Assembly (NCBI GenBank): GCA_013203185.1
Contig: JABMOS010000068.1
Location: forward strand, 19,889 to 83,888
Length of the DNA stretch: 64,000 nucleotides
Reading direction: 5' to 3'
Source of the DNA: Fidelibacterota bacterium
GTDB taxonomy: Bacteria > Fidelibacterota > UBA8477 > JABMPR01
Shown here: positions 1 through 64,000 of the stretch, one piece after another
Layout: every line of letters starts with the position of its first letter
How positions within the stretch are numbered: position 1 is the first letter of the stretch
Position numbers and translations under genes: made by a program
The notes under the pieces: model-generated
Databases searched by the model: none
What the model was told of the DNA's origin: nothing
What the model saw: the letters and a program-made list of their open reading frames with translations, nothing else

Positions 1-662
1 CTTCCTATCTAGTCCATGACCTGTATCGACGCTTCATTCGTCGGGATGGAGACGAGAAGCATTACGTGCTGGTCTCCAGATTGGCTATCATCCTCATGAC
101 CATTGTCTCTCTACTTGTAACACGTTATCTGCTGACTACAATTTCAGGTGCATGGGAGTTCATTATCAATGCCAGTGCCGGACTGGGGGCCGTTCTCATT
201 CTACGCTGGTTCTGGTGGCGGATCAATGCCTGGTCGGAGATCTCGGCTATGATCACCCCGCTGATCATTTACCCCATAGCACGATGGGGCTATGGTCTCG
301 AATCGCCCATTACCCTATATCCAATTGTACTTGGAACCACCATTGTCTGGTTGATCGTCACCTTCTTGACATCCCCTGTAAAAGAGGATCATCTCATAGC
401 ATTTTATCGTCGGATCAGACCCGGTGGGATTGGCTGGAAACCCATTCGAAAACACGCCCCAGAGGTGACCCCCGACACTGGATATGGTCGCAGTTTTATA
501 AACTGGGTTCTTGGTGTGGTCCTCATCTATGCCTTCCTTTATGGTTTTGGCCAGATCATGTTCAAGAACTACCTACCTGGTTTTGTCGCTATCCTGGGTG
601 GATTGGTAGCCGGATTTGTTATTAATGCGAATCTTAAAAAGGTCCCGGAGCTATCAGACTAG
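1..662 (+). CDS. sodium:solute symporter (SSS) family permease, C-terminal portion; 5' end outside window
   Basis: The frame of ORF 66..662 stays open back to base 3 (..LVHDLYRRFIRRDGDEKHYVLVSRLAIIL..), so the gene enters from the left edge. The product is a run of hydrophobic helices with an LRWFWWRINAWSE motif that I associate with the C-terminal third of SSS transporters. Confidence 0.55.
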   Translation, partial: SYLVHDLYRRFIRRDGDEKHYVLVSRLAIILMTIVSLLVTRYLLTTISGAWEFIINASAGLGAVLILRWFWWRINAWSEISAMITPLIIYPIARWGYGLESPITLYPIVLGTTIVWLIVTFLTSPVKEDHLIAFYRRIRPGGIGWKPIRKHAPEVTPDTGYGRSFINWVLGVVLIYAFLYGFGQIMFKNYLPGFVAILGGLVAGFVINANLKKVPELSD

Positions 663-754
663 CGAGGTTGGACTAGGGTAAGTGCTGATACTCATATGGG
701 TTTGTGCGGATGTGGAAATTCACTATCTCTAAAATCACGGTCTAACTTTGATCT

Positions 755-787
755 AACCTTGCGAAGGTTCTAAACCTTCACAAGGTT
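755..787. promoter_or_regulatory. pair of perfect 15-bp palindromes AACCTT-N3-AAGGTT (755-769 and 773-787)
   Basis: Read directly: AACCTTgcgAAGGTT cta AACCTTcacAAGGTT, with centres 18 bp apart. The pair lies about 150 bp upstream of the MFS gene start in a 271-bp intergenic region. It could be an operator pair for a dimeric regulator or two small hairpins. Function is not established. Confidence 0.3.
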
Positions 788-933
788 CAATCAAACCCAG
801 CTTTGGTTATTAAATTACTTCACAAAATCATCGATCAGCCTATATTGATTACGAAGTTTTCAACATCTCAGTAGAATAAAGAACCAATAGCCATTATAGC
901 ATGTTCTGTATTGGTACACACGGAGGATAACTC

Positions 934-2274
934 ATGGATAAAACCAAAAAAGGTATCTGGGGCTGGGCCATGTATGATTGGGCGAATTCAGCTTTTGCCA
1001 CCACGGTTATGGCCGGATTTTTCCCAATATTTTTTAAAAGTTATTGGAGTGCTGGTGCTGATGTAAATGTCAGTACGGCCCAATTAGGTGCCGCAAACTC
1101 AATTGCCAGTCTCATCGTTGCATTAATGGCTCCCATTTTAGGTGCCATTGCTGATAAGGGTTCTGCCAAGAAAAAATTCCTAATCTTTTTTGCTTATCTA
1201 GGCGCTCTCATGACTGCTGGTCTTTTCCTTGTACAGGAAGGGAATTGGCAAATGGCAATTTTTGTCTATATAATGGGTATTATAGGTTTTTCTGGTGCAA
1301 ACATATTTTATGATGCACTCCTGCCCAGCGTTACCTCTGAGAAAAATATTGATCGAATTTCAGGCCTGGGTTTTGGTATGGGTTATCTCGGTGGAGGAGT
1401 CCTGTTTGCCTTGAATGTGGCCATGACACTTTTTCCTGAAACCTTTGGACTTGATGGTCCAGCTCAAGCAGTTCGAATATCATTCCTGTCTGTGGCAATC
1501 TGGTGGAGCCTTTTCACCCTATTCACCATTTTCTGGGTAGAAGAAAAAAAACCAGAAGGTACACCAGGGGGCATGGCCGTTATAAAAGCTGGCTTTAAGC
1601 AGTATCTGGATACCTGGAAAAAAATCAGACACCTCCAGACTGTCTCAATATTTTTACTGGCATACTGGTTCTATATTGATGGCGTCGATACCATAATCAG
1701 AATGGCTGTAGACTATGGTATGTCAATTGGCTTTGCCTCAAATGACCTCATCATTGCTCTCCTCATTACTCAATTCGTTGGATTCCCGGCTGCCATAGTT
1801 TTTGGAAGACTTGGTGAAAAATGGGGTGTTAGAAAATCCATTTATCTGGCAATATTCGCGTATATAATTATCACCTTTTATGGTGTGCTCATGACCAAGC
1901 CAATCGAGTTCTATGCCCTTGCCATTGCCATTGGACTGGTTCAGGGTGGTATACAGGCCTTGAGCCGTTCTTATTACTCCAGACTGATTCCCAAGGGACA
2001 AGAGGGCGAATTCTATGGCTTCTATAACATGTTGGGAAAATTTGCAGCCATCCTTGGGCCCCTCCTCATTGGTGTTGTTGGTTTAACTATTAAGGGTACT
2101 CTTGGACCCCTGGCGAGTACGCCAGAACAGACGCTGGCCATAGGTCAAATTGCATCTCGTTGGGGTATTGGATCTGTGGTCTTGCTTTTTGTTATTGGTG
2201 CAATCCTCTTCAAATTTGTTGATGAAGAAGAAGGCAAACGAGAAGCTGCATTTATTGAGGAACATTCAAAGTAA
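934..2274 (+). CDS. MFS transporter, UMF1/Atg22-like family
   Basis: 446-aa polytopic membrane protein. The N-terminus GIWGWAMYDWANSAFATTVMAGFFPIFFK is the signature start of UMF1-family MFS proteins. GGAGG lies upstream of the ATG, and a rho-independent terminator follows. Confidence 0.8.
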   Translation: MDKTKKGIWGWAMYDWANSAFATTVMAGFFPIFFKSYWSAGADVNVSTAQLGAANSIASLIVALMAPILGAIADKGSAKKKFLIFFAYLGALMTAGLFLVQEGNWQMAIFVYIMGIIGFSGANIFYDALLPSVTSEKNIDRISGLGFGMGYLGGGVLFALNVAMTLFPETFGLDGPAQAVRISFLSVAIWWSLFTLFTIFWVEEKKPEGTPGGMAVIKAGFKQYLDTWKKIRHLQTVSIFLLAYWFYIDGVDTIIRMAVDYGMSIGFASNDLIIALLITQFVGFPAAIVFGRLGEKWGVRKSIYLAIFAYIIITFYGVLMTKPIEFYALAIAIGLVQGGIQALSRSYYSRLIPKGQEGEFYGFYNMLGKFAAILGPLLIGVVGLTIKGTLGPLASTPEQTLAIGQIASRWGIGSVVLLFVIGAILFKFVDEEEGKREAAFIEEHSK

Positions 2275-2295
2275 CGACATAAACTCTGCTATAAA

Positions 2296-2323
2296 AGCCT
2301 CGGAACAAACCGGGGCTTTTTTT
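2296..2323 (+). terminator. rho-independent terminator after the MFS gene
   Basis: 8-bp stem AGCCTCGG / CCGGGGCT (one G-U pair), 6-nt loop AACAAA, followed by T7. It starts 22 nt after the stop codon. Confidence 0.65.
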
Positions 2324-2430
2324 GTACTACCACGGCGAGAAGTCTGTTCAAAAGGGTCCCAGAATAGTACAGTTCTGGCTCCCAACTTTATCCGATAATT
2401 ATTTCTGTCTCGCTTGATGGGCTTATATTT

Positions 2431-2760
2431 GTGTCGAAAGGATTTACGAACATGAAAATACTTGAACTGATCCAACTTCCTATAGGCGTAGCAATTCGCT
2501 GGGATGATGGTGATGAAGCACTTATCGATTTTCACAAACTCAGAGATGCTTGTCCTTGTGCAAATTGCTCAGGGGAGAGTGATCTCTTTGGACATAAAAC
2601 TTTTGGCCTGCCCATGCTGAAAACAGCGAATACCTATGAATTGCAATCATTTCGTTGGGTCGGACACTATGCAATACAATTCACCTGGGCAGATCGACAT
2701 GATTCCGGGATTTATACGTTGAAACTTTTAAAAGCTCTGGGCGAACCAGACGAAGAATAG
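2431..2760 (+). CDS. DUF971 (gamma-butyrobetaine hydroxylase-like N-terminal domain) protein
   Basis: The 109-aa product contains IRWDDGDEALIDFHKLRDACPCANCSGE and YAIQFTWADRHDSGIY, the typical DUF971 pattern. The start may instead be the internal MKILEL at 2452. Confidence 0.7.
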   Translation: MSKGFTNMKILELIQLPIGVAIRWDDGDEALIDFHKLRDACPCANCSGESDLFGHKTFGLPMLKTANTYELQSFRWVGHYAIQFTWADRHDSGIYTLKLLKALGEPDEE

Positions 2761-2761
2761 T

Positions 2762-3001
2762 ATGCCAGATAAATACGAATCAAAGCTTCTCCCTAGAATC
2801 TTTGTTGCCATCATGATTGTCGGGTCAAGTATAGGCCTCCACAGTTTTGCCCTGGATTTATGGCAGGGAGAGACGATATCAACTTTTGAAAGTTTATTGG
2901 CCACAGGTCTTATTCTCGTCCTTGTGGCAACCATTATTTATGTCATTATTCAGCGCATGGAGATGCGTAAAACTGAAAAATTCAGGAGAGAAAAATGGTA
3001 G
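2762..3001 (+). CDS. small membrane protein, unknown function
   Basis: 79-aa ORF packed between DUF971 and ybjQ (1-nt gap upstream, 7-nt overlap downstream), with two predicted hydrophobic helices. No recognisable family. Confidence 0.4.
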   Translation: MPDKYESKLLPRIFVAIMIVGSSIGLHSFALDLWQGETISTFESLLATGLILVLVATIIYVIIQRMEMRKTEKFRREKW

Positions 3002-3309
3002 CATGGTACACAACGGAAAGCGTTGCCGGGAAACAAATATCCAAACATTTGGGAGTGGCGACAGGCAGTACTATTCGAGCGCGGAATATTGGTAGAGATA
3101 TTGTCGCCGGGCTGAGAACCCTGGTAGGTGGTGAAGTTCCAGAATATACGGAAATGATGGCCCATGCTCGCAACCAGGCCATTGAACGGATGCTTCAAAA
3201 GGCCGATGATATGGGTGCTGATGCTGTTGTGGCTGTGCGCTTTTCAACTGCTATGATTATGCAGGGGACTGCTGAAGTCATGGCCTTTGGCACTGCTGTC
3301 AAATTTTAA
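2995..3309 (+). CDS. ybjQ: YbjQ/UPF0145 family (heavy-metal-binding-domain-like) protein
   Basis: 104 aa. The sequences GSTIRARNIGRDIVAGLRTLVGGEVPEYTEMMAHARNQAIERM and GADAVVAVRFSTA..GTAEVMAFGTAV match the conserved YbjQ pattern along the full length. Confidence 0.85.
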   Translation: MVAWYTTESVAGKQISKHLGVATGSTIRARNIGRDIVAGLRTLVGGEVPEYTEMMAHARNQAIERMLQKADDMGADAVVAVRFSTAMIMQGTAEVMAFGTAVKF

Positions 3310-3964
3310 GAATCGAACCTTGAACTCCAACTTACCGCCAGGAGAAATCGTAGGAACCCTAACTGCGAAAAGACTGGATACCATCAAAAGAGTAGTGAGT
3401 AACCGCCAGTTTGACTTAACGGTCATTCTTGAGAACATTCACGACCCCCACAATGTAGGCGCTATTTTCAGATCAGCTGATGCTGTGGGGATTGATGAGG
3501 TTCAATTGCTCTACACAAAAGAAACTTTCCCTGCTCTTCACCCCAAGGTAACTGCTGGTGGTGGGAAGTGGGTTAAGCAAAATAAATATCGTGATCCACA
3601 GAAGCTGGCCGCAGACCTCAAGCAAAGGGGATTCAAGATATATACGACCCATCTGAGTATAGATGCAGTATCCATCCATGATATAGACTGGACCGAACCC
3701 TCGGCTGTGATTTTGGGTAATGAAAATCGCGGCGTATCCTCTGAAATGACCAAACTCGCCGATGCCAACATCGTCATCCCCATGTTTGGTATGGTTGAGA
3801 GCCTCAATGTCTCAGTCGCCACCGCCGTGGTTCTCTTTGAGGCCTGTCGACAGCGAATTGCCAGTGGAAAATATCCCAACCCAGAATCCAGCCCTGAATT
3901 TCTGGAGCAGAAGACAGAGGATTGGGTAAATATAAAAATTAACAAGCGTATACGGAGTAAGTAA
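3287..3964 (+). CDS. trmH: TrmH/SpoU family RNA 2'-O-methyltransferase
   Basis: SpoU motifs are present: NRQFDLTVILENIHDPHNVGAIFRSADAVGI, VILGNENRGVS and IPMFGMVESLNVSVATAV. The N-terminal layout resembles TrmH (Gm18). The start overlaps the ybjQ end by 23 nt. Confidence 0.75.
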   Translation: MALLSNFKNRTLNSNLPPGEIVGTLTAKRLDTIKRVVSNRQFDLTVILENIHDPHNVGAIFRSADAVGIDEVQLLYTKETFPALHPKVTAGGGKWVKQNKYRDPQKLAADLKQRGFKIYTTHLSIDAVSIHDIDWTEPSAVILGNENRGVSSEMTKLADANIVIPMFGMVESLNVSVATAVVLFEACRQRIASGKYPNPESSPEFLEQKTEDWVNIKINKRIRSK

Positions 3965-4134
3965 GGCAAAGACCTACTTCTGAGGGACCCGATTTCATCT
4001 TTTGTCCATTCGAGTTGATAAGATGAAACTGACGCTCAGGTATTCGCTCAAAAGATAGTTTGCTGTGAGCCATAGGATAGGTATGTTGTCAATCTCACGA
4101 GACCCTGTTTGCAACCCATGTAAGGAATTCAGTT

Positions 4135-5124
4135 TTGAATGACATAATTAGTCCACTTATTAGATCGTTTTCTAACCCAGCATCCATTTTGGTTCTCGTC
4201 CTGATTAGCTTTTCTGCTTTGCCGGCAGCACCCTTAGATACCAAAAATGTAATGTCAGGAATGGGGGCACTTGCCTATATCAGTGAATCAGACGGAAGGG
4301 ATGCGATTTTTATAAGGGACTCAGATGTGAACAATGTCATTTTCAGCTGTTCTTCTGGAAATGTAATCATTCTCACTCCATCAGTTAGTTCTGATGGCAA
4401 TTATATCACCTTTCTGGTGGATAATGGTCGCAATCAAAAGACAATCCACATTTTAGGACCGCTTCAAAAGGTGAATAATAGATGGCAAGCCCATGACCTT
4501 GAGGTGATGACAGTAAGAGGAGGCGCATGGCCGGTATTCAACAATGATCAATCCGTTTATATGTCCATGCCTGAGCAGACATCCTTGTCGAATGATGGTA
4601 CTACAAATATTTATCTGATTGGTACTGATGGCATTAAACAAATAAGTGATAATCTCGGTGTATCATCACATATCTGGCCTCTCATCAATCCAAACAAAGA
4701 TGCATTGATTTATCGCTATATACCCCAACCCGATGAAATGGGTTACACTGCTGAACCTGTAAAATCTATTATTATGAGTCTGGACTCTGGCAGCAGCGAG
4801 ATGCATTTTGTGGATCAATTTGTCTATCTGGAGCAATGGACCAGCCTGGGAGAAATCCTCTTCTCTTTTAGGGATAAGGATCAGAATGGGAATCGGATAT
4901 ACGCCCTGTACAATACTGAAACCAGAGCAACCAAAGAGATCTATCGCAACAAATCAAGACAGGGTGCACTAACCAGCGATTCTAAATTTTTGGCTACCAT
5001 CCGCCCCGTCCCAGAAGGGAATCCGCAGTTTGATATTTTTGTAACAGATTTGATTTCTACGACAGAAATTAATCTCACACAATCACCTGGGCAGAGTGAA
5101 AGTCTCATCGGCTGGATTAAATAG
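4135..5124 (+). CDS. secreted PD40/TolB-like beta-propeller repeat protein
   Basis: It has an N-terminal hydrophobic signal-like segment (ILVLVLISFSALPAAP). Recurring segments such as SVSSDGNYITFLVDN and NIYLIGTDGIKQISDN resemble PD40 repeats. TTG start. Family assignment is by eye only. Confidence 0.45.
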   Translation: MNDIISPLIRSFSNPASILVLVLISFSALPAAPLDTKNVMSGMGALAYISESDGRDAIFIRDSDVNNVIFSCSSGNVIILTPSVSSDGNYITFLVDNGRNQKTIHILGPLQKVNNRWQAHDLEVMTVRGGAWPVFNNDQSVYMSMPEQTSLSNDGTTNIYLIGTDGIKQISDNLGVSSHIWPLINPNKDALIYRYIPQPDEMGYTAEPVKSIIMSLDSGSSEMHFVDQFVYLEQWTSLGEILFSFRDKDQNGNRIYALYNTETRATKEIYRNKSRQGALTSDSKFLATIRPVPEGNPQFDIFVTDLISTTEINLTQSPGQSESLIGWIK

Positions 5125-5345
5125 CTCAAACCAATTTAACCTTATATTGATAAACGATTAATAAATAGAGCTTTACTCGATATATTGATTTAGGGATATG
5201 CCAGAATAAAAGTCCATCAAATCTCTTCCTGAAATCTTGGTTTATTCCCCACTTTTTATCGCATAAACCTTGAGTCGCAAGCCCCCTAAACTATATTGCA
5301 TTGCTGCAATTCATTTGGACCAATAAAGATAGGAAAATTGCGCTG

Positions 5346-6644
5346 ATGGCTGTTAAGATTGGAATCATAGCTGAGCACAAACCAGGGGAAGGTCGAATAC
5401 CTCTTACCCCTGTGCAAATCTCACAATTACTCAAGGACCATCCTGACCTCAAAATCTCAGTAATGCCTTCTGCTCAGAGGATATTTAAGGATGATGAATT
5501 TAAAGCATTAGATATCCCCATGTCTCAGGATTTAGCAGATGTTAATCTGGTTATGGCTGTGAAAGAAATTGCTGTGAAAGATATTCATGCCAATCAAGCT
5601 TATCTTTATTTTTCCCATACTATTAAAGGGCAGGATTATAACATGCCCATGCTACAACACATTCTTGATACTGGAGCAACGCTGTTGGACTATGAGTTAA
5701 TTCGAGATGATAACAACCGTCGTCTGGTATTTTTCGGACGCCATGCAGGATTAGCTGGCATGGTGAATACGCTCTGGTCATACGGACAACGCTTAAAGGT
5801 CTTGGGAACTGATAGTCCCTTTCTTCAGATCAAGCAGGCACAAGATTATGCCAATCTGGAGGAGATCAATCTCTCACTGCAAATTTTAGGATCAGAAATT
5901 AGTCGCTGGATGGCGGACAAACCTGCCATTGTCATCGGTGTGACCGGCTATGGCAACGTCTCTGGTGGTGCCCAGGAAATTCTGGCCAACCTACCTGTGC
6001 ATGAAATGAGTGCAGAAGCACTCATGAAAACAGATTTAGATGCGCTGCATGGACAGCTCATCAAAGTTGTGTTTAAAGAACAGGACATGTTTGAACCCAT
6101 CGATCCCAATGCCGAATTTGAACTTCAGGACTACTTCAATCATCCTGAAAAGTATCAAGCCAAATTTCAACCCTACCTCAAAAAATTGAATATGCTGGTT
6201 AACTGCATTTACTGGGATACCCCATATCCAAGACTGGTGACAAATGAAGAGATTAAAGCTCACTATGAGTCAGACAAAACCCTCATGGTTGTCGGTGACA
6301 TCACCTGTGATATTGATGGAGCGATCCAGTTCAATACAGGCTCAACCTTGAGTCCTGATCCTGTCTATATTCATGATATAAAATCAGGTGAAAAAATAAT
6401 GGGATTTGAAGGGGAGGGACCCGTTGTTATGGCTGTAGATAATTTGCCTACAGAATTGCCCCGTGAAGCCTCTGAAGCCTTTGGTGAAGCGCTTATCCCA
6501 TTTGTGTATGCAATGGGCGCCTGTGACTACTCCCAGGCCTTTGAAAGTCTAAATCTCCCTGCTCCAGTTAAACGAGCCGTCATCGCACATGCTGGAAAAT
6601 TGACCCCGGATTTTGTAATGCTAAAAAAATATCTGAAAGCTTAA
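5346..6644 (+). CDS. lysine-2-oxoglutarate reductase-like enzyme (saccharopine dehydrogenase, lysine-forming; AlaDH/PNT-fold)
   Basis: The N-terminus GIIAEHKPGEGRIPLTPVQISQLL...KISVMPSAQRIFKDDEF parallels the LKR half of eukaryotic AASS, and VIGVTGYGNVSGGAQE forms a Rossmann fold. The gene sits immediately upstream of SDH and ALDH7-type genes. The track ORF starts at 5301; the ATG at 5346 (MAVKIGII) is preferred. Confidence 0.7.
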   Translation: MAVKIGIIAEHKPGEGRIPLTPVQISQLLKDHPDLKISVMPSAQRIFKDDEFKALDIPMSQDLADVNLVMAVKEIAVKDIHANQAYLYFSHTIKGQDYNMPMLQHILDTGATLLDYELIRDDNNRRLVFFGRHAGLAGMVNTLWSYGQRLKVLGTDSPFLQIKQAQDYANLEEINLSLQILGSEISRWMADKPAIVIGVTGYGNVSGGAQEILANLPVHEMSAEALMKTDLDALHGQLIKVVFKEQDMFEPIDPNAEFELQDYFNHPEKYQAKFQPYLKKLNMLVNCIYWDTPYPRLVTNEEIKAHYESDKTLMVVGDITCDIDGAIQFNTGSTLSPDPVYIHDIKSGEKIMGFEGEGPVVMAVDNLPTELPREASEAFGEALIPFVYAMGACDYSQAFESLNLPAPVKRAVIAHAGKLTPDFVMLKKYLKA

Positions 6645-6653
6645 CTGAACTCA

Positions 6654-7970
6654 ATGAGCAAACACGTACTTATTCTGGGGGCTGGGCTTGTTTCCCAGCC
6701 CATAATCGACTATTTATTCAAGAACACGGATTATTATCTCACTGTAGCAGATCTCATTGAGGAAAATGCTGTCAAAGCCATTGATAATCACCCCAGGGGA
6801 AATTCTGCAGGGCTTGATGTCAATAATGAGGAGACTCTGGGTCAGCTGGTAGCTGAATCGGATCTGGTAGTCTCACTGTTGCCATACACACTTCACACCA
6901 TTGTAGCAAAACACTGTCTTAAAGCGGACAAACATATGGTCAATGCGTCGTATGTTTCCGAGGAGATGAAATCATTTGATGCTGAAGCTCGTGAAAAGAA
7001 CCTGCTATTCCTGTGTGAAATAGGACTGGATCCAGGGATTGACCATATGTCAGCCATGCAGATCATCCACTCTGTGCAGAATAGAGGCGGAAAGATTGAC
7101 GAATTCGTTTCAGTCTGTGGTGGTCTACCAGCACCAGAAGCAAATACAAATCCCTTTGGATATAAATTTTCATGGAGTCCCAAAGGTGTTCTTTTGGCTG
7201 GCAATAATCCTGCACAATATATCGATGGTGGGGCTTTAAAGAAAATCAGCGCACAGGACTTGTTCTATTCCACGGCTCCCATGAAAATCGATGGCAAGAA
7301 TTTCGAAGCATATCCGAATCGCGATTCTACTGCTTATGCAGCCATATATGGCCTGGAAGGTATCGATCTTCTCATGCGTGGGACATTGCGCTATGCAGGT
7401 TGGCACAAACTGGTACTGGCTTTAAAGGCTTTAAATCTTCTCACTGAGACACCAATTCCAGTTGGAGCAAACAGCTATGCAGGAATATTGGCCAAGGTAA
7501 GTGGTTTGGATGTAACAAAGCTACGCTCAGAAGTTGCATTAAAGCTTGATGTTCCAGAGGATGGTGAAATAGTTAAGGCGCTGGATTGGTTAGGTCTATT
7601 CGACGCGAACATTGTGGAGTTTCCAGCCACATGTGCTATAGATCTTCTTGCTGAGATAATGAATGACAAAATGGCCTATGGGGAGGGGGAACGTGACATG
7701 GTAGCCCTACAACATAGATTCAAGGCTACTTTCTCTGATCATAAGGAAGAGATCACATCAACCCTCTTTGATTACGGTATTCCCAATGGAAATAGTTCCA
7801 TGGCACGGACAGTATCATTGCCTTTGGCAATTGCTGTAAAACTAATTCTTGAAGGGAAAATTAACTTGACGGGTGTGCAAATCCCCGTGGATCCAATTAT
7901 TTACGAGCCAGTTCTCAAAGAGTTAAAATCTCTGGGTATTGAATTTGAAGAAGAGATTATCAGAAGCTAA
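6654..7970 (+). CDS. saccharopine dehydrogenase (L-glutamate-forming)
   Basis: It is collinear with my recollection of the SDH half of AASS: VLILGAGLVSQP, DLVVSLLPYTLH, EIGLDPGIDHMSAM, CGGLPAPE..NPFGYKFSWSPKGVL, YPNRDS..Y...YGL, LMRGTLRY.GW. Confidence 0.9.
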   Translation: MSKHVLILGAGLVSQPIIDYLFKNTDYYLTVADLIEENAVKAIDNHPRGNSAGLDVNNEETLGQLVAESDLVVSLLPYTLHTIVAKHCLKADKHMVNASYVSEEMKSFDAEAREKNLLFLCEIGLDPGIDHMSAMQIIHSVQNRGGKIDEFVSVCGGLPAPEANTNPFGYKFSWSPKGVLLAGNNPAQYIDGGALKKISAQDLFYSTAPMKIDGKNFEAYPNRDSTAYAAIYGLEGIDLLMRGTLRYAGWHKLVLALKALNLLTETPIPVGANSYAGILAKVSGLDVTKLRSEVALKLDVPEDGEIVKALDWLGLFDANIVEFPATCAIDLLAEIMNDKMAYGEGERDMVALQHRFKATFSDHKEEITSTLFDYGIPNGNSSMARTVSLPLAIAVKLILEGKINLTGVQIPVDPIIYEPVLKELKSLGIEFEEEIIRS

Positions 7971-8030
7971 ACCATATGATTAACAGGATATTAAACATTA
8001 TAAAATTAAAAGATAAGTAAAGAGGTAATT

Positions 8031-9551
8031 ATGGATTTCTTAAAAGAATTGGGAATTGAAGAATTTAATGCTGGTGCCTGTGTAGGAGCTGGAGAGTGGT
8101 TGGCAACTGGTGGGGATGATGTTCTCAAATCTCGTAACCCTGCAACTGGTGAAGTTATTGCCAATGTGTATCAGTGCACAGAAGAAGCCTATGAGCAGGT
8201 CGTTGCTCAAGCCGATGAAGCCTTTAAAGAATGGCGCCAGGTTCCTGCCCCAGTGCGAGGAGAATTGGTCCGGTTGATGGGTGTTGCGCTAAGAGAGAAG
8301 AAAGATGCACTGGGTAGTCTGGTTTCTCTGGAAATGGGAAAGATCAAGCAGGAAGGTGATGGTGAAGTTCAGGAAATGATCGACATTGCTGACTTTGCAG
8401 TTGGTCAGTCCCGTATGCTTTATGGTAGTACCATGCACTCCGAGCGTTTTCAGCACAGAATGTATGATCAGTATCATCCACTGGGTGTTGTTGGTGTCAT
8501 ATCAGCTTTTAATTTTCCTGTAGCCGTATGGGCCTGGAACTCATTTCTGGCAGCCATAGCTGGTGATACGACGATTTGGAAACCATCCTCAACTGCCCCG
8601 CTATGTGGTATTGCAGTTCAGAATATCTGTAACAAGGTTTTGACTGATAATGGTTACAGGGGCATTTTTAATCTGGTGATTGGTCGCGGCTCTGTTATTG
8701 GAGAGCGCCTCATCAACGATAAACGTATACCTCTTGTATCTTTCACAGGATCTACTCTCATGGGGCGTCACGTTGGCGAAGTAGTTGCAAAACGGTTTGG
8801 TAGCACCATTCTAGAGTTGGGTGGCAACAACGCCATTATCATAGACGATACAGCCAATCAAGAAATGGCTATCATGGCCACTGTTTTTGGTGCCGTGGGT
8901 ACTGCAGGACAACGCTGTACCTCCACACGCCGGATTCTTATTCAGGAAGAGATCATGGATTCCTTTGTTGAAAAACTGGTGAAAGCCTACAAGCAAGTCC
9001 GTATCGGCGATCCCCTGGCTGAGGGCACGCTTATGGGCCCTTTGGTTAATTCAGCTGCTGTAGAAGATTATGAGCATGCCATTGGTGAAATTAAGAAGGC
9101 TGGTGGGAAAATTCTAAGTGGTGGAAATGCGCTTAAGGACAGACCTGGATATTTTGTCGAGCCTACTATTGTACTAGGGGAAAACCATTGGGAAATCATT
9201 CAGACAGAGACGTTTGCACCAATTCTGTATATCATTCCATTTAAGACCATTGATGACGCTATTGAATTGCACAATGCGGTCCCACAGGGACTTTCTTCAG
9301 CCATGTTCACCATGAATATGCAGCATGCAGAGAGATTCCTGTCCCATACTGGTTCTGATTGTGGAATTGCCAATATCAATATCGGTACTTCAGGTGCAGA
9401 AATTGGTGGCGCTTTTGGTGGTGAGAAGGAAACAGGTGGTGGTCGTGAATCAGGTTCAGATGCCTGGAAAGCTTATATGCGTCGTCAGACCAACACCATC
9501 AATTGGAGTAAGGATCTCCCACTGGCTCAGGGTATTTCCTTCGATCTCTAA
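8031..9551 (+). CDS. ALDH7/antiquitin-type alpha-aminoadipic semialdehyde (piperideine-6-carboxylate) dehydrogenase
   Basis: Strong full-length resemblance to ALDH7A1: [121 protein letters not shown]. Confidence 0.9.
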
Positions 9552-9564
9552 AAATGCTTTATAC

Positions 9565-9593
9565 GCGGGGCTTATTTAAGCCCCGCAATTATT
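9565..9593 (+). terminator. hairpin after the ALDH7-type gene (possible terminator)
   Basis: 9-bp stem GCGGGGCTT / AAGCCCCGC with a 4-nt loop, 13 nt after the stop. It is followed by an A/T-rich tract rather than a clean T-run, and the rsmI start is at 9597. Confidence 0.45.
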
Positions 9594-9596
9594 AAT

Positions 9597-10274
9597 ATGC
9601 CTCCTGGTAAAATATATATTGTCTCTACACCCATAGGTAATCTCGGTGATTTTACCTTTAGAGCAGTTGATGTGCTAAAATCAGTTGAACTCATTGCCGC
9701 AGAAGACACAAGAGTTTCTGGGGTGTTATTGAAGCATTATGAAATCAAGACCCCCATGATGCCTTATCATGATCACAACAAGGAGCAGGCTACACCTGGT
9801 TTATTAAGGAAAGTGGAAAGTGGCGATGATATCGCCCTTATCACTGATGCAGGTACACCCCTGGTAAGTGATCCGGGATTTTTTCTGGTGCGTGCTGCAG
9901 TTGCTCAAAACATTGATGTGATACCCATCCCTGGCGCCTCAGCAATGTTGGCAGCCCTTGTAGCCGCAGGGTTGCCCTCAGATCGATTTACATTTGAAGG
10001 GTTCCTCCCGCGGAAAAAGGGACGTCAAACCCGATTTAAAATGCTAGCGGAGGATCCCAGAACAATCATCTTGTACGAATCGCCTCACCGCGTCGGTAAA
10101 ACACTCAGGGATATTGGAGAGCATATGGGGGACAGACAAGTTGTTATCGGTAGGGAAATAACAAAAAAGTTCGAAGAATTTATACGTGGTTCAGTCTTGG
10201 AGATAAGGGAACAGTTGGACACGCGCAGCATTAAAGGTGAAGTAGTAATTATGATTGGAGGAAATAAGGCGTGA
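9597..10274 (+). CDS. rsmI: 16S rRNA (cytidine1402-2'-O)-methyltransferase
   Basis: The sequences IYIVSTPIGNLGDFTFRAVDVLKSVELIAAEDTR, LITDAGTPLVSDPG, IPGASA and ESPHR are the classic RsmI tetrapyrrole-methylase-fold pattern. Confidence 0.9.
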   Translation: MPPGKIYIVSTPIGNLGDFTFRAVDVLKSVELIAAEDTRVSGVLLKHYEIKTPMMPYHDHNKEQATPGLLRKVESGDDIALITDAGTPLVSDPGFFLVRAAVAQNIDVIPIPGASAMLAALVAAGLPSDRFTFEGFLPRKKGRQTRFKMLAEDPRTIILYESPHRVGKTLRDIGEHMGDRQVVIGREITKKFEEFIRGSVLEIREQLDTRSIKGEVVIMIGGNKA

Positions 10275-10897
10275 CCGCAAACCACATTTTCGAGTATGCA
10301 CGAGATGATTTTAATTATCCAAAATTTATTCAAAACCTTCTCAAGAAGGCTCTCAACTTTGCCATCGCAAAGGTTCAGGAGGGGAATGTTGAGGCCGGGA
10401 CTCTAACTAAGGTCCGATATATTGTAGGTCTATCCACTATGCTGGCTCTTGTATTAGGCTTGTATTTATGGACTGCCCTCTTCCTGGCGATCTGGCTATT
10501 TATGGATCAGGTACATCTGCATCTCTTTGTTGATCGATCTGTTCCAAGTAGCAGGTTTAAACATTTCGTGGAGGAGGTGCCGCTCATGGTGGCATTAAGC
10601 CTTCACATGTGGATTGCAGGACATTTTTGGACAGGGGTTGCTGGTCTGATTGGAATTACAGGGCTTTATCTGCTCACAAATTTGCAAATGAAATATGATT
10701 TGACCGCCATCAATCTCCCACGGCTCTATTTTTTGAGATGGGACAGAATGGGCATCATGTTTCTATTTACTCTCCTAGGGTCCTGGCCAGGTGAAAGAGC
10801 ATGGTTATTCGTCGTACTCCTGGCCTGGTTCCTGGCAGCCTTAAGTTTTTATGACTATATCTGGATTCTCATCCAATTGTCCAAAAAGAAAAAATGA
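10271..10897 (+). CDS. integral membrane protein, unknown function
   Basis: 208-aa ORF with 4-5 hydrophobic helices. It overlaps rsmI by 4 nt (GTG start) and tmk by 4 nt, which suggests co-translation. No family recognised. Confidence 0.5.
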   Translation: MTANHIFEYARDDFNYPKFIQNLLKKALNFAIAKVQEGNVEAGTLTKVRYIVGLSTMLALVLGLYLWTALFLAIWLFMDQVHLHLFVDRSVPSSRFKHFVEEVPLMVALSLHMWIAGHFWTGVAGLIGITGLYLLTNLQMKYDLTAINLPRLYFLRWDRMGIMFLFTLLGSWPGERAWLFVVLLAWFLAALSFYDYIWILIQLSKKKK

Positions 10898-11529
10898 AAA
10901 CAGTTAAACCACTTCTCATAAGTTTCGAAGGCATTGATGGATCTGGGAAATCAACCCAGTGCAAAATGCTATATCATGAACTTCTGGATCGAGGTTACGG
11001 GGTCCATTTGTATCGAGAACCTGGTGGTACCACAATTTCTGAAAAAATTCGAGATATCCTTCTGGATCGAGAAAACGTTAAAATGACTCCCATCACAGAG
11101 ATGCTCCTTTATTTCTCCAGTAGAAATCAATTGATCACCGAAAAAGTCCTCCCAGCCCTGGCGAGAGGGGAAATTGTGCTGTTGGATCGATTTGTGGACA
11201 GTACCATTGCCTACCAGGGATATGGCAGAGATCTATCACTTGAAAACATCCATAAGGTGGCTGAGGTAGCAATTGGAGATCTGTCTCCTGACCTGACCAT
11301 TCTAGTAGATACGCCTCTTGATACCGCTGAAACCCGGATGGATAATCGTGAACCGGATCGTCTGGAGGCTGAAAATGAAGATTTTAAGCAAAGAACCCGA
11401 CAGGGGTATTTGAAACTGGTAAAAGAAGATCCCAATCGTTTTCTCCTCTTGGATGGACGTGAAACCATTGACACGCTGAAGCGGATGGTTTTCCAGCGTG
11501 TGGATCGGCTTTTGGGGACAAAAGATTGA
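10894..11529 (+). CDS. tmk: thymidylate kinase
   Basis: P-loop LISFEGIDGSGKSTQ, plus REPGGT and DRF.DST.AYQG motifs. The length (211 aa) is typical. Confidence 0.9.
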   Translation: MKTVKPLLISFEGIDGSGKSTQCKMLYHELLDRGYGVHLYREPGGTTISEKIRDILLDRENVKMTPITEMLLYFSSRNQLITEKVLPALARGEIVLLDRFVDSTIAYQGYGRDLSLENIHKVAEVAIGDLSPDLTILVDTPLDTAETRMDNREPDRLEAENEDFKQRTRQGYLKLVKEDPNRFLLLDGRETIDTLKRMVFQRVDRLLGTKD

Positions 11530-13172
11530 AATTTAGATTCATACTTCTCCCTCTCCTGGTCCTCTTTATTTTTACCGGATGGGCTGCAACGGTTTATACC
11601 CAGGCAAACTCTGACCGTGTTGAGGGTGAAGCTTCAATCAAAAAAGTATTTCAAACTATTCTCGATCGCTATGTTGCAGAGATTGATCCTGAGAAGCTTG
11701 CCGATGCAGCAATTGAGGGTATGCTTAAGGAGCTCGATCCGTATTCTCAACATATCGATGATAATAATTCTTATCGTCTTGATGCCATTACAACCGGTGA
11801 GTACGGTGGTGTTGGAATCCATCTTGGCCGGATGAATGATTCTCTTATGGTCATTTCACCAATGGATGGGACACCAGCATTTCTCCAGGGTATTCTCGCT
11901 GGAGACAGAATCGTAAAAATTGATTCTGTATGGACCAAAAAGCTGAGTCTAGATGAAGCGGCTAGGATGGTACGGGGTGAGAAGGGGTCCACTATCAATC
12001 TTCTCATTAAAAGAGAAGGCGAAACTGATTATTTAAATTTTGAGTTGATTCGAGAATTTATTAAGGTTCCAGATGTAAGCTATTCAGGTTTGCTGAGAGA
12101 GAGGACCGGGTATGTAAAACTTTCCAATTTTTCAAAGTATTCTGCAGAAGAGCTGGAAAAAGCCATCCGCAAAATAAATAACATTGGCCTTGAGGCACTC
12201 ATTATAGATGTAAGGGGTAACCCTGGGGGTCTCCTAAGTGCAGCCCTCATGAGTGCAGACCTGTTTATTGAACAGGGTGCAACTCTTTTGGAGACGAGGG
12301 GACGTATCAAACAATCCAATAAAACATATCTTTCTCGCCGGCGCCCTATCGTAAGGGATAATCTACCAATAGCTATTCTCATTGATGGCGGATCGGCCTC
12401 AGCTTCAGAGATTCTGGCAGGTATTCTCCAGGATTATGATAGGGCAGTGGTTATTGGTGAACCTTCTTTCGGTAAGGGATTGGTTCAAACCGTTACCCGG
12501 CTGACTCCTGATACCAGACTCAAGCTTACTTCAGCAAAATACTATTTACCCAGCGGTCGCCTTATTCAAAAGCGTGAAATCGCTGAGGATGTGATGTATG
12601 AAGATTTACTTATTTCCCAGGATACTTCCTATCTTTCTGACAACAATCGCAAGTTTGAAGGTGGTGGCGGGGTTGAACCTGATATTTATACGGAAGATTT
12701 TCCGTTAGGTAATCTTGAGAAATCACTGTGGCGACAGCGTTTATTCTTCAAATATGCACTTAAATATGGTGGGGAACATCCAGGACTGAATATGCCAATA
12801 AATTTCGAAGACGCTGAGGTGGATAGTTTTTATGCCTGGATGAAGGATCATGATTTGATTCCTGAGACAAAACTAAAACTACGGATAAATGACCTGGATG
12901 ACGCTCTTGATACTACAAGTGCCATCTATTCCGATATACTGGACTTGCAACAATCTTTGAGTCTCATGGAAGAAATCTACGCTCAAGAAGAGTTTTATAA
13001 GATCAAATTTCAGCTCTTGGCTGGCCTAGAGATGGAAATGGCGAGAGTTTTGGCCGGAAATGGGGCACGAATTTCAGCATCATTGACCCATGATCGAGTT
13101 GTCTTAAAGGCGATTGAAGTTCTGGCTTCAGATTCCCAGGTTCAGGAGATTCTAGCTGGTCCCACTGAGTAA
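11526..13172 (+). CDS. S41 family C-terminal processing peptidase
   Basis: N-terminal signal/anchor, a PDZ-like segment (GGVGIHL...MVISPMDGTPAFLQGILAGDRIVKID), and an S41 core (LIIDVRGNPGGLL, LIDGGSASASEILAG, GE.SFGKGLVQ). Confidence 0.85.
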   Translation: MKFRFILLPLLVLFIFTGWAATVYTQANSDRVEGEASIKKVFQTILDRYVAEIDPEKLADAAIEGMLKELDPYSQHIDDNNSYRLDAITTGEYGGVGIHLGRMNDSLMVISPMDGTPAFLQGILAGDRIVKIDSVWTKKLSLDEAARMVRGEKGSTINLLIKREGETDYLNFELIREFIKVPDVSYSGLLRERTGYVKLSNFSKYSAEELEKAIRKINNIGLEALIIDVRGNPGGLLSAALMSADLFIEQGATLLETRGRIKQSNKTYLSRRRPIVRDNLPIAILIDGGSASASEILAGILQDYDRAVVIGEPSFGKGLVQTVTRLTPDTRLKLTSAKYYLPSGRLIQKREIAEDVMYEDLLISQDTSYLSDNNRKFEGGGGVEPDIYTEDFPLGNLEKSLWRQRLFFKYALKYGGEHPGLNMPINFEDAEVDSFYAWMKDHDLIPETKLKLRINDLDDALDTTSAIYSDILDLQQSLSLMEEIYAQEEFYKIKFQLLAGLEMEMARVLAGNGARISASLTHDRVVLKAIEVLASDSQVQEILAGPTE

Positions 13173-13646
13173 TTAATCTTTTACTTTTAGCGAAAGCGTA
13201 AGGGTGAAAGTCGCCAGGATTTCATCACCATATTTGTCTGGCGCTGTGACCACAATATTGAGGGGCTCATGGTGACGTTCTCCTGTATCTATGACCTCTT
13301 GAACGAGAGTCGCTATTCTTTCACCATCAGTGCAGGTAAAAATTGCGTCGGCATCGACTCTTTTTAAAAAATCGGCCTGCATGTCCTTGAACACCAGGCT
13401 GATTTTGTGATCACTTCTACCAAGTAATTGCATTGCTAGTAAACCACCAGCCAGATCAGCACCCACTGCCAAGACTCCAAAATACATACTCCTGAGATGA
13501 TTCCGGGTTCTGCGACGCAGGGGGATCTTTATCATACATTGGGATTCATCCAACTGAATGACTCTGGGTTTTACAAAAAATATCAGCGGAATCTTAGTTA
13601 TTCCAAAATACCGAACCAAGAGCGTTTGTTTCCAGCGTGTTTTCAT
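13173..13646 (-). CDS. DUF4442 hotdog-fold (thioesterase-like) protein
   Basis: The 157-aa product contains FGITKIPLIFFVKPRV..L......IKIPLRRRTRNHLRSMYFGVLAVGADLAGG, which matches my recollection of DUF4442. Its stop codon directly abuts the stop of the convergent peptidase gene. Confidence 0.6.
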   Translation of the reverse strand: MKTRWKQTLLVRYFGITKIPLIFFVKPRVIQLDESQCMIKIPLRRRTRNHLRSMYFGVLAVGADLAGGLLAMQLLGRSDHKISLVFKDMQADFLKRVDADAIFTCTDGERIATLVQEVIDTGERHHEPLNIVVTAPDKYGDEILATFTLTLSLKVKD

Positions 13647-13755
13647 AAGGCCAAGTCAGGAATTCCTGCTCCATAGTTTTGGGGAGTAATTTCTTTTCGT
13701 GCGAAGTTACGCCAATGATGCATGCAAGAGGAGGGGCATCACAGATGATGCCAAA

Positions 13756-15291
13756 CTATATCAAATGCTGGATAGTTTCTTTCAATTCTGCCAGGCGAAA
13801 GGGTTTGGTCATAAAATCGCTGCAGCCTGCTTCAAGACACCTATCTCTATCGGATGTGAAAGCATGAGCCGTCAGCGCAATTATAGGTATCTTTAACCAC
13901 TTTGCCTCACCCCTGAGATATCTGGCGAGATCAAGTCCATCCTCGTCACCCCTTAAGGAAAGATCCAATAGGATTAATTGAACAGCCTCAGTATTGAGTA
14001 CGTCTTTAGCATCGGATACCGAATCAGCAAAATGAAGATCATAGTCTTTGCTGAGTGTGAAGCTAGCCAGCTTTTGAGAATTTGGGTCATCTTCAACAAC
14101 CAGAATACTCATTCTGCTAGAGTTACTATCCTCTGCGTGTCCACCTGAGGGGTTAATAATTGGCTCCTCAATAGTGATTACGGGTTGCACGGAAGGATCT
14201 ATGGGCAAATACACAGTAAATTTGCTTCCCACATCCCGTTTACTCTCAAAGTTTATTTTTCCATTGATGAGGGAGAGATAGCGGTGGGCAAGGGCTAACC
14301 CCAGACCAATCCCTTGAAAATTCTTGGTATAGCCAGTGCTTTCCTGGGAAAAAACATTGAACATATGGTCCTGATACTCTTGGGACATTCCGATGCCCGT
14401 ATCTTCAATGATGATGATCACAGAACCATCAACAATCTCAGTGTCCAGACTAACGTGGCCAGTGGTTGTATACTTTATGGCATTGTCGATAAGGTTGGTG
14501 ATCGCTTGAGTCGCACAATACTCATCAGAGATAATGTTAATATCAGTTTCAGGGAGATTGATATTGAGTTCCAACTTCTTAGCCGTGGCTGCTGATTTGA
14601 AGGACTTTCCCAAATCTTTAATAATTTTGCCCAGATTAACTGTTTCAGTTTTTAGTTCAAACGTACCTGTTTCAATTTGAGAGATGTCCAGGATGTGATG
14701 AACCGTTTGCCATAGGCGTTCACCACTCATATAGATGGTTTCAAAATACACATCTAAATTTTCATCTAGCTTGCCCTTGACCTTCTCCTCAATCAACTCC
14801 GTAAAACCAAGTATCGAATTTATGGGGGTTCGGATCTCATGACTCATATTAGCAAGGAAGAGGGTTTTGACTTCCTCGTTCTTTAAGGCCCGCTCTTTAG
14901 CGGCTATGAGCTCAGTCTCTGTATTTTTGAGGGTGGTGATGTCTGTGGCGTAGTAGTGTAGCAGATTCTGATTTTCCAGAAAAAACGCGGTCCACAAGAG
15001 ATGCGAGCCACTCAATGAAACCTCACGAGAAGGAATTTTACCCTTATCCGAGGATGCGGTTTTTATGTCTGCTTTATAGGTCTTAGGCAAGATTTGGGAA
15101 ACCTGAGACATATCCAGGTTCATTTTATCCAGGAGTTGGATTCCAGCAGGATTTATATAGCTGGGAACGCCTTCCAGGTCTACCTCTACCACAGGCATGG
15201 GGTTGGCAAGTGGGAAGAAAGCTAGTCGCTCTATCTCTTGTTGAGCTCTGTCACTTTCGCTTATGTCAAGTGGTTCTTTTTTATCAGTCAA
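13756..15291 (-). CDS. hybrid sensor histidine kinase / response regulator
   Basis: H-box FLANMSHEIRTPINSILGF, ATPase boxes (NLIDNAIKYT, EDTGIGMS, GIGLGLA), and a C-terminal receiver (ILVVEDDPNSQ, LILLDLSL, ALTAHAF, KPF). The N-terminal region is PAS-like and cytoplasmic. Confidence 0.85.
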   Translation of the reverse strand: MTDKKEPLDISESDRAQQEIERLAFFPLANPMPVVEVDLEGVPSYINPAGIQLLDKMNLDMSQVSQILPKTYKADIKTASSDKGKIPSREVSLSGSHLLWTAFFLENQNLLHYYATDITTLKNTETELIAAKERALKNEEVKTLFLANMSHEIRTPINSILGFTELIEEKVKGKLDENLDVYFETIYMSGERLWQTVHHILDISQIETGTFELKTETVNLGKIIKDLGKSFKSAATAKKLELNINLPETDINIISDEYCATQAITNLIDNAIKYTTTGHVSLDTEIVDGSVIIIIEDTGIGMSQEYQDHMFNVFSQESTGYTKNFQGIGLGLALAHRYLSLINGKINFESKRDVGSKFTVYLPIDPSVQPVITIEEPIINPSGGHAEDSNSSRMSILVVEDDPNSQKLASFTLSKDYDLHFADSVSDAKDVLNTEAVQLILLDLSLRGDEDGLDLARYLRGEAKWLKIPIIALTAHAFTSDRDRCLEAGCSDFMTKPFRLAELKETIQHLI

Positions 15292-15354
15292 TTTTGGTTT
15301 GTACCTTACTATTTAATCGACACATTTTAATAAGCCCAGATACCCCCCTTAGTA

Positions 15355-16764
15355 TTAATCTCGTACCAACTTATCTCGCTTATGGATATAAAAGTAATAG
15401 TAAATCGAACCCAGACTTGTCAATCCAAGACCTATGAGAGATGGAATGAGTGTGGTCATGAGTGTAATCACAAAGAAAGTAGCATAAATTACAAAGACGA
15501 TTATCAGACTCCAGGGGTACAACCAGGCTTTATAGGGTCTATCAACGTTGGGATATTTTTTCCGAAGAACATAAATAGCTCCAAAAACCATAAGATTGAA
15601 GACAGTTGAGGTGGCAGAGAAGAAGTCAATGATCGTCTCATAAGAATTTTCTGCCGAGACAGCAAAAGTAAGCAGCACCGTTGCCCATAAACCCTGACCG
15701 ATCAAGGCATTGTTAGGTGTTTTGTGCTTTTTACTAAGGACAGCAAATTTCTTAAAGAACATTCCATCCCGAGCCATGGCCTGCCAGGATCTTGCTTTGA
15801 CAAGAATCTGAGTACTCACGTTCCCAAAGGTGTTGAACATGACGGCAATTGAAATCAAAATACCACCAGTGGCACCCAACGCCACTTCCATAGCGTCGGT
15901 TGCTACCCAATCAGAGCTTGCAATTTGTTCTGGTGTTAATTGGAACAAGTAGGCTGCGTTTGCACCCATATAGAGAACCATGACGCCGGAAATTCCAATA
16001 AAAAGTGAAAGGGGAAGGTTGCGTCTGGGATTCTTAACCTCTTCAGCAATGTAGGTAGCGCCTTCCCAGCCACTAAAGGCGAAAAAGGCATAGCGAAGGG
16101 CTGCACCAACAGATTTAAAGGTTGAGCCATCGAAGGATTCAGGGAGGAGTGGAGTGACAAAATTAGAAAGTGACCCTGTTGACCAGGAGACAAAGCTGAC
16201 ACCAATTATACCACCCACAGCCACTACTTTAGTAGCACCAAAGAAATTTTGAATTCTACCACTTTGCTGGACACCGAATAGATTAACAATAGTAAGTATC
16301 CAGATGGTTGTGAATGCTATGAGATAATATGTAATGGGTCCAAAAAGAGAGCCAAACGCGATCTTCCATAGAGCTTCGAGATATACGCCAAAAACCAGTG
16401 CAACAGCCACAATCGATGCGGTCTCTGAGACAAAAAACATGGCCCAACCCCGAAGGAAGGCCCAGAATGGGTGGTAAGCCATCTTAAGGTAGACATAGGG
16501 ACCACCGGAGCGGGGCATCATGGCTGCTAATTCTGCATAGACAACAGCTCCAAAGATGGTAACAATTCCACCTAACAACCAAACCAGCCCGAAGAGGGAA
16601 GTACAACCCACAAGTGCCATAATCGGTGCAGGTGTTTTAAAAATACCCGAACCTATGATGCGGCCTATTACGATGGAGACTGCTTCCATAAGACCCAGGT
16701 CGCGTTTGTATTCAGTAGAGTCGGTGAAATCTCTCATTTGCGAAGTCTTCTCAGTCGTGGGCAT
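15355..16764 (-). CDS. APC superfamily amino acid permease
   Basis: 469-aa 12-helix-type protein. The N-terminal LGLMEAVSIVIGRIIGSGIFKTP and the later SGWEGATYIAEEVKNPRRNLP are typical of the APC/LAT family. Confidence 0.85.
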   Translation of the reverse strand: MPTTEKTSQMRDFTDSTEYKRDLGLMEAVSIVIGRIIGSGIFKTPAPIMALVGCTSLFGLVWLLGGIVTIFGAVVYAELAAMMPRSGGPYVYLKMAYHPFWAFLRGWAMFFVSETASIVAVALVFGVYLEALWKIAFGSLFGPITYYLIAFTTIWILTIVNLFGVQQSGRIQNFFGATKVVAVGGIIGVSFVSWSTGSLSNFVTPLLPESFDGSTFKSVGAALRYAFFAFSGWEGATYIAEEVKNPRRNLPLSLFIGISGVMVLYMGANAAYLFQLTPEQIASSDWVATDAMEVALGATGGILISIAVMFNTFGNVSTQILVKARSWQAMARDGMFFKKFAVLSKKHKTPNNALIGQGLWATVLLTFAVSAENSYETIIDFFSATSTVFNLMVFGAIYVLRKKYPNVDRPYKAWLYPWSLIIVFVIYATFFVITLMTTLIPSLIGLGLTSLGSIYYYFYIHKRDKLVRD

Positions 16765-17121
16765 CCCAACCTCCTGGTGTGTTGAGTATCGAACCTGAGC
16801 AGCCTATGAAGAGAGGGGGCACCAGGTAAATTTGTAAAGGACGAGTGTTCAAATATGATATCCCCAAATGGCGATAGTGCATCAATATGTGGATTCAAGA
16901 GAACAGCCTTATTTAATAGTTGGAATCACATGAAGCAAGGGGCTATTTATTTTCCACACCTGAGACTGGGAGACAAGGATGATTTTATCTCCTGGTGCGC
17001 TAGAACCCAACTATTTAGGATTAAAGATAAATGGTAACTGCTAGAAGTAAGTAATGTAAACCAGTTGATAATCAAATGATTAGAGGTGTCACATAAACAA
17101 CAAAAAGACGATTGTTAGGTG

Positions 17122-18482
17122 CTAGGCAATCCAGATAGATTTGATATTAGTAAACTCGCGGATACCAAAATGTGATAGCTCTCGACCGTAACCAGAACGC
17201 TTGATTTCGCCAAAGGGAAGTCTTGGATCAGAAACGGTCATCCCATTCACAAAGACCGCTCCACTCTCTACTGCACGTGCCAGTTTCTCACCCCTGACTA
17301 TATCATTGGTCCAGAGTGAACCTCCCAGACCAAATTCGGAATCATTGGCTACTGAGCTTGCTTCCTCAGCATCTTTCACTGGGATGATGGCTGACACGGG
17401 ACCGAAGGTTTCCTCGTGGTACAGACTCATTCCAGTTCTCACATCGCTAATCACCGTGGGCTCATAAAAGAAACCTGGTCCAAGAATAGATTTTCCACCC
17501 AGAAGGAGTCGGGCACCTGCATCCAGACTTGCTTTGACTTGTGCATGTAATTCGTCACGGAGATCTCCCCTTGCAAGGGGGCCGACTTGGGACTCTGGGA
17601 GAAGGGGATCACCAACAATAAGGCTCGACATGATCTGTGCTTTTTTGCTTTCAATTTCCTCAAGACGTGATTCAACCACGATAAATCTCTTGGCTGCGAT
17701 ACAGCTTTGCCCGTTGTTTATCATGCGAGCATTAACAGCTGTGGCAACACATTTATCAATATCTGCGTCCTCCAGAACGATATAGGGATCAGATCCACCT
17801 AACTCCAGGACGGTTTTCTTCAGGGCTCGTGCAGCTATGGCAGCTACGTTCATTCCAGCAACTTCACTGCCAGTCAAAGTCACAGCTCGGATATGGGGAT
17901 TCATGATGATTGCTTCAACCTGGCTGGCTGATATCATCAAGGTTCTAAACAGGTTTTCTGGAAATCCTGCCTTGATAAAGATGTTCTCAATGGCCAAGGC
18001 CCAACCAGGAACATTGGATGCATGTTTGAGAACCACGGCGTTCCCCGCCATGAGGGCTGGTGCAGCGAAACGAAATACCTGCCAGAAGGGGAAGTTCCAG
18101 GGCATAACAGCCAGAACAATTCCCAGGGGTTCAAAACTGATGAAGCTCTTTGAAGCGTTTGTTTCCACCATTTCATCAGCAAGAAAAGATTCTGCCTTAT
18201 CTGCTAAAAAAAATCACATACCCAGGCGCACTTCTCAATTTCAGCGCGGGCCTCATGGATAACTTTTCCCATTTCCAGGGTCATGAGGTGGGCTAGATCC
18301 TCTTTTTCTTTTCGTAGCATGAGGGCTGCCTGTTTCATCTTCTTAGCGCGAAGATTAAAATTGGTAGATTTCCAATCCAGCCAGGCTTCCCCGGTGCTTG
18401 TTACAATGCCAATGGCTTCTTCATTTGAATGGCGGGTATAACTCTGAATGAGCAGGCCGGTTGCAGGATTGATTGACTTCAT
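17122..18482 (-). pseudogene. Sad/YneI-type succinate-semialdehyde dehydrogenase, interrupted by a 1-nt frameshift in an A8/T8 run
   Basis: ORFs 18204..18482 and 17122..18171 align end-to-end with the intact paralogue at 51131..52489 (..EKCAWVCDFF | [LADKAESFLADE]MVETNASKSF..). The frames are offset by one base at the homopolymer 18206-18213. One extra A/T would restore FFLADKAESFLADEM. A homopolymer sequencing error cannot be excluded. Confidence 0.8.
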
Positions 18483-18505
18483 GTGACTCCCCGGTTTCTC
18501 TACAA

Positions 18506-21500
18506 CTATTTAAGCAATACCATTTTTCTTGTTTTGGTGTACTCACTTGAGACAATCCGAACCAAATAAACCCCGGCGCTCACTGGCTCACCACGATTAT
18601 TGCTACCATCCCAAATCAACCTTTTATATCCCGCGGTCTGGGATGCATTGACTAGCGTCCTGATCAACCGACCTCTGAGATCGTAGATCAACACTTGAAC
18701 CTCGGCCTGTTCAGGTAGCTCGTATCGAATTGTTGTGCTTGGATTAAATGGGTTGGGATAATTCTGATGCAAGGCAAACTGCTGGGGGATAGCTGGCATT
18801 GACAACACTTCGAGAAGTTGATTTGTGCTACCAGGCGTGGGGGTTAACATTCCCCAATTGTTGCTTCCATCAGGAACTCTACCCCAAGAGATGTCAGAGG
18901 TTTGAACACCAAATGTCAGTGAATCTATTATACTCAAACCATTTGAGTCAACCAGGGCAAGAAATTCACCTGAGGCACTCAGTTTAAAGTTGGCATGCAG
19001 CGGTCCCTGACTGCCATCTTCATCATTCCAGATGAGGAGGAATCCACCAGGTCCAATAATCGAAGAGCCTTCCGGGAATTGCCACTTGGTTAAGTTATTG
19101 GGGTTGTCAGTTAAGTATAATTTCGATAGATCAAGCGTTTCATCCGTAGGGTTATAAAGCTCCAGCCAATCATCGTATTCACCTGATTCATCGGCATTTG
19201 ACGATGAATTACTTGCCAGAAATTCATTGATCTTGAGAAACGAAATATATCTACCAGGTATTGGGAAGGGGTAATGATCTGGGCTATAGGTGTAGTAGGC
19301 ACCAATATCCCTGGGACTGCCATCAGAATCCTCAGGATCTCCAGGATCTCCAGCATCAGTGCAGGGTGAGCCTATGGCCAATTCAAAATTATACAAGGCA
19401 GGATCAACGAACTGAGGTTGGCTGAATAAGTTGCCCGCTCCAGCCAGTAATTCCGAATCGGATAAAGAGTAGGTTACGGTTTGTGAGGAGAACGCATCCA
19501 CAAATAGTGTGGAGATTAAGCTATTGGAATAAATACTATTCCTTTCCACAGCTTCACCACCACCATTGCCCACATTCTTTTCAAAGCAGACCAGACTGAT
19601 TTCGTTGTTCACATAAGTGTTGTTTAAAAGTAAGGCTGCGGAATTGTCTTTGACTGCCACTCCCCATGTGCAACCAACAATCAAATTCCTCGTTATGGTT
19701 GTGGTTGACTGTTGACCAACGGAAATCCCTTTATCTGAGGAGTGATATATCAGATTGCTCGTAATAAGAATATTTGAAGCGCCCTCGCCTAGATCAATAC
19801 CATCTGAATTTGGCCCGTCAAAGTTGTAGATGCGGTTGTTGGATACTACCCCTGACTCAACCCCATCAAGATCGATAGCGTCGGTGTCAGGCGCCTGAGA
19901 ACCGTAAAACCTGCAGTTATCAATGAGAACCTCCCCACGTTTGACATTGATGAAATCTGATATGAAGTCACAACGAAGAGAACTGTTGAGCAGTTTGATG
20001 GAACCACCTTGGATGTATATGGGGAACAGCACATCCTGAATATCCAGATGGTCAATGATGAGATTGGCATTATTTCCAGATATTGCTCCACGGTGAATAA
20101 TGGGATCAATACCCTTGGAGGCACCTGAAAGGGAGAGGTAGTCAAGTCTTGAGGTATCTGATTCACTGGAAAAGGAGATGCCACCCCAGCGTTCTCCTCC
20201 TGAATCAACATTGGATGCGATAGTAACACCTGCTGCATTTGTCCCATTGATGACAAGCTGACCATCTATAATGATATGTCCCTGTTCTGGCATGCGAATG
20301 TCCACACCAGCTTCCAGGGTTAAAGTGAGTCCCGCTGGTACAAGCAGATTTGTTGAAACGTAATACGTCCGATTGCCCAGGAGTGTCGTATTCTCTTCAA
20401 TTTGGGAAGGTAAAATGTTACCGGAACTTGGCTGAAAGAGGGCAATAAAACTGGTGTCAGTCTCACAACCGTATGTTATGGTTGCGGCATCGCTAATCCC
20501 ATTCCAACCAATAACTTCATAACCTGGTGCCGGGACTGCCGTCAACTGAATTGGTTGATTTTTGAAGTAGGTGCCAGTTTCATTCTCAGAAAGTTGCGGC
20601 ACGCCATTGATGAGAATATGTCCACCTTCTGCCAAATACGTTGCTGTGTTCATTTCAATGGTACCGTCTAGGTTCAATTCATTATTGAAATGATTGTACA
20701 GATTAGCCGAACGATTCTGGGCAAAAGTCTTGATGGCATTCAGCTCATCTTCCCAGGACGTCATGGATGAGATGCCTCCCAGGGATCCCCATTTGTCAAT
20801 ATGACGCGGCATTTCATCATAGATAGTGTTGCTTAGACTATCCACGATGGATTCGATCCGCTCAGCCATAAAGGTGTTGTTGAAATGTGCAGCAGCCCTT
20901 TGGAGAAAACGATTTTGGAATCGATCACTCCCCATGAGATATTGAAACAGGAGATACCCATCCAGTAGATTATCCAGGAGGTTAGTATTTATATTAGATG
21001 GACTGAAACCACGATCCACATCCACAATTAACCACTGCCATTTACCATCGCCACCCCTGGGTCGCCACCATTCCCGATTATGGCCCCAACTGGTGTTGGC
21101 ACAGTATAAGGTCATGACGACATGATCAATAAATCCATCAATATTCATGCGATTTGACAACTCATGGTAAGCTGCATCTTGATCTAGATCTGTATTTTGC
21201 ACGAAGGCAATGAAATCATTATAGGCGAGTTGGTCACCTTCAATGGTGAGCAATTGGGTCCCAGCTTGTGTAGCTCCATATTCAAGATGATCGATGTTAT
21301 CAGGATCCACTCCAAAATTTTCAAAAAAGAAGCGGGTATTATATTTCTCACGGATGTTATAGATTCCCCAATATTCCCCATTTAGAAACAGAGCAGAAGG
21401 TTGGTAGGCCATATAGCCACAATCCATCATGCCTTTTACCAGACTGCCTGTCATGGGATCCCGTAGCAGGGTTTCTTCCCAGTCATCACCACCATTCCGA

Positions 21501-23146
21501 AAAACAATTCGTGAAAAGTCTGCTATGGGTTTGCTTTTAAAAATCTGATAGGGGATAAGGTCCTCACCAAATCTGTCCCGGGTATAGATAGTAAATGGCT
21601 TCTGGGGTTTGGTCCAGATATTCAACCCACCCAATCTTGCGCCAGCATCAATGCGAAATCCAGTCTCGGTATCCTGCTGGAAGTAGTGAATGGATACAGG
21701 AATTTCGCGCTGTTTGTATTCGTTCTCATAAATGCCTATTTCCCCATCCCAAAGGGTTGGCGGTTCGGCTACCAGGGAAATGGTTGGTAGGAAATGTTGC
21801 TCATTAATGAAGTAGGTCGCTGTCATGATTTCACCAGGCAGAATTCCAGCTTCAAATGCTCGGGCCTTCAAAACTGAGGTAGCATCAATGGAGATACTTC
21901 CAGAGTAGAGTGGGCTTGAGCTGGCAGGTCTTGACCCGTCTAAAGTGTAGTGAATTTGGGACTGGGGGGAAGTGGTTGAGAGTGTGACGCTAATAGATCC
22001 ATTGTGGAAACCGCTGGCTACTGAACTTTCTACTGCTGTGGTTTTAACCGTGCCTGCACTTGAAGGTGTTGAGTTTTCAGTCCCTGGGGTCGGCTCTCCG
22101 AAAAAGGTCCAACCCATGACTCCAGATGGGCGACCGAAGGATACATCTGTTACCTGTTCACCATACGATACATAGTCAACAATACTGGCCTCAGAATAGT
22201 TGATGCCCATGAGCTCAAGATCAAAGCTTATGTCAGAGCTGGTTTCACTTATCTGATGAATTTCTACAGCCAGACAGTTCTCTCCAACTAGAAGCTCGTT
22301 GGCAGGGATGGTGTATTCATAAAATGCATCTTCTTCATCAGAACTTATGGCCGTGCTGGCAAGGGTTTCGAAGGTGATGTCCCCACTGGGCATATTCGTT
22401 CGGATGACCTCATTTCCATTTAAATAAACCACAGCACCATCATCACGCTTGATGTTGGCTACGAGATTACTTAGAGCACTTGGATTGTTTGCCATAAAGG
22501 TTTTACGGAAATAGGTTGTGATATATTTCTGGTTGCTATCACCTCCATAGTCGAGGACAGTGGCTTCATCTCCATCTCCATAACCAAGCTCTGCCTGACC
22601 TTCAGCCCAACTGCCGTCATCATAATTATTCTCAATCCAGGAAGGGTCCAGGTTTGATCCATTGTCCACATACTTCCAGAATGATTCCGTGGGAATGAAA
22701 TTGGTTGTAGCCAGTAGATCCGCCTGAGCCAGAACCACTTCTTCACCGGATTTACTAAGTTTAAAATTCGTGTGGTAGTGGCGTGTAGAATAATCGTCAT
22801 ACGGCCAGGTTTCGCGGGTGTAAATTGAACCTGGTCCATCGTCAAAGTCATCTGCCCAAACCAGCAAATAACCTTGTGCTGGAATAGAGGCACCGCTGGG
22901 AATTCTCCACTTTAAAGGATCATTAAGATTATCGGACAGAAAATATCCATCTAATGATGCAGGAATATCGGAGGTGTTGTGGATTTCTATCCAATCATTG
23001 TAATCCCCAAAATCATACATTTCCGGGAACTCCCTCACATTAGAGGCGAGGAATTCATTAATCTGAAAATCCTGGCCCCAGATGGAGATGCTCAAACTCA
23101 AAGCCAGAATGATACCCAATGGATTATTGAGAGACAGTTTATGCAT
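18506..23146 (-). CDS. giant secreted CotH-domain protein (LTD - CHB_HEX_C-like - CotH - parallel beta-helix - LTD - T9SS/FlgD-Ig C-terminal domain)
   Basis: - Signal peptide after MHKLSLNN (ATG at 23146; the track ORF extends to 23209).
- Lamin-tail-like segments INEFLASN..DWIEIHN and INEFLASN..DWLELYNP.
- IHYTLDGSRP...LKARAF (chitobiase/hexosaminidase C-terminal-type domain).
- CotH core: FRNGGDDWEETLLRD...LFLNGEYWGIYNIREKY.
- PbH1-like repeats: NNRIYNF.., ITSNLIYHS.., ITRNLIVGC..
- C-terminal NYPNPFNPSTTIRYELP...GVYLVRI. Confidence 0.85.
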   Translation of the reverse strand: MHKLSLNNPLGIILALSLSISIWGQDFQINEFLASNVREFPEMYDFGDYNDWIEIHNTSDIPASLDGYFLSDNLNDPLKWRIPSGASIPAQGYLLVWADDFDDGPGSIYTRETWPYDDYSTRHYHTNFKLSKSGEEVVLAQADLLATTNFIPTESFWKYVDNGSNLDPSWIENNYDDGSWAEGQAELGYGDGDEATVLDYGGDSNQKYITTYFRKTFMANNPSALSNLVANIKRDDGAVVYLNGNEVIRTNMPSGDITFETLASTAISSDEEDAFYEYTIPANELLVGENCLAVEIHQISETSSDISFDLELMGINYSEASIVDYVSYGEQVTDVSFGRPSGVMGWTFFGEPTPGTENSTPSSAGTVKTTAVESSVASGFHNGSISVTLSTTSPQSQIHYTLDGSRPASSSPLYSGSISIDATSVLKARAFEAGILPGEIMTATYFINEQHFLPTISLVAEPPTLWDGEIGIYENEYKQREIPVSIHYFQQDTETGFRIDAGARLGGLNIWTKPQKPFTIYTRDRFGEDLIPYQIFKSKPIADFSRIVFRNGGDDWEETLLRDPMTGSLVKGMMDCGYMAYQPSALFLNGEYWGIYNIREKYNTRFFFENFGVDPDNIDHLEYGATQAGTQLLTIEGDQLAYNDFIAFVQNTDLDQDAAYHELSNRMNIDGFIDHVVMTLYCANTSWGHNREWWRPRGGDGKWQWLIVDVDRGFSPSNINTNLLDNLLDGYLLFQYLMGSDRFQNRFLQRAAAHFNNTFMAERIESIVDSLSNTIYDEMPRHIDKWGSLGGISSMTSWEDELNAIKTFAQNRSANLYNHFNNELNLDGTIEMNTATYLAEGGHILINGVPQLSENETGTYFKNQPIQLTAVPAPGYEVIGWNGISDAATITYGCETDTSFIALFQPSSGNILPSQIEENTTLLGNRTYYVSTNLLVPAGLTLTLEAGVDIRMPEQGHIIIDGQLVINGTNAAGVTIASNVDSGGERWGGISFSSESDTSRLDYLSLSGASKGIDPIIHRGAISGNNANLIIDHLDIQDVLFPIYIQGGSIKLLNSSLRCDFISDFINVKRGEVLIDNCRFYGSQAPDTDAIDLDGVESGVVSNNRIYNFDGPNSDGIDLGEGASNILITSNLIYHSSDKGISVGQQSTTTITRNLIVGCTWGVAVKDNSAALLLNNTYVNNEISLVCFEKNVGNGGGEAVERNSIYSNSLISTLFVDAFSSQTVTYSLSDSELLAGAGNLFSQPQFVDPALYNFELAIGSPCTDAGDPGDPEDSDGSPRDIGAYYTYSPDHYPFPIPGRYISFLKINEFLASNSSSNADESGEYDDWLELYNPTDETLDLSKLYLTDNPNNLTKWQFPEGSSIIGPGGFLLIWNDEDGSQGPLHANFKLSASGEFLALVDSNGLSIIDSLTFGVQTSDISWGRVPDGSNNWGMLTPTPGSTNQLLEVLSMPAIPQQFALHQNYPNPFNPSTTIRYELPEQAEVQVLIYDLRGRLIRTLVNASQTAGYKRLIWDGSNNRGEPVSAGVYLVRIVSSEYTKTRKMVLLK

Positions 23147-23331
23147 GATTTTTAATGATGGCGTATTCATAGATAGCATATAGTGTATATCCAAACCGTT
23201 TTCGTACAAGGATTTTAGCAGAAGAGCACTCGGGAAGAAATACCATTACTAAAGATCTTATGAAAACCATAAAATAATAAAAATAAAGAAAATAGGACCA
23301 TAAATGGAGTGATATCCCAGGGTGATTTGAC

Positions 23332-26046
23332 TCACCTCAGATACAGCATTTTGATTGTGTGTTCAAAGCCTTCAGTTGTGAGGCGACAAAAATAGACACC
23401 CGTGCTCACAGTTTGGCCCCCTTTATTTAATCCGGACCAATGGTATTGGTAATGCCCCATACTTTGATACTCATTCATAAGGGTAACGATCTCCTGCCCT
23501 CTAATATCATACACTTTGAGACTGACTTGGGCATCAAATGGAATCACATACGAGATCGTGGTTGTTGGATTAAATGGATTGGGATAATTCTGACGAAGCA
23601 CAAAAGTTTGGGGGTTTTGGTGCGAATTATCTTCTTCAACAGCGCTTGGATCCAGCATCTGAATTTTTACGGCATCTGCTCTCAAGACTGGACCCTGAGT
23701 GGTATTGCCAACATCATGGACTTCCAGATCAATGGGTACATCGGTGGGTAAGAAATAGGTCCCGAGACTAACCCATTGGCCACTATTGGCATTCTGATCC
23801 ATAAAGACAGAATCAATGGGGGCACCGTCAATTTTTAAAAGATACAACGCATTGTCACTTGAGTTGATGGTGGTTGGTACTATGTAACTGATCTCATAGT
23901 AACTTGGCTCTTCAGGCTCTAGACGAAACGAGGCTGAGGCTCCGGAATTCAGCCAGGAGTATCTACTGGACAATCCCCAGGCCTGTGCCACACTTGTAAA
24001 CCATTCCCCAGTTTCGCTGTAGGAATCCGTCTGCTCATTGTCTACCACATAGAATGGGTATTGAACATTTGCAGTAATAACAATATCCAGATCTGGGTGC
24101 ATGGGGTCATCACTGGAAATTCTTAGGGTATCCTCAAGGGGTCCCAAATCAAGAGGATGGAGGGTCAGGGGAATATCAATTTCACCCATGGCTTCTATTT
24201 CCATGGGCAGTGTCAGATCAACATTCACATGCTGGTTTATGCTTTCAATATTTTGAATGGATAAGGTGGAAGTACCTAGATTACTGATCCTCAGATTCTG
24301 AACCGAAGTGCGATCCAGACTGATCTCACCATAATTAATGTTTTGACTGGAGAGATGAATATCTCTCTGGCGAACTCTTGCTGTGAGTTTAATGGCATCT
24401 ACAGTGAGATTTGCACCCATCACAGGTTGGGTGATGTCGCTGAACAATTCTACTACCTGGTTTTGTCCTGCATTCAGAGGAACAGTAGCCAAATAAATCC
24501 ACTCATGGGCGGGTAGGGGAGCCATAAGAGTTACGGTATCAATGCTGGTGTTTGAGTGAATCACAGCTTTGAGAGGAAATGGTGTTGTGTCAGTCGTGGG
24601 AACCTGGATAAAGACGTGATACAGAGAGGCTTCCTGGATATCTGGTGACCATGAGACATGGATAGTATTATTTTCATCCGTTGAGGCGGTGCGGGCATCA
24701 ACTCCCCAGACAGCATTGTCTGTATTTGTCCAAACACCACGTAGCTCGTTATAGCCAATATCTTCATTATCCATATATATATCGTCGGGAATCAGATTGA
24801 CAAATTCCGTGGTGAGGTTTCCAGAAGTATCTGTGGCTGCCACACCCAACTTTGCTAGTTCACCTGGGAAAGGAATGATTTCCGTGGTCCATGTGAGATC
24901 TGATTGCTGGATACACTCAATTTTGCCATAGCTCTCATCCCTGTACTTCACTGCCACATAGGGTTGAGGCATATATAAAGGTTCATTGGAGGATATTTGA
25001 TAGCTCCTGTTGTCCTCTGTCCCTTGACTGGTGACAGTGATCTCAGGAGGTGTTCCGTCAATGGTCCCACGCCAGAGCTGCATGGCCTCAATGGCTGTAC
25101 AGTATCGGAAATCAACATCAGGATATAAGTCGGCTGCGGCATGTGCCAGTTGATTCATCTCGGCCATTTTTTCCGGGAAATCACTTTCGGGCAAGTGTGC
25201 CCAGAGACAGGCAACCTGGTCTGTGCCATTACTGGCAGCTTCAAAGATATTGTTCATAATGCTTGAGCCGGCAACCTGTCCGAAAGAAACAGAGCGGACA
25301 TTCCAGGCAGGCCCATCTCCAGGTACCATGTAATTATCCAGGGAGGGCTGAAATGGTACAAAGGTGGACGGTGATTCAGACCAATTATAAGTATTGTCCA
25401 GGGGTTCTTCTACATCGACATGGTTTGCTGGCCAGGCGTTGTGCATACTATAAGGCAGGATTTCATTGAGATAGTGTTGCCATTCATTATCCATAAAATG
25501 CCAACCACTGCGAAATGAAACGGGGAAGACATCCGCTTCCAAAAGAAATTGAGCCAGGGTTACATCAAAATCATCCCTGGATTCTCCAAAGGTGAGGGAC
25601 TGATTCCAAAAGTACATCCCATCCTGATCATAGTCAGACCAGAAAAAGGTATGATAATGAAGTGATAGTTCATCTCCATTGATGATGACGTTCTCGCCAT
25701 GATATTTCTTCATCAAATACATGGTCATGATATTGGGGACAGGGAAGTTCCGGTTTGTGGCATAGCGGAAGATGTTTCCTGCCATCATCCACCAGGTCAT
25801 TTTCATGGGTTGGCCGTATGAATCCACGAATTGGGCACGGAATGCTGGATCCATGACTTCATATGTATTCATTGATGGATCAGTATAAAGAGCCTGGTTG
25901 TAGGTGTTGTGGTAGCGATTAACAGCCATGCCGTCCCAGATGGCCGTATCTGAGCCCAGGACGAGGTAAACTGTGGCGGATTCAAGTTGGGATACTCCGA
26001 AAATTAAGATCAGGACCAGGTTGAGAATGTGTTTTGATGTTTTCAT
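23332..26046 (-). CDS. secreted 904-aa protein of unknown function with a choice-of-anchor-D/HYDIN-like beta domain and a T9SS/FlgD-Ig C-terminal domain
   Basis: Signal peptide MKTSKHILNLVLILIFGVSQLES. A central segment INYGEISLDRTSVQNLRISNLGTSTLSIQNI is typical of choice-of-anchor D domains. The C-terminus is NYPNPFNPTTTISYVIP...GVYFCRL. The roughly 300-aa N-terminal domain is unrecognised. Confidence 0.7.
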   Translation of the reverse strand: MKTSKHILNLVLILIFGVSQLESATVYLVLGSDTAIWDGMAVNRYHNTYNQALYTDPSMNTYEVMDPAFRAQFVDSYGQPMKMTWWMMAGNIFRYATNRNFPVPNIMTMYLMKKYHGENVIINGDELSLHYHTFFWSDYDQDGMYFWNQSLTFGESRDDFDVTLAQFLLEADVFPVSFRSGWHFMDNEWQHYLNEILPYSMHNAWPANHVDVEEPLDNTYNWSESPSTFVPFQPSLDNYMVPGDGPAWNVRSVSFGQVAGSSIMNNIFEAASNGTDQVACLWAHLPESDFPEKMAEMNQLAHAAADLYPDVDFRYCTAIEAMQLWRGTIDGTPPEITVTSQGTEDNRSYQISSNEPLYMPQPYVAVKYRDESYGKIECIQQSDLTWTTEIIPFPGELAKLGVAATDTSGNLTTEFVNLIPDDIYMDNEDIGYNELRGVWTNTDNAVWGVDARTASTDENNTIHVSWSPDIQEASLYHVFIQVPTTDTTPFPLKAVIHSNTSIDTVTLMAPLPAHEWIYLATVPLNAGQNQVVELFSDITQPVMGANLTVDAIKLTARVRQRDIHLSSQNINYGEISLDRTSVQNLRISNLGTSTLSIQNIESINQHVNVDLTLPMEIEAMGEIDIPLTLHPLDLGPLEDTLRISSDDPMHPDLDIVITANVQYPFYVVDNEQTDSYSETGEWFTSVAQAWGLSSRYSWLNSGASASFRLEPEEPSYYEISYIVPTTINSSDNALYLLKIDGAPIDSVFMDQNANSGQWVSLGTYFLPTDVPIDLEVHDVGNTTQGPVLRADAVKIQMLDPSAVEEDNSHQNPQTFVLRQNYPNPFNPTTTISYVIPFDAQVSLKVYDIRGQEIVTLMNEYQSMGHYQYHWSGLNKGGQTVSTGVYFCRLTTEGFEHTIKMLYLR

Positions 26047-26143
26047 TTCGAAGCTCCCCTCAGCATATCGAAGTTTACAATTTTAATCTTCGGTTATGAA
26101 GAGTTGTTTACGATCTACTCTGAAATGGTTATTTCTTGTGTGA

Positions 26144-26707
26144 TTATCTTAACGTGAGATGTGTGACCAAAATCCTTAATCCTATAACCAGTAAAATAAT
26201 CCCACCCAGAATTTCAACCCGTTGACCCAGCCATTGCCCGGCAGCCTTACCAATCCTGGTTGATGCCGCTGAGAGTATGGCAGTAATCACACCGATGAGG
26301 AGGCAGGGGAGCCAGATATTTACATTGAGCATGGAAAAGCTGAGACCAGCGGCCAGGGCATCTATACTGGTAGCTATACTCAGGGTTATTAGGGTCCAAC
26401 CCTTGGATGGATCTACAATGAGCCTGGCATTATCAGGGACGAATCCAGAATAAATCATTCTGCCGCCGACGATTGCCAGGAGAATAAAGGCGATCCAATG
26501 ATCCCATGCACTCATGTAATCCACCACAGTGGAACCTAATAGCCAACCTAGCAAGGGCATAAGCGCCTGGAAGAGTCCAAAGTGAAAAGCGAGACGAAAA
26601 ACAGCTCTTTTGTCTTTCACAAATCCTGCAGCAGCAGCTGTCATTGAGACTGCTGAGGCATCCATTGCCAGTCCGATTGCGATAAGGATCATCTCCAGAA
26701 TAGACAT
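26144..26707 (-). CDS. mntP: manganese efflux pump MntP
   Basis: 187 aa. It has IAIGLAMDASAVSM and a second ATSIDALAAG half-repeat in a 6-helix layout, the MntP/DUF204 signature. Confidence 0.85.
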   Translation of the reverse strand: MSILEMILIAIGLAMDASAVSMTAAAAGFVKDKRAVFRLAFHFGLFQALMPLLGWLLGSTVVDYMSAWDHWIAFILLAIVGGRMIYSGFVPDNARLIVDPSKGWTLITLSIATSIDALAAGLSFSMLNVNIWLPCLLIGVITAILSAASTRIGKAAGQWLGQRVEILGGIILLVIGLRILVTHLTLR

Positions 26708-26965
26708 GCCCCATGATAAACATTATTACATTAAATCCATCTAAATTGAATAGAATACCGATGGGTATATGGATCTACGTGGTAGATATCTCAAAATTCG
26801 AAAGTCATTGTAGAGTTCTCGTTAATAAACAACTGACTTGGATGATAGAATTTGGAGTAATATTATCGAGAGATTATACTCAAACTATTTCATGTAAGCT
26901 GCTGTTAGCCAGTACGATAGAATGAATATATAAAGGAAGCAGAAGGGCCTTGAGCACTGAAACAG

Positions 26966-27772
26966 TTAAGAAGGGTTTTTGTCTATAGCTCCAGATACCT
27001 TGCGCCGTAGAAATCCCTGGAAGAACGTATTGAGGAAGGGAATCATCCCCAGTTTCTTAGGGATGTAAACAGTACTTTTATCGGCTTCAATAGCGAGAAT
27101 GATTTGATTAACACAGTCCTCAAGGCTTACGGACTCACTGGTATGCTTCTTTGAAGATTTCGAGAGTTTTTTACCGTCAGCTCCAAAAGCATTGTCTCTA
27201 AGATTTGTACCTCTGATCCAGCTCAGGACAGCCTCGAGAATAGAGACTTGTCCTTTCATCTCCATGTCTAGAGTAGATAGGAATCCATGCAGTGCATGTT
27301 TTGATGCGACATAGCCTGAATGGTTGGGGAAACCCATAATAGCTTGAGCAGTTGAACAACTCACAATTTTCCCATTGGTCTTTTTCAGATGGGGAAGGGC
27401 TGACTGGCAACAGTTCACAGCACCATGATAATTGACATCCATCAAAGTCTTAAAAAAAGTAATGTCAGTAATGTCTTCAAACTTAGCCCACATACTGACG
27501 CCGGCATTCAGGATGAGACCATCCACTTTGCCGTATACCTCTACTGCTTGTTTTACCATGTTTTGACAAGCATCCAGGTCAGTGATATCAGTTTGGACAG
27601 CGATTGCAGAACCAGCTGATGCTACAATAGAATCCGTGACTCTTTGGAGTACATCTGCCCGACGAGCGGCACAAACGATCTGAGCACCCTTCTGGGCAAG
27701 CACAACAGCCAGTTGTTCTCCAATACCAGAAGAAGCTCCAGTGATAATGAAGACTTTACCCGCTACGTTCAC
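26966..27772 (-). CDS. classical short-chain dehydrogenase/reductase; candidate acyl/alkyl-DHAP reductase by context
   Basis: SDR motifs TGASSGIG, NAG and S...YVASK are seen. It is the last gene of the AGPS operon, 23 nt after the AGPS stop. The substrate assignment is contextual inference only. Confidence 0.85.
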   Translation of the reverse strand: MNVAGKVFIITGASSGIGEQLAVVLAQKGAQIVCAARRADVLQRVTDSIVASAGSAIAVQTDITDLDACQNMVKQAVEVYGKVDGLILNAGVSMWAKFEDITDITFFKTLMDVNYHGAVNCCQSALPHLKKTNGKIVSCSTAQAIMGFPNHSGYVASKHALHGFLSTLDMEMKGQVSILEAVLSWIRGTNLRDNAFGADGKKLSKSSKKHTSESVSLEDCVNQIILAIEADKSTVYIPKKLGMIPFLNTFFQGFLRRKVSGAIDKNPS

Positions 27773-27795
27773 TTCTGATCCTGCTTATTTAGGGT

Positions 27796-29565
27796 TTAAT
27801 CAGAAAACACATTGTTGGCGACACCAAAAATATTTTTCGGGTCATGGGCCGTTTTCACCTGTTTGAGCATTTCAATACTTGCCGGGGAAATAGTTCCCTT
27901 CATAAAATCTTTCCGTAGTTTTCCAACCCCATGATGATGGGATATAGAACCACCGGCTTCCATGATGGCCTCCCTCATTGCATATTCGATTGAATTAAAA
28001 ATCTCAATGGGATTCTTAACACCTTTGATGCTCATGGCAAACATAAAATAGATACAGACTCCCGTATGATAGATCTGAGGTACACGATATGAGATATAGG
28101 GCTTGCCTGGGATGTTATGCTTTTGGTGAAGTTCTTTAATTTTATTGGTTGCAGCTTCACATACTTCATTCAGTTTGCTCCAGGGAACCGACGTTTCCAT
28201 GGTTTCACCAATTATACGATACCTCGTCATAAAGTCTCTGATGTAGGCGATGGCAAAAGTCAGGTTATAGCCCTTCTTGCCATTTTCAGCGCCGCCAATC
28301 ATACCATTATACTTCTTGGTTAATCTTTTTAAGGTTTTCTGTTGCAAAGCAACTTCATCCTTGGAACCCTCTAATTTGAAGGAGGTTACCACCATTTTGT
28401 AGGGATCGAATTTTTTCACATTCAACACGACGAACTTTTCAAGTTTCTTGATCCAAACCTTCATACCTGTTGCTTTGGGATTCAATGCTTGACCAAAACG
28501 GAACTGGGCATTATCCATGAGACGTGCACTGGCAGGTACGGCACCACTCTTCGATAATTCATACATAAAGGCTACACCGGTCTCCCAGTCGTGAAACAGG
28601 GCAGAATTATAATCGGATGATTCTGGGAGTGTATGCACTTTCAAAGTGGCTTTGGTGATGATTCCAAAATTACCTTCAGATCCTAAAAGCATATTCTGCG
28701 TACTCACGCCAATAGAAGCACGTGTAATTGGATCGACCTGCTCCACAACCCCATTGGGAGTGATCATGGTTACGTTTTCAACAATGTCTTCAATATTTCC
28801 GTAGCGATTTTTTTTCATCCCACTGGCATTGGTTGAAATCCAACCTCCTAGGGTAGATAGTTCGATACTGTCTGGTTCATGTCCAACCGTGAGACCTTTG
28901 ACTTGTAGGAGCTCTTCCAGTTTGCTGCCGAGGATACCGGCCTGGACAACTACGCGACGGTTTTCCAGATCAATGGATTCGATTTGATTCATTCGTCGAG
29001 TGTCTACTGCGACAACCATCCTCTTTTCAAATTGAGGGATTTGCAGGGCGTTGCTAACACTTGTCCCACCTCCATATGGGATGAGGCAAATATCATGTTC
29101 AATGGCCAGGTCAATCAATTTTTGAGTTTCGTCTTCTGACTCGATGTAGAAGACCATGTCAGCTACTTTATCGACTTTATCGAAAACAACCTTATATATT
29201 TCATCGGTGGTTTGGCCAGCGCTATGCATAAGTCGCTCTGAATCACCAAAGGTATAACGGTCCTCGGGAAACGTGGCTTTAACTGCGTCTGCGAAAGCTT
29301 GGTTGATTTGGGCTTTCTCTACAGGTTTGTCGTCTACTTCAGGCAATACGTCATCTACATCAACGGTCATATCCAACATCTCTTCAACATAAGGGATAAA
29401 ATCCGGCATATCGAAGCCACAAAGATCATAGCGATCTCCGGTCATGCTTACGGTCCGGTCGCTATTCAGTATGAATTCTGAATCTTTATAACCCCATTTA
29501 TGTCCCCAGTTGTCATCGTTTACGGCATAAAATTTTTCTTTGTTGGGAGGTGTACTATTTTTCAT
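27796..29565 (-). CDS. alkyldihydroxyacetonephosphate synthase (AGPS)-like FAD-linked oxidase
   Basis: 589 aa. The N-terminal WGHKWGYKDSEFILNSDRTVSMTGDRYDL parallels the animal AGPS N-terminus (..WNGWGY.DS.F..). It has a VAO/PCMH FAD-binding core. The C-terminal GGSISHHHGVGKLRKDFM...DPKNIFG reproduces the AGPS HHH active-site motif. Confidence 0.85.
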   Translation of the reverse strand: MKNSTPPNKEKFYAVNDDNWGHKWGYKDSEFILNSDRTVSMTGDRYDLCGFDMPDFIPYVEEMLDMTVDVDDVLPEVDDKPVEKAQINQAFADAVKATFPEDRYTFGDSERLMHSAGQTTDEIYKVVFDKVDKVADMVFYIESEDETQKLIDLAIEHDICLIPYGGGTSVSNALQIPQFEKRMVVAVDTRRMNQIESIDLENRRVVVQAGILGSKLEELLQVKGLTVGHEPDSIELSTLGGWISTNASGMKKNRYGNIEDIVENVTMITPNGVVEQVDPITRASIGVSTQNMLLGSEGNFGIITKATLKVHTLPESSDYNSALFHDWETGVAFMYELSKSGAVPASARLMDNAQFRFGQALNPKATGMKVWIKKLEKFVVLNVKKFDPYKMVVTSFKLEGSKDEVALQQKTLKRLTKKYNGMIGGAENGKKGYNLTFAIAYIRDFMTRYRIIGETMETSVPWSKLNEVCEAATNKIKELHQKHNIPGKPYISYRVPQIYHTGVCIYFMFAMSIKGVKNPIEIFNSIEYAMREAIMEAGGSISHHHGVGKLRKDFMKGTISPASIEMLKQVKTAHDPKNIFGVANNVFSD

Positions 29566-30286
29566 AAAGTTCCGTTGCCTTTTTGGTAATGGCTAGTTCC
29601 AGCGCTGATATCATTTTTTTTGAAGCTTCTTTTAAATCATTCTCGCTAGGAGTATCAGATTTAAGAAATTTTTCTGGATAAATTGGTTCAAGAATATAGA
29701 CCTTAATACCTGTGGGACGCATTAAAAATTTTCCACGAGGCCATGCTTTATGGGACCCATAAATAACAGCAGGTAATATTGGAGCTCCCAGATCCAGAGA
29801 AAATCTGGCTGCACCCTTCTTAAATGGCAATATTTTGCCTGGATTGCCTCGTGTTCCTTCAGGAAAAAATATGAGGCTCCTCTGTTGGTAGCTCATGAAC
29901 GTTTCGCACAATTTGATAGTATCTTTGATTGGGAATTGTCCTTCTCCTTTGACCCTTCTGTCAATGGGAATCAGGTTCATGACTGTATTTATCAGGGTCC
30001 GTCTGGTCCAACTATCAAACCAATAGTCCTTGGCCGCCATCATTCCAAAATGATTGAAGCTTTTCTGTGCCGCGGCCGAAAGAAGTGCAACATCCATATG
30101 GCTGTTGTGATTGCTGCAAAAAATAAAGGATGAATCAGGAATGTTTTCACGACCATAAACTTTCAGGGGCGTGTAAAATGTAAAGACTAACTTACTGTAA
30201 TAGTAAAATAAGATTTTCCAGATTTTATAGTAAAACGCCTGTTTCCCCAGCAAGTAGGAGAATTTTGGATTGTCAAGAACATCCAT
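29555..30286 (-). CDS. PlsC/GNPAT-type glycerolipid acyltransferase (LPLAT superfamily)
   Basis: HX4D motif (CSNHNSHMD), FFPEGTRG motif, and an N-terminal hydrophobic anchor. It overlaps the AGPS start by 11 nt and lies 8 nt downstream of the HMGR-like gene. Confidence 0.85.
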   Translation of the reverse strand: MDVLDNPKFSYLLGKQAFYYKIWKILFYYYSKLVFTFYTPLKVYGRENIPDSSFIFCSNHNSHMDVALLSAAAQKSFNHFGMMAAKDYWFDSWTRRTLINTVMNLIPIDRRVKGEGQFPIKDTIKLCETFMSYQQRSLIFFPEGTRGNPGKILPFKKGAARFSLDLGAPILPAVIYGSHKAWPRGKFLMRPTGIKVYILEPIYPEKFLKSDTPSENDLKEASKKMISALELAITKKATELYEK

Positions 30287-30294
30287 GTGTGACT

Positions 30295-31455
30295 CTATTT
30301 TCTACCATATTTCATATGTGCATCTGTCCAGGTATGGGAGCCAATGGCACAAATGAGCGAGATTTCAAGAGATAGGGTCGCGGCGGCAATAATTTCTGCT
30401 AGTTTCCTGGATGAATGCTCACCTTCTGCGCATCCCAGCAATTCCAGATTTCGCTGCTGCATTTTCAATCGTGTTCCACCTCCGACAGTACCGACAGTGA
30501 GTGAGGGGAGTGTCATCTTGAACTTGATACCTTCCTCAGTCTTCTCCAGTCCCAGATGAGCAATGCTGTTTTCAGCAGCACAAGCTGTGTCCTGACCTGT
30601 GGCCAGATAGATCGCTGTGAGAGCGTTTGAAACATGCAAGCCATTCCCATGGGTTCCAGCTAAGCTCGATATGGTTGGGAAAAAACTCCAGGAATCGAAC
30701 AAGATATCGGGATCCATTTTTAGAATTCTTCGCATGACACTATACTTAATGGTGGTTTCAGCTGAGACTGCATGACCGCGACCCAGAAGCATATTTCGGG
30801 TGGAAGCTTTTTTATCACTGTTGAAGTTGGACTCCAGGAAGTAATTCTGGCCAGTCTCTTTTTGAATGTATTCACAGGCAACCTGAGCTGCCAGAGTAAC
30901 CATGTTTTGTCCAGCTGCGTTGTTGGTGTCCAACACCAAATCCAGCACAACATAATTTTGGATTGTATATTGATCAATTCTCAGGACTTTTCCATGTTTG
31001 GTGGTGCTTTCTGCCACCGCCATGATTTTGTCCTGGTTCTCTGTAACCCATTGTTGGAACTTGACACTTTCCAGAATATCATCAAGAATAAATACGGGTG
31101 CCCGAGATAACTCCTGCCTGAAATGGCGTACGGTGGTTCCACCGCTTACCGTGGAGGCATAAATGCCGCGATTCATGGAGGCTGCCAGTGACCCTTCAAG
31201 TGTACACAGGGGAATGACAAAGTCACCGTTTGCATAGGTGCCGTTGATGCTCAGTGGACCAACTACAGCCATGGGTATGTTCATGGTTCCTACATGGTGC
31301 TCGATGATTCCTTTTAAATCCTCAACGTCATCAGTAAGCGTGTCGTCGATTTCAACACCTGTGAACTCCTTGACCCATTCTTTGCGAGCTATTGAATCTT
31401 CCATGCTGTATCCACGTGGAAGATGCGAGCCGAGCCCGTTTTTTTCTTCAGACAT
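30295..31455 (-). CDS. HMG-CoA reductase family (class I-like, short form) NAD(P)H-dependent thioester reductase; substrate uncertain
   Basis: The 386-aa product aligns by eye with the class I HMGR catalytic core: IPMAVVGPL..VIPLCTLEGSLAASMNRG, SNFNSDKKAS (cf. SGNYCTDKKPA), NALTAIYLATGQD, GTVGGGT and the C-terminal ..DAHMKYGR. It diverges at otherwise invariant motifs (EHHVG versus ENVIG; NAAGQNM versus DAMGMNM). It is the first gene of the AGPS operon. Confidence 0.8.
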   Translation of the reverse strand: MSEEKNGLGSHLPRGYSMEDSIARKEWVKEFTGVEIDDTLTDDVEDLKGIIEHHVGTMNIPMAVVGPLSINGTYANGDFVIPLCTLEGSLAASMNRGIYASTVSGGTTVRHFRQELSRAPVFILDDILESVKFQQWVTENQDKIMAVAESTTKHGKVLRIDQYTIQNYVVLDLVLDTNNAAGQNMVTLAAQVACEYIQKETGQNYFLESNFNSDKKASTRNMLLGRGHAVSAETTIKYSVMRRILKMDPDILFDSWSFFPTISSLAGTHGNGLHVSNALTAIYLATGQDTACAAENSIAHLGLEKTEEGIKFKMTLPSLTVGTVGGGTRLKMQQRNLELLGCAEGEHSSRKLAEIIAAATLSLEISLICAIGSHTWTDAHMKYGRK

Positions 31456-31775
31456 ATATCACCCCATATAAATGAAAGTTGTAATTTTTAATTTGTCCCG
31501 ATTCTTTATGTATATAATAATAATCATGATAATATCAATCACCAAATGTCTCAGATATATGGACTCAACAATCCATTTTATCACACACAATATCAATGCT
31601 TTGGTGGAGGTTATTTCTACAAGTTACTCCCGCCTTAAACCAACCAAAGTCCTTTTTAGGGTGAAAGTAGGGAATCTCCCGTTCCAGAAATAGGGCTCCC
31701 CTCATGAGAGAAAGGTCTGGTGACTCTATATTCATGTCACGTTTTTCACCAACACCTTACTGAGGAGAGATAAAA

Positions 31776-32171
31776 ATGGAAATCCAATTGCCCCCAAAGA
31801 AAAAAACTTTATTGTTCGTTGAAGATGACCCAGGCTGGAGGTTGATAATAAGCTACATGGTCAAAAATATGGACATCGAAGCTCTCTACGCAGAGTCAGG
31901 TGAAGATGCATTGCGGATTATCAAAGACCGGAAGGATGTTGAGATTATGTTTCTAGATGTATCTCTGGGGAATGGCATCTCAGGTATGGATCTGGCTGAA
32001 CAAATCAAATCCAATCAATGCTATAAGAATATTCCCATGATTGCCATGACTGCTTATGAAAAACAGAGTATTGAGGGTTATCAAGAGAATGGCTTCACCG
32101 GGTATCTCCAAAAGCCCTATTCTGCAGCGCAATTTGGAGCCGTTATTGATGGAAACAACCATCTGAACTAA
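31776..32171 (+). CDS. single-domain response regulator (receiver only)
   Basis: 131 aa with LLFVEDDPG, FLDVSLG (phospho-acceptor Asp), MIAMTAY and LQKPY. GGAGAG lies upstream of the ATG, and a terminator follows. Confidence 0.8.
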   Translation: MEIQLPPKKKTLLFVEDDPGWRLIISYMVKNMDIEALYAESGEDALRIIKDRKDVEIMFLDVSLGNGISGMDLAEQIKSNQCYKNIPMIAMTAYEKQSIEGYQENGFTGYLQKPYSAAQFGAVIDGNNHLN

Positions 32172-32205
32172 AATTTAAATTTGGCGTGCCTATTTGGAGA
32201 AACGC

Positions 32206-32238
32206 AAAAGCCCCATTCTTAAGTCTGGGGCTTTTTTT
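32206..32238 (+). terminator. rho-independent terminator after the receiver gene
   Basis: 7-bp stem AGCCCCA / TGGGGCT, 10-nt loop, then T7 (32232-32238). Confidence 0.7.
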
Positions 32239-32398
32239 GTTCAGATTATTATCATCTTTCGATTGGTTGGGATAATCTTGTAAATATTGAAACCTTTGAT
32301 TCAGCTATGTCCAGACTAGATTTCATGAGCGAAATCATCACTAATTTGACGTTAAATGAGTGAAACTGCTTCATTAAAAATTGACTGAAAAGGTATAT

Positions 32399-35134
32399 AT
32401 GTTAAATAAAATAATTTCTATCCTCCTCCTGGGACTCAGCACCTTATTCGCATCCACACCTGCTAAACCAGGTGTGATTCCATCTGAAGTGTTGATAGAG
32501 CAGATCGCAATCATGTCTGAAACATACGGGCAAGGTGGTCTAGCTGCCAAAATGCAAGGTATTAGGGCAGCGAATATCCAGCATGCAGAAAATGGGACCC
32601 GTGATTTGAGAGAAGATATCTATATGAGTTTTCCCGTCATCATGGGCTCATATTCTGATTATGATGATGCGACAAATGTTATCAATCTGCTTCAATCAGA
32701 ATTATTTGATGGGCCCTGGCCGAGCGTCACCATGGCAGAACATTATGAGGAAATGTCACTTGGTCAATTTCACCTTTCTGGGACAGTATATGGTTGGTAT
32801 GAGTTAGGTGAGACTGGCCAGCATTATGGTGGTACGGATAATGGTTTCGATGGGGGTGTCGGTGATTTTCTGCATGAGTCACTTGACCTTTCTGATATAG
32901 AGATAGATTTTAGAGAATATGACAATGATGGTCCTGATGGAGTACCAAATTCTGGTGATGATGATGGGGTTGTTGATGCTGCCTTTTTTGTACATTCCGG
33001 CCCAGATGGCGCGGCTGGAGGTCCTTACATCTGGTCTCATCGATGGTCCTATTCTGCAGCTTCTGGTACTGGGTCTGCCTACACGACCAATGATACTGGA
33101 GCAAACGGAAGTCCTATAACTGTTGATGATTACATTATGCAACCTGCAGAAGGCTCTAATGGTGGATTGATAGAGATCGCTGTTTTCTCACACGAATTTG
33201 GCCATGCTATTGGCCTTCCAGATCTGTATGATACCGATTATTCTTCAGATGGCATAGGCAGATGGTGCCTTATGGCTGGCGGCACTAACCTCCTACCCAA
33301 TAGTAGTCCGCCACATATGTCGGTTTGGTGCAAGGAAATGTTGGGCTGGGTTATTCCTGTGGTTCTAGATGCCAATATTGACAGCATTTCAATTCCGCCC
33401 ATTGTTCCAACCGGTTTCGCTCTCAAGGTATGGAAGGACGGGGAAGTTGATCCCTGGGAATCTGGATATGGCCAGGGACTTGAGGTAGGTCGTGAATATT
33501 TCCTTATAGAAAATCGGCAACATATAGGCACTGACCAACATCTGGTGGGCACCGGATTGATAATCTATCATGTAGACAACACCCAATGGGGCAATTCGGA
33601 TGACGAGCATCGATTGGTCGACATTGAACCTGCCAATGGTCAAGAGGGCGGAACAAACCCTGGACAGACCTGGTCTGCAACTTCTGAGAATCAATTGTTT
33701 GATTTCCAAACCATTCCCTCTTCAGCATCCTATGCATTTGAGAATACTGAGGTGGCCATATTTAATTTTGTTGAAAATGATTCAAGCATTATCGCTTCTG
33801 TGGAGGTCAATGAGGCTTTTCCCCACCTTGGTCTCGTTGATTTTATCCTTGCTGACGCCAATGATGATGGCTTTCTCTCACCGGGTGAGAGTGGGCAGCT
33901 TAGCCTGACGCTGATCAATTATGGTCTCCTGGCTACAGATGTTTCTGCCACCATCATTGAAGATAATTCGGCTTTTAATTTTACCACTGCAGCCATTGGT
34001 TTTGAGAACATTCTATCTGGTACTGCGGAGGTCTCAACGGCCCCTTTTGAGTTCACCATGGCCTCCGATTTTGAGTCTGGCACTAGCACGCTGCGATTCC
34101 AGGTGAATAATTCCACCTCTGATATCATTGATACCCTCTCATTTGATTTGATAATTGGTGATCCACAAGTTGCAGTAGTGGATGCTGATGGCGCCGTTTC
34201 AGGGGATATGGATGTTCAGGACTATTACACCCAGGCTCTGATTGATAATGATATTGTTTATACTATCTGGGATGTAGCCCTTGATGGGTTGCCCACAGAG
34301 GAGTGGTTGTTAGGCAGACCCAATGTTATTTACTTCACCGGAAGTGCTGGCTTGCCCTTAACTGTGCCTGTGATCAATCTCTTGTCAAGCTACCAGGATG
34401 GCGGCGGCAGGCTCTTGCTCACGGGTCAGGACCTTACAGATGGCGATGAAGTTCAAGCCGCCTTTTTAAATGAATATTGTGCAGTTGATTTTGTAGAGGA
34501 GCAAACCGTAAACCCACGGTATTTATTCGGAAATCCTGATCATGGAATCATGACTGCAGCTGATCAGTATCGAATCAACACCATTTATGGTGCCAATAAT
34601 CAAACCAGTCCTGATGTTGTTGAACGTTTATCCCATGGGACCAAATTGTTTCAATATCCACGACTGGATGATCAGGCTGCTGGTGTCACCACCATTCAAA
34701 ATGGCTATAAAACTATCTTCCTCGCATTTGGATTTGAGGCCATTGCTGGTCTAGAGGATGAGGGCCCTGAGGTACGAGCAGATCTCATTCAAAGATTCCT
34801 GGAATGGTTTAAGCTGGATTATGTGGGTATCGATTCAGAGAACATTCTAAAGGATATGACACCAGGTATCAGCCACTTCTATCCCAATCCTTTTAATCCT
34901 ACTGTCAATATTGGATATGTGCTGCCTGAACGGGTTGAGTTAACCCTTACCGTCTACGATATTGCAGGCAGGGAGGTTACTCAGCTGTTAAGTGGTGATC
35001 AATCGGCTGGGAGCCATGAAATTCAATGGAATGGTGTGGATGCTTCAGGTCTTTCTGTGAGTACAGGCGTGTACTTCTGCCGTTTGGAAGTAGGGGAGAT
35101 AAGTCATACCATCAAAATGGTCTATCTCAAGTAA
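32399..35134 (+). CDS. secreted M6 (immune inhibitor A-like) zinc metalloprotease with T9SS/FlgD-Ig C-terminal domain
   Basis: Signal peptide MLNKIISILLLGLSTLFAS (ATG 32399; the track ORF starts at TTG 32381). Zinc motif HEFGHAIGLPDLYD, as in M6 peptidases. C-terminus FYPNPFNPTVNIGYVLP...GVYFCRL. Confidence 0.8.
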   Translation: MLNKIISILLLGLSTLFASTPAKPGVIPSEVLIEQIAIMSETYGQGGLAAKMQGIRAANIQHAENGTRDLREDIYMSFPVIMGSYSDYDDATNVINLLQSELFDGPWPSVTMAEHYEEMSLGQFHLSGTVYGWYELGETGQHYGGTDNGFDGGVGDFLHESLDLSDIEIDFREYDNDGPDGVPNSGDDDGVVDAAFFVHSGPDGAAGGPYIWSHRWSYSAASGTGSAYTTNDTGANGSPITVDDYIMQPAEGSNGGLIEIAVFSHEFGHAIGLPDLYDTDYSSDGIGRWCLMAGGTNLLPNSSPPHMSVWCKEMLGWVIPVVLDANIDSISIPPIVPTGFALKVWKDGEVDPWESGYGQGLEVGREYFLIENRQHIGTDQHLVGTGLIIYHVDNTQWGNSDDEHRLVDIEPANGQEGGTNPGQTWSATSENQLFDFQTIPSSASYAFENTEVAIFNFVENDSSIIASVEVNEAFPHLGLVDFILADANDDGFLSPGESGQLSLTLINYGLLATDVSATIIEDNSAFNFTTAAIGFENILSGTAEVSTAPFEFTMASDFESGTSTLRFQVNNSTSDIIDTLSFDLIIGDPQVAVVDADGAVSGDMDVQDYYTQALIDNDIVYTIWDVALDGLPTEEWLLGRPNVIYFTGSAGLPLTVPVINLLSSYQDGGGRLLLTGQDLTDGDEVQAAFLNEYCAVDFVEEQTVNPRYLFGNPDHGIMTAADQYRINTIYGANNQTSPDVVERLSHGTKLFQYPRLDDQAAGVTTIQNGYKTIFLAFGFEAIAGLEDEGPEVRADLIQRFLEWFKLDYVGIDSENILKDMTPGISHFYPNPFNPTVNIGYVLPERVELTLTVYDIAGREVTQLLSGDQSAGSHEIQWNGVDASGLSVSTGVYFCRLEVGEISHTIKMVYLK

Positions 35135-35157
35135 TCATTCAATATGATTTAAATATG

Positions 35158-35190
35158 AAAAAGCCCTGGACTGAGTCTAGGGCTTTTTTG
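35158..35190. terminator. bidirectional rho-independent terminator between convergent genes
   Basis: 9-bp stem (AGCCCTGGA / TCTAGGGCT, one G-U pair), 5-nt loop, flanked by A5 upstream and T6 downstream. It lies between the protease stop (35134) and the minus-strand gene stop (35211). Confidence 0.7.
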
Positions 35191-35210
35191 TTCTGGGATG
35201 TCTAGAATCC

Positions 35211-36116
35211 TTATCTGTGATAGGCAAAATTTATAACGGGGAAGGGTAGAACAAACCCATCATCCAGCATACTCAGCGCCATTATACCACCTAAATCAAC
35301 CGCAATACTTTTGCCGATGAACCGGATAGCGAGTGAAATTGGAATTTGGCCAACCTCTGAATCAGGAATAATCCAGTTTTCAGTGACCAGAGCAATTGAG
35401 CTGCTGATGCGCTTATTGCCAGCTAATATGATGATAGGCCGGTCCATAATCTCAGTCTCACCATCGAATTGAACAAAACCCCATCCCAGGGAAACTGAGA
35501 GATGATCAAATTGGTCACCCACAGTTCCTGTGGTAAAGAGAAATCCCATGCCGAACCTGTTATTCTCATCAAAAAATCCTGGTATGGTGAAATACTGAAT
35601 ACCACCAGCAGTTGTGAAGGGCCCTACTGTGGGCAGACTCATTTTTGCACCGGCATAAAAGGGCATATTCTTCAAGGAAAGACCTGGAAAATAAAAGGCA
35701 CCAATCTGAGCTGATATCTGATCTGAGAGACCAAAGTTATAAGAGGGGAACACAAGGCAAAAGTCTGAGCAATACGCCTCCTCCTTGCCTACGGGAAATG
35801 CAGATACTGACCAGAGATAGCGACTTCGGTTGGGGTCAGGGTCATAGATTTTTCCACCCACCATGCGGCCTTGGAATTCACTTACTTGCAAGACGGATGA
35901 TTTGGGTATATTTGCCTGGAATCCAGTTGTTAGATCAACAACATATATGCTGTCATTCTCAGTTACAATACGACCTGTCAGATCGGAGCCATCATTCATG
36001 TTTAGGGTCATGATGGTTTGATCAGCTATTTTCTGGACTGTACTATCCGCATTCTGGGAGGCCATTGCCCCGCTAAAAATGATGGTAAGCGATAATAATA
36101 TAATACGATTGCTCAT
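35211..36116 (-). CDS. exported protein of unknown function
   Basis: The likely start is MSNRIILLSLTIIFSGAMA (ATG 36116; the track ORF extends to 36149), giving a signal peptide. The remainder is rich in G/F/Y beta-strand-like segments and ends in an aromatic residue region (..VINFAYHR). This is compatible with an outer-membrane protein, but no family was recognised. Confidence 0.5.
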   Translation of the reverse strand: MSNRIILLSLTIIFSGAMASQNADSTVQKIADQTIMTLNMNDGSDLTGRIVTENDSIYVVDLTTGFQANIPKSSVLQVSEFQGRMVGGKIYDPDPNRSRYLWSVSAFPVGKEEAYCSDFCLVFPSYNFGLSDQISAQIGAFYFPGLSLKNMPFYAGAKMSLPTVGPFTTAGGIQYFTIPGFFDENNRFGMGFLFTTGTVGDQFDHLSVSLGWGFVQFDGETEIMDRPIIILAGNKRISSSIALVTENWIIPDSEVGQIPISLAIRFIGKSIAVDLGGIMALSMLDDGFVLPFPVINFAYHR

Positions 36117-36298
36117 GAGGTGTTCTCCCTTTGCATCCAATATACTCATATTGGTATACTGACCAACGGCTCATATGGATTGGAGCACTCCGAATCATTA
36201 ATTTTGGCATCCAATTATTCTAGTTTAAGGGTGTTTCATATTTACCTTGGCCTAAATGAAATTTTACAACATATGTTCATAAAAATACGGAGGAAAAA

Positions 36299-36733
36299 AT
36301 GAAACAATTTGGATTAATTGTGGTGGCCATGTCCCTGGGACTCATGCTCATCCAGTGCGGGGGCGCAAAAGAAGAAAAGCCAGCGGCAAAGGCGGAGGTA
36401 TCTGCAGAGACTGCACCAGTGGCTGAAGCGACAGCTGCAACAGGGGAGATGACCTATGACCTGGCCAATGGCGAAGCTATCTACAAAAAATTGTGTTTTG
36501 CTTGTCATGACAATGGTTTGGCAGGTGCTGCAAAGCATACTGACCAGGAGCGTTGGGCAGAAAGTGCAGCCAAAGGCGTTCCTATGCTTATCAAGCATGT
36601 GACGGAGGGTTATCAGGGTAAGTATGGGATGCTACCCCCAAAAGGGACTTGTATGGATTGTACCGACCAGGATATCATCGATGCTGTGCACTATCAGTTA
36701 AAGATGGGTGGGAGCCTTAATAGCAGTAACTAA
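36299..36733 (+). CDS. cytochrome c5-like monohaem class I cytochrome c (probable lipoprotein)
   Basis: Signal with LIQC|GG, an A/E/K-rich linker, haem site CFACHDNG, distal ligand region YGMLPPKG, and the C..C pair (CMDC) typical of c5. Confidence 0.8.
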   Translation: MKQFGLIVVAMSLGLMLIQCGGAKEEKPAAKAEVSAETAPVAEATAATGEMTYDLANGEAIYKKLCFACHDNGLAGAAKHTDQERWAESAAKGVPMLIKHVTEGYQGKYGMLPPKGTCMDCTDQDIIDAVHYQLKMGGSLNSSN

Positions 36734-36766
36734 CTCAAGTATCCAAAGATATACTTCTTAAAAATG

Positions 36767-36795
36767 AAACCCCTGGCCCATGCCGGGGGTTTTTA
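36767..36795 (+). terminator. rho-independent terminator after cytochrome c5
   Basis: 8-bp stem CCCCTGGC / GCCGGGGG (one G-U pair), 4-nt loop, then T5. Confidence 0.7.
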
Positions 36796-36809
36796 ATTAC
36801 TGGGGATTG

Positions 36810-37233
36810 AATGGTATGTGCCCAAATAATGGGAAATGATGCAACCATATCTATCGGTGGTTCAAACGGCCACTTTGAATTAAATACTTTTAAACCGCTT
36901 ATTGCCACTAATGTATTACAATCAGCTCGTGTATTTATTTTTACCATAATTGCTCCGTAGGCATTCGTCCCAATATCCCCAGAATGGAACAACATCTTGA
37001 AAATTCTCTAATGCTGGTAACGGCTTTCAATACGCATATAGGTTATGAAAAAACCGCTAAAATTGTAAAGAAAGCGCAGGCAGAGAATAAAACATTGCAG
37101 CAAGCAGCGGTAGAACTCAAGCTTGTGACCAACAAGCAATTTGATGAATGGGTGAAGCCAGAAGATATGCGTGGAGCAATGGATTAGATGGTGTTCTATC
37201 CACCTTCTCCAGACAAACAATTAGATCTTCATA
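36810..37233 (+). pseudogene. fumC 3'-terminal fragment (degenerate duplicate of 56591..57030)
   Basis: Direct nucleotide alignment by eye with the 3' end of the intact fumC plus about 45 bp beyond its stop. The outer blocks are about 90% or more identical (roughly 9 mismatches in the first ~120 nt). The middle ~70 nt is degraded, with a length change and an in-frame TAG. ORF 36984..37187 encodes ..[59 protein letters not shown].., matching the FumC C-terminus. The N-terminal ~340 codons are absent. Confidence 0.9.
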
Positions 37234-37415
37234 ATCGAGATTTCGGAAACCTTTGATGAATAGACCGGAAGTATGTGCCCTGCTCTAATGGTTCGTGGCG
37301 CAAAATTCCCGAAATGATTCCTTGGATACACAGCTATAATTGTTAATATGTCGTACACGAATGATTATTATAGAACAAATAACACCACAACATAAATTTA
37401 ACCATCAGGGTATGT

Positions 37416-37964
37416 ATGGTATTTTCCAAATCGAGGGGCATGATGATGAGTAATAATCCGACCATAGCCGAACCGTTACCCAACGATATTCAGATTCTAA
37501 ACAGCATGCGCCAGATCATTCGTGCCATTGATGTACACTCACGGAAACTTAAGGCCCAGTATAACATAACTGGACCTCAGTTAATCTGCCTGGGAATCAT
37601 ACAAGCCAGCGGAAGTTCGACAGTGACCAAGATCGCTCACGAGGCTCATCTCAGCACCAGCACTGTCGTTGGCATTCTGGACCGCCTCGAGCATGAGGCC
37701 TACATTCTGCGTGAACGGGACCGTGTCGACAGACGAAATTGGAATGTTCACCTTACCGACCAGGCTGATCACTTACTGAAGATGGTTCCACCATCACTCC
37801 ATTACGGACTGTTGAACGCCCTACAATCCTTGCCTGAAGGCGAACAGGAAGTAATTGCCAACGCTTTCAAGCGAGTGGTGTCGCTTATGGGCGCAGAGAA
37901 TTTGGGTACAGCCCTCCTCCAGAAGATTACCCCCGTCGATAAGAGTAAGCCACCCAGTGAATAG
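37416..37964 (+). CDS. MarR family transcriptional regulator
   Basis: The sequence ITGPQLICLGIIQASGSSTVTKIAHEAHLSTSTVVGILDRLEHEAYILRERDRVDRRNWNVHLT is a winged-helix MarR pattern. The start is ambiguous among several Met codons. Confidence 0.8.
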   Translation: MVFSKSRGMMMSNNPTIAEPLPNDIQILNSMRQIIRAIDVHSRKLKAQYNITGPQLICLGIIQASGSSTVTKIAHEAHLSTSTVVGILDRLEHEAYILRERDRVDRRNWNVHLTDQADHLLKMVPPSLHYGLLNALQSLPEGEQEVIANAFKRVVSLMGAENLGTALLQKITPVDKSKPPSE

Positions 37965-38105
37965 TACCCATCAACCACCTACATAGTAGCCAATTGATTT
38001 ATTAGCTGACCCACGTTACTGACTGATTTCCCCTTTCATTAACCAGAACCATTTCTCCCGGGAACCTTGGCAAAATGATTTATTAAACCATTCAAAGGAT
38101 AATAA

Positions 38106-38801
38106 ATGACAACAACCGAAATCACTAAGAGCAAAAATCTGAGGACCAAGAGCGGTCCTGAATTCAGGATCATGGACTGTGCCCTCATCGCACTGGCAAC
38201 TGGCAAGCGAGCCAGGACTTTAAAGAATCTTCGAGATTATCTGGAAACTATTGAGCCGCAGAGCATCTATTATCATTTCTGGGGGAGTCTTCTGCGTCCT
38301 CGTTTCGAGGATGCTGAGTATCATAATGATTTTGCCGGTTGGGCGGCTCATTCACTCCATGACACCATGACGGCTGAGCGCCTGGGTATAGTAAATCCCC
38401 TGGCATTTCAGACTATGGAAGAATTGCGACAGGAACTCATGGACATTATTGATGAACGCATCGATGAGTTAGAAGTTCTACCTGCTTCTTCCAAGGATAG
38501 TCAGTTTGAATTTATCAGTTCAGACATGGTTGTATTCAGGTCAGATACAGTAATTAGGACAGCAGCCGAACTGTTGAAGGTCATACCCACGCTATCTCTG
38601 GGTAGCATCTTCTACCACTTCATTGATGCACGCCGGCGAACTGAGGTGTCCCATGACGATTTTAGCACCTGGCTCCAGCAATATGAATGTGCAGAAGCCG
38701 TTCAGGGGCTTGCCGAAATTGACCCATTCTTTACCTCTCTCAGCGCTTTGCGCCAGGAGATCACCGAAATACTAACTAAACACTTATCTGGAGACTTATG
38801 A
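38106..38801 (+). CDS. conserved-looking protein of unknown function with an internal two-fold repeat
   Basis: 231 aa. Two related segments are present: SIYYHFWGSLLRPRFEDAEYHNDFAGWAAHSL and SIFYHFIDARRRTEVSHDDFSTWLQQY. Its stop overlaps the start of the TreT-like gene (ATGA). Confidence 0.6.
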   Translation: MTTTEITKSKNLRTKSGPEFRIMDCALIALATGKRARTLKNLRDYLETIEPQSIYYHFWGSLLRPRFEDAEYHNDFAGWAAHSLHDTMTAERLGIVNPLAFQTMEELRQELMDIIDERIDELEVLPASSKDSQFEFISSDMVVFRSDTVIRTAAELLKVIPTLSLGSIFYHFIDARRRTEVSHDDFSTWLQQYECAEAVQGLAEIDPFFTSLSALRQEITEILTKHLSGDL

Positions 38802-40042
38802 GCACTCTTATCGATTCCTATACCAGCATCACAGGCCCGGATGTGGTAGAACAACTAAAACAGTTGGCCAAACCTATGCAGGGGATGCGTGTCGTTCACG
38901 TCAATTCGACGAAAGAGGGGGGAGGGGTGGCCGAGATCCTACACAAAATGATCCCACTCATGAACGATCTTGGGATTGAGACAAGCTGGGAAGTGCTTGA
39001 GGGAAACCCGGAGTTCTATTCCTGTACCAAAATGATGCATAATGCTATCCAGGGAAACCAAGTACCCATCCCTCAAATGCTTCTGGATGCGTATGAACAA
39101 ACAAATTTCGATAATGCTGAACGTCTACGTAAGAAGTTGGAGGAGGCTGATGTTGTTTTCATTCACGATCCACAACCTGCGGCTTTTCTGGGACATATGG
39201 AAAACCGTAAAGGTAAATGGATCTGGCGTTGTCATATCGATGCCAGTACTCCCTATCGACCGGTCTGGAAGTACCTGCGCCAACATATCCGTAACTATGA
39301 TGCTAGTGTTTTCTCATTGGCTAACTTTGCCCAAGCTTTACCACATCCTATTTACCTCATTCCTCCCAGCATCGATCCCTTGAATGACAAGAATTGCGAG
39401 CTCTCAGACGAGGAGGTGAATCAGGTATATTCTGATTTTGGTATAGACCCTGACCGACCTCTCCTGGTGCAGGTATCGAGGTTTGACCGCTTTAAGGATC
39501 CAATCGGTGTCATCGAGGCATTTCGCAAAACAAAACCATTTGTCCCCACGCTACAGCTCGTGCTGGCAGGTGGTGGTGCCAGCGATGATCCTGAAGGAAG
39601 AGCTGTTTTGGCAGAGGTTCAACAAGCGGCCCAGGGAGAGTCTGATATCCATATTCTTGACCTGCCGGGTGATGCTCATAGGACTATAAATGCACTGCAG
39701 CGTGCGGCAACCATTGTTGTCCAGAAATCCCTCCGCGAAGGTTTCGGCCTGACGGTGACGGAAGGCATGTGGAAACAAAAACCAGTCATAGGCGGCGATA
39801 CGGGTGGGATTCGTCTGCAGGTAGTAAATCATCATACAGGGTTTCTGGTGAACTCTCCAGAGGGAGCGGCACTTAGAATCCGCTATCTCATGCGCAATCA
39901 AGGGAAACTGTTAGAGATGGGTCTAAAGGCAAAAGCCTTTGTAAAGGAAAATTTTCTTATCACCAGACATCTTCGCGAATATCTCACACTCATGCTTTCC
40001 CTGCGCTCCACTGCTAAGGATAGAATTTATCTTGATTATTAA
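38798..40042 (+). CDS. treT: TreT-like GT4 glycosyltransferase (trehalose glycosyltransferring synthase family)
   Basis: Close collinearity with my recollection of archaeal TreT: VVHVNSTKEGGGVAEILH, HDPQPAA, WRCHID.S.P, IPPSIDPL..KN, QVSRFD..KD, DDPEG, QKS.REGFGLTVTE.MWK.KPVIG..GGI..Q. It might instead act as an accessory GT of the OtsA/OtsB pair. Confidence 0.75.
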   Translation: MSTLIDSYTSITGPDVVEQLKQLAKPMQGMRVVHVNSTKEGGGVAEILHKMIPLMNDLGIETSWEVLEGNPEFYSCTKMMHNAIQGNQVPIPQMLLDAYEQTNFDNAERLRKKLEEADVVFIHDPQPAAFLGHMENRKGKWIWRCHIDASTPYRPVWKYLRQHIRNYDASVFSLANFAQALPHPIYLIPPSIDPLNDKNCELSDEEVNQVYSDFGIDPDRPLLVQVSRFDRFKDPIGVIEAFRKTKPFVPTLQLVLAGGGASDDPEGRAVLAEVQQAAQGESDIHILDLPGDAHRTINALQRAATIVVQKSLREGFGLTVTEGMWKQKPVIGGDTGGIRLQVVNHHTGFLVNSPEGAALRIRYLMRNQGKLLEMGLKAKAFVKENFLITRHLREYLTLMLSLRSTAKDRIYLDY

Positions 40043-40056
40043 CAGAAGGATAAGCC

Positions 40057-40833
40057 GTGCGTATACTTAATCGTGAATTTGATTTTGAAGGCTTCTACGG
40101 TGCTCTAAAAGGGGATGGGCCGAAGCTGTTGCTCCTTGATTATGATGGTACTCTAGCCCCGTTTCGCACCGAGCCCAAACTGGCTGTGCCTTATCCAGAA
40201 GTTCTACCTTTATTGAATGAAATCATTCAGTCACCCCAATTACGGGTCGTTATAATCTCAGGTAGAGCCATCGAAGAACTGAAACCGCTGATAGTATTAA
40301 ATCACCCCATCGAAATGTGGGGATCCCACGGCAGGGAACGTCTCTTGCCAAATGGTTCTTACATCCGGATGGAGGTGTCCAAAAAGCAGGAGGACGGTAT
40401 GAGCATGGCTATTCAGGCTGTGTTTGATATTGAAGCGATGGTTCGATCAGAGTCCAAACCAAGCGCTGTGGCTTTTCACTGGCGAAAGCTGTCTGCAACT
40501 AGTGTCCCTGGCGTGGCAGGAAAAATAAGATCAACTCTAGACAAAATCGCATTATCACATAATCTCGAAGTTAAATCCTTTAATGGAGGTCTTGAGATTT
40601 TGGCTCCTGGGATGGATAAAGGGCAAGCTGTCCGCGAGGTTCTGAATGATCTGCCCCTGCAGGCGACAATTGCCTATGTGGGTGATGATCTTACCGATGA
40701 AGACGCGTTCAAGGAGCTCAACTACAAAGGACTATCAGTCCTTGTGGGAGACACTCCGCGAAAAACACAAGCTGATCTTTGGCTGCAACCCTCTGAGGAA
40801 CTCATCTGGTTTCTCGAGAAATGGAAAAATTAA
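40057..40833 (+). CDS. otsB: trehalose-6-phosphate phosphatase
   Basis: HAD motifs LLLDYDGTLAPF, ISGR and YVGDDLTDEDAF. GTG start. Its stop overlaps the otsA start region. Confidence 0.85.
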   Translation: MRILNREFDFEGFYGALKGDGPKLLLLDYDGTLAPFRTEPKLAVPYPEVLPLLNEIIQSPQLRVVIISGRAIEELKPLIVLNHPIEMWGSHGRERLLPNGSYIRMEVSKKQEDGMSMAIQAVFDIEAMVRSESKPSAVAFHWRKLSATSVPGVAGKIRSTLDKIALSHNLEVKSFNGGLEILAPGMDKGQAVREVLNDLPLQATIAYVGDDLTDEDAFKELNYKGLSVLVGDTPRKTQADLWLQPSEELIWFLEKWKN

Positions 40834-42398
40834 TGAAACAAAACACAATGACCCCAGCAGGGGCAATACATGCCTGGAATGTGGGCAAACAGCACAAAAT
40901 GGTTATCGTATCCAATCGTTTGCCTGTTGTCGTCCAGGATAAAGGCGAAGGGCAGTGGGAGGTGAAATCCGGCTCAGGAGGTCTGGTTACCGCCCTGGCA
41001 CCGGTATTGCGGGATCGCGGTGGAACCTGGATCGGTTGGCCAGGTCATGTGGATAAGGATTCTCAGGGGGTCGATGATCTATTACGGAAACATGATGAGG
41101 AGATAGGATATTCACTGCGTCCGGTTATGCTGGATGATGAAGAAGTGGAAAATTATTATAAGGGGTTCTCAAATGAAACATTGTGGCCCCTCTTCCATGA
41201 TCTCATCGATCACAGTCAGTTCAAACCAGAGTACTGGGACGCCTATCAGCGAGTGAATCGCAAGTTTGCAGAGGTCGTCAAATCAAATATAGAACCGGAA
41301 GACTTCATCTGGATCCACGACTATCACTTGATCAGTGTTATTAGCTATCTCCGGGAGATGGGCGTAAAAAACAAGGTTGGTTTTTTTCTTCACATTCCCT
41401 TTCCCCCCACGGACATCTATTCCCGACTTCCATCAAGATTAGAGGTTTTGAATGCCATGCTGGCGTACGATCTGGTTGGTTTTCAGTCAGCGCGTGACAG
41501 ACGAAATTTTGTACAGAGTGTACGCTCCTTAAAGGACAAGCCCAAGATCAAAGGAAAAGGGCAGGTCATAGGGATCCAGGGAGAAATGGGCAAGCTTAAA
41601 GCTGGTGTATTCCCTATCAGTATTGACTACAAGGAATTTAACAGTGCTGCGCAAAGCGCTGAGGTAGCTCAGAGTAGCAGCGTATTGCGTCAACTTTTTC
41701 CCAACCAGAAGATAATTCTGGGCGTGGACCGTTTGGATTATACAAAGGGTATCCCTGAGCGATTGCGATCCTTCCGTGAAGCTCTGCGACGTTTTCCTGA
41801 GCTGATTGGACAATTAAGCATGATTCAGATACTGGTGCCCAGCCGGCGAGATATCCACAAATACGAGGATTTAAAAATCGAGATTGAGAGGATGATTGCT
41901 GAGATCAATGGCGAATTCACTCGGCCAGGATGGCTGCCCATCGAGTATCAATTTCGATCATTGGATCGTAAGGAGTTGCTGGCCTATTACCGGGTGGCAG
42001 ATATCATGATGGTCACACCGCTGAAAGATGGAATGAATCTAGTGGCCAAAGAGTATTGTGCCTGCAACATAGAGGGCAATGGCGTTTTGATTCTCAGTGA
42101 GTTTGCAGGAACGGCTGCCCAGCTAAAATTAGGGGCTATACTGGTGAACCCTCATGATACAGTGGAATGTGCAGAAGCAATTTTCATGGCCTTTCACATG
42201 GAAGAAAAAGATCGCAAAATCAAGATGCAGAAACTGAGGCGTAATGTAAATCGGAGCGACATTTTCGACTGGGTCGATAGCTTCCTAAAGGCGGCATTCT
42301 CAATCGGACTTGGCAGTTTTCCACTTCTGGCGGACTATCGGCCTCTCAAGGAGGGCCGAGAGGCTGTAATCAGGGTGGAGTCAACAGGGACTCTCTAA
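40821..42398 (+). CDS. otsA: alpha,alpha-trehalose-phosphate synthase (GT20)
   Basis: GT20 motifs IVSNRLPV, GSGGLVTAL, WIGWPG, FSNETLWPLFH, IWIHDYHL, FFLHIPFP, LG.DRLDYTKGI and TPLKDGMNLVAKEY. An alternative coupled start is TAATG at 40833. Confidence 0.9.
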   Translation: MEKLMKQNTMTPAGAIHAWNVGKQHKMVIVSNRLPVVVQDKGEGQWEVKSGSGGLVTALAPVLRDRGGTWIGWPGHVDKDSQGVDDLLRKHDEEIGYSLRPVMLDDEEVENYYKGFSNETLWPLFHDLIDHSQFKPEYWDAYQRVNRKFAEVVKSNIEPEDFIWIHDYHLISVISYLREMGVKNKVGFFLHIPFPPTDIYSRLPSRLEVLNAMLAYDLVGFQSARDRRNFVQSVRSLKDKPKIKGKGQVIGIQGEMGKLKAGVFPISIDYKEFNSAAQSAEVAQSSSVLRQLFPNQKIILGVDRLDYTKGIPERLRSFREALRRFPELIGQLSMIQILVPSRRDIHKYEDLKIEIERMIAEINGEFTRPGWLPIEYQFRSLDRKELLAYYRVADIMMVTPLKDGMNLVAKEYCACNIEGNGVLILSEFAGTAAQLKLGAILVNPHDTVECAEAIFMAFHMEEKDRKIKMQKLRRNVNRSDIFDWVDSFLKAAFSIGLGSFPLLADYRPLKEGREAVIRVESTGTL

Positions 42399-42425
42399 AG
42401 TCTAAATTTTATTAAGGAGCAACAT

Positions 42426-43172
42426 ATGTTACGCAGCGCGATAGACATTTTGGGGTATAACCTGAAGGCATTGGATGGGGAAATTGGAAAATCAAAAGAC
42501 TTCCTCTTCGATGACCAGCATTGGGCCGTACGATATCTCATGGCTGAAACTGGACGTTGGCTACAGGGTAAACGGGTGCTAATCTCACCAATATCAATCG
42601 AACAACCAGATCGTGATGCACGCGTTTTTCCAGTGAATTTAACCAAACAGCAGATTGAAGACGCGCCTAATGAGGGTGAAGATATGCCTGTATCCCACAA
42701 ATTTGAAATCGAGTTCTTCAAGTATCATCAATGGCCCTATTACTGGAATGGTGGGTATCCCTGGGGCATCCTCATCCCAATGGAAAGGACTAATATGAAT
42801 AAGCCTGCTGGGAGAGACTCTCTAGATGATATTGAAGGTGATAAAAATCTCCGCTCCCTGAACGAGGTCAAGGGCTATAACATTCAAGCGACCGATGGCC
42901 ATATTGGTCATGTGGAAAATCTGATCCTCGATGACGAAACCTGGACCATTCGCTACCTTGTGGTGGATACACGTAATTGGCTGCCGGGAAAGCGAGTGCT
43001 GGTTTCACCTTCATGGGCTGAAAAAATCGATTGGGCAAAAAACACTGTAGACGTCAATATGAGCAGAGATCAAATCAAGAATAGCCCCGATTACGATGAC
43101 TCAAAACTCATGACTCGGAAATTCGAAAACAGTTTATTCAAGTATTATGGAGTCCCAGGGTACTGGTTATAG
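42426..43172 (+). CDS. tandem PRC-barrel domain protein
   Basis: Two PRC-barrel units: LGYNLKALDGEIGKSKDFLFDDQHWAVRYLMAETGRWLQGKRVLISP and VKGYNIQATDGHIGHVENLILDDETWTIRYLVVDTRNWLPGKRVLVSP. Confidence 0.8.
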   Translation: MLRSAIDILGYNLKALDGEIGKSKDFLFDDQHWAVRYLMAETGRWLQGKRVLISPISIEQPDRDARVFPVNLTKQQIEDAPNEGEDMPVSHKFEIEFFKYHQWPYYWNGGYPWGILIPMERTNMNKPAGRDSLDDIEGDKNLRSLNEVKGYNIQATDGHIGHVENLILDDETWTIRYLVVDTRNWLPGKRVLVSPSWAEKIDWAKNTVDVNMSRDQIKNSPDYDDSKLMTRKFENSLFKYYGVPGYWL

Positions 43173-43336
43173 CGAAGATTTCGCCCAATCTGGATTAGCT
43201 CGTGAACCTCATTTACTTCGTTACAGATGGGAATCATGACCAGGGTGAGTATGGATTGATTCGCCTGGCAAGAAGTCGGGGTGGTCACCGGAGTGGAATG
43301 TCGAGGTGGTGGCAAAGAGAATAACCTCAGGACTGC

Positions 43337-44467
43337 ATGTCTCGAATCAACTCCCCGAATACTTGCATCGAAAACATAACTGAACTGGAAGCTTTACACA
43401 TGGACTTATTTTTAATCTATCTGGATAAACATTCATCAACCCTGCTCTTAGTAGCCAGTTTATTGGGTTTTTCTCTGGTGATCCGCTATGGTTTTGCACC
43501 TAAGATTCTGGAACTGTTTCGTCGGGTGAAGGGTGTCAAGATCTCTGTAGAATTGCTTTATCAACCATTGAGTAATTTGAGCATACCTGTCTTCAGTATG
43601 TTTATCACACCCATTCTCAGCCTACCCACACAATTCAATGCCGTTTTCCAACATATGATGCAGATTTGGCTAATTGGTGCTTTAGCCTGGTTGCTCATTC
43701 GGATCTTGGTCCTTTTTAAAGAATTAATTCTAGGTCAGTATCAGCTTGACGCTAAAGACAACTTGAAAGCCAGGCAGATCAGCACCCAACTACTAATGAT
43801 AGAACGTGTTGTTAATGCAGTGATTCTGTTAATTGCAGGATCCATCATCCTTATGAGTTTTGATAAAGCGCGTGAAATCGGATTCAGTTTACTTGCCTCA
43901 GCTGGTATTGCAGGAATTATTCTTGGTTTGGCTGCTCAACGCAGTCTGGCAACACTATTTGCAGGTATCCAACTGGCTATCACCCAGCCTATCCGCATCG
44001 ACGATGTGGTCATTGTGGAGCATGAATGGGGATGGATAGAGGAGATAACTCTGACGTTTGTTGTTGTGAGAATATGGGATCAAAGACGCCTGGTCCTGCC
44101 AATTACCTACTTCATAGAACACCCCTTCCAGAACTGGACCAGGAAGCGAGCTGACCTGTTGGGCACTGTGTATCTGTATGTTGATTACAAAATGCCCTTG
44201 GACGATTTGCGGACTGAATTGGACAGAATTGTCAAAGAATCCCCGTTGTGGGACGGTCGAGTGGCAAAAATTCAGGTCACCAATGCAACGGAAAAGTCGG
44301 TTGAGCTGCGCGCCCTGGTAAGCGCAGAAAATGCTTCTAACGCCTGGGATCTTCGCTGCCTGGTGCGTGAAGATCTGCTCACTTACATACAACGGCACTT
44401 CCCTGAAAGTCTTCCCAGGATAAGACTCGACCGAGGTTTTCCAGAGCAAGGGGAGAGCAATGTCTGA
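43337..44467 (+). CDS. MscS-family small-conductance mechanosensitive channel
   Basis: TM helices followed by the pore helix and beta domain: AGIAGIILGLAAQRSLATLFAGIQLAITQPIRIDDVVIVE..WG.IEEITLTFVVVRIWD.RRLVLP. The true start may be the internal MDLFLIYL. Confidence 0.85.
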   Translation: MSRINSPNTCIENITELEALHMDLFLIYLDKHSSTLLLVASLLGFSLVIRYGFAPKILELFRRVKGVKISVELLYQPLSNLSIPVFSMFITPILSLPTQFNAVFQHMMQIWLIGALAWLLIRILVLFKELILGQYQLDAKDNLKARQISTQLLMIERVVNAVILLIAGSIILMSFDKAREIGFSLLASAGIAGIILGLAAQRSLATLFAGIQLAITQPIRIDDVVIVEHEWGWIEEITLTFVVVRIWDQRRLVLPITYFIEHPFQNWTRKRADLLGTVYLYVDYKMPLDDLRTELDRIVKESPLWDGRVAKIQVTNATEKSVELRALVSAENASNAWDLRCLVREDLLTYIQRHFPESLPRIRLDRGFPEQGESNV

Positions 44468-45308
44468 TATCATTCTCAAACACGGAAACAGTCTCATCCA
44501 ACACGGGTCGTTAAGTGACCGCGTATATATCATGAAACTTGATCCTGGTGAATGTGAGGAGGTGATTGATTTTGTTGAAAAGCTGGCTACTGAAAAGGGC
44601 TATTCAAAAATCTTTGCGAAGGTACCATTATCTTTAATTACAACATTTATTGCTGGAGGTTATGAAGAAGAAGCACGCATTCCGGAATTAGGGGAATCTC
44701 CCAGCGGTATTGCTTTCATGTCCAACTTCCTTGTGAAAAGACGTAAAAAACCCGGTAAGACTCACGAAATCATGCAAGTCAAATCTGCCTCGCTTATCCG
44801 CGGTGTTCCTCGAAAAAGCACTCCACTCTCAAGCGAATTCTCTATCAAGGAGGCGGAAATAGCTGATAGTGCTGACCTGGCCTTGCTTTATCGAGAAGTC
44901 TTTGCCTCCTACCCTTTTCCCATTTATGACCCTCTCTTTATTGCCAACAGCATGACTGAGGATGTTCGCTATTTTATCATCAGTCACAAAGGAGAAATTG
45001 TGGCAGCTGCGGCCGCAGAAATGGACTATGACACCCGCAGCGTCGAGATGACTGACTTTGCAACTAACCCCGGCCATAGGGGACGTCAATTTGGTCAGAT
45101 TCTTCTCGATCATATGGAAGTTGCTATGATTCAGGAACCCATAGACACGACCTATACCATAGCCCGTGCTGTCTCTCACGGAATGAATATTACATTTGCT
45201 CGTTCGGATTATGAATTTGCCGGTACGCTTATAAACAATACAAATATCAGTGGGTCTATCGAGAGCATGAATGTCTGGTATAAACAAATTGTCCATCCCG
45301 CCAATTAG
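44460..45308 (+). CDS. AblB/YodP-like GNAT acetyltransferase (putative beta-lysine N-acetyltransferase family)
   Basis: The N-terminal GNSLIQHGSLSDRVYIMKL followed by ..KGYSKIFAKVP...GGYEEEARIP...AFMS.FL..RR, plus a C-terminal GNAT core (HRGRQFGQILL), matches my recollection of the ablB-type family. It overlaps the mscS stop by 8 nt. No lysine 2,3-aminomutase gene is in the window. Confidence 0.6.
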   Translation: MSDIILKHGNSLIQHGSLSDRVYIMKLDPGECEEVIDFVEKLATEKGYSKIFAKVPLSLITTFIAGGYEEEARIPELGESPSGIAFMSNFLVKRRKKPGKTHEIMQVKSASLIRGVPRKSTPLSSEFSIKEAEIADSADLALLYREVFASYPFPIYDPLFIANSMTEDVRYFIISHKGEIVAAAAAEMDYDTRSVEMTDFATNPGHRGRQFGQILLDHMEVAMIQEPIDTTYTIARAVSHGMNITFARSDYEFAGTLINNTNISGSIESMNVWYKQIVHPAN

Positions 45309-45516
45309 AAAAATGAATTCCAGGCTGAATAAGTAGACGAACTGAATGAGCAAAAAAAATCAAGGGTTGGATGATTATAGCCAGGCTGTGAAATCAACGT
45401 TTTCACAAAATCAAACACCTGGGGAAAATGACAGAGGCTAGAGATAACGAATAGGCAAGCTATCTGGGAGTTGAGACTCATAGTAAAGCTTCACACAAAG
45501 TGACCCTGGTTCCACT

Positions 45517-46869
45517 ATGCCTGAAAAAAACGGTGAGCACATGATGAAACATGAAGATAGACAATCGCATTATCGTAAAGACAGCCTGACGCTGGTCGGA
45601 GCTATTGCACTTGGCACCGGTGTAATGATTGGTGCAGGCATATTTGCCTTGACGGGTCAGATGGCCCAGATGACTGGGAGCCTTTTCCCTCTGGCTTTTC
45701 TTTCGGCTGCGGTGATTGTGGCATTCAGCGCATACTCTTACGTCAAGATGTCGAATGCTTATCCTTCGGCCGGCGGGATTGGCATGTACCTGAAAAAGGC
45801 TTATGGCAGCACCGTGACAACAGCCTTTCATGCCCTCCTCATGTATTTTTCCATGGTGATTGCCCAGAGTTTTCTGGCTCGTACATTTGGATCTTATACC
45901 TTACAATTGTTTGGCATTGACGATACCAGCTTGTTGGTACCGACACTGGGTGTGGGCTTGTTACTGGTGGCTTTTCTCATCAATCTCGCTGCCAACCGGA
46001 TGATAGAGGGTGTTGCGTCGGTGCTTGGATTTATCAAGATTGGGGGCATCGTTTTATTTGGAGTCGTCGGTGTAATGGTGGCTGACAAGGTGGAAGTAAA
46101 TATTTCAACAGCTGTTCCTGATGCCTCAATGGCGGGTTTCCTAGGCGCAACAGCCCTTGGGATTCTAGCCTTTAAGGGGTTTACCACGATTACCAACAGT
46201 GGTTCGGAGTTGAAAGACCCGCACCGAAATGTGGGTAGAGCCATCATGATCTCCATCGCGCTTTGTGTTGTGATTTATACGCTGGTGGGTTTTGCTGTGG
46301 CAAGTAACCTGTCACTTCAGGAAATCATCGAATCAAAAAATTACTCCTTAGCTGCCGCTGCAAGACCGGCTCTGGGCGAATATGCAGTCTGGTTTACGGT
46401 TGTGCTGGCCATGCTGGCAACAGCTGGCGGGATTATCGCAAGCATCTTTGCTGTTTCACGGATGCTGGCCATGCTTACGGAGATGAAACTCGTCCCCCAT
46501 AGCCATTTTGGCATGCCCGGTAGCATCCAGAAGCATACACTGGTCTACACCGTAGTTCTTGGTTTGCTCCTGACGGCTTTCTTTGATCTGGCGCGCATTG
46601 CAGCCCTGGGAATTATTCTCTATCTGGTTATGGATATGGCAATCCATTGGGGTGTATTGCGTCATCTCAGGGAAGAAATTAGCGCCAATCGTGCCATTCT
46701 TATTGGAGCAATCGTTCTTGACCTGACTGTTTTGACCGGCTTTCTCTGGGTTAAAATTAATAGCGATCCAAGCGTGGTTGGTGTAGCTGGTGCTCTCATG
46801 ATGGCTATTTTGATCATGGAAGTACTGTTTCTGCGCTATAACCCGATTGTAGAGCAGGGGAGCGACTAG
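45517..46869 (+). CDS. APC superfamily amino acid/polyamine permease
   Basis: 450-aa 12-helix protein. The sequence LVGAIALGTGVMIGAGIFALTGQ and the overall layout are typical of the APC family. Confidence 0.85.
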   Translation: MPEKNGEHMMKHEDRQSHYRKDSLTLVGAIALGTGVMIGAGIFALTGQMAQMTGSLFPLAFLSAAVIVAFSAYSYVKMSNAYPSAGGIGMYLKKAYGSTVTTAFHALLMYFSMVIAQSFLARTFGSYTLQLFGIDDTSLLVPTLGVGLLLVAFLINLAANRMIEGVASVLGFIKIGGIVLFGVVGVMVADKVEVNISTAVPDASMAGFLGATALGILAFKGFTTITNSGSELKDPHRNVGRAIMISIALCVVIYTLVGFAVASNLSLQEIIESKNYSLAAAARPALGEYAVWFTVVLAMLATAGGIIASIFAVSRMLAMLTEMKLVPHSHFGMPGSIQKHTLVYTVVLGLLLTAFFDLARIAALGIILYLVMDMAIHWGVLRHLREEISANRAILIGAIVLDLTVLTGFLWVKINSDPSVVGVAGALMMAILIMEVLFLRYNPIVEQGSD

Positions 46870-46942
46870 AGTAGACACACAGGAAATGCTCTATTCATTG
46901 CATAAAAATGGTTCAGAAACAAAATACATGAGGTAGAATCAG

Positions 46943-47878
46943 ATGGGAATTTTATACGAAGTACCAAGCTTAACCAATTGGGCAATTTGGCTTTTTATTC
47001 TCTTCGCTTTAATGGCATTTAACGAACTTGGTCGCACGACCAAGTGGGGAGGACTTGTACTTTTTCTAATTGTGCCTATCGTCCTAACTCTATTTGTCTG
47101 GCCACAAACTGCAGCAGCAGGTAATGAGTTTGGAACGGGAAATTGGTTCAATTGGGTTAAAACGTATTCAGCCCTGGCAGGCTGCCTTGGATTTATGGCT
47201 ATCCGCTATATTCCAGGACTTGTAAAAAAGAAATGGGTCTTGGTATTCCCGCCTGCGATTCTTGCTCTCAATATCCTTGAAGCAAGTGTTCGAGATTTTC
47301 AGGTCTATGCTTATGGTGCCTGGGATGGAGCGTATATTGACCATTTGTGGGTGATGTCAGGATCATGGAATATCATGAATGGTATCGCCGGCTTACTTAA
47401 CATCATAGTCATCAGCGGCTGGCTTGGTATTATTATATCCAAAGACAAGACAAAGGATATGATCTGGCCCGACATGATCTGGCCGTGGATCATTGCTTAT
47501 GATTTGTGGAACTTCGCCTATACCTATAATTGTATTGCCGATCATTCATTTTACAGTGGTCTGGCCTTGTTGCTTGCCTGCACAATACCAGCTTTCTTTA
47601 TTAAAAAAGGAGCCTGGTTGCAGCATCGTGCGCAGACCCTGGCACTGTGGATTATGTTTGTGATGACAATCCCTTCATTTGCAGATCGAATGGCTCCCGT
47701 TCCAACCACCCACAATCCAACTGTCTTTTTTGCTGTGAGCTTTCTCGCTTTAATGGCTAATGTTGCATTGGTCATTTACCAATTTATCAGGATTAGAAAG
47801 CGCAAATTGAATCCTCTTAAAGATGAGATTTATGCGGAAACGGAAGCATATAAGCACGTTATTGCAGAGAATTCTTGA
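46943..47878 (+). CDS. polytopic membrane protein of unknown function
   Basis: 311 aa with about 8 hydrophobic helices, rich in W/Y. It contains an in-frame 15-bp tandem duplication (DMIWP DMIWP). No family confidently recognised. Confidence 0.6.
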   Translation: MGILYEVPSLTNWAIWLFILFALMAFNELGRTTKWGGLVLFLIVPIVLTLFVWPQTAAAGNEFGTGNWFNWVKTYSALAGCLGFMAIRYIPGLVKKKWVLVFPPAILALNILEASVRDFQVYAYGAWDGAYIDHLWVMSGSWNIMNGIAGLLNIIVISGWLGIIISKDKTKDMIWPDMIWPWIIAYDLWNFAYTYNCIADHSFYSGLALLLACTIPAFFIKKGAWLQHRAQTLALWIMFVMTIPSFADRMAPVPTTHNPTVFFAVSFLALMANVALVIYQFIRIRKRKLNPLKDEIYAETEAYKHVIAENS

Positions 47879-47898
47879 TTTAGAGAGTGTAATAACAA

Positions 47899-47975
47899 GA
47901 GGTCATGAAGTGTCTCTAAATTCAAAGGACATATACTCCTGCTGGTATTGACTTATCACAGCAATCAAGCTTAAA
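47899..47975. repeat. intergenic repeat R1, copy A (homologous to 58474..58550)
   Basis: The aligned blocks are GAGGTCATGAAGTGTCTCTaaAtTcAAagGACAtATACTCCtGcTGGTATTGACtTATCACA and GAGGTCATGAAGTGTCTCTtaActtAAacGACAaATACTCCgGtGGGTATTGACgTATCACA. The repeat contains a TTGAC(T/G)-N17-TT(A/C)AAA promoter-like spacing pointing at the downstream gene. Confidence 0.8.
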
Positions 47976-48092
47976 ACAGTATTGATGCTGAGAAAGTGCT
48001 ATTCAACCAATCCCAGGAGCATCAATTTGAATGGCTAACCTTTGCGATGGGGCATAGAAATAATATACTAGTCATGTTTTAAGAATATTGAT

Positions 48093-48989
48093 ATGGAAAA
48101 ATCACACAAACACAATCATAGTCATGACGTTCAAATATCCCACGGGAAAGCTTTTGCTTTAGGCATTGGGCTAAATATTGCATTTGTAATCATAGAGATT
48201 GTTTATGGTTTGATTGCAAATTCATCAGCTTTATTTGCCGATGCTGGACATAATGCAAGCGATGTACTAGGACTTGCTTTTGCATGGGCAGCTGCTTGGA
48301 TGGCCACCATAAAACCAAGCGGCAAGTACACCTATGGTCTTCGAAAAACAACTATTCTTGTTTCTATTCTCAATGCATTACTACTTTTTGGCGCTGTCGT
48401 TATTATTGCGTGGAATGCTATAGAAAAACTTAAAGAACCGGAGCCTGTTTTTGGTACTCAGATTATAATTGTTGCAGCAATAGGAGTAATCATAAATACC
48501 GTTACTGCTTTATTGTTCTTAAAAGGGCAGAAAAGTGACCTTAATATTAAAGGTGCATTTCTTCATATGGCAGCTGACGCTGGTGTTTCACTTGGTGTCG
48601 TGGTTGCAGGGTTACTCATAAATATAACGGGAATGCTATGGATTGACCCCGTAACTAGCTTTGTAATTATACTGGTTATTGTTTGGGGAACATGGAACCT
48701 GTTTACCGCTTCGATTGACCTGGCATTGGACGCTGTTCCCAAACACATTGACGTTGGAGAAGTAAAAGCTTTATTGTCTAGCCAAAAAGGAGTAAAAGGC
48801 ATTCACGATTTACACATCTGGGCGTTAAGCACTTCACAAGTTGCCTTATCGGTACACCTATATATTCCTAATGGAGCTAACGAAAATTTCCTTGCCGATA
48901 TGCAAAAAGAACTTGAACAGGAATATGGAATCAAACATATAACAGTTCAGATTGAGAATGATAAAATTGATTGCGAAACTGAATGTTGA
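48093..48989 (+). CDS. czcD: cation diffusion facilitator (CzcD/ZitB-type) divalent metal efflux protein
   Basis: His-rich N-terminus (HKHNHSHD), TM2 motif SSALFADAGHNASD, TM5 motif FLHMAADAGVSLGV, and the C-terminal cytoplasmic domain (VKGIHDLHIWALS). By eye it looks more AT-rich than its neighbours. Confidence 0.9.
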   Translation: MEKSHKHNHSHDVQISHGKAFALGIGLNIAFVIIEIVYGLIANSSALFADAGHNASDVLGLAFAWAAAWMATIKPSGKYTYGLRKTTILVSILNALLLFGAVVIIAWNAIEKLKEPEPVFGTQIIIVAAIGVIINTVTALLFLKGQKSDLNIKGAFLHMAADAGVSLGVVVAGLLINITGMLWIDPVTSFVIILVIVWGTWNLFTASIDLALDAVPKHIDVGEVKALLSSQKGVKGIHDLHIWALSTSQVALSVHLYIPNGANENFLADMQKELEQEYGIKHITVQIENDKIDCETEC

Positions 48990-49125
48990 ACCTTTTTTAA
49001 TGATAATAAAAAATATTACGCTGTACGTTGTCAAAGTAATTCGGACCAATCCGCTCAAGTCCAGCCGAACCAATGGATAATCTTCTTCCAGGAAAAAATA
49101 ATCAAGAAGTAAAACTGTGTCAAAA

Positions 49126-49357
49126 TAGTGTCAAGTAATATTAGAAGTGGTTGCGTTATTTGTCTTAATTATCCCACCCAACAGGAAAATATCCCAGCAT
49201 GTATCCAAAGTATAAATGAATGATTATGGGTCTTTTAGAGGTGTACCCGGGGTCTGATCCGCTACCGCGGATTGGGTCGAACCGGCACGGCTTTCATGTC
49301 GCAGCGAAGTTCGAAGGACGTAGCCGGAAAGGGCCGAGGGATTTTAAGCCCTGAATA
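49126..49357. repeat. intergenic repeat R2, copy A (homologous to 59474..59686); structured core 49241..49357 with a tRNA-like motif on the minus strand
   Basis: The core ..CGAACCGGCACGGCTTTCATGTCGC(A/G)GCGAAGT..AAGGACGTAGCCGGAAAGGGCCGAGGGATTTTAAG(C/T)CCTGAATA is shared by both copies. A second shared block (TAGTGTCAA...TATTTGTCT.A.TTATC) lies about 70 nt upstream. In copy A a GATCCGC-tac-GCGGATT hairpin replaces half of the T-arm-like hairpin of copy B. Confidence 0.8.
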
Positions 49358-49451
49358 ATTAACCAAAGCAACACACTCATTAATCCTAGGAAGACTCGAA
49401 TTCCGGATCAATAGTGAATTGAATGCATAGAATAGGAATAAGGAGACATAT

Positions 49452-51134
49452 ATGACCGTTGCTGAGTTGATTATTAAAGCACTTGAGGTCGAAGGGGTGA
49501 AGTACGTTTTTGGCGTGCCTGGAGAAGAAACTGAAGATCTGCTTTTTGCCCTTGAGCAGTCGTCTATCATCTTTGTTCCCACCCGTCATGAACAGGGTGC
49601 AGCCTTCATAGCTGATGTATATGGGAGAACCACGGGCAAAGCAGGCGTATGCCTGGCTACCCTGGGACCTGGAGCCACAAACTTGATCACAGGTATTGCT
49701 GATGCCTACCTGGATAAGGCACCAGTGGTAGCTATAACAGCTCAGGCCAGTTCGGTTCGTGTCCATAAAGAAAGCCACCAGGTTCTGGACATTCTCAATA
49801 TGTTGAAACCCATCACCAAATGGAACGCCAGCATCCAAAATCCTCTGGCGGCCAGTGAAATCGTTCGCAAAGCATTTAAGATGGCCCAGTCAGAGAAACC
49901 GGGTCCTACCCATATTGAATTACCTGAAGATGTAGCGGCTGAAGTCACCAGCTTGCCTGCTCTGGTATCTGGAGGTGTTCGAAGAAGTGCTCCTGACCAC
50001 AAGGCTATTCAGGTCGCCATGGAATTGCTGGGTCAAGCCCAGGCACCCATTATCCTTGCTGGAAATGGCGCTATCCGCAAGCGGGCCAGTAAGCATATCA
50101 GAGAATTTGTCGCCCAGACGGACATTCCAGTGATCTCCACCTTCATGGGCAAGGGTGCCATTGATGATAGAGATCCCCATTCACTGTACACCATTGGCGT
50201 CCCTGGCAGGGATTACCAGATGTGTGCCCTGGAACGAGCTGATCTGGTTTTAGCCATTGGTTATGATATTGGAGAATACGATCCTGCGAAATGGAACCCT
50301 ACCGGTGATAAACAGATCATTCACATCGATTTTGATCCCGCCGAAGTCTATGAATACTACCAGCCGAAGGTTGAGGTCATCGCCGATATATCAGCCAGCA
50401 TGTGGGAATTGAATCGTCAGGTCGCTGAAAAGCAGCTCAAGTTCCATCCCACCTGGTTTGCCAATCTCCGCGAAACGATTGAAAGCGATTTTAGAGCCTA
50501 CAGGATGAAGCCAGGGGAGGCATTCACCGTGCCAGGCAGTCTCCATATTATCCGAGAATACATGCGCCCAGGTGACATGATGCTCTCAGATGTGGGTAGC
50601 CACAAAATGTGGATCGGTCGCAACTTTCCAGTCTATGAAGCGAATTCCACCTTTATCTCAAATGGGCTGGCCACCATGGGTATCGCCCTGCCCGGTGGCA
50701 TCGGTGCAAAATTAGCCCATCCTGAAAGACGGGTGGTAGCCGCCATGGGAGATGGGGGTTTTCTCATGAATGTACAGGAGATCGAAACAGCAAAACGCAT
50801 GGGTCTGGGATACCCCATCATCGTCTTCAATGACAATGATTATGGACTCATTCGCTGGAAACAGACCAGCAGTACGGGCAAAACCTTTGGCACGTCCATT
50901 AGCAACCCTGATTTTGTTAAATTAGCAGAGAGCTTTGGAATCGAAGGCCACTCACCCAAGACTCTGGATGAGTTGGATGCCACCTTAAAGCGGGTGATCG
51001 AGGGCCAAGTCCTCAGTATCGTGGAGATCGCCATTGATCCGCGTGTCAATTTCGAGCTCACACAAAAATTGAATCAGAACATCTGTGAACGCTTTGAATT
51101 TCCTGAATTAAGCAGCAAAGGAGAACCCTCATGA
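49452..51134 (+). CDS. ThDP-dependent acetolactate-synthase-like enzyme; candidate 2-oxoglutarate decarboxylase by context
   Basis: 560 aa with ELIIKALEVEGVKYVFGVPGEE, RHEQGAAFIADVYGR.TGKAGVCLATLGPGATNL, and the ThDP motif GDGGFLMNVQEIETA...NDN. A strong AAGGAG RBS is present. Its stop overlaps the SSADH start (ATGA). Confidence 0.85.
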   Translation: MTVAELIIKALEVEGVKYVFGVPGEETEDLLFALEQSSIIFVPTRHEQGAAFIADVYGRTTGKAGVCLATLGPGATNLITGIADAYLDKAPVVAITAQASSVRVHKESHQVLDILNMLKPITKWNASIQNPLAASEIVRKAFKMAQSEKPGPTHIELPEDVAAEVTSLPALVSGGVRRSAPDHKAIQVAMELLGQAQAPIILAGNGAIRKRASKHIREFVAQTDIPVISTFMGKGAIDDRDPHSLYTIGVPGRDYQMCALERADLVLAIGYDIGEYDPAKWNPTGDKQIIHIDFDPAEVYEYYQPKVEVIADISASMWELNRQVAEKQLKFHPTWFANLRETIESDFRAYRMKPGEAFTVPGSLHIIREYMRPGDMMLSDVGSHKMWIGRNFPVYEANSTFISNGLATMGIALPGGIGAKLAHPERRVVAAMGDGGFLMNVQEIETAKRMGLGYPIIVFNDNDYGLIRWKQTSSTGKTFGTSISNPDFVKLAESFGIEGHSPKTLDELDATLKRVIEGQVLSIVEIAIDPRVNFELTQKLNQNICERFEFPELSSKGEPS

Positions 51135-52489
51135 AAGCCATCAATCCAGCCACCGGCGAAATTATAAAAGATTATCCTGAACATTCCAGTCAAGAGGTTC
51201 AACACATTCTAAGCAGCACACAATCAGCTTGGGAGGATTGGCGACGAACCAGTTTTGTTCATCGTTCTACACTCATGGGGCGAGCTGCAGATGTCCTGCG
51301 CAATAATTCTGAAAAATATGCAAGGATCATGTCAGTGGAAATGGGCAAGGTGATCACGGAAGCCAGGGCGGAGGTGGAAAAATGCGCCTGGGTTTGTGAA
51401 TTTTATGCTGAGCATGCTGAAACCTTTCTCCAGGATGAAATGATAAAAACTGAAGCTTCGAAGAGTTTCGTGTCCTTTGATCCCATGGGGATCGTCCTGG
51501 CTGTCATGCCCTGGAATTTTCCCTTCTGGCAAGTGTTCAGATTTGCTGCCCCAGCACTCATGGCTGGCAATGCTGGTGTGTTAAAACATGCTTCCAATGT
51601 ACCGGGGTCGGCTTTGGCCATTGAAGAGGTTTTTCATGAAGCAGGTTTCCCTCCTGATATATTTCGAACTCTGATGATCCCAGCCAAACAGGTTGAAGAC
51701 GTCATCAGGGATCCCCGAGTCCGCGCCGTGACCCTGACAGGGAGTGAGGGTGCCGGGATGCAGGTTGCCTCCATTGCAGGTAGTGAGTTGAAGAAAACCG
51801 TGCTGGAATTAGGCGGTTCAGATCCCTATATCGTGTTGGAGGATGCTGATATTCCGGCCTGTGTTGCCATGTCAGCCAAGTCGAGAATGATCAATACAGG
51901 ACAAAGTTGTATTGCTGCCAAGCGCTTTATCGTCGTTGAGTCAAAGGTGGCTGAATTTGAAAAGGCACAAGCGGAGATTCTCAGCCAGCTTCGAATTGGT
52001 GATCCTCAGGCGGAAGACACACAGGTTGGACCAATTGCCAGGGCCGATCTCCGGGATGAACTTCATGACCAGGTGACTCGCACCCTTGAGGCTGGAGGCC
52101 GTCTGGTAACAGGAGGTACATTTGTGGATGGGCCAGGAGCTTTTTATCAGCCAACGGTTATCTCAGATGTTAAAAAGGGGATGCCCATTTATTCTGAAGA
52201 AACATTTGGACCTGTTTCAGCCATTATACCAGTCAAAGACGCAGAGGAAGCCATTGCCGTGGCCAACGATTCAGAGTTTGGGTTGGGAGGCTCCTTATGG
52301 ACTGCCGATGTGAACAGGGGTGAGGCATTGGCCCGACGGGTGGAATCAGGGGCTGTTTTTGTGAATGGTATGACCCTGTCGGATCCGCGGATGCCGTTTG
52401 GCGGAATCAAGAAATCTGGCTACGGCAGGGAGCTTGGTACCTATGGAATTAAAGAATTTGTAAATGTAAAATCCATATGGATAGCCTGA
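51131..52489 (+). CDS. NAD(P)-dependent succinate-semialdehyde dehydrogenase (Sad/YneI type)
   Basis: Collinear with my recollection of E. coli YneI: INPATGE, MPWNFPFWQVFR, LKHASNVPG, ELGGSDPYIVL, NTGQSCIAAKRFIV, DLRDELH.QV, ANDSEFGLGGSLWT, FVNGM..SDPRMPFGGIKKSGYGRE. Confidence 0.9.
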   Translation: MKAINPATGEIIKDYPEHSSQEVQHILSSTQSAWEDWRRTSFVHRSTLMGRAADVLRNNSEKYARIMSVEMGKVITEARAEVEKCAWVCEFYAEHAETFLQDEMIKTEASKSFVSFDPMGIVLAVMPWNFPFWQVFRFAAPALMAGNAGVLKHASNVPGSALAIEEVFHEAGFPPDIFRTLMIPAKQVEDVIRDPRVRAVTLTGSEGAGMQVASIAGSELKKTVLELGGSDPYIVLEDADIPACVAMSAKSRMINTGQSCIAAKRFIVVESKVAEFEKAQAEILSQLRIGDPQAEDTQVGPIARADLRDELHDQVTRTLEAGGRLVTGGTFVDGPGAFYQPTVISDVKKGMPIYSEETFGPVSAIIPVKDAEEAIAVANDSEFGLGGSLWTADVNRGEALARRVESGAVFVNGMTLSDPRMPFGGIKKSGYGRELGTYGIKEFVNVKSIWIA

Positions 52490-52502
52490 GTCCTGGGGAT
52501 GA

Positions 52503-52637
52503 AAAATCCGATATTTATGGACACGGATATATTGCAGTAACGTTCTAAAAATTAACGTGACTGATTTGAATAAATGTGTTTATGTGTGTGGACCTCCACC
52601 AATGATTGACGCCATGGAGGAGCTGTTATTGAATTAA
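52503..52637 (+). pseudogene. relic of the C-terminus of an FNR-family (FAD/NAD(P)-binding) oxidoreductase
   Basis: A 44-codon open frame ends ..INVTDLNKCVYVCGPPPMIDAMEELLLN*. The VYVCGPPPM(I/V)DA motif is the conserved C-terminal strand of ferredoxin-NADP-reductase-like domains. No upstream body of the gene exists, because the SSADH stop is at 52489. Confidence 0.45.
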
Positions 52638-52684
52638 AGGTAATTGAGAATCTTATCGTCAAGGAAGGATTTTAAGCAAACAAC

Positions 52685-55477
52685 ATGGAAAATGATCTCT
52701 TTCAAATAAAAAGCACTTTGCAATTAGGTAAAACTCGGTATTCCTATTACAGCCTCACGGAGCTAAAAAAGCAAGGGTATCCCATAGAGAAATTCCCTTT
52801 TTCCATTCGCATTTTATTAGAGAACGCTTTGCGCAATTTTGATGATTTTGCAGTGACCAAAGAGGCCATTGATACCCTTCTGAACTGGAAACCAAAAGGG
52901 TCGGCCAAGGAAATTCCGTTTAAACCAGCCCGTGTTCTGATGCAGGATTTTACCGGAGTTCCAGCCGTAGTGGACATTGCAGCACTGCGCTCGGAAGTAG
53001 CGAGAAAAGGTCATGATCCCAATACCCTTAATCCGCTTATTCCTGTTGATTTGGTGATAGACCACTCGGTACAGGTAGATTACTTCGGCACTGAATATTC
53101 CTATCAACGCAATATAGACGAAGAATACAAACGCAACGCTGAGCGATATCAATTTTTGAAGTGGGCTCAGAAATCCTTCGACAATTTTAGTGTCGTTCCG
53201 CCGGGAATGGGAATCTGCCATCAGGTGAATCTTGAATATCTCTCAAAAGGCGTGATTGAAAGAAATGGAGAAGTATTCCCGGACACATTGGTGGGAACAG
53301 ACAGTCATACCCCAATGGTCAACGGCATTGGCGTTCTGGCCTGGGGTGTTGGTGGCATTGAGGCAGAAGCCGCTATTTTGGGACAACCAATTTATTTTAT
53401 TATGCCTGAAGTTATTGGTCTAAAACTAACTGGCAAACTTCCCCTGGGCTCAACCGCAACAGACCTGGTCTTAACCATTGCCAACTTGCTCCGTGAATTT
53501 GGTGTGGTAGGAAAATTTGTTGAGGTTTTTGGTGCCGGGCTGGATCACCTTTCAGTACCAGACCGAGCAACCATAGGTAATATGTCGCCCGAATTCGGTT
53601 GCACCATCACCTATTTCCCCATTGATGATAAAACCCTGGATTATATGCGGAAAAGCAACCGCCCTGAAGAGCATATAGAATTGGTTGAGTCGTATTGCAA
53701 AGCCAATATGCTCTGGCGGGAGAATGAAGATAAGATCAGCTATACAGCTGTTTTGGAATTAGATCTGTCAACGATAGAGCCTACTGTTGCCGGCCCGAAA
53801 CGCCCACAGGATAAAATTCTCTTAAAAGACTTCAAAAACAGATTTATCGAGTTGCTGGATAAATCGTTTGACCGCAAATACATCATACAGGAAAGCCGTG
53901 AGAACCAACAACCCATAACGACGTGGAATGCGGAAGGAGGAGATCAACCCGTACATAAAGCAGATACCAAATCATTAAAAACAGAAACAGAAGTGCATGA
54001 AAAAGATGGATTAAAGACAGTTTGGATTACACAAAATCAAGAGAAATTCATGCTTTCTGATGGTGCCGTGGCCATAGCAGCTATAACCTCTTGCACCAAT
54101 ACCTCAAATCCATATGTAATGATCGGGGCCGGTCTAGTAGCTCGAAAAGCCAGGGAGCATGGTATTGATGTAAAACCCTGGGTAAAAACGTCGCTTGCAC
54201 CCGGTTCTAAAGTAGTGACCGACTATCTTGAAAAGGCAGATTTAATGAAGGATTTGGAAGCCTTACAATTTCATCTGGTTGGCTATGGCTGTACTTCCTG
54301 TATTGGAAATTCAGGTCCTTTACCTGAGCAAATTGCGAAAGCAATTGATGAACATAATATCGTCGTGGCATCGGTACTTTCCGGAAATCGAAATTTTGAA
54401 GCGAGAATTCACCCTCAGGTTAAAATGAATTTCCTGATGTCTCCCATGCTGGTGGTGGCTTATGCCCTTGCAGGACGTGTGGATATTGATTTGATAAATG
54501 AGCCGCTAAGCTATGATTCCAATCAGGAACCGGTATACCTGAAAAATATTTGGCCCACAAATGATGAAATAAATGAAGTTTTAAACCTGGTATTGTCTCC
54601 TGGCGATTTTGCTAAAAATTATGGTGAAATTTTTGAGGGGAATGAAACCTGGAGAGATCTGAAAGTTCCCACCGGAAAATTGTATGAATGGGACAAGAAT
54701 TCCACCTACATCAAAGAAATTCCATTCTTTCATGATCTTTCTGAACATCCGGAACCACTAAAAAATATTCAAGACGCACGGGCTTTGCTTGTGTTGGGTG
54801 ATAGCATCACCACCGACCATATCTCTCCCGCAGGCGCTTTTAGTCCGGCATCTGCTTCTGGAAGATATTTGTTAGAGCAGGGCGTAAAAAAAGAGGATTT
54901 TAATTCCTATGGATCGCGTAGGGGAAACGATGAAGTGATGGTGCGTGGTACTTTCGCCAATGTTCGCATCAAGAACAAATTGGCAACACAAGAAGGTGGA
55001 TACACTACATTTTTACCTACCGGGGAAGAACTATCTGTATACGATGCTTCTGTAAAATACAAAGATACACATACTCCCTTATTGGTGCTTGCCGGAAAAG
55101 AATATGGTAGTGGCTCCTCCAGGGATTGGGCAGCTAAAGGCACATTCTTATTGGGGATAAAAGCCGTATTGGCTGAAAGTTACGAACGGATCCACAGAAG
55201 TAATTTGGTTGGAATGGGCGTCCTGCCGCTCCAATATAAAAATGGAGAAACTGCCGCAAGCTTAGGGCTATCTGGCAAGGAAGTGTTCTCGATAAGCCGT
55301 ATGGCAGAGGATCTTAAGCCGTTGAAAAAAGTCCAGATAATCGCCAAAAATGAGCTGGGGGAAGAAAAGAAATTCCATGCAATCGCCCGTCTCGATTCCA
55401 AAATAGAAATTGAATACTACCGGCATGGCGGCATACTGCAATATGTGTTGAGACGTTTTTTACAAAAGGAGGATTAA
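52685..55477 (+). CDS. acnA: aconitate hydratase A
   Basis: 930 aa with PARVLMQDFTGVPAVVD, VIDHSVQVD, PPGMGICHQVNLE, GTDSHT, ITSCTNTSNP, GCTSCIGNSGPL, LSGNRNFE.R, GDSITTDHISPAG and GSSRDWAAKG. Full-length AcnA/IRP pattern. Confidence 0.95.
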   Translation: MENDLFQIKSTLQLGKTRYSYYSLTELKKQGYPIEKFPFSIRILLENALRNFDDFAVTKEAIDTLLNWKPKGSAKEIPFKPARVLMQDFTGVPAVVDIAALRSEVARKGHDPNTLNPLIPVDLVIDHSVQVDYFGTEYSYQRNIDEEYKRNAERYQFLKWAQKSFDNFSVVPPGMGICHQVNLEYLSKGVIERNGEVFPDTLVGTDSHTPMVNGIGVLAWGVGGIEAEAAILGQPIYFIMPEVIGLKLTGKLPLGSTATDLVLTIANLLREFGVVGKFVEVFGAGLDHLSVPDRATIGNMSPEFGCTITYFPIDDKTLDYMRKSNRPEEHIELVESYCKANMLWRENEDKISYTAVLELDLSTIEPTVAGPKRPQDKILLKDFKNRFIELLDKSFDRKYIIQESRENQQPITTWNAEGGDQPVHKADTKSLKTETEVHEKDGLKTVWITQNQEKFMLSDGAVAIAAITSCTNTSNPYVMIGAGLVARKAREHGIDVKPWVKTSLAPGSKVVTDYLEKADLMKDLEALQFHLVGYGCTSCIGNSGPLPEQIAKAIDEHNIVVASVLSGNRNFEARIHPQVKMNFLMSPMLVVAYALAGRVDIDLINEPLSYDSNQEPVYLKNIWPTNDEINEVLNLVLSPGDFAKNYGEIFEGNETWRDLKVPTGKLYEWDKNSTYIKEIPFFHDLSEHPEPLKNIQDARALLVLGDSITTDHISPAGAFSPASASGRYLLEQGVKKEDFNSYGSRRGNDEVMVRGTFANVRIKNKLATQEGGYTTFLPTGEELSVYDASVKYKDTHTPLLVLAGKEYGSGSSRDWAAKGTFLLGIKAVLAESYERIHRSNLVGMGVLPLQYKNGETAASLGLSGKEVFSISRMAEDLKPLKKVQIIAKNELGEEKKFHAIARLDSKIEIEYYRHGGILQYVLRRFLQKED

Positions 55478-55577
55478 CTAATTATTTTGTTAACACTAAA
55501 TCCTGGAGAAAACGAATCAAGACCGTTACAGCCAAGCTTCAACCAGATGATGTGAAAGTAATAATACAGGCAAAAAG

Positions 55578-56984
55578 ATGAATGATATGAAATATAGAAT
55601 TGAAAAAGATACAATGGGTGAATTAAAAGTGCCTGAAAATTGTTACTGGGGTGCTCAAACAGAACGTTCGCGCAATAATTTTAACATTGGTCCTGAAGGC
55701 TCTATGCCCAAAGAGATCATTCATGCTTTTGCTTATTTGAAAAAAGCAGCAGCGATGACAAATCATCAATTAGGTGTGTTAGCTGCCGACAAACAGAAAC
55801 TGATAGTAAAGGTATGTAATGAAATCATTGCCGGTAAGCTGGACAAGGAGTTCCCTCTGGTTATCTGGCAAACTGGTTCAGGGACACAATCCAATATGAA
55901 TATAAACGAAGTAATTGCCAATCGGGCGCACGTGATGCAAGGTCATAGATTGGGAGAGGGCACACTATATATTCATCCCAATGATGATGTCAATAAATCA
56001 CAATCATCCAATGATACTTTTTCATCTGCCATGCATCTAGCCACTTATAAGCTGGTGATGGAAAATACTATTCCCGGGATAGAAATATTGATAGATACAT
56101 TGCAGAGTAAATCGCAAGATTTCAAAAGTATTGTTAAAATCGGTCGTACTCACTTCATGGATGCTACGCCATTAACCTTAGGTCAAGAATTTTCAGGTTA
56201 TGCACAACAACTAGTTAATGGTATCAGGACCATCAAAAATGCCCTGAAATCAGCTCGCGAATTAGCCCTGGGAGGAACAGCTGTTGGCACAGGACTAAAC
56301 GCTCCCAAAAGATATGATTTATTAGTAGCAGAAAAAATTGCAGAACTCACCGGCTTTCCATTTATTACTGCCCCCAATAAATTTGAAGCCATCGCTGCAC
56401 ACGACGCCATGGTTGAATTATCTGGAGCATTAAAACGTTGTGCAGTTTCGTTGATGAAAATAGGAAATGATATACGCATGTTGAGTTCTGGTCCACGTTG
56501 TGGCATAGGAGAGCTAATTATTCCAGAAAATGAACCGGGTTCATCTATCATGCCCGGTAAAGTGAATCCCACACAAGCTGAAGCGTTAACAATGGTCTGT
56601 GCCCAAATAATGGGAAATGATGTAACCGTATCTATCGGTGGTTCAAACGGCCACTTTGAATTAAATGCGTTTAAACCGCTTATTGCCGCCAATGTATTGC
56701 AATCAGCTCGTTTGATAGGTGATGCCTGTGTTTCATTTAACAATCAGTGCGCAGTGGGCATTCGCCCCAATAACCCCAGAATTAAACAACATCTTGAAAA
56801 TTCTCTTATGCTGGTAACGGCTCTTAACACGCACATAGGATATGAAAAAGCCGCTAAAATTGTTAAGAAAGCACAGGCAGAGAATAAAACATTGCAGCAA
56901 GCAGCAATAGAACTCAAGCTTGTGACCAACAAGCAATTTGATGAATGGGTGAAGCCAGAAGATATGTGTGGGGGCACAGATTAG
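55578..56984 (+). CDS. fumC: class II fumarate hydratase
   Basis: The motifs [10 protein letters not shown]....[39 protein letters not shown] and the signature [11 protein letters not shown], with length 468 aa. Confidence 0.95.
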
Positions 56985-57042
56985 ATGGTGTTCTAGCTAC
57001 TTTCTCCAGACAATCAATCAGATCATAGGAGCGAAGGTTGGA

Positions 57043-58374
57043 ATGAGGCCGCAGATTACAAATAAAACTTACTCTCCAGATTGTTCCACGGGTGCGAGGA
57101 TATGTCTTCCTGATACGCAGTTCCCAAGATTGGTAATCATTGGCGGAGGTTTTGCTGGATTGGCTTTGGTCGAGGGTCTCAAAAACCTAAATATCCAGAT
57201 CGTGTTGATTGATCGTAACAATTTTCATCAATTTCAGCCCCTGCTCTATCAGGTTGCCACCAGTGGTTTAGAGCCAGATAGTATCGTTTTTCCATATCGG
57301 AAGCAAATATCAGGCTATCCGAATACCATCTTTCGCATGGCAGATGTTCAAGATATCAAGCCATCAACAAATACCGTCATCACCAATAAGGGAAGCATAA
57401 GTTATGATTACCTGGTATTGGCGACGGGTACTACCAATAATTTCTTTGGGATGACCGAGCTTGAGGAGAATAGCATAGGGCTCAAGGATATCCGCGATTC
57501 CATAAACATCCGCCACAGGATGCTACACAACCTGGAGCAAGCGGCAATTACTTGTGATGCTGCTGAGCAGGACGCTCTCACCAATTTTGTGATAGTAGGT
57601 GGCGGTCCCGCAGGAGTGGAGATGGCTGGAGCTTTGGCGGAATTTTGTAAATTCATCCTACCCAAAGATTATCCAGAATATCCATCCTCCATCATGAAGA
57701 TTTATCTGATGGAGGCATCTGATAAAATACTGCCTGCAATGTCTGACAAAGCATCATCTGAAGCCCTGAAATACTTAAGACAAATGGATGTACAGGTAAT
57801 TCTGAAAGAAATGGTTACCGGATTCGATGGTCTTAATGTGACAACCAAAGACAATAAAACCATCCTGGCAAAAAATATGATCTGGACTGCTGGTGTGAAA
57901 GGGCAGTTCCCCAACGGTCTTGCTGTTCAAAATAACATTGCAAGTGGAAATCGATTAAAAGTGGATCAGTATCTGAAACTTGAAGGACATGCTAATATTT
58001 TTGCTGCGGGGGATATTGCTGCCGTGATTAACGGAGCGACATCAGTCGCACACCCTCAAGTGGCTCAAGTTGCTATTCAGCAGGGCAGGTACCTTGCTCA
58101 TTCATTGCAACATATTCTAAAACAACAGCCATCAAAGCCCTTCATCTACAAAGATAAAGGGACCATGGCAACAGTTGGGAAACGAAGGGCAGTAGCAGAT
58201 ATAGGACTATTTGAATTTTCTGGCTATTTCGCGTGGTTATTGTGGTCATTAGTTCATTTAGTCTCTATTAGCGGTTTTAAAAATAAGCTCATGGTCGGCT
58301 TGAATTGGGTCCTGAGCTATATTTCCTATGATAAGAGTAATCGGTTAATTATTACAGATTCAAAGATCAAATAA
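57043..58374 (+). CDS. ndh: type II NADH dehydrogenase (NDH-2)
   Basis: The motifs RLVIIGGGFAGL, FQPLLYQVAT, LVLATG, FVIVGGGPAGVE and AAGDIA. The track ORF starts at 56968 inside fumC. The ATG at 57043 (MRPQITN), preceded by AGGAG, is preferred. Confidence 0.85.
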   Translation: MRPQITNKTYSPDCSTGARICLPDTQFPRLVIIGGGFAGLALVEGLKNLNIQIVLIDRNNFHQFQPLLYQVATSGLEPDSIVFPYRKQISGYPNTIFRMADVQDIKPSTNTVITNKGSISYDYLVLATGTTNNFFGMTELEENSIGLKDIRDSINIRHRMLHNLEQAAITCDAAEQDALTNFVIVGGGPAGVEMAGALAEFCKFILPKDYPEYPSSIMKIYLMEASDKILPAMSDKASSEALKYLRQMDVQVILKEMVTGFDGLNVTTKDNKTILAKNMIWTAGVKGQFPNGLAVQNNIASGNRLKVDQYLKLEGHANIFAAGDIAAVINGATSVAHPQVAQVAIQQGRYLAHSLQHILKQQPSKPFIYKDKGTMATVGKRRAVADIGLFEFSGYFAWLLWSLVHLVSISGFKNKLMVGLNWVLSYISYDKSNRLIITDSKIK

Positions 58375-58473
58375 AAACATAAACAACCACCTAATGATTC
58401 CCAGCTAATGGGGCTGCCTGTCTGCCAGACTTCATACCGGCCTCATCAATCTCATGGTGGAAAAACCCCTTAT

Positions 58474-58550
58474 GAGGTCATGAAGTGTCTCTTAACTTAA
58501 ACGACAAATACTCCGGTGGGTATTGACGTATCACAAAGTACGAGTTTCAA
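58474..58550. repeat. intergenic repeat R1, copy B (homologous to 47899..47975)
   Basis: See copy A. It lies about 100 nt upstream of the ferredoxin gene, in the same orientation relative to the downstream gene as copy A is to czcD. Confidence 0.8.
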
Positions 58551-58649
58551 AATTGAGCAGGGAGCACAATGTAAAGTACACAAAATACTGGTCCGCATAA
58601 GAGCCATTACAGGAGCGTGTACAAATAAAAATAACATAAAAGGAATAAT

Positions 58650-58949
58650 ATGTCATACGTTATAACAGATATATGTAAAGGCACATGTGACACAGCATGT
58701 GTAGATGTTTGTCCAGTAGATTGCATACACGGCCCATTTGAGAAAGACGATATGGGTCAAGGTGCAAGAGATATGAAGGCAGAGGGAAAAAGTATAGAAG
58801 GGTTGCAACTATATATTGATCCTGAAGTGTGTATCAACTGCGGAGCTTGTGAGCCAGAATGTCCAGTAGATGCGATATTTGAAGAGGATGAACTTCCCGA
58901 AGAGCATAACAAATCAATCATTGAGAATGCTAAATTTTTCACTGAGTAG
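58650..58949 (+). CDS. FdxA-like bacterial ferredoxin (two Fe-S cluster motifs)
   Basis: 99 aa with MSYVITDIC.G.CD.ACVDVCPVDCIH and LYIDPEVCINCGACEPECPVDAIF. AAAGGA lies upstream of the ATG. Confidence 0.85.
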   Translation: MSYVITDICKGTCDTACVDVCPVDCIHGPFEKDDMGQGARDMKAEGKSIEGLQLYIDPEVCINCGACEPECPVDAIFEEDELPEEHNKSIIENAKFFTE

Positions 58950-59473
58950 TAATTTCAGGTAAGTGAGGATATTAGGACACACACTTTAACTTTTAAAGGC
59001 TCGACACGCAGAATTAGGCTGCCACATTTTGTACAATTACTTTTGCCATGTTCCTTAAGTCGTTTAGTCACTCTATCTTAAATGTGGAGCAACGTATATT
59101 ATTTCTCCAGCATAACAAGTAAAACAACCGAGTAAGCGATTCAGGCCAGTGTTTTACACTTGAAGACCTAATACACCCAGACATCAACATCGTTCCGGGA
59201 ATTCTTGCGGATGTTTAATAAGAATTGATCTCGGTCTCGACTATGGCTCTGACTGTGATGTAAAGCAGGTAGTTGTGCTTTAGGTGTTGCATAAACCGTC
59301 ATTTATGAGACCAATTTCCTATAACAAGCTAAACTCTCACAAACCCGACATATAAAGTCTCAAAACCCAACTCAAAATCAAAGTATCAATATCATCTACT
59401 AAACAACCTTCTCGAGACCCGCTTTCAGAACCGTATTCAAGGACGAAGACTAACCATTACAGCATTAATACAG

Positions 59474-59686
59474 TAGTGTCAAAGAATATGGCATGTGCTG
59501 GCGTGATTTGTCTCATTTATCATGAGATACGAAGTACGATCAGATATTTACGGATATGTTCTAAATATTGTGCAGTAGGGTGTTACGAGTGTACCCGGGG
59601 CCGGAATCGAACCGGCACGGCTTTCATGTCGCGGCGAAGTCTAAGGACGTAGCCGGAAAGGGCCGAGGGATTTTAAGTCCTGAATA
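59474..59686. repeat. intergenic repeat R2, copy B (homologous to 49126..49357); minus strand carries GCCGGTTCGATTCCGGC-CCCGGGTA (T-arm plus acceptor-like 3' end)
   Basis: The core is 59589..59686. The reverse complement reads ..AGGACTTAAAATCCCTCGGCCCTTTCCGGCTACGTCCTTAGACTTCGCCGCGACATGAAAGCCGTGCCGGTTCGATTCCGGCCCCGGGTACA. No matching 5' acceptor strand or D-arm is found upstream, so it is not a complete tRNA gene. Confidence 0.8.
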
Positions 59687-59942
59687 TATCGTTGATACTC
59701 AGTAGGTTACAGCAATTGTGTCAAAATAATCTAGTGCAGTATTCGAGCAAAAGGTACTGATGAAGATGGATGTTCATCGCGTATGTGACCCCCTCGTTAA
59801 ACCAGTTGCTTGACTAGCAGGAGGCTTACCGTTATATGTGCATTAAATAAAAGGTTCCCATAAAAGAGATTATGATGTAAGTCCCTAGTCACTCAATAAT
59901 TTATGAACCTCAATAGTTACCTAGGGGCCAAGAAAATTATAA

Positions 59943-62900
59943 TTGAGTGACAATAATTCCCTGTGTGAAATACACAACCCAATTATATTCTATCTCCATA
60001 AACACACACATCGGGGGTCACAGCTGACCAGATTTAAATACAGATATCTTGTACTTGTCCTTTTATACATCTCAAATCTAGGTGCGCTTGAAGAGAATTC
60101 GAGATATCATTTTACAAATATTGGCCTTGAAGAAGGACTCTCCAATAGAGCAGTCTCCAGCATTCTAAGAGACAGCAAAGGGTTCATGTGGTTTGGTACG
60201 CGGAACGGGCTCAACCGTTGGGATGGAAAGCACATGCGTATTTTCCATCACAATATCTTTGATTCTTTAAGCCTGCCAAGTCCAAGTGTGACTGCATTGG
60301 CTGAAGCTCCGGATGGGATTATTTGGATAGGCAGTAACGATAAAGGATTGGCCTCCTTCGACCCCAGAACAGAACTATTTAATCGATATGTGCATGATTC
60401 AAGTGATCCAAGATCTTTAGTTGACAATAATATCACAGTATTAAAAATTGATGCTAATGGGAACCTATGGGTGGGTACTCAAAATGGACTTTGTCGCCTT
60501 GATTTCGAGTCTGGAAATTTTACTCAATATCAACATCACCCAGGTACTGAACTCTCAATACCTCATAACAGCATAACTGCTCTAGAAGTGGATAAAAAAG
60601 GGATGTTGTGGGCTGGAACAGAACTGGGATGGTTGTGTAGCTATGATCCAGGTCTAAATGGATTTAAAACTGTACAGAATAAAAGACTTTCGCCTATTCG
60701 TGCAGGAACCAATATAATCACCGATATTTGTGTGGATCCATCAAATAACACCCTTTGGGTGAGCATGTTTCCGTTGGGTTTACTTAATTATTCCATTGCG
60801 GGAGGAAATGTCAAATCTTTTGGTGCTACTTCTGACGATCAACACATGGTGAATAAAAATGCTATCTATGCGCTTGACATGGATGCAAAGGGTGATGTTT
60901 GGATTGCTAGCATAAACGGCGTTACGAAATTTGATCCTGAGAATGAGAGTTATCAGTATTTTGTACCCGATAATAAAGATCCAAATAGTATCGAGGGGAA
61001 AGAAATTAGCAGTCTCATGATTGATTCTCAGGGGATTATATGGACTGCTTCACATAGCGATGGTGTAGATGTTTGTAACCCAAATCAACTTCGAATTCAA
61101 CACTTCAAAGCTTCTCAAAATAATGAGCTGCCATTGCAGATTGATAGAATCACTGGAATGGATCTTGACTTAGAGAATCGTTTATGGATGTCTGGTGCAC
61201 CAGGAGGATTCCAACGTATAGATCTTTCAACCGGTGAGGTCAAGCTATTTCAAACTGATGATACTGATCCTGGCGTTTGGAGTATGACTTATGCCACGAA
61301 GGTGATGGTGGATTCGCATGGACGTGTATGGATGGGTACCTATGGAGCTGGATTATTCCGTTGGGAACCCATCAGTGATAGGCTTGAGCATTATCGAAAT
61401 TTGCCAAATAATAACAGCCGACAGAGTAATAATACTAGCTATTCACTTTATGAAACCAGGGATAGCACAATCTGGGTTGGAACCCAGGGTGGGGGCTTGA
61501 ATCGCTATCGACCGGAGTCAGATGATTTTGAATATATTCGACACGATCCCAATGATCCAACATCCCTTGGAAGTGACAAAATATTCACCATGCTAGAAGA
61601 CCGGCGCGGTGAAATATGGATTGGAACTAGCGATGCAGGACTTGACCGATTGGATAGACATTCTGGTAAATTCCAGCACTATAGCGTAACAAAGCAATCC
61701 AATAGTATCAGTAGTAATATAATCCTGACCTTATATGAAGATGGCCATTCAAATCTTTGGATTGGAACCCGGGGAGGTGGACTCTGTCTGTTAGATAGTG
61801 CCCGCCAGGATTTTACACAGATCAATCTGGGACCCAACGCTGGACAGATCGAGATCAAGGGAATACTCGAAGATGCGCATGGGCTATTATGGATGAGCTC
61901 AAACATGGGAATTCTCAAGTATCATCCTACTCAGGGACTCATCGGGACTTTCAAACAGTCCGATGGTGTTCAGGGGCTTGAATTTAACTGGGATTCATGT
62001 TTAAAAGATGCAAATGGTTTTATGTATTTTGGGGGCTTAAATGGACTCAATCGATTTCATCCAGATTCTATAGCTTTGAATAAGCATATCCCAAATGTGG
62101 TTTTTACAAATCTTTGGATCAATCACGAAAGGGTAAATGTAAGAGATAAAACGGGTGAACAGTCAGTTTTACCCAAAGCAATTGAATTTCTGGATACACT
62201 GAACCTGAGTTACCGTGATAAGGTGCTCAGATTTGAATTTGTAGCATTGGATTACTCGAACCCTCAACTCAACCAATACAAGTATAAGCTTGAAAATTTC
62301 GATCCTGAATGGGTTGAAATAGGAAATCAAAACGAAGTAACCTACACCAGTCTTGATCCAGGCTGGTATACGCTCCGGATTAAAGCATCCAACAATGACC
62401 AGGTTTGGAATCAAGAAGGGACACAGTTAGCCATTTTCATTAAACCACCTTTCTGGCAGACTCTGTGGTTCAGGATATTATCGGCCCTGTTCATGCTTGT
62501 GATGTTCCTGCTAATCATGTGGTTACGAACCATAAGACTGAGGGCACAAAACAAACAGTTAGAAATTTTGGTTCGCCAACGCACTGAAGAGTTAAAAATA
62601 GAAATAGAGGGCAGGGCTAAAGCTAAGCTTGAACATCTGCGACGAGAACTTCTGACTAAGACCATGCACTTAAATGACAAGCAGCAAATCGTAGAACAAG
62701 TACATGCGGATCTAGAATTAATAACCAAAAGTAATATTGAGAATTCAGTGACAAGCTTGAAGAAGGTGCTGCGGTTTTTGAAATCTCAGCTAGTGGGACA
62801 GACCGGCTGGCAGGATTTTGAGCTTTGGTTTACAGAGGTCCACGCTGGTTTTTTTGACGCCTTACGAGAGCGCTATTCTGACCTCTCTGAAACTGAATTG

Positions 62901-63059
62901 AAGGTGTGTGCTTTACTAAGATTAAACCTTTTGTCAAAAGATATTTCCAAGGTCATGAACATCCAATCTGCATCAGTTGATACCTATAGATTTCGTATTC
63001 GCAAAAAACTGAATCTGCAGAATGAGGAAAATTTAACTACCTTTTTATCTCAATTCTAA
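59943..63059 (+). CDS. two-component-regulator-propeller / Y_Y_Y domain sensor fused to a LuxR-type HTH
   Basis: - Repeated propeller motifs (WFGT.NGLNR.D, LWVGTQNGLCRLD, IWIGTSDAGLDRLD, LWIGTRGGGL).
- An Ig-like Y_Y_Y region (YKYKLENFDPEWVE..YTSLDPGWYTLRIKA).
- One TM helix (WFRILSALFMLVMFLLIMWL) and a coiled coil.
- A C-terminal GerE/LuxR HTH (LSETELKVCALLRLNLLSKDISKVMNIQSASVDTYRFRIRKKL).
- No ATG occurs in the first ~80 codons, so the start (TTG 59943 in the track) is uncertain. Confidence 0.8.
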   Translation: MSDNNSLCEIHNPIIFYLHKHTHRGSQLTRFKYRYLVLVLLYISNLGALEENSRYHFTNIGLEEGLSNRAVSSILRDSKGFMWFGTRNGLNRWDGKHMRIFHHNIFDSLSLPSPSVTALAEAPDGIIWIGSNDKGLASFDPRTELFNRYVHDSSDPRSLVDNNITVLKIDANGNLWVGTQNGLCRLDFESGNFTQYQHHPGTELSIPHNSITALEVDKKGMLWAGTELGWLCSYDPGLNGFKTVQNKRLSPIRAGTNIITDICVDPSNNTLWVSMFPLGLLNYSIAGGNVKSFGATSDDQHMVNKNAIYALDMDAKGDVWIASINGVTKFDPENESYQYFVPDNKDPNSIEGKEISSLMIDSQGIIWTASHSDGVDVCNPNQLRIQHFKASQNNELPLQIDRITGMDLDLENRLWMSGAPGGFQRIDLSTGEVKLFQTDDTDPGVWSMTYATKVMVDSHGRVWMGTYGAGLFRWEPISDRLEHYRNLPNNNSRQSNNTSYSLYETRDSTIWVGTQGGGLNRYRPESDDFEYIRHDPNDPTSLGSDKIFTMLEDRRGEIWIGTSDAGLDRLDRHSGKFQHYSVTKQSNSISSNIILTLYEDGHSNLWIGTRGGGLCLLDSARQDFTQINLGPNAGQIEIKGILEDAHGLLWMSSNMGILKYHPTQGLIGTFKQSDGVQGLEFNWDSCLKDANGFMYFGGLNGLNRFHPDSIALNKHIPNVVFTNLWINHERVNVRDKTGEQSVLPKAIEFLDTLNLSYRDKVLRFEFVALDYSNPQLNQYKYKLENFDPEWVEIGNQNEVTYTSLDPGWYTLRIKASNNDQVWNQEGTQLAIFIKPPFWQTLWFRILSALFMLVMFLLIMWLRTIRLRAQNKQLEILVRQRTEELKIEIEGRAKAKLEHLRRELLTKTMHLNDKQQIVEQVHADLELITKSNIENSVTSLKKVLRFLKSQLVGQTGWQDFELWFTEVHAGFFDALRERYSDLSETELKVCALLRLNLLSKDISKVMNIQSASVDTYRFRIRKKLNLQNEENLTTFLSQF

Positions 63060-63173
63060 TCCATCATTAAAAATAGACTCCTCAAGGATCTCAATATCAG
63101 TTGTTGAGACTTTGTCTAGATGTCTAATGCTTGCAAAACGTTTAGTTTTCAGTATGAAAATTCAAAATGAAAC

Positions 63174-63590
63174 TTGGCGGTTGGTGTGAGCTCACGAGGG
63201 AAAATACTAATCCTGTGGAATGACACAAAGACGGTACAATCCATTCAGGATCAATTGGCAGGTGACTTTGAAATCATCCTTGATCAAGATGTTGGCAATG
63301 GTTACGAACAGGCTCTCCATTTTCAACCAGACTGCATCCTTGCGGATATCCCATTAGATAATTTGGCAGGTATCAACATGCTCAAGAAAATCAGAAATAC
63401 ATCCGGTCTTGAATCAGCCGGCTTGCTGTTGCTTACAGATCGAAATGAGAACAGATACGCTTCTCCCATAGAAGGCCTGGATGTAGATCTGTGCATAGCA
63501 AAACCATACTTAATTGAAGAACTAACCGCAGCGTTAATTGGAATGATTCAAGTTCATAGACGTTGCCAAAAGTTATTGACTACAGAATAA
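63174..63590 (+). CDS. stand-alone receiver (REC) domain protein
   Basis: The motifs ILILWND, ILADIPL (Asp), LLLLTD and IAKPY give a CheY-like fold pattern. The start is uncertain (TTG 63174 or GTG 63186). Confidence 0.6.
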   Translation: MAVGVSSRGKILILWNDTKTVQSIQDQLAGDFEIILDQDVGNGYEQALHFQPDCILADIPLDNLAGINMLKKIRNTSGLESAGLLLLTDRNENRYASPIEGLDVDLCIAKPYLIEELTAALIGMIQVHRRCQKLLTTE

Positions 63591-63625
63591 GTAACTAAAA
63601 TAGAAAACAGCTGAAGGAGAATCAC

Positions 63626-64000
63626 ATGTGTCGAAACGGAAGTAACTTGATAATCATTTGCGTGGGAGTTCTTTATTTTATGCTCGCCCCAGTCTGTCAG
63701 GGACAGTTTTCTTTAGACCTTGGAGACCCACATTCATGTACCATTGGCGTCGCCTCCGGTTCGGTCACGGAAGATGGTCGACCACTTATCTGGAAAACAA
63801 GAGATTGGACAAGCCCTGCAGATGCCCACATCAGATTTGATGAAACTATGGTCTACGATATAATCATGGTTGGCAGATACGGCAGTACATGGCCAGTGAT
63901 GGGAGTAAATGAAAAGGGATTTGCTCTGGTATTTTCATTGGCACCTGATCTTACACAAGGGGGGCAGGGTTGGTATTCTACGGGTCTTATGGAGACTGCG
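63626..64000 (+). CDS. secreted Ntn-hydrolase-like protein (C45/acyl-CoA:6-APA acyltransferase-like), 3' end outside window
   Basis: This ORF is not in the supplied track because it runs off the right edge. ATG 63626 is preceded by GAAGGAGA. The translation is MCRNGSNLIIICVGVLYFMLAPVCQGQFSLDLGDPHSCTIGVASGSVTEDGRPLIWKTRDW... A signal peptide followed by a Cys-Thr nucleophile context (SCTIGVASG..T.DGRPL..K.RD) is reminiscent of the C45/C69/choloylglycine hydrolase superfamily. Confidence 0.5.
   Translation, partial: MCRNGSNLIIICVGVLYFMLAPVCQGQFSLDLGDPHSCTIGVASGSVTEDGRPLIWKTRDWTSPADAHIRFDETMVYDIIMVGRYGSTWPVMGVNEKGFALVFSLAPDLTQGGQGWYSTGLMETA

Follow-up and report, generated by a model that had tools for sequence, protein, structure and literature searches.

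A compact four-gene operon in a Fidelibacterota bacterium predicted to supply alkyl-ether lipid precursors through AGPS and an FcrA-type reductase

The minus strand of a 64-kb stretch of DNA from a Fidelibacterota bacterium (the window) carries four co-directional genes (26966-31455) for a reductase with the HMGR fold, a PlsC-type acyltransferase (AT), an alkyl-dihydroxyacetonephosphate synthase (AGPS) and an SDR. Judged from sequence and gene context, this operon probably makes precursors of alkyl-ether membrane lipids by the AGPS route, with the alcohol provided by an FcrA-type reductase. A sequence-only reading of the same DNA had proposed that the genes form a module for ether lipids made via alkyl-DHAP, in which an HMGR-fold enzyme takes the slot of the fatty-alcohol reductase (FAR), and that this would be a new enzyme function. 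The module is supported in silico by the FcrA-type pocket, the tree position of the reductase, synteny, the presence in its slot, in other genomes, of a FAR or an ElbD-like FAR megaprotein, and a neighbourhood in which no mevalonate genes were found. The claim of a new function does not hold, since the FcrA type was described in 2025 and is therefore not new in this operon (Grossi et al. 2025, PMC11948995). The novelty lies in how compactly the operon is built, in the FAR/FcrA displacement and in a family of AGPS-linked SDRs, a candidate bacterial alkyl-DHAP reductase.

Gene order and conservation in relatives

In gene order, the four genes are spaced by an 8-nt gap, an 11-nt overlap and a 23-nt gap, and the ORF list bears out both the positions and the spacing given in the sequence-only reading. 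The motifs it had quoted are all found in the translations: HNSHMD and FPEGTR in the acyltransferase, NWGHKWGYKDSEF and SHHHGVGKLRKDF in the AGPS-like protein, and TGASSGIG and YVASK in the SDR, which also has NAG. HMM searches matched each of its domain calls (PF00368, PF01553, PF01565/PF02913 and PF00106; Table 1).

Table 1. Features of the operon and its upstream region, in positions of the window
Feature	Position	Strand	Details
FcrA-type (class-I HMGR fold) reductase, predicted	30295..31455	-	386 aa; PF00368 4.9e-98
PlsC-superfamily acyltransferase	29555..30286	-	243 aa, hydrophobic N-terminus; PF01553 1e-22
AGPS orthologue (alkyl-dihydroxyacetonephosphate synthase)	27796..29565	-	589 aa; PF01565 1.4e-35, PF02913 1.1e-34
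Classical SDR	26966..27772	-	268 aa, GTG start; PF00106 8.5e-45
Divergent intergenic region, presumed operon promoter	31456..31775		320 bp, between the operon and the response-regulator gene
Response-regulator gene	31776-32171	+	Divergent from the operon

Apart from the divergent intergenic region, the ORF list leaves no non-coding stretch of notable size upstream of the four packed genes. This region holds one weak sigma-70-like site (minus strand, 31554-31526; 9 of 12 matches). Because the scan showed no enrichment over shuffled sequence and promoters in the FCB group may look different, a promoter in this region is presumed by inference only. No terminator-like sites were found on the minus strand inside the operon, and the four genes most likely form a single operon.

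An identical four-gene block with unrelated flanks occurs in 24 species-level Marinimicrobia genomes, counted among the best 80 AGPS loci from species-representative genomes (24/80). The block is also conserved in metagenome contigs, in which the reductase is 66-78% identical and four unrelated sets of genes flank the operon. Given this recurrence with unrelated flanks, the arrangement is not due to chance. The closest named homologues belong to Candidatus Marinimicrobia/Neomarinimicrobiota, now Fidelibacterota, within the FCB group, in agreement with the earlier attribution of the DNA to an FCB-type marine bacterium. Marinimicrobia/SAR406 are a widespread deep-ocean bacterial group.

The first position of the operon can be filled in more than one way. 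In one Marinimicrobia genome (L064), a canonical FAR (PF07993 and PF03015) occupies the reductase slot and is followed by AT-AGPS-SDR. In Poribacteria (L026 and L030), an ElbD-like FAR-AMP ligase-ACP-AT megaprotein fills the reductase and acyltransferase slots together, followed by AGPS-SDR. FAR and the FcrA-type reductase are equivalent in this operon slot.

The HMGR-fold reductase

The reductase is a bare catalytic core, to which neither Lad nor ACP nor any other domain is fused. FcrA-like domains elsewhere are fused to a fatty-acyl-AMP ligase and ACP, or to ACBP. The catalytic HMGR residues are retained (E87/K215/D289/H380), and its score against TIGR00533 (HMGR, NADPH) is 272 bits, well under the curated equivalog cut-off of 441.8. 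Three pocket positions named by Grossi et al. as setting FcrA apart (PMC11948995) are altered (S684 to E208, K735 to H228 and L862 to W376), so that they read E/H/W where three characterised HMGRs have S/K/L. In a distance (NJ) tree with no outgroup, canonical HMGRs split from the rest at 93% bootstrap, with the reductase on the non-HMGR side in a clade of 98% bootstrap. It has none of the six HMGR-specific residues and 7 of the 16 FcrA-specific ones, and a Promineifilum-genus FcrA of validated architecture shows the same profile (0/6 and 7/17). Changes specific to its own clade are His228 at the Lys735 position and Asn179, which replaces the Asp in the DAMGMN motif. Since overall similarity does not discriminate (the Promineifilum FcrA proxy is 40% identical and the archaeal HMGR 6HR7 39%), the FcrA assignment rests on the pocket residues, the outgroup-less distance tree and context. 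No mevalonate genes were found within the 64-kb window. Overall, an FcrA-type reductase in the fatty-alcohol-reductase slot is well supported in silico.

FcrA activity has been shown for one Chloroflexota member, Pb-FcrA (CUS01882.1) of Ca. Promineifilum breve, and predicted for Natronomonas pharaonis. The same study explicitly suggested FcrA as a supplier of alcohol to AGPS or PlsC-like ether-lipid enzymes, and stated that bacteria with an FcrA-type homologue only are without the mevalonate pathway (Grossi et al. 2025, ISME J 19:wraf035, PMC11948995).

The predicted route and its alternatives

By sequence comparison, the AGPS gene is a true AGPS orthologue. It aligns with guinea-pig AGPS (4bby) end to end and almost without gaps (465 bits; 40% identity over the aligned region), against 98 bits for the next non-AGPS chain, and its active site is intact, with R419, Y578 and H615-H617 (the HHH loop) conserved. 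The SDR matches NF004825 (PRK06181) at 237 bits, above the cut-off of 215. Its orthologues (37-50% identity, 193-276 bits) immediately follow AGPS in five groups, namely Marinimicrobia, Poribacteria, Acidobacteriota, Planctomycetota and Chloroflexota, whereas other SDRs in those AGPS loci score 70-78 bits against it. Both the SDR and the AT are members of AGPS-linked subfamilies spread across phyla, and the SDR is a putative acyl/alkyl-DHAP reductase.

The route would be oxygen-independent, as in animal peroxisomes and Myxococcus, and would start from DHAP and the long-chain acyl thioesters of housekeeping metabolism. Its product would be 1-O-alkyl-sn-glycerol-3-phosphate, from which alkyl-ether membrane lipids of the plasmanyl type are built. 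The FcrA-type reductase would use two NADPH to reduce a C14-C18 acyl-CoA to a primary alcohol via Glu/Lys/Asp/His, and the changes in its pocket (Ser684 to Glu, Lys735 to His and Leu862 to Trp) would shut out HMG-CoA. The PlsC-like acyltransferase would acylate DHAP to 1-acyl-DHAP, AGPS would put the fatty alcohol in place of the acyl chain to give 1-alkyl-DHAP, and the SDR would reduce the ketone to yield 1-alkyl-G3P, leaving housekeeping PlsC and head-group enzymes to finish the lipid. What the acyltransferase, the SDR and the reductase act on is predicted, as is lipid production itself. Bacteria make acyl-ACP de novo and the operon has no acyl-CoA synthetase gene, which makes the true thioester substrate of the reductase uncertain.

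In the literature searched, no report of ether lipids from the Marinimicrobia phylum was found. Among 134 Black Sea Marinisomatota MAGs, Agps homologues were reported in 49 and Ger homologues in 45 (2025, PMC11868695). Homologue presence is no guarantee of lipid production, since Pontiella has elbD homologues but ether lipids were not detected (PMC11868695).

The acyltransferase could have another role within the same pathway. As an AGPAT-type enzyme, it would acylate the sn-2 position of 1-alkyl-G3P or a lyso-lipid, with 1-acyl-DHAP supplied by a different enzyme or by a promiscuous activity of the PlsY/PlsB type. This would fit its PlsC size and motifs, its best NCBIfam match (TIGR00530, the AGP acyltransferase domain model), its only PDB relative (T. 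maritima PlsC, a 1-acyl-G3P acyltransferase; 65.6 bits) and the missing extra domains of eukaryotic GNPAT. However, it scores far under the PlsC equivalog cut-offs (24 versus 501), and Marinimicrobia relatives have a separate PlsC-like gene near the operon. It also groups with AT domains, FAR-fused ones among them, that are associated with AGPS or ElbD-like proteins in other phyla (80-109 bits) over this second PlsC-like gene (47-62 bits). AGPS needs acyl-DHAP, which the usual bacterial route to phospholipids is not known to supply. The AT domains of ElbD-like/FARAT proteins are themselves treated as GNPAT homologues (PMC13012113). An sn-2 role is unlikely on this evidence, and a DHAP acyltransferase with a GNPAT-like role, forming 1-acyl-DHAP, is the favoured assignment.

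For the reductase, another thioester may be the substrate (acyl-ACP, or a short, branched or hydroxy-acyl-CoA), or the reaction may stop at the aldehyde, so that the AGPS alcohol comes from elsewhere or the product is an unusual alkyl-DHAP derivative. The absence from its clade of the Lad/ACP domains of validated FcrA, the clade-specific His228 and Asn179, an identity of only 40% to the Promineifilum proxy and the missing acyl-CoA synthetase are compatible with this, as are the 12 of 59 putative FcrA modelled with pockets too small for C14 (PMC11948995). It is nevertheless very unlikely: all four catalytic residues for both reduction steps are retained, the otherwise identical operon of L064 has an alcohol-forming FAR with a Sterile domain, and the 40% identity of AGPS to the mammalian enzyme, with its intact active site, points to the usual long-chain alcohols as substrates. 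The mevalonate pathway is in use in some FCB bacteria, and the NCBI and JGI annotation of the gene is hydroxymethylglutaryl-CoA reductase, with 39% identity to a characterised archaeal HMGR. An orthodox HMGR that adjoins AGPS by coincidence is, however, barely tenable and already largely refuted by the lack of all six HMGR-specific residues, the changes at three HMG-contacting positions, the score below the equivalog cut-off and the split from canonical HMGRs. Moreover, the adjacency is kept in 24 species while flanks vary, FAR takes its place in L064, mevalonate genes were not found in the 64 kb, and bacteria with only an FcrA-type homologue are stated to be without that pathway (PMC11948995). 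The preferred reading remains the AGPS route with alcohol from an FcrA-type reductase.

Comparison with known systems

The window's reductase and FcrA share the class-I HMGR fold, the conserved catalytic Glu/Lys/Asp/His, Glu for Ser684, the loss of Lys735 and a bulky aromatic residue for Leu862, as well as a place in the family tree apart from the HMGRs, a context without mevalonate genes and a predicted role in fatty-alcohol supply. However, the one FcrA that has been validated carries a Lad domain at its N-terminus, whereas the window's enzyme has neither Lad nor ACP. At the Lys735 position, FcrA has a small residue and the window's reductase a His, in addition to Asn for the DAMGMN Asp. The FcrA gene adjoins WS/DGAT or sits nine genes from AGPS, in contrast to the tight AGPS operon described here. 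With canonical class-I HMGRs (human 1DQ8/1DQ9; Methanothermococcus thermolithotrophicus 6HR7), the reductase shares fold, catalytic-domain length, catalytic tetrad, GTVGGGT and the C-terminal helix carrying the catalytic His, at 39% identity to 6HR7. It differs from them in the replaced HMG-binding Ser684, Lys735 and Leu862, the absence of HMGR-specific residues (0/6), a score under the curated HMGR cut-off and the lack of mevalonate-pathway neighbours.

The ether-lipid genes of Myxococcus xanthus, the AGPS operon and elbABCDE, were reportedly described by Lorenzen et al. in 2014. The operon MXAN_1676-MXAN_1675-MXAN_1674 comprises AGPS, the FAR-acyltransferase fusion 'FARAT' and a third gene, and deletion of the AGPS-FARAT operon blocks ether lipids (Trinidad-Barnech et al. 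2026, PMC13012113). The sequence-only reading was thus correct in placing a myxobacterial AGPS gene beside an acyltransferase gene, the neighbour MXAN_1675 being this fusion (PMC13012113). In both systems, as predicted for the window, a bacterial AGPS gene is co-transcribed with an acyltransferase and with a reductase function that yields fatty alcohol, and the route to ether lipids is O2-independent and passes via alkyl-DHAP. In M. xanthus, a Rossmann-type FAR (PF07993) is fused to the acyltransferase, whereas the window has a separate HMGR-fold protein and a stand-alone 243-aa acyltransferase, in the order reductase-AT-AGPS-SDR, ending with a PRK06181-type classical SDR.

The eukaryotic peroxisomal pathway uses FAR1/2, GNPAT, AGPS and DHRS7B/PexRAP or yeast Ayr1. 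The window's operon resembles it in its clear AGPS orthologue, in a classical SDR as the last enzyme and, as predicted, in the same four chemical steps. It departs from the eukaryotic pathway in having a non-homologous HMGR-fold enzyme in place of FAR, a minimal PlsC-like acyltransferase without the extra domains of the 680-aa GNPAT, and all four genes in one operon, with no organelle.

Gene order and surroundings of the operon

The operon consists of four minus-strand genes that encode, in order, a reductase with the HMG-CoA reductase (HMGR) fold, an acyltransferase (AT), an AGPS and an SDR. The first two lie 8 nt apart, the AT and AGPS genes overlap by 11 nt, and 23 nt separate AGPS from the SDR gene. 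The sequence-only reading had proposed that this block reproduces the alkyl-DHAP ether-lipid pathway, with the HMGR-family enzyme in the place of the canonical fatty acyl-CoA reductase (FAR, PF07993). Its gene coordinates were borne out by the ORF list, all of the motifs it quoted were found in the translations, and all four proteins match the families it had named for checking by Pfam (PF00368, PF01553, PF01565/PF02913 and PF00106). An acyl-CoA synthetase gene is absent from the four-gene operon, so that the acyl donor may be a CoA or an ACP thioester.

Genes of the operon and other features of the window, with positions in the window
Feature	Position	Strand	Evidence or remark
HMGR-fold reductase, 386 aa	30295-31455	minus	ORF list; PF00368 4.9e-98
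Acyltransferase (AT), 243 aa	29555-30286	minus	ORF list; PF01553 1e-22
AGPS, 589 aa	27796-29565	minus	ORF list; PF01565 and PF02913
SDR, 268 aa, GTG start	26966-27772	minus	ORF list; PF00106 8.5e-45
Asn179 codon of the reductase	30919-30921
mntP	26144-26707		downstream of the operon
Response-regulator gene	31776-32171		divergent from the operon
Very large secreted protein	18506-23209	minus
Very large secreted protein	23332-26046	minus
Very large secreted protein	32381-35134	plus
AlaDh_PNT_N, saccharopine dehydrogenase and aldehyde dehydrogenase genes	5301-9551	plus
Aldehyde dehydrogenase ORF	17122-18171	minus	profile positions 116-461 only
Fumarase C-terminal domain gene, 67 aa	~36984-37187
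Full fumarase gene	55578-56984
Trehalose-related genes	37416-42398	plus

Upstream, the operon is bordered by a 320-bp divergent intergenic region followed by the response-regulator gene, and downstream by a 259-nt gap followed by mntP. Both neighbours were considered as operon members and rejected, because neither is kept beside the block in relatives. An Rfam scan of the whole window returned zero matches, and a riboswitch is therefore absent from the gap before mntP. Promoter and terminator sites were no commoner than in shuffled sequences, in a scan that is uninformative for an organism of the FCB group. The G+C content is even over the region, and the closest named homologues belong to Candidatus Marinimicrobia/Neomarinimicrobiota, now Fidelibacterota, of the FCB group.

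The operon is flanked by genes for three very large secreted proteins, one of the CotH/LTD/beta-helix type (1,567 aa), one with Golvesin_C and one with Peptidase_M6. Each terminates in a Por_Secre_tail/T9SS sorting domain (NYPNPFNP...), as would suit an organism of the FCB group. Elsewhere in the window, genes for a MarR regulator, a DUF5752 protein, a TreT-type glycosyltransferase, a trehalose-phosphate phosphatase and a GT20 trehalose-6-phosphate synthase form what looks like a trehalose synthesis cluster, while a row of AlaDh_PNT_N-domain, saccharopine dehydrogenase and aldehyde dehydrogenase genes resembles a lysine (saccharopine) catabolic set. Another aldehyde dehydrogenase ORF covers part of its profile and either lacks its N-terminal part or has had its start wrongly called. 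This ORF and a small gene that encodes the fumarase C-terminal domain alone, in a window that also holds a full fumarase gene, are possible gene fragments.

The reductase as an HMGR or an FcrA

A monophyletic clade of class-I HMGR homologues, termed FcrA, has been shown to consist of fatty acyl-CoA reductases (Grossi et al. 2025, PMC11948995). The purified enzyme of Ca. Promineifilum breve (Pb-FcrA, CUS01882.1) is NADPH-dependent and accepts acyl-CoA from C14 upwards. It has no activity on HMG-CoA and is insensitive to simvastatin, and hexadecanol accumulates in E. coli expressing it (PMC11948995). FcrA proteins keep the catalytic residues Glu559, Lys691, Asp767 and His866 of HMGR; Leu862 is exchanged for a bulky residue, Ser684 is replaced (by Glu in N. 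pharaonis) and Lys735 is lost (PMC11948995). The sequence-only reading had presented fatty alcohol formation by an HMGR-family protein as a new enzyme function, a claim that does not stand, as FcrA function was published in February 2025 (Grossi et al., PMC11948995).

The window reductase could be a canonical class-I HMGR or an FcrA. Its residues E87, K215, D289 and H380 align to the four catalytic residues of three solved HMGRs, and its best solved relative is the HMGR of Methanothermococcus thermolithotrophicus (253 bits). Overall identity was rejected as a classifier, at 40% to a Promineifilum FcrA proxy versus 39% to the archaeal HMGR. Both the pocket and the model score speak against a canonical HMGR. 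E208, H228 and W376 occupy the positions of Ser684, Lys735 and Leu862 (S/K/L) in human, plant and archaeal HMGR structures, and the protein reaches 272 bits against TIGR00533, the NADPH-type HMGR model, whereas the curated equivalog cut-off is 441.8. The pocket carries the FcrA substitutions; at the Lys735 position, for which 'generally small' residues have been described, the protein has the larger His228, yet this is not Lys.

Supporting an FcrA, the same assignment emerged from a neighbour-joining (NJ) tree of 178 sequences and 370 trimmed columns, built from 150 representatives from a 1.84-billion-protein library, the reductases of AGPS loci, close relatives and three PDB HMGRs. Pb-FcrA was represented by a congeneric proxy, a Promineifilum-genus orthologue that is 100% identical to MBX7250511.1 and has the architecture of the validated enzyme (Lad plus catalytic domain). 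A search with the Lad-type FcrA of L068, an AGPS locus of Promineifilum-type Chloroflexota, and the listing of cluster members found MBX7250511.1 and other Promineifilum-genus orthologues, and did not find CUS01882.1. In the tree, a distance tree without a class-II outgroup, 14 sequences with the canonical signature, including the three PDB HMGRs, split from the 164 others with 93/100 bootstrap support. The latter include both the window reductase, which sits in a 37-member clade (98/100 bootstrap), and the Promineifilum FcrA.

A strict diagnostic-column test (70% consensus in both groups) was set aside, as it yielded merely three columns because FcrA-like sequences are diverse. Group-specific residues, defined with the window's own clade left out, were used instead. 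The window reductase carries 0/6 HMGR-specific and 7/16 FcrA-specific residues, the same profile as the Promineifilum proxy (0/6 and 7/17), whereas the figures for the three HMGRs are 5/5 and 0-3 of 16-18, respectively. Together with the NJ split, these residues place the reductase in the distinct FcrA clade, and they are decisive for its predicted membership on the FcrA side.

None of the approximately 45 genes of the 64-kb window belongs to the mevalonate pathway. Bacteria with an FcrA-type homologue alone lack this pathway, according to Grossi et al. (PMC11948995).

FcrA-like catalytic domains elsewhere are fused to a fatty-acyl-AMP ligase and ACP, or to an acyl-CoA-binding domain, and these fusions fit long-chain acyl substrates. 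Among the representative family proteins, fusions to an APH/EcKL-type kinase, DUF3419 or ACBP are also frequent (P0145, P0154, P0160, P0187, P0216, P0151). The operons of three Marinimicrobia relatives (L004-L006) have a divergent DUF3419 gene on their upstream side, and their SDR gene is immediately followed by one for a class-I methyltransferase (L004 5382-7237, 12500-13315). The links of FcrA to the kinase and to DUF3419 may reflect further lipid-modifying steps. The window clade also reads NAAGQN, with Asn179 in place of the Asp of the DAMGMN motif, which is kept in nearly all other FcrA-like and HMGR sequences.

AGPS, its partners and exchanges in the reductase slot

The AGPS aligns nearly without gaps and end to end with guinea-pig AGPS (465 bits, query 22-584 on chain 94-656), including the AGPS-specific N-terminal region, and scores 253 bits against the Dictyostelium enzyme, far over other FAD-linked oxidases, the best of which is LctD at 98 bits. 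Active-site positions were taken from the mutant entries 4bc7 and 4bca (R419H, Y578F), and Arg419, Tyr578 and the His615-His617 loop are kept in the alignment (ASARLMD, CIYF, SHHHG). Judged by its sequence, the 589-aa protein is a true AGPS orthologue (alkyl-DHAP synthase, EC 2.5.1.26).

The AT carries the PlsC-superfamily motifs HNSHMD (HX4D) and FPEGTR, scores far under the PlsC equivalog cut-offs and has T. maritima PlsC as its sole solved relative. AT domains associated with AGPS or ElbD in other phyla (FAR-AT/ElbD-like proteins and AGPS-adjacent ATs) match it at 80-109 bits, compared with 47-62 bits for the second PlsC-like gene of Marinimicrobia. The SDR has the classical motifs TGASSGIG, NAG and YVASK, scores 237 bits against NF004825 (cut-off 215), and finds generic SDRs as PDB neighbours, many of them 11beta-HSD1 entries at about 82 bits. 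In five phyla, the SDRs whose genes come immediately after AGPS share 37-50% full-length identity with it (193-276 bits), compared with 70-78 bits for other SDRs of the same loci. By these differences in bit score, the AT and the SDR belong to AGPS-linked subfamilies. From the logic of the pathway, the AT would act on DHAP, in line with its kinship to AGPS-associated ATs, although it may instead acylate the sn-2 position of 1-alkyl-G3P. By the same logic alkyl-DHAP is the presumed substrate of the SDR, as supported by its conserved adjacency to AGPS in five phyla.

The four-gene order, which the sequence-only reading had proposed to check in relatives, is conserved. Contigs with reductases 78%, 74%, 70% and 66% identical to that of the window all repeat this order within wholly different surroundings. 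A scan by AGPS alignment, with one genome per GTDB species, gave 557 relatives, and the complete reductase-AT-AGPS-SDR block was present in 24 of the best 80 of these 557 loci (16 named Marinimicrobia, 7 'uncultured bacterium' and TMED217). Two more Marinimicrobia loci among these 80 end at the 5' side before the full block is visible. Also within the best 80 loci, AGPS-SDR is kept in Acidobacteriota, one Planctomycetota genome and some Chloroflexota, and AGPS stands alone in most Chloroflexota. In two Chloroflexota loci, one of them L068, an FcrA gene lies 2-3 kb upstream of AGPS. In two loci (L025 6480-7959, L039 6856-8399), the FcrA-type gene is present as two overlapping ORFs, perhaps because it is a pseudogene with a frameshift or because the assembly is faulty.

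The reductase slot can also be filled by other proteins. For example, Marinimicrobia strain TS1B10-1 (locus L064) keeps AT-AGPS-SDR, and a 563-aa canonical FAR (PF07993 and PF03015) replaces the HMGR-fold gene, preceding the AT gene with a 14-nt overlap; the ATs of this FAR-type operon and of the window are 43% identical. In a Poribacteria locus (L026) and in L030, a 1,407-aa ElbD-type FAR-AMP ligase-ACP-acyltransferase fills both the reductase and AT slots and is followed by AGPS-SDR. Of the in-silico evidence that the HMGR-fold protein acts as a FAR, this displacement by non-orthologous proteins is the strongest. The presence of a FAR or an ElbD-like megaprotein in its slot lends indirect support to the predicted reduction of long-chain acyl-CoA to alcohol by the window reductase.

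Ether-lipid synthesis in Marinimicrobia and known systems

A broader reading, for which we consider the case evenly balanced, is that Marinimicrobia/SAR406 routinely make 1-O-alkyl ether glycerolipids via an oxygen-independent FcrA-AT-AGPS-SDR operon. The FAR/FcrA swap would then amount to an experiment of nature, proof that ether-lipid synthesis can use either of two unrelated folds, and the AGPS-linked SDR would fill the vacant place of the bacterial alkyl-DHAP reductase. In dark and oxygen-poor ocean waters Marinimicrobia/SAR406, an almost uncultured phylum, rank with the most abundant bacteria. They are a possible source of alkyl-glycerol ether lipids, which serve geochemists as biomarkers of uncertain origin. 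The AGPS-linked SDR family provides a candidate bacterial alkyl-DHAP reductase, and the four-gene operon offers a compact unit, expressible in E. coli, for testing the whole bacterial alkyl-DHAP route. Thousands of database entries for proteins like the reductase bear the label 'hydroxymethylglutaryl-CoA reductase'. On FcrA-type proteins, this label would falsely imply a mevalonate pathway in metabolic reconstructions from MAGs.

The bacterial AGPS route and the enzyme families involved are already known; what is new is the architecture of the operon and the phylogenetic setting in which it occurs. In Myxococcus, a single transcript carries AGPS and a FAR-acyltransferase fusion (PMC13012113). 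Agps homologues were reported in 49/134 Black Sea Marinisomatota MAGs, with neighbouring genes unmentioned (PMC11868695), and a 2026 preprint on ether lipids of sponge symbionts searched for agps and elbD and not for FcrA. A compact operon of the order reductase-AT-AGPS-SDR was not found described in the literature, nor were the FAR/FcrA swap and an AGPS-linked SDR family, and the operon appears to be undescribed so far.

Grossi et al. suggested that some FcrA may provide the alcohols of ether lipids, and their examples are Coxiella, where a plsC-like gene adjoins fcrA, and Pb-fcrA, which has an AGPS gene at a distance of nine genes (PMC11948995). Their supplement never mentions Marinisomatota, Marinimicrobia, SAR406 or AGPS. 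The operon sharpens and supports this published FcrA-AGPS hypothesis, and does not represent a new kind of enzyme. If it works as inferred, it would be the first tight genetic link between FcrA and AGPS, where Grossi et al. had loose co-occurrence only. A looser neighbourhood of this kind is seen in L068 (3605-9891), which encodes a Lad-domain FcrA, a DegV fatty-acid-binding protein, a PLP-dependent decarboxylase on the opposite strand, AGPS and HlyD-type proteins, in agreement with the remark of Grossi et al. on Ca. Promineifilum breve.

Follow-up and report, generated by a model that had tools for sequence, protein, structure and literature searches.

The question raised by this locus is whether the product of a gene resembling HMG-CoA reductase (HMGR) makes mevalonate or reduces another acyl-CoA. 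The gene (30295..31455, minus strand, ATG start) encodes a protein of 386 aa with a class I HMGR fold and lies in a window of 64 kb from a bacterium of the Marinimicrobia (SAR406), which is the whole stretch of DNA that was analysed. Its orthologues are named hydroxymethylglutaryl-CoA reductase (NADPH) by NCBI and JGI. A first-pass annotation of the same DNA had proposed a paralogue with intact HMGR chemistry and a remodelled pocket for another, probably long-chain, acyl-CoA, and this reading is supported by the protein sequence, which carries the signatures of the FcrA family.

FcrA is an HMGR-derived fatty acyl-CoA reductase described by Grossi et al. 2025 (PMC11948995). The characterised enzyme of Ca. 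Promineifilum breve (Pb-FcrA) uses NADPH to reduce acyl-CoA of C14 and longer, is inactive on HMG-CoA, is insensitive to simvastatin and does not act on free C16:1 aldehyde (PMC11948995). Wax-ester synthesis, in haloarchaea and Ca. Promineifilum, is the one physiological role that has been demonstrated for FcrA; a role in ether lipids was raised as speculation only, and dual roles were suggested to be possible (PMC11948995). Judged by its residues, the protein encoded at 30295..31455 belongs to this family, which was already published in 2025. New here is the genomic context, an operon with an acyltransferase, an alkyl-DHAP synthase (AGPS) and an SDR, and not the FcrA family itself. The protein is likely to be an FcrA-type long-chain acyl-CoA reductase heading a complete four-gene operon for alkyl-DHAP ether lipids.

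Relation of the protein to HMG-CoA reductase

The open reading frame is real, and every motif string quoted in the first-pass annotation was found in its translation: EHHVG (aa 52–56), PLCTLEGSLAAS (aa 82–93), NAAGQNM (aa 179–185), SNFNSDKKAS (aa 209–218), NALTAIYLATGQD (aa 277–289), GTVGGGT (aa 322–328) and DAHMKYGR (aa 378–385). The protein consists of the core domain alone and carries neither a Lad nor an ACP extension. It spans the full Pfam profile HMG-CoA_red (PF00368, E 4.9e-98) and matches the archaeal class I HMGR 6hr7 in the PDB (E 4.5e-74), so that at the sequence level its similarity to HMGR is far above chance. Its score against the NCBIfam HMGR equivalog TIGR00533 was 272.3 bits, under the cutoff of 441.8. 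The AlphaFold model (pLDDT 82.6) superimposes on archaeal and human HMGR with a TM of about 0.80 (Foldseek: 0.80 to 6hr7/6hr8), this being a monomer model of a fold whose HMGR-type active site sits at the subunit interface.

Catalytic residues and pocket residues

Residue equivalences were taken from HMMER and MAFFT alignments, with verified human HMGR numbering. The catalytic set is aligned throughout, all codons lying on the minus strand: Glu87 corresponds to E559 (31195..31197), Lys215 to K691 (30811..30813), Asp289 to D767 (30589..30591) and His380 to H866 (30316..30318). N277 corresponds to human N755 in the computed alignment, and R590, K692 and H752 of the human enzyme are retained along with N755. 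The earlier claim that the catalytic Glu, Lys, Asp and His are kept together with the Asn was thus borne out.

According to the published work, FcrA is discriminated from HMGR by substitutions of S684 (Glu in N. pharaonis FcrA), of the Lys that binds the HMG carboxylate, which is generally replaced by a small residue, and of L862, which becomes bulky (PMC11948995). This Lys is printed as 'Lys795' in PMC11948995 and was taken as Lys735, as inferred from the spacing K691+44 and from the aligned residues. In the 386-aa protein all three positions are changed (codons again on the minus strand). The HMG-binding Ser684 position is occupied by Glu208 (30832..30834) in both alignments, seven residues N-terminal of the catalytic Lys, which is the spacing of human S684. 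Phe258-Phe259 (30679..30684) lies where Lys735 would form the salt bridge to the HMG carboxylate, the equivalent residue being F259 by HMMER and F258 by MAFFT; either way the Lys is lost, and Phe is bulkier than the small residues described for FcrA. Trp376 (30328..30330), a bulky aromatic residue, replaces Leu862 in the C-terminal flap helix, which comprises residues 375–383 in the AlphaFold model, and stands four residues before His380.

The same pattern is found in the close homologues, which without exception (118/118) have E or D at 684, no Lys at 735 and W or F at 862; Glu at 684 occurs in 46 of the 47 members of the operon-linked FcrA subclade described below. Canonical HMGRs (n=15) have S/K/L at 684/735/862 in 14 cases and S/R/L in one. 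The spacings of the 386-aa protein are those of N. pharaonis FcrA (K to D 74, D to H 91, Glu at K-7, Trp at H-4), K to D being 76 in human HMGR. The residue numbering of N. pharaonis FcrA was matched by none of the 224 sequences in the tree.

Two of the motif comparisons made earlier held only in part. In the S..DKK cis-loop, the assignment of Lys215 to K691 stands, but the Ser is not conserved, as Glu208 occupies S684 by both HMMER and MAFFT; the pairing of S209 with S684 requires a shift of one residue and is therefore a misalignment. Among the motifs listed as divergent, A655 and Q657 of the DAMG(M/Q)N motif are indeed found throughout FcrA, but D653N, which lies within the same motif, is not one of the three published pocket positions. 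It has become fixed in no group but the Marinimicrobia subclade, residue 653 being E or N in the operon-linked subclade, to which C556, L/V558, H530 and a bulky F/Y/L at 735 are specific. The decisive changes, K735 to Phe and L862 to Trp376, were absent from that list.

Phylogenetic position

A neighbour-joining tree of 224 sequences was evaluated by unrooted bipartitions with bootstrap. The canonical HMGRs, including the human, Arabidopsis and M. thermolithotrophicus enzymes, were split off with 94% bootstrap, and the 386-aa protein was left out of this group; in the alignment and phylogeny check suggested earlier, it thus does not nest with canonical HMGRs. The first-pass annotation had named nesting among bona fide HMGRs with the same motif variants as evidence against its reading; since all three published FcrA pocket signatures are present and the protein lies outside the canonical clade, this is not what was found. 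The FcrA proteins linked to the operon form a subclade of their own with 100% bootstrap. Membership of one clade with the characterised Pb-FcrA and Np-FcrA is suggested by the signature residues and by Lad-type proxies from Chloroflexi, which stood in for them in the tree; Pb-FcrA belongs to another, Lad-domain subclade, which is about 40% identical to the 386-aa protein. Classing by overall identity was uninformative, as the protein is 39% identical to archaeal HMGR and 39–42% identical to Lad-type FcrA.

The four-gene operon

The fcrA-type gene is the first of a tight operon on the minus strand, in the order fcrA, acyltransferase, AGPS and SDR. Eight nucleotides separate fcrA from the acyltransferase gene, the latter overlaps the AGPS gene by 11 nt, and 23 nt lie between AGPS and SDR. 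The acyltransferase (29555..30286, 243 aa) is of the PlsC type (Pfam PF01553, 1e-22), with the motifs HX4D (HNSHMD, aa 60) and FPEGTR (aa 141), and its only PDB match is 5kym, a 1-acyl-sn-glycerol-3-phosphate acyltransferase (4.2e-17). It is proposed to be a DHAP acyltransferase, an analogue of GNPAT, though from its sequence it could alternatively act on 1-alkyl-G3P as an sn-2 acyltransferase. The AGPS (27796..29565, 589 aa) matches mammalian AGPS (PDB 4bby) with E 2.6e-138 over residues 22–584. Its active site is kept in SHHHGVGKLR (the HHH loop), ARLMDN (Arg) and CIYFMF (Tyr), which correspond to H615-617, R419 and Y578 in guinea-pig numbering counted from the 4bby alignment. The last gene encodes a classical SDR (26966..27772, 268 aa; Pfam adh_short 8.5e-45) with the motifs TGASSGIG and YVASK (catalytic Tyr/Lys), which is the proposed alkyl-DHAP ketoreductase. 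It scores 237 bits against NCBIfam NF004825 (cutoff 215), a model without a functional name, and resembles the NCBIfam model PRK07201 (E 3.6e-38), which was used to detect AcrB-type reductases (PMC11948995).

Upstream of the operon, a region of 320 bp (31456..31775) is shared with a divergent response-regulator gene and is presumed to hold the promoter. It gave weak sigma-70-like matches only, promoter and terminator scans were uninformative, and no Rfam elements were found in it at E<=1. Domains of the mevalonate pathway, the MEP pathway or wax synthase (WS/DGAT) were not found among the open reading frames of at least 200 aa in the window, and the four-gene block contains no other FAR-type gene.

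Conservation of the gene block

The order fcrA-acyltransferase-AGPS(-SDR) was found in 32 of the 34 loci of the 100%-bootstrap subclade and was absent from all 33 loci not belonging to it (Fisher p 4e-17); no Lad-type or other FcrA locus showed this linkage to AGPS. Records of the operon-linked subclade bear about ten phylum-level labels. In a varied set of 26 operon loci, these four families alone are recurrent, the SDR being kept in 19, and any other neighbour occurs in at most three. Neither extra conserved partners (acyl-CoA ligase, desaturase or phosphatase) nor WS/DGAT were found among the conserved neighbours at these 26 loci. In P. breve, an AGPS gene nine genes downstream serves as a fingerprint; it was absent at three Lad-type loci (L085–L087), which were used as controls. 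To date, the near one-to-one linkage of FcrA and AGPS in fixed order constitutes the strongest evidence from genomes for a role in ether lipids. The literature searched, on HMGR or FcrA with AGPS operons and on mevalonate or ether lipids in Marinimicrobia, yielded nothing more than the ether-lipid speculation of the FcrA paper and a count of Agps homologues in Marinisomatota MAGs.

Proposed pathway and alternative explanations

The model starts from the observed fold, residues, clade, operon structure and conservation; it predicts the substrate, product and cofactor of the first enzyme, along with a particular role for the acyltransferase and for the SDR. By analogy with HMGR, FcrA would convert a long-chain acyl-CoA to the free fatty alcohol at the cost of two NADPH, the hemithioacetal and aldehyde intermediates staying bound. 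Stabilisation of the oxyanion would fall to Lys215 and Asp289, and Glu87 would serve as the acid; the leaving CoA thiolate would receive its proton from His380, which lies on the C-terminal helix that closes. With the fatty alcohol supplied by FcrA in the first step and 1-acyl-DHAP by the PlsC-type acyltransferase in the second, AGPS would swap the acyl group for the alcohol to give 1-O-alkyl-DHAP. Finally, the SDR would reduce the ketone to 1-O-alkyl-sn-glycerol-3-phosphate, from which alkyl-acyl phospholipids derive. FcrA would thereby take the place of the Rossmann-type FAR of animals and Myxococcus. A fatty alcohol is the required substrate of AGPS, and known AGPS enzymes take long-chain fatty alcohols; as the block holds no other FAR-type gene, this was counted in favour of FcrA as the source of the alcohol.

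A divergent but genuine class I HMGR, making mevalonate for isoprenoids as publicly annotated, is highly improbable. The protein strongly resembles HMGR by its Pfam and PDB matches, retains the catalytic residues and R590, K692, H752 and N755, and is as close in identity to archaeal HMGR (39%) as to Lad-type FcrA, which together with the NCBI/JGI names would fit such an enzyme. However, Lys735, which is Arg in one of the 15 sampled canonical HMGRs and otherwise invariant among them, is replaced by Phe, S684 by Glu and L862 by Trp; the score of 272 bits falls short of the equivalog cutoff of 441.8, and the position outside the canonical clade has 94% bootstrap. Likewise, the conserved AGPS operon and the lack of mevalonate genes among the open reading frames of at least 200 aa in the 64 kb argue against mevalonate synthesis, and Pb-FcrA, a protein with the same signature, is inactive on HMG-CoA (PMC11948995). 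It is also quite improbable that the alcohol serves mainly for wax esters or as free alcohol, with supply of AGPS secondary or absent: although this is the only role demonstrated for FcrA and dual roles were suggested to be possible (PMC11948995), WS/DGAT is found neither in window reading frames of at least 200 aa nor among the conserved neighbours, and the subclade is about one-to-one with AGPS in fixed order across phyla, as other FcrA loci never are.

The protein might instead belong to an ether-lipid operon but act on another substrate, such as acyl-ACP or the thioester of a short, branched or hydroxy acyl group, or stop at the aldehyde and leave the SDR to finish, which is unlikely. The pocket changes of the subclade (C556, L/V558, H530 and the bulky F/Y/L at 735) would agree with another substrate, whereas the long-chain fatty alcohols used by known AGPS enzymes speak against it. 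Of the modelled FcrA pockets, 12 of 59 were too small for C14 (PMC11948995), which also points to other substrates. As for the aldehyde, the resemblance of the SDR to the AcrB-type detection model PRK07201 would suit a division of labour; on the other hand, the inactivity of Pb-FcrA on free C16:1 aldehyde fits an HMGR-like bound aldehyde (PMC11948995), and an alkyl-DHAP ketoreductase is still required, for which the SDR is the sole candidate in the block. A complete alkyl-DHAP operon headed by a long-chain acyl-CoA reductase is thus the preferred reading.

Beyond this locus, the chances are about even that a domain-free FcrA subclade has displaced the Rossmann FAR within a four-gene module that is self-contained and moves horizontally, and by which Marinimicrobia/SAR406 and members of about nine other phylum-level groups make 1-O-alkyl ether lipids in an animal-like way that does not depend on oxygen.

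Implications

The HMGR label on the orthologues would wrongly imply that SAR406 and many other bacteria have a mevalonate pathway, and residues 684, 735 and 862 suffice to correct the annotation. The compact four-gene unit is directly testable in a heterologous host. Marinimicrobia/SAR406 are abundant, uncultured bacteria of the dark and deep ocean, and non-isoprenoid alkylglycerol lipids serve as environmental biomarkers; if the proposal is true, SAR406 would be a candidate marine source of non-isoprenoid alkylglycerol ether lipids. Bacterial AGPS lineages near the mammalian and Dictyostelium enzymes would then also bear on the origin of eukaryotic AGPS.

Comparison with known systems

With canonical class I HMGR (human 1DQ8/1DQA; Methanothermococcus thermolithotrophicus 6HR7) the 386-aa protein shares the fold (TM about 0.80), the catalytic residues, GTVGGGT, the His-bearing C-terminal flap helix and probably the two-step NADPH mechanism. 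It differs in the replacement of S684, K735 and L862, in a score under the equivalog cutoff, in its clade and in having no mevalonate-pathway context in the 64-kb window. With FcrA it has in common the class I fold, the E/K/D/H set, Glu684, the loss of Lys735, Trp862, A655/Q657 and the Np-FcrA spacings. It shares, however, only some 40% identity with the Lad-type group and lacks the N-terminal Lad (PF25653) or ACP domain. Unlike Pb- and Np-FcrA, its subclade is linked with an AGPS operon instead of WS/DGAT, and it has Phe at 735; the operon-linked set stands apart as a subclade with 100% support and with C556, L558, H530 and E/N653 of its own.

Among ether-lipid systems, the myxobacterial elb cluster with the multidomain ElbD (FadD-ACP-FAR-PlsC) likewise pairs the reduction of an acyl group with a PlsC-like acyltransferase in the synthesis of alkyl ether lipids, but the reductase fold of ElbD is unrelated, ElbD is a single multidomain protein and the cluster is without AGPS. 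In the Myxococcus xanthus operon MXAN_1676-1674, AGPS is accompanied by a fused FAR-GNPAT (PMC13012113), whereas the acyltransferase in the window is small, stand-alone and of the PlsC type. The four predicted reactions are the same as in the aerobic alkyl-DHAP pathway known from animals (FAR1, GNPAT, AGPS and alkyl-DHAP reductase). In the comparison with the animal and Myxococcus pathways, the AGPS is clearly orthologous (E 2.6e-138 against the mammalian AGPS), and its gene is accompanied by those of an acyltransferase and a reductase that depends on NAD(P). The fatty-alcohol step, in contrast, would be carried out by an HMGR-fold enzyme and not by a Rossmann FAR, which from the sequences would be a clear non-orthologous displacement in a pathway otherwise common to animals.

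Identity of the HMGR-like protein

The minus-strand ORF at 30295..31455 encodes a protein of 386 aa that matches the Pfam HMG-CoA_red profile over its full length (E 4.9e-98). Among solved structures, the closest match is a class I HMGR from Methanothermococcus thermolithotrophicus (6hr7, E 4.5e-74), and the AlphaFold2 model (pLDDT 82.6, pTM 0.84) aligns with both archaeal and human HMGR at a TM of ~0.80. All motifs quoted in the first-pass annotation were found in the protein, and the catalytic set is intact in a MAFFT alignment in which the human numbering was checked residue by residue (E87, K215, D289 and H380, corresponding to E559, K691, D767 and H866; also N277 and R118, corresponding to N755 and R590). 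Given the motifs, the domain and fold match and the intact catalytic set, that observation is real. Its pairing of S209 with human S684 was wrong, as HMMER and MAFFT agree on Glu208 at this position, seven residues before the catalytic Lys, the same offset as for human S684.

An assignment as canonical HMGR was rejected, because the protein's score for the NCBIfam class I HMGR equivalog is 272 bits, below the cutoff of 441.8, and three residues of the HMG pocket are replaced according to HMMER and MAFFT (S684 by Glu208, K735 by Phe (F258/F259) and L862 by Trp376). Grossi et al. 2025 (PMC11948995) defined FcrA as a fatty acyl-CoA reductase derived from class I HMGR. The purified enzyme of Ca. 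Promineifilum breve oxidised NADPH with acyl-CoA of C14 and longer, reduced neither HMG-CoA nor free C16:1 aldehyde, and was not inhibited by simvastatin (PMC11948995). The discriminating positions in that paper are the same three that are changed in the window protein, with the catalytic tetrad kept; the printed 'Lys795' is read here as Lys735, since the spacing is K691+44 and N. pharaonis G411 lies at K367+44. The spacings of 74 from K to D and of 91 from D to H are common to the window protein and N. pharaonis FcrA, whereas K to D is 76 in human HMGR. Judged by its sequence, the window protein has each testable defining feature of FcrA and fails those of canonical HMGR. The earlier proposal of a paralogue with a different acyl-CoA substrate therefore appears correct by pocket residues and clade, but is a rediscovery, as the FcrA family was already published in 2025.

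Family-wide residues and phylogeny

The pocket positions were followed in 120 close relatives (65-93% identical; the named ones are labelled Marinimicrobia) and in the 150 top-ranking representatives of 50%-identity clusters, obtained by exhaustive search. Each of the 118 close relatives of full length carries Glu/Asp at 684 and Trp/Phe at 862, none has Lys at 735, and the canonical Ser/Lys/Leu triad was found in just 10 of 143 cluster representatives. In a neighbour-joining tree (224 sequences, 373 columns, 100 bootstraps; the two FcrA sequences of P. breve and N. pharaonis not among them), human, Arabidopsis and Methanothermococcus HMGRs grouped with the other Ser/Lys/Leu sequences at 94% support, and the window protein fell outside. 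Percent identity alone is not decisive for classification (39% to archaeal HMGR versus 39-42% to Lad-type FcrA). NCBI and JGI name the close relatives HMG-CoA reductase, which flags a widespread misannotation of FcrA-type proteins.

The motifs that had been listed as divergent proved to be a mixture of layers. A655 and Q657 of NAAGQNM are FcrA-wide, while C556 and L558 of PLCTL, H530 of EHHVG and E/N at 653 are specific to the operon-linked subclade. N653 itself is present throughout the Marinimicrobia subclade (19/19) but occurs as well in 7/28 other operon-clade members and 7/162 other FcrA-like proteins. It belongs to the nucleotide-binding DAMG(M/Q)N motif and is not one of the three pocket positions given in the FcrA paper.

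Operon structure and conservation

Beyond the first-pass finding, the new element is the operon context: fcrA is the first gene of a compact minus-strand operon (26966-31455). After an 8-nt gap follows a PlsC-type acyltransferase (243 aa, PF01553, HNSHMD and FPEGTR motifs), whose gene overlaps by 11 nt with that of a 589-aa protein (27796-29565, minus strand). The latter matches mammalian AGPS (4bby, E 2.6e-138 over residues 22-584), has the active-site HHH loop, Arg and Tyr, and is by these sequence features unmistakably an alkyl-DHAP synthase. A classical SDR (268 aa) follows after 23 nt and matches an NCBIfam family that carries no assigned function. No mevalonate, MEP or wax-synthase domain was found in any window ORF of at least 200 aa. 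A stand-alone response-regulator receiver protein (31776-32171, plus strand) is divergent from the operon; its gene is not conserved beside the operon in other genomes, so that a regulatory link is doubtful.

Eighty fcrA loci (90% to 36% identity) were obtained from species-representative genomes, and partners were searched by tblastn with the three partner proteins and placed on the neighbour-joining tree. Every locus with partners sits in one FcrA subclade (100% bootstrap), with record titles of Marinimicrobia, Planctomycetota, Spirochaetota, Bacteroidota, Caldithrix, Ignavibacteria, Verrucomicrobiota, Gemmatimonadales, Porifericomitaceae and Pseudomonadota. Where 3 kb or more of downstream sequence was available for an in-clade locus, AGPS was found in conserved order and on the same strand in 32/34 cases, versus 0/33 out-of-clade loci (Fisher p 4e-17); among the latter are three Lad-type Chloroflexi chromosomes, in which fcrA lies behind purine-biosynthesis genes. 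When neighbours of 26 diverse operon loci were clustered, only the four operon families recurred (in 25, 25, 20 and 19 loci), any other family being present in three loci or fewer. Hence the four-gene block itself is the conserved unit, and evidently a mobile one.

Six loci in or near the operon-linked subclade (L025, L035, L038, L045, L046 and L081; Planctomycetaceae, Kuenenia) have no AGPS block adjoining fcrA, and three of these (L045, L046 and L081) match FcrA over just a part of its length; the partners may lie elsewhere in the genome, or the genes may be decaying. Two MAG labels look wrong, probably from mis-binning or mislabelling: 'uncultured Lentisphaeria' (L006), with an FcrA 87% identical to that of the window and a full Marinimicrobia-type operon, and 'Akkermansia muciniphila' (L031), which has an environmental-type operon.

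Two AGPS types occur within otherwise identical fcrA operons, as in the window (27796-29565, minus strand) and in locus L024 (7451-9028). The window/Marinimicrobia type is nearest to mammalian AGPS (2.6e-138, versus 6.3e-74 for Dictyostelium 2uuu), the Planctomycetes type to Dictyostelium (1e-133, versus 1.5e-90 for mammalian). By tblastn, identities to the window AGPS fall into classes of 55-83%, 44-48% and ~30%. The two types may be relevant to where eukaryotic AGPS came from, a question that a 2026 PNAS paper could not settle because phylogenetic signal was lacking.

Proposed ether lipid pathway

In the AGPS reaction, a long-chain fatty alcohol takes the place of the acyl chain in 1-acyl-DHAP. 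In the window operon, FcrA is the sole reductase predicted to be capable of four-electron thioester-to-alcohol reduction. Animals and Myxococcus xanthus obtain the alcohol through a Rossmann-type FAR and acyl-DHAP through GNPAT, and these two enzymes are fused in MXAN_1675 of M. xanthus (PMC13012113). In the operon, FcrA would provide the fatty alcohol, the PlsC-type acyltransferase would presumably form acyl-DHAP, AGPS would convert these to 1-O-alkyl-DHAP, and the SDR is the likely candidate for reduction to 1-O-alkyl-sn-glycerol-3-phosphate. Alternatively, the acyltransferase could act later, in sn-2 acylation of alkyl-G3P. The four-step FcrA-acyltransferase-AGPS-SDR model is the best-supported one; it builds on the observed fold, residues, clade and operon linkage, and its substrate, cofactor and individual acyltransferase and SDR roles are predictions. 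The operon evidence adds a well-supported and directly testable predicted role in bacterial ether lipid synthesis.

Other genes in the window

Three very large proteins encoded around the operon are secreted ones, each with a C-terminal sorting tail for type IX secretion: a CotH kinase/lamin-tail/beta-helix protein (1567 aa, 18506-23209, minus strand), a Golvesin_C protein (904 aa, 23332-26046, minus strand) and an M6 immune-inhibitor-A-type peptidase (917 aa, 32381-35134, plus strand). An aldehyde dehydrogenase gene (17122-18482, minus strand) is split over two frames into an N-terminal piece of 92 aa (18204..18482) and a second piece of 349 aa (17122..18171, Pfam Aldedh positions 116-461); the break near 18171-18204 reflects either a frameshift, pseudogenisation or a sequencing error. 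On the plus strand, 38106-45308 looks like a compatible-solute/osmotic-stress cluster (DUF5752, TreT-like GT1 glycosyltransferase, trehalose-phosphatase-like and GT20 (OtsA-like) genes, PRC-barrel protein, MscS-type channel and GNAT acetyltransferase). Three adjacent plus-strand genes at 5301-9551 (AlaDh/PNT-N domain protein, saccharopine dehydrogenase, aldehyde dehydrogenase) suggest a saccharopine-type lysine catabolic route.

Comparison with characterised FcrAs

It was already speculated that some FcrAs supply ether lipid synthesis, citing AGPS nine genes from fcrA in P. breve and a PlsC-like gene adjoining fcrA in Coxiella (PMC11948995). A Black Sea survey reported Agps homologues in 49/134 Marinisomatota MAGs. 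In a literature search of incomplete coverage, no paper was found that describes fcrA and AGPS in a tight operon or the subclade dedicated to it.

The Lad N-terminal domain of the characterised group is Pfam family PF25653 (HMG-CoA_red_N). Lad-type fcrA is also present at locus L048, and on three Chloroflexi-type chromosomes (L085-L087, gene 10001-11548) it directly follows a run of purine-biosynthesis genes in conserved synteny. Characterised FcrAs carry a Lad or ACP extension, whereas the window FcrA has neither and sits in a distinct subclade that has pocket residues of its own. Position 735 is Phe in the window FcrA and a small residue in characterised FcrAs, and the gene is linked to AGPS instead of wax synthase.

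Follow-up and report, generated by a model that had tools for sequence, protein, structure and literature searches.

A decaying 3' fragment of a class II fumarase gene at a synteny breakpoint in a Fidelibacterota genome, and its probable origin by duplication and deletion

Gene fragments left behind by segmental (tandem) duplication followed by deletion are well established in bacterial chromosomes. The locus described here, where part of a fumarase gene (fumC), its 3' end, occurs a second time, resembles such remnants in that the partial copy has the same orientation as the intact gene and includes non-coding flank, that one copy is selected while the other decays, and that no mobile genes accompany them; it is unlike the usual examples in that the gene concerned is itself a xenologue of recent arrival, that the relic falls exactly on a breakpoint between species and that no intermediate is seen. 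Duplications of a gene 3' end can also be made by an integrase, the example closest to this one being icd and icdC around prophage e14 in E. coli K-12. There too, a diverged 3'-end duplicate of a central-metabolism gene forms a direct repeat flanking other genes, but at e14 the intact gene precedes the element, the fragment trails it and the integrase is encoded inside, whereas here the order is reversed, there is no recombinase and the intervening DNA is not one element.

Two further types of event leave comparable scars. Homology-facilitated illegitimate recombination, reportedly described by de Vries and Wackernagel in 2002, and Campbell-type crossovers can likewise place a gene stub at the edge of an acquired region in a variable locus. 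A Campbell crossover in fumC would, however, put a 5'-complete copy next to the upstream flank, where we find a 3' stub, and a plain single crossover of this kind was rejected because the upstream copy begins at codon 339 and not with the 5' part of the gene. Templated insertions of the MMBIR/FoSTeS type also introduce a short, nearby-copied piece at a rearrangement junction, although the present piece is 418 nt long, its source lies 19.8 kb off and there is no demonstrable microhomology at its junctions.

The two copies lie within a 64,000-nt stretch of contig JABMOS010000068.1 (positions 19889-83888) that was analysed as a whole and is referred to as the window (Table 1). The upstream copy (copy A, 36810-37227) aligns with the downstream one (copy B, 56591-57024) in the same orientation, both on the plus strand, with 374/418 identical positions (89.5%, counted by columns outside one 16-nt gap). 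A repeat search of the window returned the pair as two direct-repeat blocks, 36810-36930 against 56591-56711 (93%, spacing 19781 nt) and 36930-37227 against 56727-57024 (88%, spacing 19797 nt), which a gapped alignment joins through a single 16-nt gap in copy A. Copy B comprises fumC codons 339-468 (the last 130 codons), the stop codon and 40 nt beyond it, only the first ~12 nt of this tail being common to Bacteroidota homologues. The first 120 nt of the copies agree at 93.3% of positions and the 33 nt immediately behind the gap at 69.7%; for the 224 nt that lead to the stop codon the figure is 90.6%, and 35/40 positions of the non-coding tail match. The longest identical runs are 59, 38 and 32 nt. 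Copy A starts 13 nt past the T-run of the cytochrome c terminator and ends ~115 nt before a marR promoter/operator motif that is conserved in relatives. When positions 36701-37400 were compared by blastn with the whole 3.07-Mb assembly, copy B was recovered at 86.2% identity over 434 columns (E 1e-148); there is no third copy of the fumC 3' end in the assembly by this search.

Table 1. Features of the window at and between the two copies of the fumC 3' end
Feature	Position	Strand	Basis or remark
Cytochrome c gene (Cytochrome_CBB3 family)	36299..36733	+	Pfam PF13442; last gene collinear with the sister population
Intrinsic terminator of the cytochrome c gene, hairpin and T-run	36775..36796 (stem 36775-36791)	+	Terminator scan; hairpin also in the sister population (L227)
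fumC 3' fragment (predicted pseudogene), codons 339-468 and stop	36810..37187	+	Repeat search, alignment; 16-nt deletion after 36929
Copy of the 40-nt non-coding tail after the fumC stop	37188..37227	+	35/40 identical to 56985-57024
marR-to-MscS osmoprotection operon, genus-native floating module	37416..44467	+	Pfam; relatives
ThDP enzyme and SSADH pair, genus-native	49452..52489	+	Pfam; 92% aa identity to G013 (closest species)
acnA, second aconitase, of Bacteroidota origin	52685..55477	+	87-90% aa identity to Bacteroidota proteins
Intact predicted class II fumarase gene fumC	55578..56984	+	Lyase_1 and FumaraseC_C; Bacteroidota-like
Repeat copy B: fumC 3' end and 40-nt tail	56591..57024	+	Repeat search, alignment
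ndh (NDH-2)	57043..58374	+	Pfam, JGI gene call; start 19 nt past repeat end

An earlier note on this DNA had described a duplicate of the fumC 3' end lying in the same orientation ~19.8 kb upstream of the intact gene, between the cytochrome c terminator and the marR promoter, with similar outer blocks around a decayed central stretch, and had proposed a blastn self-comparison as a check; alignment and blastn agree with this description. Two of its details stand in part. Homology does extend past the stop codon into non-coding DNA, but for 40 nt and not ~45, and there is an in-frame stop, a TAG, but it is a consequence of the 16-nt frameshifting deletion after 36929. Since homology at 35 of 40 positions continues through the non-coding tail, the duplication occurred at the level of DNA, as had been argued. 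A dispersed repeat or MITE family was considered and rejected: the genome holds two copies only, a DNA search found no copy in 22 congeneric genomes and no match outside its own genome among 40 relatives, and the repeat search found no inverted repeats at the fragment ends. Rfam and tRNA scans at the fragment assigned it to no family, a sub-threshold BjrC68 match corresponding to the terminator hairpin.

Comparison with a sister population (86% nucleotide identity; six contigs from six samples) locates the fragment with respect to conserved gene order. The sister is collinear with the window over 26975-36711 by blastn, and on through the terminator to 36802; its cytochrome c (L227) is 95% identical in amino acid sequence. 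After 36802 the sister sequence is wholly different, and this divergence falls 7 nt before the first position of the fragment (36810). By this comparison the fragment sits at a true synteny break, pinned to within 7 nt, and the earlier suggestion of a rearrangement scar is borne out at its left edge. The sister carries, behind its cytochrome c gene and at the same breakpoint, a piece of a multi-copy intergenic repeat (L227:10652-10706). In our reading, a mosaic region peculiar to this species, at a rearrangement hot spot, has the stub as its left boundary. Look-ups of 17 window proteins in clusters at 90% identity returned only the same population, one sister population (for cytochrome c and hyp301) and one relative of the osmoprotection operon.

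Two intergenic repeats occur in the window as pairs, 47899-47960/58474-58535 and 49277-49357/59607-59686, and their order around czcD is the same as around a ferredoxin gene. They gave no Rfam or tRNA match; the right-hand repeat, which follows both of these genes, bears a tRNA T-arm-like motif on the minus strand and is multi-copy across the genus, often at contig ends. It is of this repeat that the sister population has a piece behind its cytochrome c gene.

The intact gene is predicted to encode a class II fumarase (FumC). Its 468-residue product matches Pfam Lyase_1 and FumaraseC_C over their full lengths (1.3e-105 and 1.8e-23) and has the GSSxMPxKxN loop, of 11 residues, at about 56538-56570. 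No class II fumarase was matched in the other 22 species of the genus or in two sampled genomes of the family's other genera; the genus core enzyme is a class I fumarase (21/23 genomes), and apart from this species the genus uses class I fumarase only. Among 400 genomes of the host phylum the best FumC identity is 62%, and the protein is 84-88% identical to the fumarases of Carboxylicivirga, Marinifilum and Labilibaculum and to those of marine contigs. At the nucleotide level, a TARA scaffold shares 86.6% identity with the fumC region, over a stretch that opens 56 nt before the ATG and closes 11 nt beyond the stop. A maximum-likelihood tree places FumC inside the Bacteroidota clade of these relatives (starred support), apart from the native fumarases of the host phylum, and a scan of metagenomes with FumC found nothing closer than 78% amino acid identity and no intermediate arrangement.

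The neighbouring acnA gives a similar picture. The core aconitase of the genome is encoded separately (G000:C32), and acnA is 83.9% identical at the nucleotide level to a contig of Carboxylicivirga sp. A043 (L225) that also bears a fumC relative, the two genes being 2.5 kb apart on this 11-kb contig. By these comparisons fumC and acnA are xenologues from a Marinilabiliales-like Bacteroidota donor, present within the genus in this species only. No carrier of the acnA-fumC unit was found in a plasmid library. A possible link through a small cytochrome c gene beside acnA in Carboxylicivirga was dropped as coincidence, its product being only 25% identical to the cytochrome of the window. Two other Marinisomatota genomes (L216, G343:C6; L217, G093:C275) have fumC genes that the tree puts within the Bacteroidota clade or beside it, with long branches; either additional transfers, independent of this one, or contamination of the bins would explain them. 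In the present species, a Bacteroidota acnA-fumC unit has been added to the species' own class I fumarase and core aconitase, right behind the native 2-oxoglutarate decarboxylase/SSADH shunt genes and before ndh; the locus shows in a specific case how transfer together with rearrangement can build up a cluster of TCA-related genes. This cross-phylum acquisition, placed next to the native shunt genes, is a by-product of the analysis that holds more interest than the stub itself.

The two copies differ sharply in their recent evolution. The fragment lacks a start codon and begins just past the catalytic SS loop of the intact gene, so that the loop is absent from it. The deletion shifts the reading frame, with the TAG 9 codons further, and behind it the fumC frame is open for 85 codons to the natural stop. 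With a homologue (L033) as outgroup to polarise the differences, the fragment branch carries 16 changes (~13 non-synonymous and ~3 synonymous) and the intact-gene branch 22, of which 16 are synonymous and 6 non-synonymous. The copies are asymmetric in the same way in their pairwise distances to L214, L033 and L215. The changes on the fragment branch are spread over the codon positions and clustered beside the deletion. This pattern of substitution indicates that copy A drifts whereas copy B is under purifying selection. We read the fragment as a decaying pseudogene and predict that it is an inert relic with no function of its own; frameshift, missing start and SS loop, and the preponderance of non-synonymous changes all fit the decay that had been proposed for the upstream copy. 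Directly 3' of the deletion (36930-36962) there are 10 differences in 33 nt, where ~3.4 are expected, which probably reflects one complex mutational event.

The intact branch has 16 changes at third codon positions, against 4 for the fragment branch (p about 0.007), which is not what a simple duplication, with copies of the same age and mutation rate, predicts. Candidate explanations for the excess of synonymous change in the intact gene are codon amelioration, allelic replacement and separate acquisitions. GC3 is 0.27 in the donor-like genes, 0.34 in intact fumC and 0.42 in the host, and in a test for amelioration 7/11 changes were toward host-preferred codons, which is not significant. In the maximum-likelihood tree the protein branch of intact FumC is 0.11, against 0.056 for its TARA sister; the longer branch agrees with faster evolution after transfer. 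The divergence of the two copies at third positions, 0.167, falls within the range for orthologues of this species and its 86% sister (0.12-0.30 in five of six well-aligned genes; 0.39 in Peptidase_M6), and the event is old, although this divergence shows age only and not mechanism. Gene conversion between the copies was discounted, since a longest identical run of 59 nt does not, by our estimate, significantly exceed what 10% divergence allows.

The stub is probably the leftover of a duplicated segment that bore fumC and that afterwards was mostly lost by deletion. A segment with the fumC tail as its right end would have been duplicated along one of two paths. In the first, the whole block from marR to fumC would have been duplicated in tandem and ~19.4 kb deleted thereafter; in the second, acnA-fumC would first have landed behind the cytochrome c terminator and been copied next to the SSADH gene, the first copy then losing ~3.9 kb. 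In either case an illegitimate deletion would have spared the last 378 coding nt and the 40-nt tail of the upstream copy, after which the stub would have drifted free of constraint while the downstream copy stayed under purifying selection. We infer such a duplication path from its end state only, and tandem duplication with deletion is indistinguishable from copying and deletion of the acnA-fumC unit; taken together, as the probable explanation, the two are favoured over a one-step capture of the fragment, which is unlikely though it retains some plausibility. The features found are those of a duplication remnant, namely homology into the non-coding flank, low copy number, and loss of coding capacity and relaxed constraint in copy A only. 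As for intermediates, the same species yielded neither a complete second copy nor a junction lacking the fragment, and the order cytochrome-acnA-fumC-marR was not seen.

The right ends of the two copies nearly coincide, lying where the donor-like 3' flank gives out; under tandem duplication of the whole block this agreement is a coincidence. The flank of copy A after the tail (37200-37345) matched no Bacteroidota locus. The fragment is a real but ordinary scar of duplication and deletion and not the end of a mobile element. Its value is that of a small molecular fossil: it keeps the transferred gene in an older form, with whose help the changes of the working fumC after its entry into a new phylum can be told from neutral drift.

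The alternative that survives best, that no complete second gene ever contained the 418 nt, which joined in one step when the variable block became attached behind the cytochrome c terminator, is a possible but unlikely course of events. The piece could have been filler, or a templated insertion for which template switching used fumC, 19.8 kb off, as its source, or a separately integrated end piece of the donor DNA. Such a capture would fit the position of the fragment within 7 nt of the synteny breakpoint, its right end, which is also the end of the donor-like 3' flank, as for an incoming linear molecule, and the lack, anywhere in the genome, of further remnants of acnA or of the 5' part of fumC. 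Against this, 418 nt is long for bacterial filler DNA and microhomology is demonstrable at neither junction; the divergence of the copies lends no support, in that it speaks for old age and not for a route.

Considerably less probable is that the repeat pair is a working handle for recombination that needs no dedicated recombinase, in which a RecA crossover within the 59-, 38- or 32-nt runs would loop out or amplify the 19.8-kb block; in a milder version the stub would be the fossil of the first landing site of acnA-fumC. The looped or amplified block would hold the osmoprotection operon, the 2-oxoglutarate shunt, acnA and the 5' part of fumC, and the copy number of stress and TCA genes could then be switched at the population level. 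On the milder version, acnA-fumC would later have moved beside the shunt genes, and the assembly of a metabolic gene cluster would have been caught midway.

Retention of the fragment for any function is highly improbable, whether as a 67-residue miniprotein corresponding to the FumC C-terminal domain (36984-37187), as an antisense regulator of fumC or as a handle of homology for RecA. The 85-codon open frame behind the deletion, within which JGI called a 67-residue gene with a PF10415 match, the identical runs, whose lengths would permit homologous recombination, and the unexpectedly short fragment branch at third codon positions could each be taken to favour a function. Yet the 4-5 changes that the fragment itself acquired in the 67-codon ORF are all non-synonymous, which argues against a conserved miniprotein; the site, between a terminator and the marR promoter, has no convincing promoter of its own, and the fragment is known from one population only, so that it gains no comparative support.

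The sequence comes from a metagenome-assembled genome with 155 contigs and a completeness of 82%. The junctions were checked against independent contigs. Such a source would admit a chimeric contig, a binning error or a strain-variant piece of fumC inserted in the wrong place, and one JGI assembly is indeed broken inside the ThDP gene; another contig, however, bridges that break. The order cytochrome c-fragment-marR recurs at 99.995% identity in JGI 3300032524, on a contig of 86.9 kb, and at 100% in 3300033274, and the fumC-ndh side is found in two JGI contigs. In a third run (SRR28106102), one Logan contig ends at 36877 and another begins at 37140, both identical to the window in the overlaps, and these breaks coincide with the ends of exact stretches (31-mers or longer) common to both copies. 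De Bruijn assemblers break at shared k-mers when both copies of a repeat coexist, so that breaks inside the repeat are to be expected if both copies are present. Given the same junctions in two JGI assemblies and the identity of the third run in its overlaps, an assembly chimera is very unlikely, contrary to one alternative in the earlier note; genes typical of the genus on both flanks likewise speak against artefact in general, which we consider highly improbable.

Integration of an island at the fumC 3' end by a site-specific recombinase, with the repeats as attL and attR, has a superficial likeness to icd/icdC at e14 in that direct repeats of a gene 3' end flank 19.8 kb. Integration, however, leaves the intact gene first and the stub last; here the stub lies upstream, with the 5' part and promoter of the intact gene inside the segment, so that this second alternative is contradicted by the geometry and scarcely credible. 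Neither an integrase nor an excisionase is encoded, and the repeats do not share a sharp identical core, their longest run being 59 nt within 89.5% identity. The content is a mosaic of genus-native modules found separately in relatives, and composition is mostly genome-typical and unchanged at either repeat. By Pfam, none of the 17 ORFs from marR to fumC (37.4-57.0 kb) or the two flanking genes encodes an integrase, transposase or excisionase, as had been noted at the outset, and the segment has no recombinase, IS, tRNA or curated RNA family of note.

The content of the segment is correspondingly mixed. The osmoprotection operon, in the order marR-DUF5752-TreT-OtsB-OtsA-PRC-MscS, is found in four different neighbourhoods in the genus (L123, L120, L122 and L233) at 52-77% amino acid or 79% nucleotide identity. 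Its proteins are far more divergent (52-77% amino acid identity) than flanking orthologues in the closest species (86-94%). In that species (G013), the ThDP enzyme and SSADH are both 92% identical to those of the window and are followed by neither acnA nor fumC, and the ndh orthologue (85-90% amino acid identity) comes instead after an RND pump gene and a PII-like gene; the variable region thus extends to the right of intact fumC. The tetranucleotide distance over 37-52 kb lies between the 6th and 84th percentiles, rising to the 90th-92nd around DUF5692/czcD at 45-50 kb, and a mild shift begins at ~52 kb and runs past the right repeat, with no change at either repeat. The view that the repeats delimit one accessory block did not hold, nor did a compositional check across the block reveal a boundary at either of them: the marR-MscS and ThDP/SSADH modules are native to the genus, only acnA-fumC is foreign, and variability continues rightward. 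The repeats bound no coherent island but a segment in which genus-native modules are mixed with an acquired acnA-fumC unit.

Two minor observations concern other parts of the window. The N-terminal ~25 residues of NDH-2 (57043-57110) show no relationship to the corresponding part of its orthologue from the closest species, which is otherwise the 85-90% identical protein mentioned above; as ndh starts 19 nt past the fumC tail, the acquisition of acnA-fumC may have remodelled the 5' end of ndh. A 578-nt inverted repeat (17633-18210 against 51401-51978; 71% identity) corresponds to paralogous aldehyde dehydrogenase genes, and a match within the same genome at 17177-18286 (69%) is the second aldehyde dehydrogenase copy.

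Follow-up and report, generated by a model that had tools for sequence, protein, structure and literature searches.

A dual-route trehalose cluster joined to an MscS-family channel gene as a probable accessory stress-protection island in Marinisomatota

The window, a 64-kb stretch of DNA from a Marinisomatota (Marinimicrobia) genome, contains a dual-route trehalose cluster that is joined to an MscS-family channel gene and preceded by a MarR gene. Profiles and gene order bear out the earlier description of this combination. We propose that the cluster is probably an accessory stress-protection island of Marinisomatota, which consists of a two-route orfY-treT-otsB-otsA core plus genes for a MarR regulator, a tandem PRC-barrel protein and an MscS channel. 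The identities of the genes and the conservation of their arrangement are established in the present analysis. The program-made list of open reading frames places eight genes on the forward strand between 37416 and 45308, all where the earlier note had put them. The block also lies, as claimed, inside a segment bounded by a duplicated fumC 3' end, and the two copies (36810–37233 and 56591–57030) are direct repeats with ~90% identity and a 16-nt deletion.

Pfam and NCBIfam profiles assign a family to each of the eight genes. The MarR-family transcription regulator (37416–37964, 182 aa; PF01047, 42 bits) is separated by a 141-nt spacer from an OrfY/DUF5752 protein with two internal repeats (38106–38801, 231 aa; PF19027, 256.6 bits). 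The next three genes encode TreT, a GT4 trehalose glycosyltransferring synthase (38798–40042, 414 aa; PF21269, 193.6 bits), the trehalose-6-phosphate phosphatase OtsB (40057–40833, 258 aa; TIGR00685 and PF02358) and the GT20 trehalose-6-phosphate synthase OtsA (40821–42398, 525 aa; PF00982, 480.9 bits). They are followed by the tandem PRC-barrel protein (42426–43172, 248 aa; PF05239, 40.3 bits), the MscS-family mechanosensitive channel (43337–44467, 376 aa; PF00924, 45.5 bits) and an AblB-type GNAT, a putative beta-lysine N-acetyltransferase (44460–45308, 282 aa; TIGR03827). The profiles agree with the original calls for MarR, otsB, otsA, the tandem PRC-barrel protein, MscS and the AblB-like GNAT, and correct the annotation of the two others: the "unknown two-repeat protein" is DUF5752/OrfY, and what was called a "TreT-like GT4" is an orthologue of TreT over its full length and not an activator. 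Direct reading of the sequence shows that the three start/stop overlaps reported before are real. The orfY stop and the treT start share a 4-nt ATGA (38798–38801), the otsB stop TAA (40831–40833) overlaps otsA from ATG 40821 by 13 nt (1 nt from the alternative otsA start, ATG 40833), and the ablB ATG (44460) is located within the mscS 3' end with an 8-nt overlap. Shine-Dalgarno sequences precede the GTG start of otsB (GAAGGA), the PRC-barrel gene (AAGGAG, 6 nt upstream) and ablB (GGGGAG, 7 nt upstream).

The orfY-treT-otsB-otsA core is a module that occurs in many phyla. In a cross-phylum comparison, treT follows the DUF5752 gene in 77 of 80 loci. Of the 50 loci with at least 5 kb of downstream sequence, 34 have otsA downstream, with or without otsB, and nine have an MscS gene, seven of them in the order otsB-mscS-otsA. 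The marR, PRC-barrel and ablB genes are found in none of the 80 cross-phylum loci. The window cluster shares the four-gene core, in identical order, with these widespread bacterial orfY-treT-otsB-(mscS)-otsA clusters, which often also embed an MscS-family gene. However, their channel is a canonical MscS (Pfam first, second and third domains) encoded between otsB and otsA, whereas the window contains a different MscS subtype after otsA and the PRC-barrel gene. The island is real but a fairly ordinary local version of a widespread cluster, not a new system.

Within the genus, the trehalose cluster is evidently accessory and occurs in three of 22 other species. A survey of the neighbourhood in relatives finds the arrangement kept as marR-orfY-treT-otsB-otsA-PRC-mscS in G007, identically in L096, and in the same order without the PRC-barrel gene in G013. 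The conserved local core is marR-orfY-treT-otsB-otsA-(PRC-barrel)-mscS, in which MarR upstream and the tandem PRC-barrel protein and MscS-family channel downstream would be lineage additions to the module. The internal repeat of the PRC-barrel protein is visible in the sequence (39.7% identity), and its gene is confined within the genus to genomes with the trehalose cluster. The window MscS subtype likewise occurs in the genus only where trehalose genes occur, and its orthologues (62–73% identity) come after the trehalose genes in G007, G013 and L096. The channel has a PF00924 beta-domain at residues 204–269 with hydrophobic segments before it, in line with the MscS layout of a pore-lining helix and then the beta-domain, and it falls short of the NCBIfam MscS equivalog cut-offs. 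Its gene is located 939 nt downstream of the otsA stop on the same strand. Translation perhaps starts 21 codons further in, at Met22, given that alignments with relatives begin at residue 22 or 43; with such a start the PRC-mscS spacer would grow from 164 to ~227 nt. The earlier proposal that solute synthesis and solute release are coupled gains support, at the level of gene order, from the neighbourhood kept in relatives and from the recurrence of trehalose genes together with MscS in other phyla.

Does the GT4 protein synthesize trehalose, or does it activate OtsA/OtsB, as was suggested by analogy with Thermoproteus tenax? By sequence, the window GT4 is a TreT orthologue over its full length and differs in type from the PimA-like activator of T. 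tenax. It aligns with the T. uzoniensis TreT structure 6ZJ4 over residues 5–402 (420 bits) and with 2X6Q over its full length (364 bits), and the E-x7-E catalytic block is kept in the alignment to TreT structures, with REGFGLTVTE and RCHID conserved. PF21269 covers its N-terminal domain (residues 34–179), and PF00534 its GT4 C-terminal domain (75.3 bits). The end-to-end match to 6ZJ4 identifies it as a TreT and not as a PimA-like GT4. In T. tenax, activation comes from TTX_1305, which is PimA-like, and depends on a fused TPSP (PMC3634074). We therefore consider it very improbable that the window GT4 serves a T. tenax-like synthase complex as an activator, non-catalytic or secondary, and that the cluster mirrors msc-gt-tpsp. 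Genes of the GT4, TPS/TPP and MscS-like classes do lie in one cluster on the same strand, a physical complex would suit the way in which treT is constantly linked to otsBA, and Zaparty et al. speculated that other prokaryotic TPS enzymes are perhaps activated by unknown GTs (PMC3634074). However, crystallised, active TreT enzymes match this GT4 over its whole length, otsB and otsA are not fused, and the accompanying OrfY is a hallmark of a treT locus, not of a tpsp locus.

Both trehalose routes are represented by recognizable enzymes. OtsB exceeds the TIGR00685 cut-off (101.8 versus 68 bits) and matches PF02358 with 85.9 bits, and OtsA is just short of the TIGR02400 cut-off (534.6 versus 564.85 bits). 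The presence of a GT20 synthase and a HAD-IIB trehalose phosphatase identifies the pair by profile as OtsA/OtsB pathway members. TreT, like OtsA, is under its strict NCBIfam equivalog cut-off (NF041139, 395.8 versus 775 bits), a clade-specific Thermococcales model, and the window TreT is nearer the Thermoproteus type than the Thermococcales type. We infer the enzyme activities from these assignments. TreT would use NDP-glucose and glucose to form trehalose, and OtsA and then OtsB would convert UDP-glucose and glucose-6-phosphate into trehalose-6-phosphate and trehalose. In Sulfolobus acidocaldarius, salt stress induces both of the redundant routes, TreT and TPS/TPP, and both are required under it (PMC7688234).

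The archaeal parallel drawn in the earlier note holds at one level and fails at another. In T. tenax an MSC gene shares its transcript with trehalose genes, and the window resembles msc-gt-tpsp in that genes for TPS/TPP, a GT4 and an MscS-like channel are clustered, with the same proposed logic of synthesis under stress and release through a channel (PMC3634074). In contrast, T. tenax has a fused TPS-TPP protein where the window has two separate genes, the T. tenax GT is a PimA-like activator whereas the window GT is TreT, and the T. tenax channel is a membrane-only protein of 197 aa, unlike the 376-aa window channel with its beta-domain (PMC3634074). A trehalose synthase complex of the T. tenax type was also considered as a candidate; the window contains an MscS-like gene, and the fused TPSP and PimA-like GT4 of that complex are missing from it. 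The parallel is thus retained as "synthesis plus valve", given that trehalose genes and MscS recur together in other phyla, and is dropped for the GT activator and the fused TPSP.

Another counterpart is the T. tenax orfY-treT locus, which was reportedly the subject of a 2008 study. As in the window, a DUF5752/OrfY gene is directly upstream of a TreT-type GT4 gene there, and the window proteins match both 6ZJ4 and the OrfY structure of T. tenax, 4CSO (E 1e-20). The AF2 model of the window OrfY (pLDDT 89) superimposes on 4CSO with a TM of 0.81–0.86, and structure comparison of this model finds no fold relatives beyond 4CSO. The window pair differs in that its host is a mesophilic bacterium and in that it is extended by otsB-otsA, PRC-barrel, mscS and ablB genes and by an upstream marR.

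Across phyla, 37 columns of OrfY do not vary, among them two H-F-W / Y-H-F and N-D-F-x-x-W / D-D-F-x-x-W repeats. A DUF5752 profile searched against 1.84 billion representative proteins finds natural fusions of this domain with an MscS beta-domain (P0269, 457 aa; P0236, 364 aa), a maltokinase cap (P0220) and an alpha-amylase (P0264). The existence of MscS-DUF5752 fusion proteins leaves room for a sensor or adaptor role of OrfY. OrfY might be the functional centre of the cluster and couple TreT and other alpha-glucan or trehalose enzymes to MscS channels, so that the link between synthesis and release would be physical in addition to transcriptional. The fusions, the unique fold, the invariant columns, the ATGA coupling of orfY to treT and its position ahead of treT in nearly all loci favour this reading, which we nevertheless regard as unlikely given that 41 of the 50 DUF5752 loci are without a nearby MscS gene, that the window MscS comes with a full C-terminal region of its own and that the 4CSO entry in the PDB is labelled "transcription factor". 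In a narrower and still more doubtful version, OrfY would be a sensor/adaptor of two pseudo-symmetric repeats that ties TreT to MscS-type channels, made here as a free subunit in trans and in step with TreT and fused elsewhere after the MscS beta-domain, so that the coordination of synthesis and release would take place between proteins. This OrfY-TreT-MscS assembly might also include the PRC-barrel protein, which is specific to the lineage. The role of OrfY is directly testable through gene linkage and fusions.

For the stress-protection island, the expected mode of expression is transcription from a MarR-controlled promoter/operator upstream of marR, most likely with read-through at least to otsA/PRC. 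A promoter scan locates an operator/promoter-like element at 37343–37371 on the forward strand, where the 25-nt motif TTAATATGTCGTACACGAATGATTA overlaps a sigma-70-like TTAATA-17-TATTAT. The sigma-70 scan as a whole returns 18 sites versus 21 expected, which is chance level, and the sigma-70 consensus may not be that of the phylum. The 25-nt motif occurs once in the window, where chance would give 0. It is conserved in G000, G007 and G013, in the last two upstream of marR amid otherwise diverged DNA, and is present in a degenerate form in L097; the exact motif is missing from L096, the closest relative. In G001, where marR is not upstream of orfY, it stands with three mismatches 241 nt upstream of orfY. 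The motif is thus ahead of whichever gene is first in four species, including G001. MarR orthologues (66–68% identity) are encoded upstream of orfY in G007, G013, L096 and L097. MarR may control the cluster via this putative operator.

Co-expression of the run is favoured by the spacing, the overlaps, the Shine-Dalgarno sequences and the scan for terminator-like sites, which finds none on the forward strand from marR to ablB. The term "eight-gene operon" nevertheless overstates the case, because ablB is attached in this genome only, one congener lacks the PRC-barrel gene, and mscS is always behind a spacer of ~160–250 nt with room for its own promoter. Internal promoters are conceivable given the 141-nt marR-orfY spacer and the spacer before mscS (164–227 nt here and 180–250 nt in every relative). 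The genes may even form two or three separately regulated units (marR; orfY-treT-otsB-otsA-PRC; mscS-ablB), brought together by rearrangement within an accessory region; we consider this possible but somewhat unlikely. Besides the spacers, modular gene content (the loss of PRC in G013), the location between the fumC repeats and the variation among relatives are consistent with such a division: the G001 cluster is without mscS and its marR heads a symporter-ablB-kamA unit, and L097 has a TrkA_C/Na-H exchanger pair in place of mscS. However, the marR to mscS order is kept in four genomes, the only motif conserved between species precedes the first gene, no motif is conserved in either the marR-orfY or the PRC-mscS spacer across the species compared, and no terminator-like structure interrupts the run. 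No Rfam elements are found at the locus. With the single regulated cluster as the preferred reading, mscS-ablB would be either the tail of the marR-started transcript or served by an extra promoter in the spacer.

The acetyltransferase at the end of the run would be translationally coupled to mscS in this genome alone, the only one in which the two genes adjoin. The MAG is 82% complete and fragmented, and the ablB/APC junction is taken from the assembly alone. The ablA-ablB operon of methanogens makes N-epsilon-acetyl-beta-lysine, a solute that is also reported in green sulfur bacteria; the corresponding NCBIfam models are TIGR03820 and TIGR03827. Like AblB of that operon, the window GNAT passes the AblB equivalog cut-off (TIGR03827, 299.5 versus 205.1 bits, model positions 2–266). 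Unlike it, the window gene follows mscS and has no adjacent aminomutase gene, and the 64-kb window as a whole contains no lysine 2,3-aminomutase (AblA) gene. The ablA-ablB arrangement has a counterpart in the congener G001, where the AblB orthologue (70% identity) is encoded directly upstream of a 495-aa KamA-family radical SAM protein. This protein exceeds the TIGR00238 cut-off (239 versus 199 bits); with the AblA model it reaches 268 of the 525 bits required, which leaves its substrate uncertain. The window's own genome has, at the start of contig C59, the last 95 codons of an orthologue of this KamA-family gene (88% identity), which is cut at the contig edge. AblB could thus act with a KamA-family aminomutase encoded elsewhere to provide N-acetyl-beta-lysine as a second solute.

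The MscS-family channel would vent solutes when external osmolarity drops. The physiological trigger of the cluster, which we infer to be a stress, may be cold, pressure, desiccation or starvation and not osmotic, because a pelagic marine lineage meets little salinity change. No description of the dual-route, MscS-joined trehalose module as a common mobile building block was found in the literature searched; the distribution presented here shows that bacteria widely use this module, often joined to MscS, as a mobile building block. Marinisomatota is an abundant uncultured ocean phylum, and the presence of the island in few of its species may reflect exposure to osmotic or related stress in particular niches.

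The eight consecutive plus-strand genes at 37416–45308, which the earlier note read as one osmoadaptation operon, were identified from the ORF list together with Pfam and NCBIfam profiles, and their coordinates match the ORF list exactly. They encode a MarR protein (37416–37964, PF01047), a DUF5752 protein (38106–38801, 256.6 bits), a TreT-type GT4 glycosyltransferase (38798–40042, PF21269 plus PF00534), OtsB (40057–40833, TIGR00685 above cut-off), OtsA (40821–42398; PF00982, 481 bits), a PRC-barrel protein with a tandem repeat (42426–43172), an MscS-family channel (43337–44467, PF00924) and an AblB-type GNAT (44460–45308; TIGR03827, 299.5 bits against a cut-off of 205.1). The three gene overlaps (38798–38801, 40821–40833 and 44460–44467) are also real, as read from the sequence, and good Shine-Dalgarno sequences precede otsB, the PRC-barrel gene and ablB. 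An ATG at 40833 is an alternative otsA start that reduces the overlap with otsB to 1 nt, and Met22 could be the true start of mscS. A GGPS identity for the OtsA gene was rejected because TIGR02398 scores 342 bits compared with 535 bits for the OtsA profile.

The protein that the earlier note had called an unknown two-repeat protein (38106–38801) has a sole PDB match, the Thermoproteus tenax OrfY structure 4CSO (E 1e-20, over residues 14–223). An AlphaFold model of the window protein, built with 20 homologues and with a pLDDT of 89, reaches a TM score of 0.81–0.86 when superposed on 4CSO, and a structure search with this model found no other fold relative across the PDB. The adjacent GT4 aligns end to end with the crystallised TreT enzymes of T. 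uzoniensis (6ZJ4, 420 bits) and P. horikoshii (2X6Q, 364 bits), and their catalytic blocks are conserved in it. Because of the 4CSO match and the full-length alignment to crystallised TreT, the two genes are identified as an orfY–treT pair, as in T. tenax. The T. tenax pair is reportedly that of Kouril et al. 2008; no paper on DUF5752 or OrfY was found in the literature searched.

Is the GT4 an activator of trehalose synthesis, as the earlier note suggested by analogy with T. tenax? The msc-gt-tpsp cluster of T. tenax, described by Zaparty et al. 2013 (PMC3634074), resembles the window in that trehalose synthesis genes are clustered with a mechanosensitive channel, an association that holds here and in relatives. 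However, the T. tenax GT (TTX_1305) is a PimA-like GT4, and activation strictly requires the fused TPSP (PMC3634074), whereas the GT4 of the window is TreT and otsB and otsA are split. Since these two defining features of the T. tenax complex are lacking, an activator role for the GT4 is unlikely. A 384-aa PimA-like GT4 (Glyco_transf_4 plus Glycos_transf_1), similar to the T. tenax activator in size and family, lies directly 3′ of otsA in another orfY-treT-otsB-otsA cluster (locus L010, 14326–15480).

A scan across phyla with one genome per species yielded 458 DUF5752 relatives. In the best 80 loci of these, treT directly follows the DUF5752 gene in 77, and all 80 lack homologues of the MarR, PRC-barrel and AblB genes seen in the window. 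Where at least 5 kb of sequence was available downstream of treT (50 loci), otsA, mostly with otsB, lies downstream on the same strand in 34 and an MscS-family gene is present in nine, seven of them arranged otsB-mscS-otsA; Pfam confirmed all three MscS domains. The window cluster is a common module in a lineage-specific form. In some cross-phylum loci a sugar ABC importer separates treT from otsB; in L007 (11940–14832), and likewise in L008 and L047, it consists of a solute-binding protein plus two permeases, and these clusters also have mscS between otsB and otsA.

Within the genus, the trehalose cluster is accessory, because DUF5752 occurs in just three of the 22 other species. The congener genome G007 has marR-orfY-treT-otsB-otsA-PRC-mscS, followed at once by a ThDP enzyme/SSADH pair, which is located at 49452–52489 in the window; in G013 the order through mscS is the same except that the PRC-barrel gene is missing. 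The G007 order through mscS recurs in L096, an ENA Marinisomatota contig with an 80% identical OrfY, and a TrkA_C/Na-H-exchanger pair replaces PRC-mscS in L097. In a third congener, G001, orfY-treT-otsB-otsA-PRC is followed by marR, a 92-aa ORF, an Na/solute symporter, ablB and a kamA-like gene. The PRC-barrel gene and the window's MscS subtype are confined, within the genus, to genomes with trehalose genes. From these arrangements and this genus-wide co-occurrence, the conserved local unit comprises seven genes. Eight same-strand genes do exist in the window, but the eighth, ablB, is not conserved.

Several relatives show local peculiarities. Alignment of the G007 PRC-barrel gene (L092, 5981–6700) with the window protein runs through two in-frame stops, one TAG and one TAA; the G007 ORF is shorter (224 aa), and the gene may be decaying in that genome. 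In G013, mscS is followed by genes for myo-inositol-1-phosphate synthase and an archaetidylinositol-phosphate-synthase-like CDP-alcohol phosphatidyltransferase (L093, 12191–14218), whose products could be inositol lipids or an inositol-phosphate solute. The L097 pair downstream of MarR-orfY-treT-otsB-otsA (12123–14830), a TrkA_C protein and a CPA2 Na/H-exchanger with TrkA domains, is another ion-homeostasis partner of the trehalose module.

Compared with G007, where the ThDP enzyme/SSADH pair follows mscS after 95 nt, this genome carries ~4.9 kb of additional sequence (window 44460–49400 versus L092 7914–8009) that contains ablB, an APC permease (45517–46869), DUF5692 (46943–47878) and czcD (48093–48989). 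Flanking repeats are present. Neither the APC/DUF5692/czcD block nor the region upstream of marR had a tblastx or blastn match in the relative loci that were compared. The fumC 3′-end duplicate that the earlier note described as bounding the segment is real: a direct repeat (36810–37233 versus 56591–57030, ~90% identity over ~430 nt, the upstream copy lacking 16 nt) brackets ~19 kb containing the trehalose cluster, ogdA/ssaD, acnA and fumC, an arrangement compatible with single-crossover insertion or a duplication scar.

The 64-kb window encodes no aminomutase, and a search for a kamA remnant after ablB (G001 KamA, tblastn against 45201–45620) returned nothing meaningful. Elsewhere in the genome, contig C152 carries a KamA-family gene of 347 aa, and a second KamA-family gene is represented by its final 95 codons on C59, which begins inside this radical SAM gene (C59:1–727); the N-terminal ~395 codons are absent from the assembly. 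The KamA-family gene directly after ablB in G001 encodes 495 aa and is 88% identical to the C59 fragment, and the same 124-aa ORF follows both, so a partner of ablB exists, truncated by the contig edge. Its substrate amino acid is uncertain, because it scores 268 bits against the AblA equivalog, below the cut-off of 525.

A 25-nt motif at 37343–37367, which overlaps a sigma-70-like TTAATA-17-TATTAT element, occurs once in the window, with 0 chance matches expected. It is kept upstream of marR in G007 and G013 amid otherwise diverged DNA. In G001, whose marR lies elsewhere, a copy with three mismatches is found upstream of orfY; the motif thus precedes whichever gene comes first. The exact motif is not in L096. 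This pattern gives the best hint so far that transcription begins at the motif and that, in this genome, marR heads the unit. Internal promoters are possible in the marR-orfY spacer (141 nt) and the PRC-mscS spacer (164–227 nt in the window, 180–250 nt in relatives), given their length and lack of sequence conservation in comparison with relatives. Consensus scans of the run gave no internal promoter above chance and no plus-strand terminator-like site; no Rfam riboswitch or leader RNA matched at E ≤ 0.1 over 36500–49500, and the ablB-APC spacer folds no better than shuffled sequence (z 0.42). The interpretation in the earlier note is partly right: synthesis plus valve together with a MarR gene is retained in G007, G013 and L096. 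The activator role and the conservation of the eighth gene are not upheld.

What, then, does OrfY contribute? In a set of 1.84 billion representative proteins, 1034 carry DUF5752 according to a profile search, and they include fusions to an MscS beta-domain (P0269 and P0236), to an N-terminal maltokinase cap (P0220, 745 aa) and to an N-terminal alpha-amylase domain (P0264, 542 aa), DUF5752 being C-terminal in the latter two. P0205 and P0239 (526 and 713 aa) also have a C-terminal DUF5752, and their N-terminal part has no Pfam match. The fusions are no proof of mechanism; they support a regulatory or adaptor role for OrfY, linked to trehalose/alpha-glucan enzymes and MscS channels. The cluster is now of interest mainly for what OrfY does, and less so for the PRC-barrel protein.
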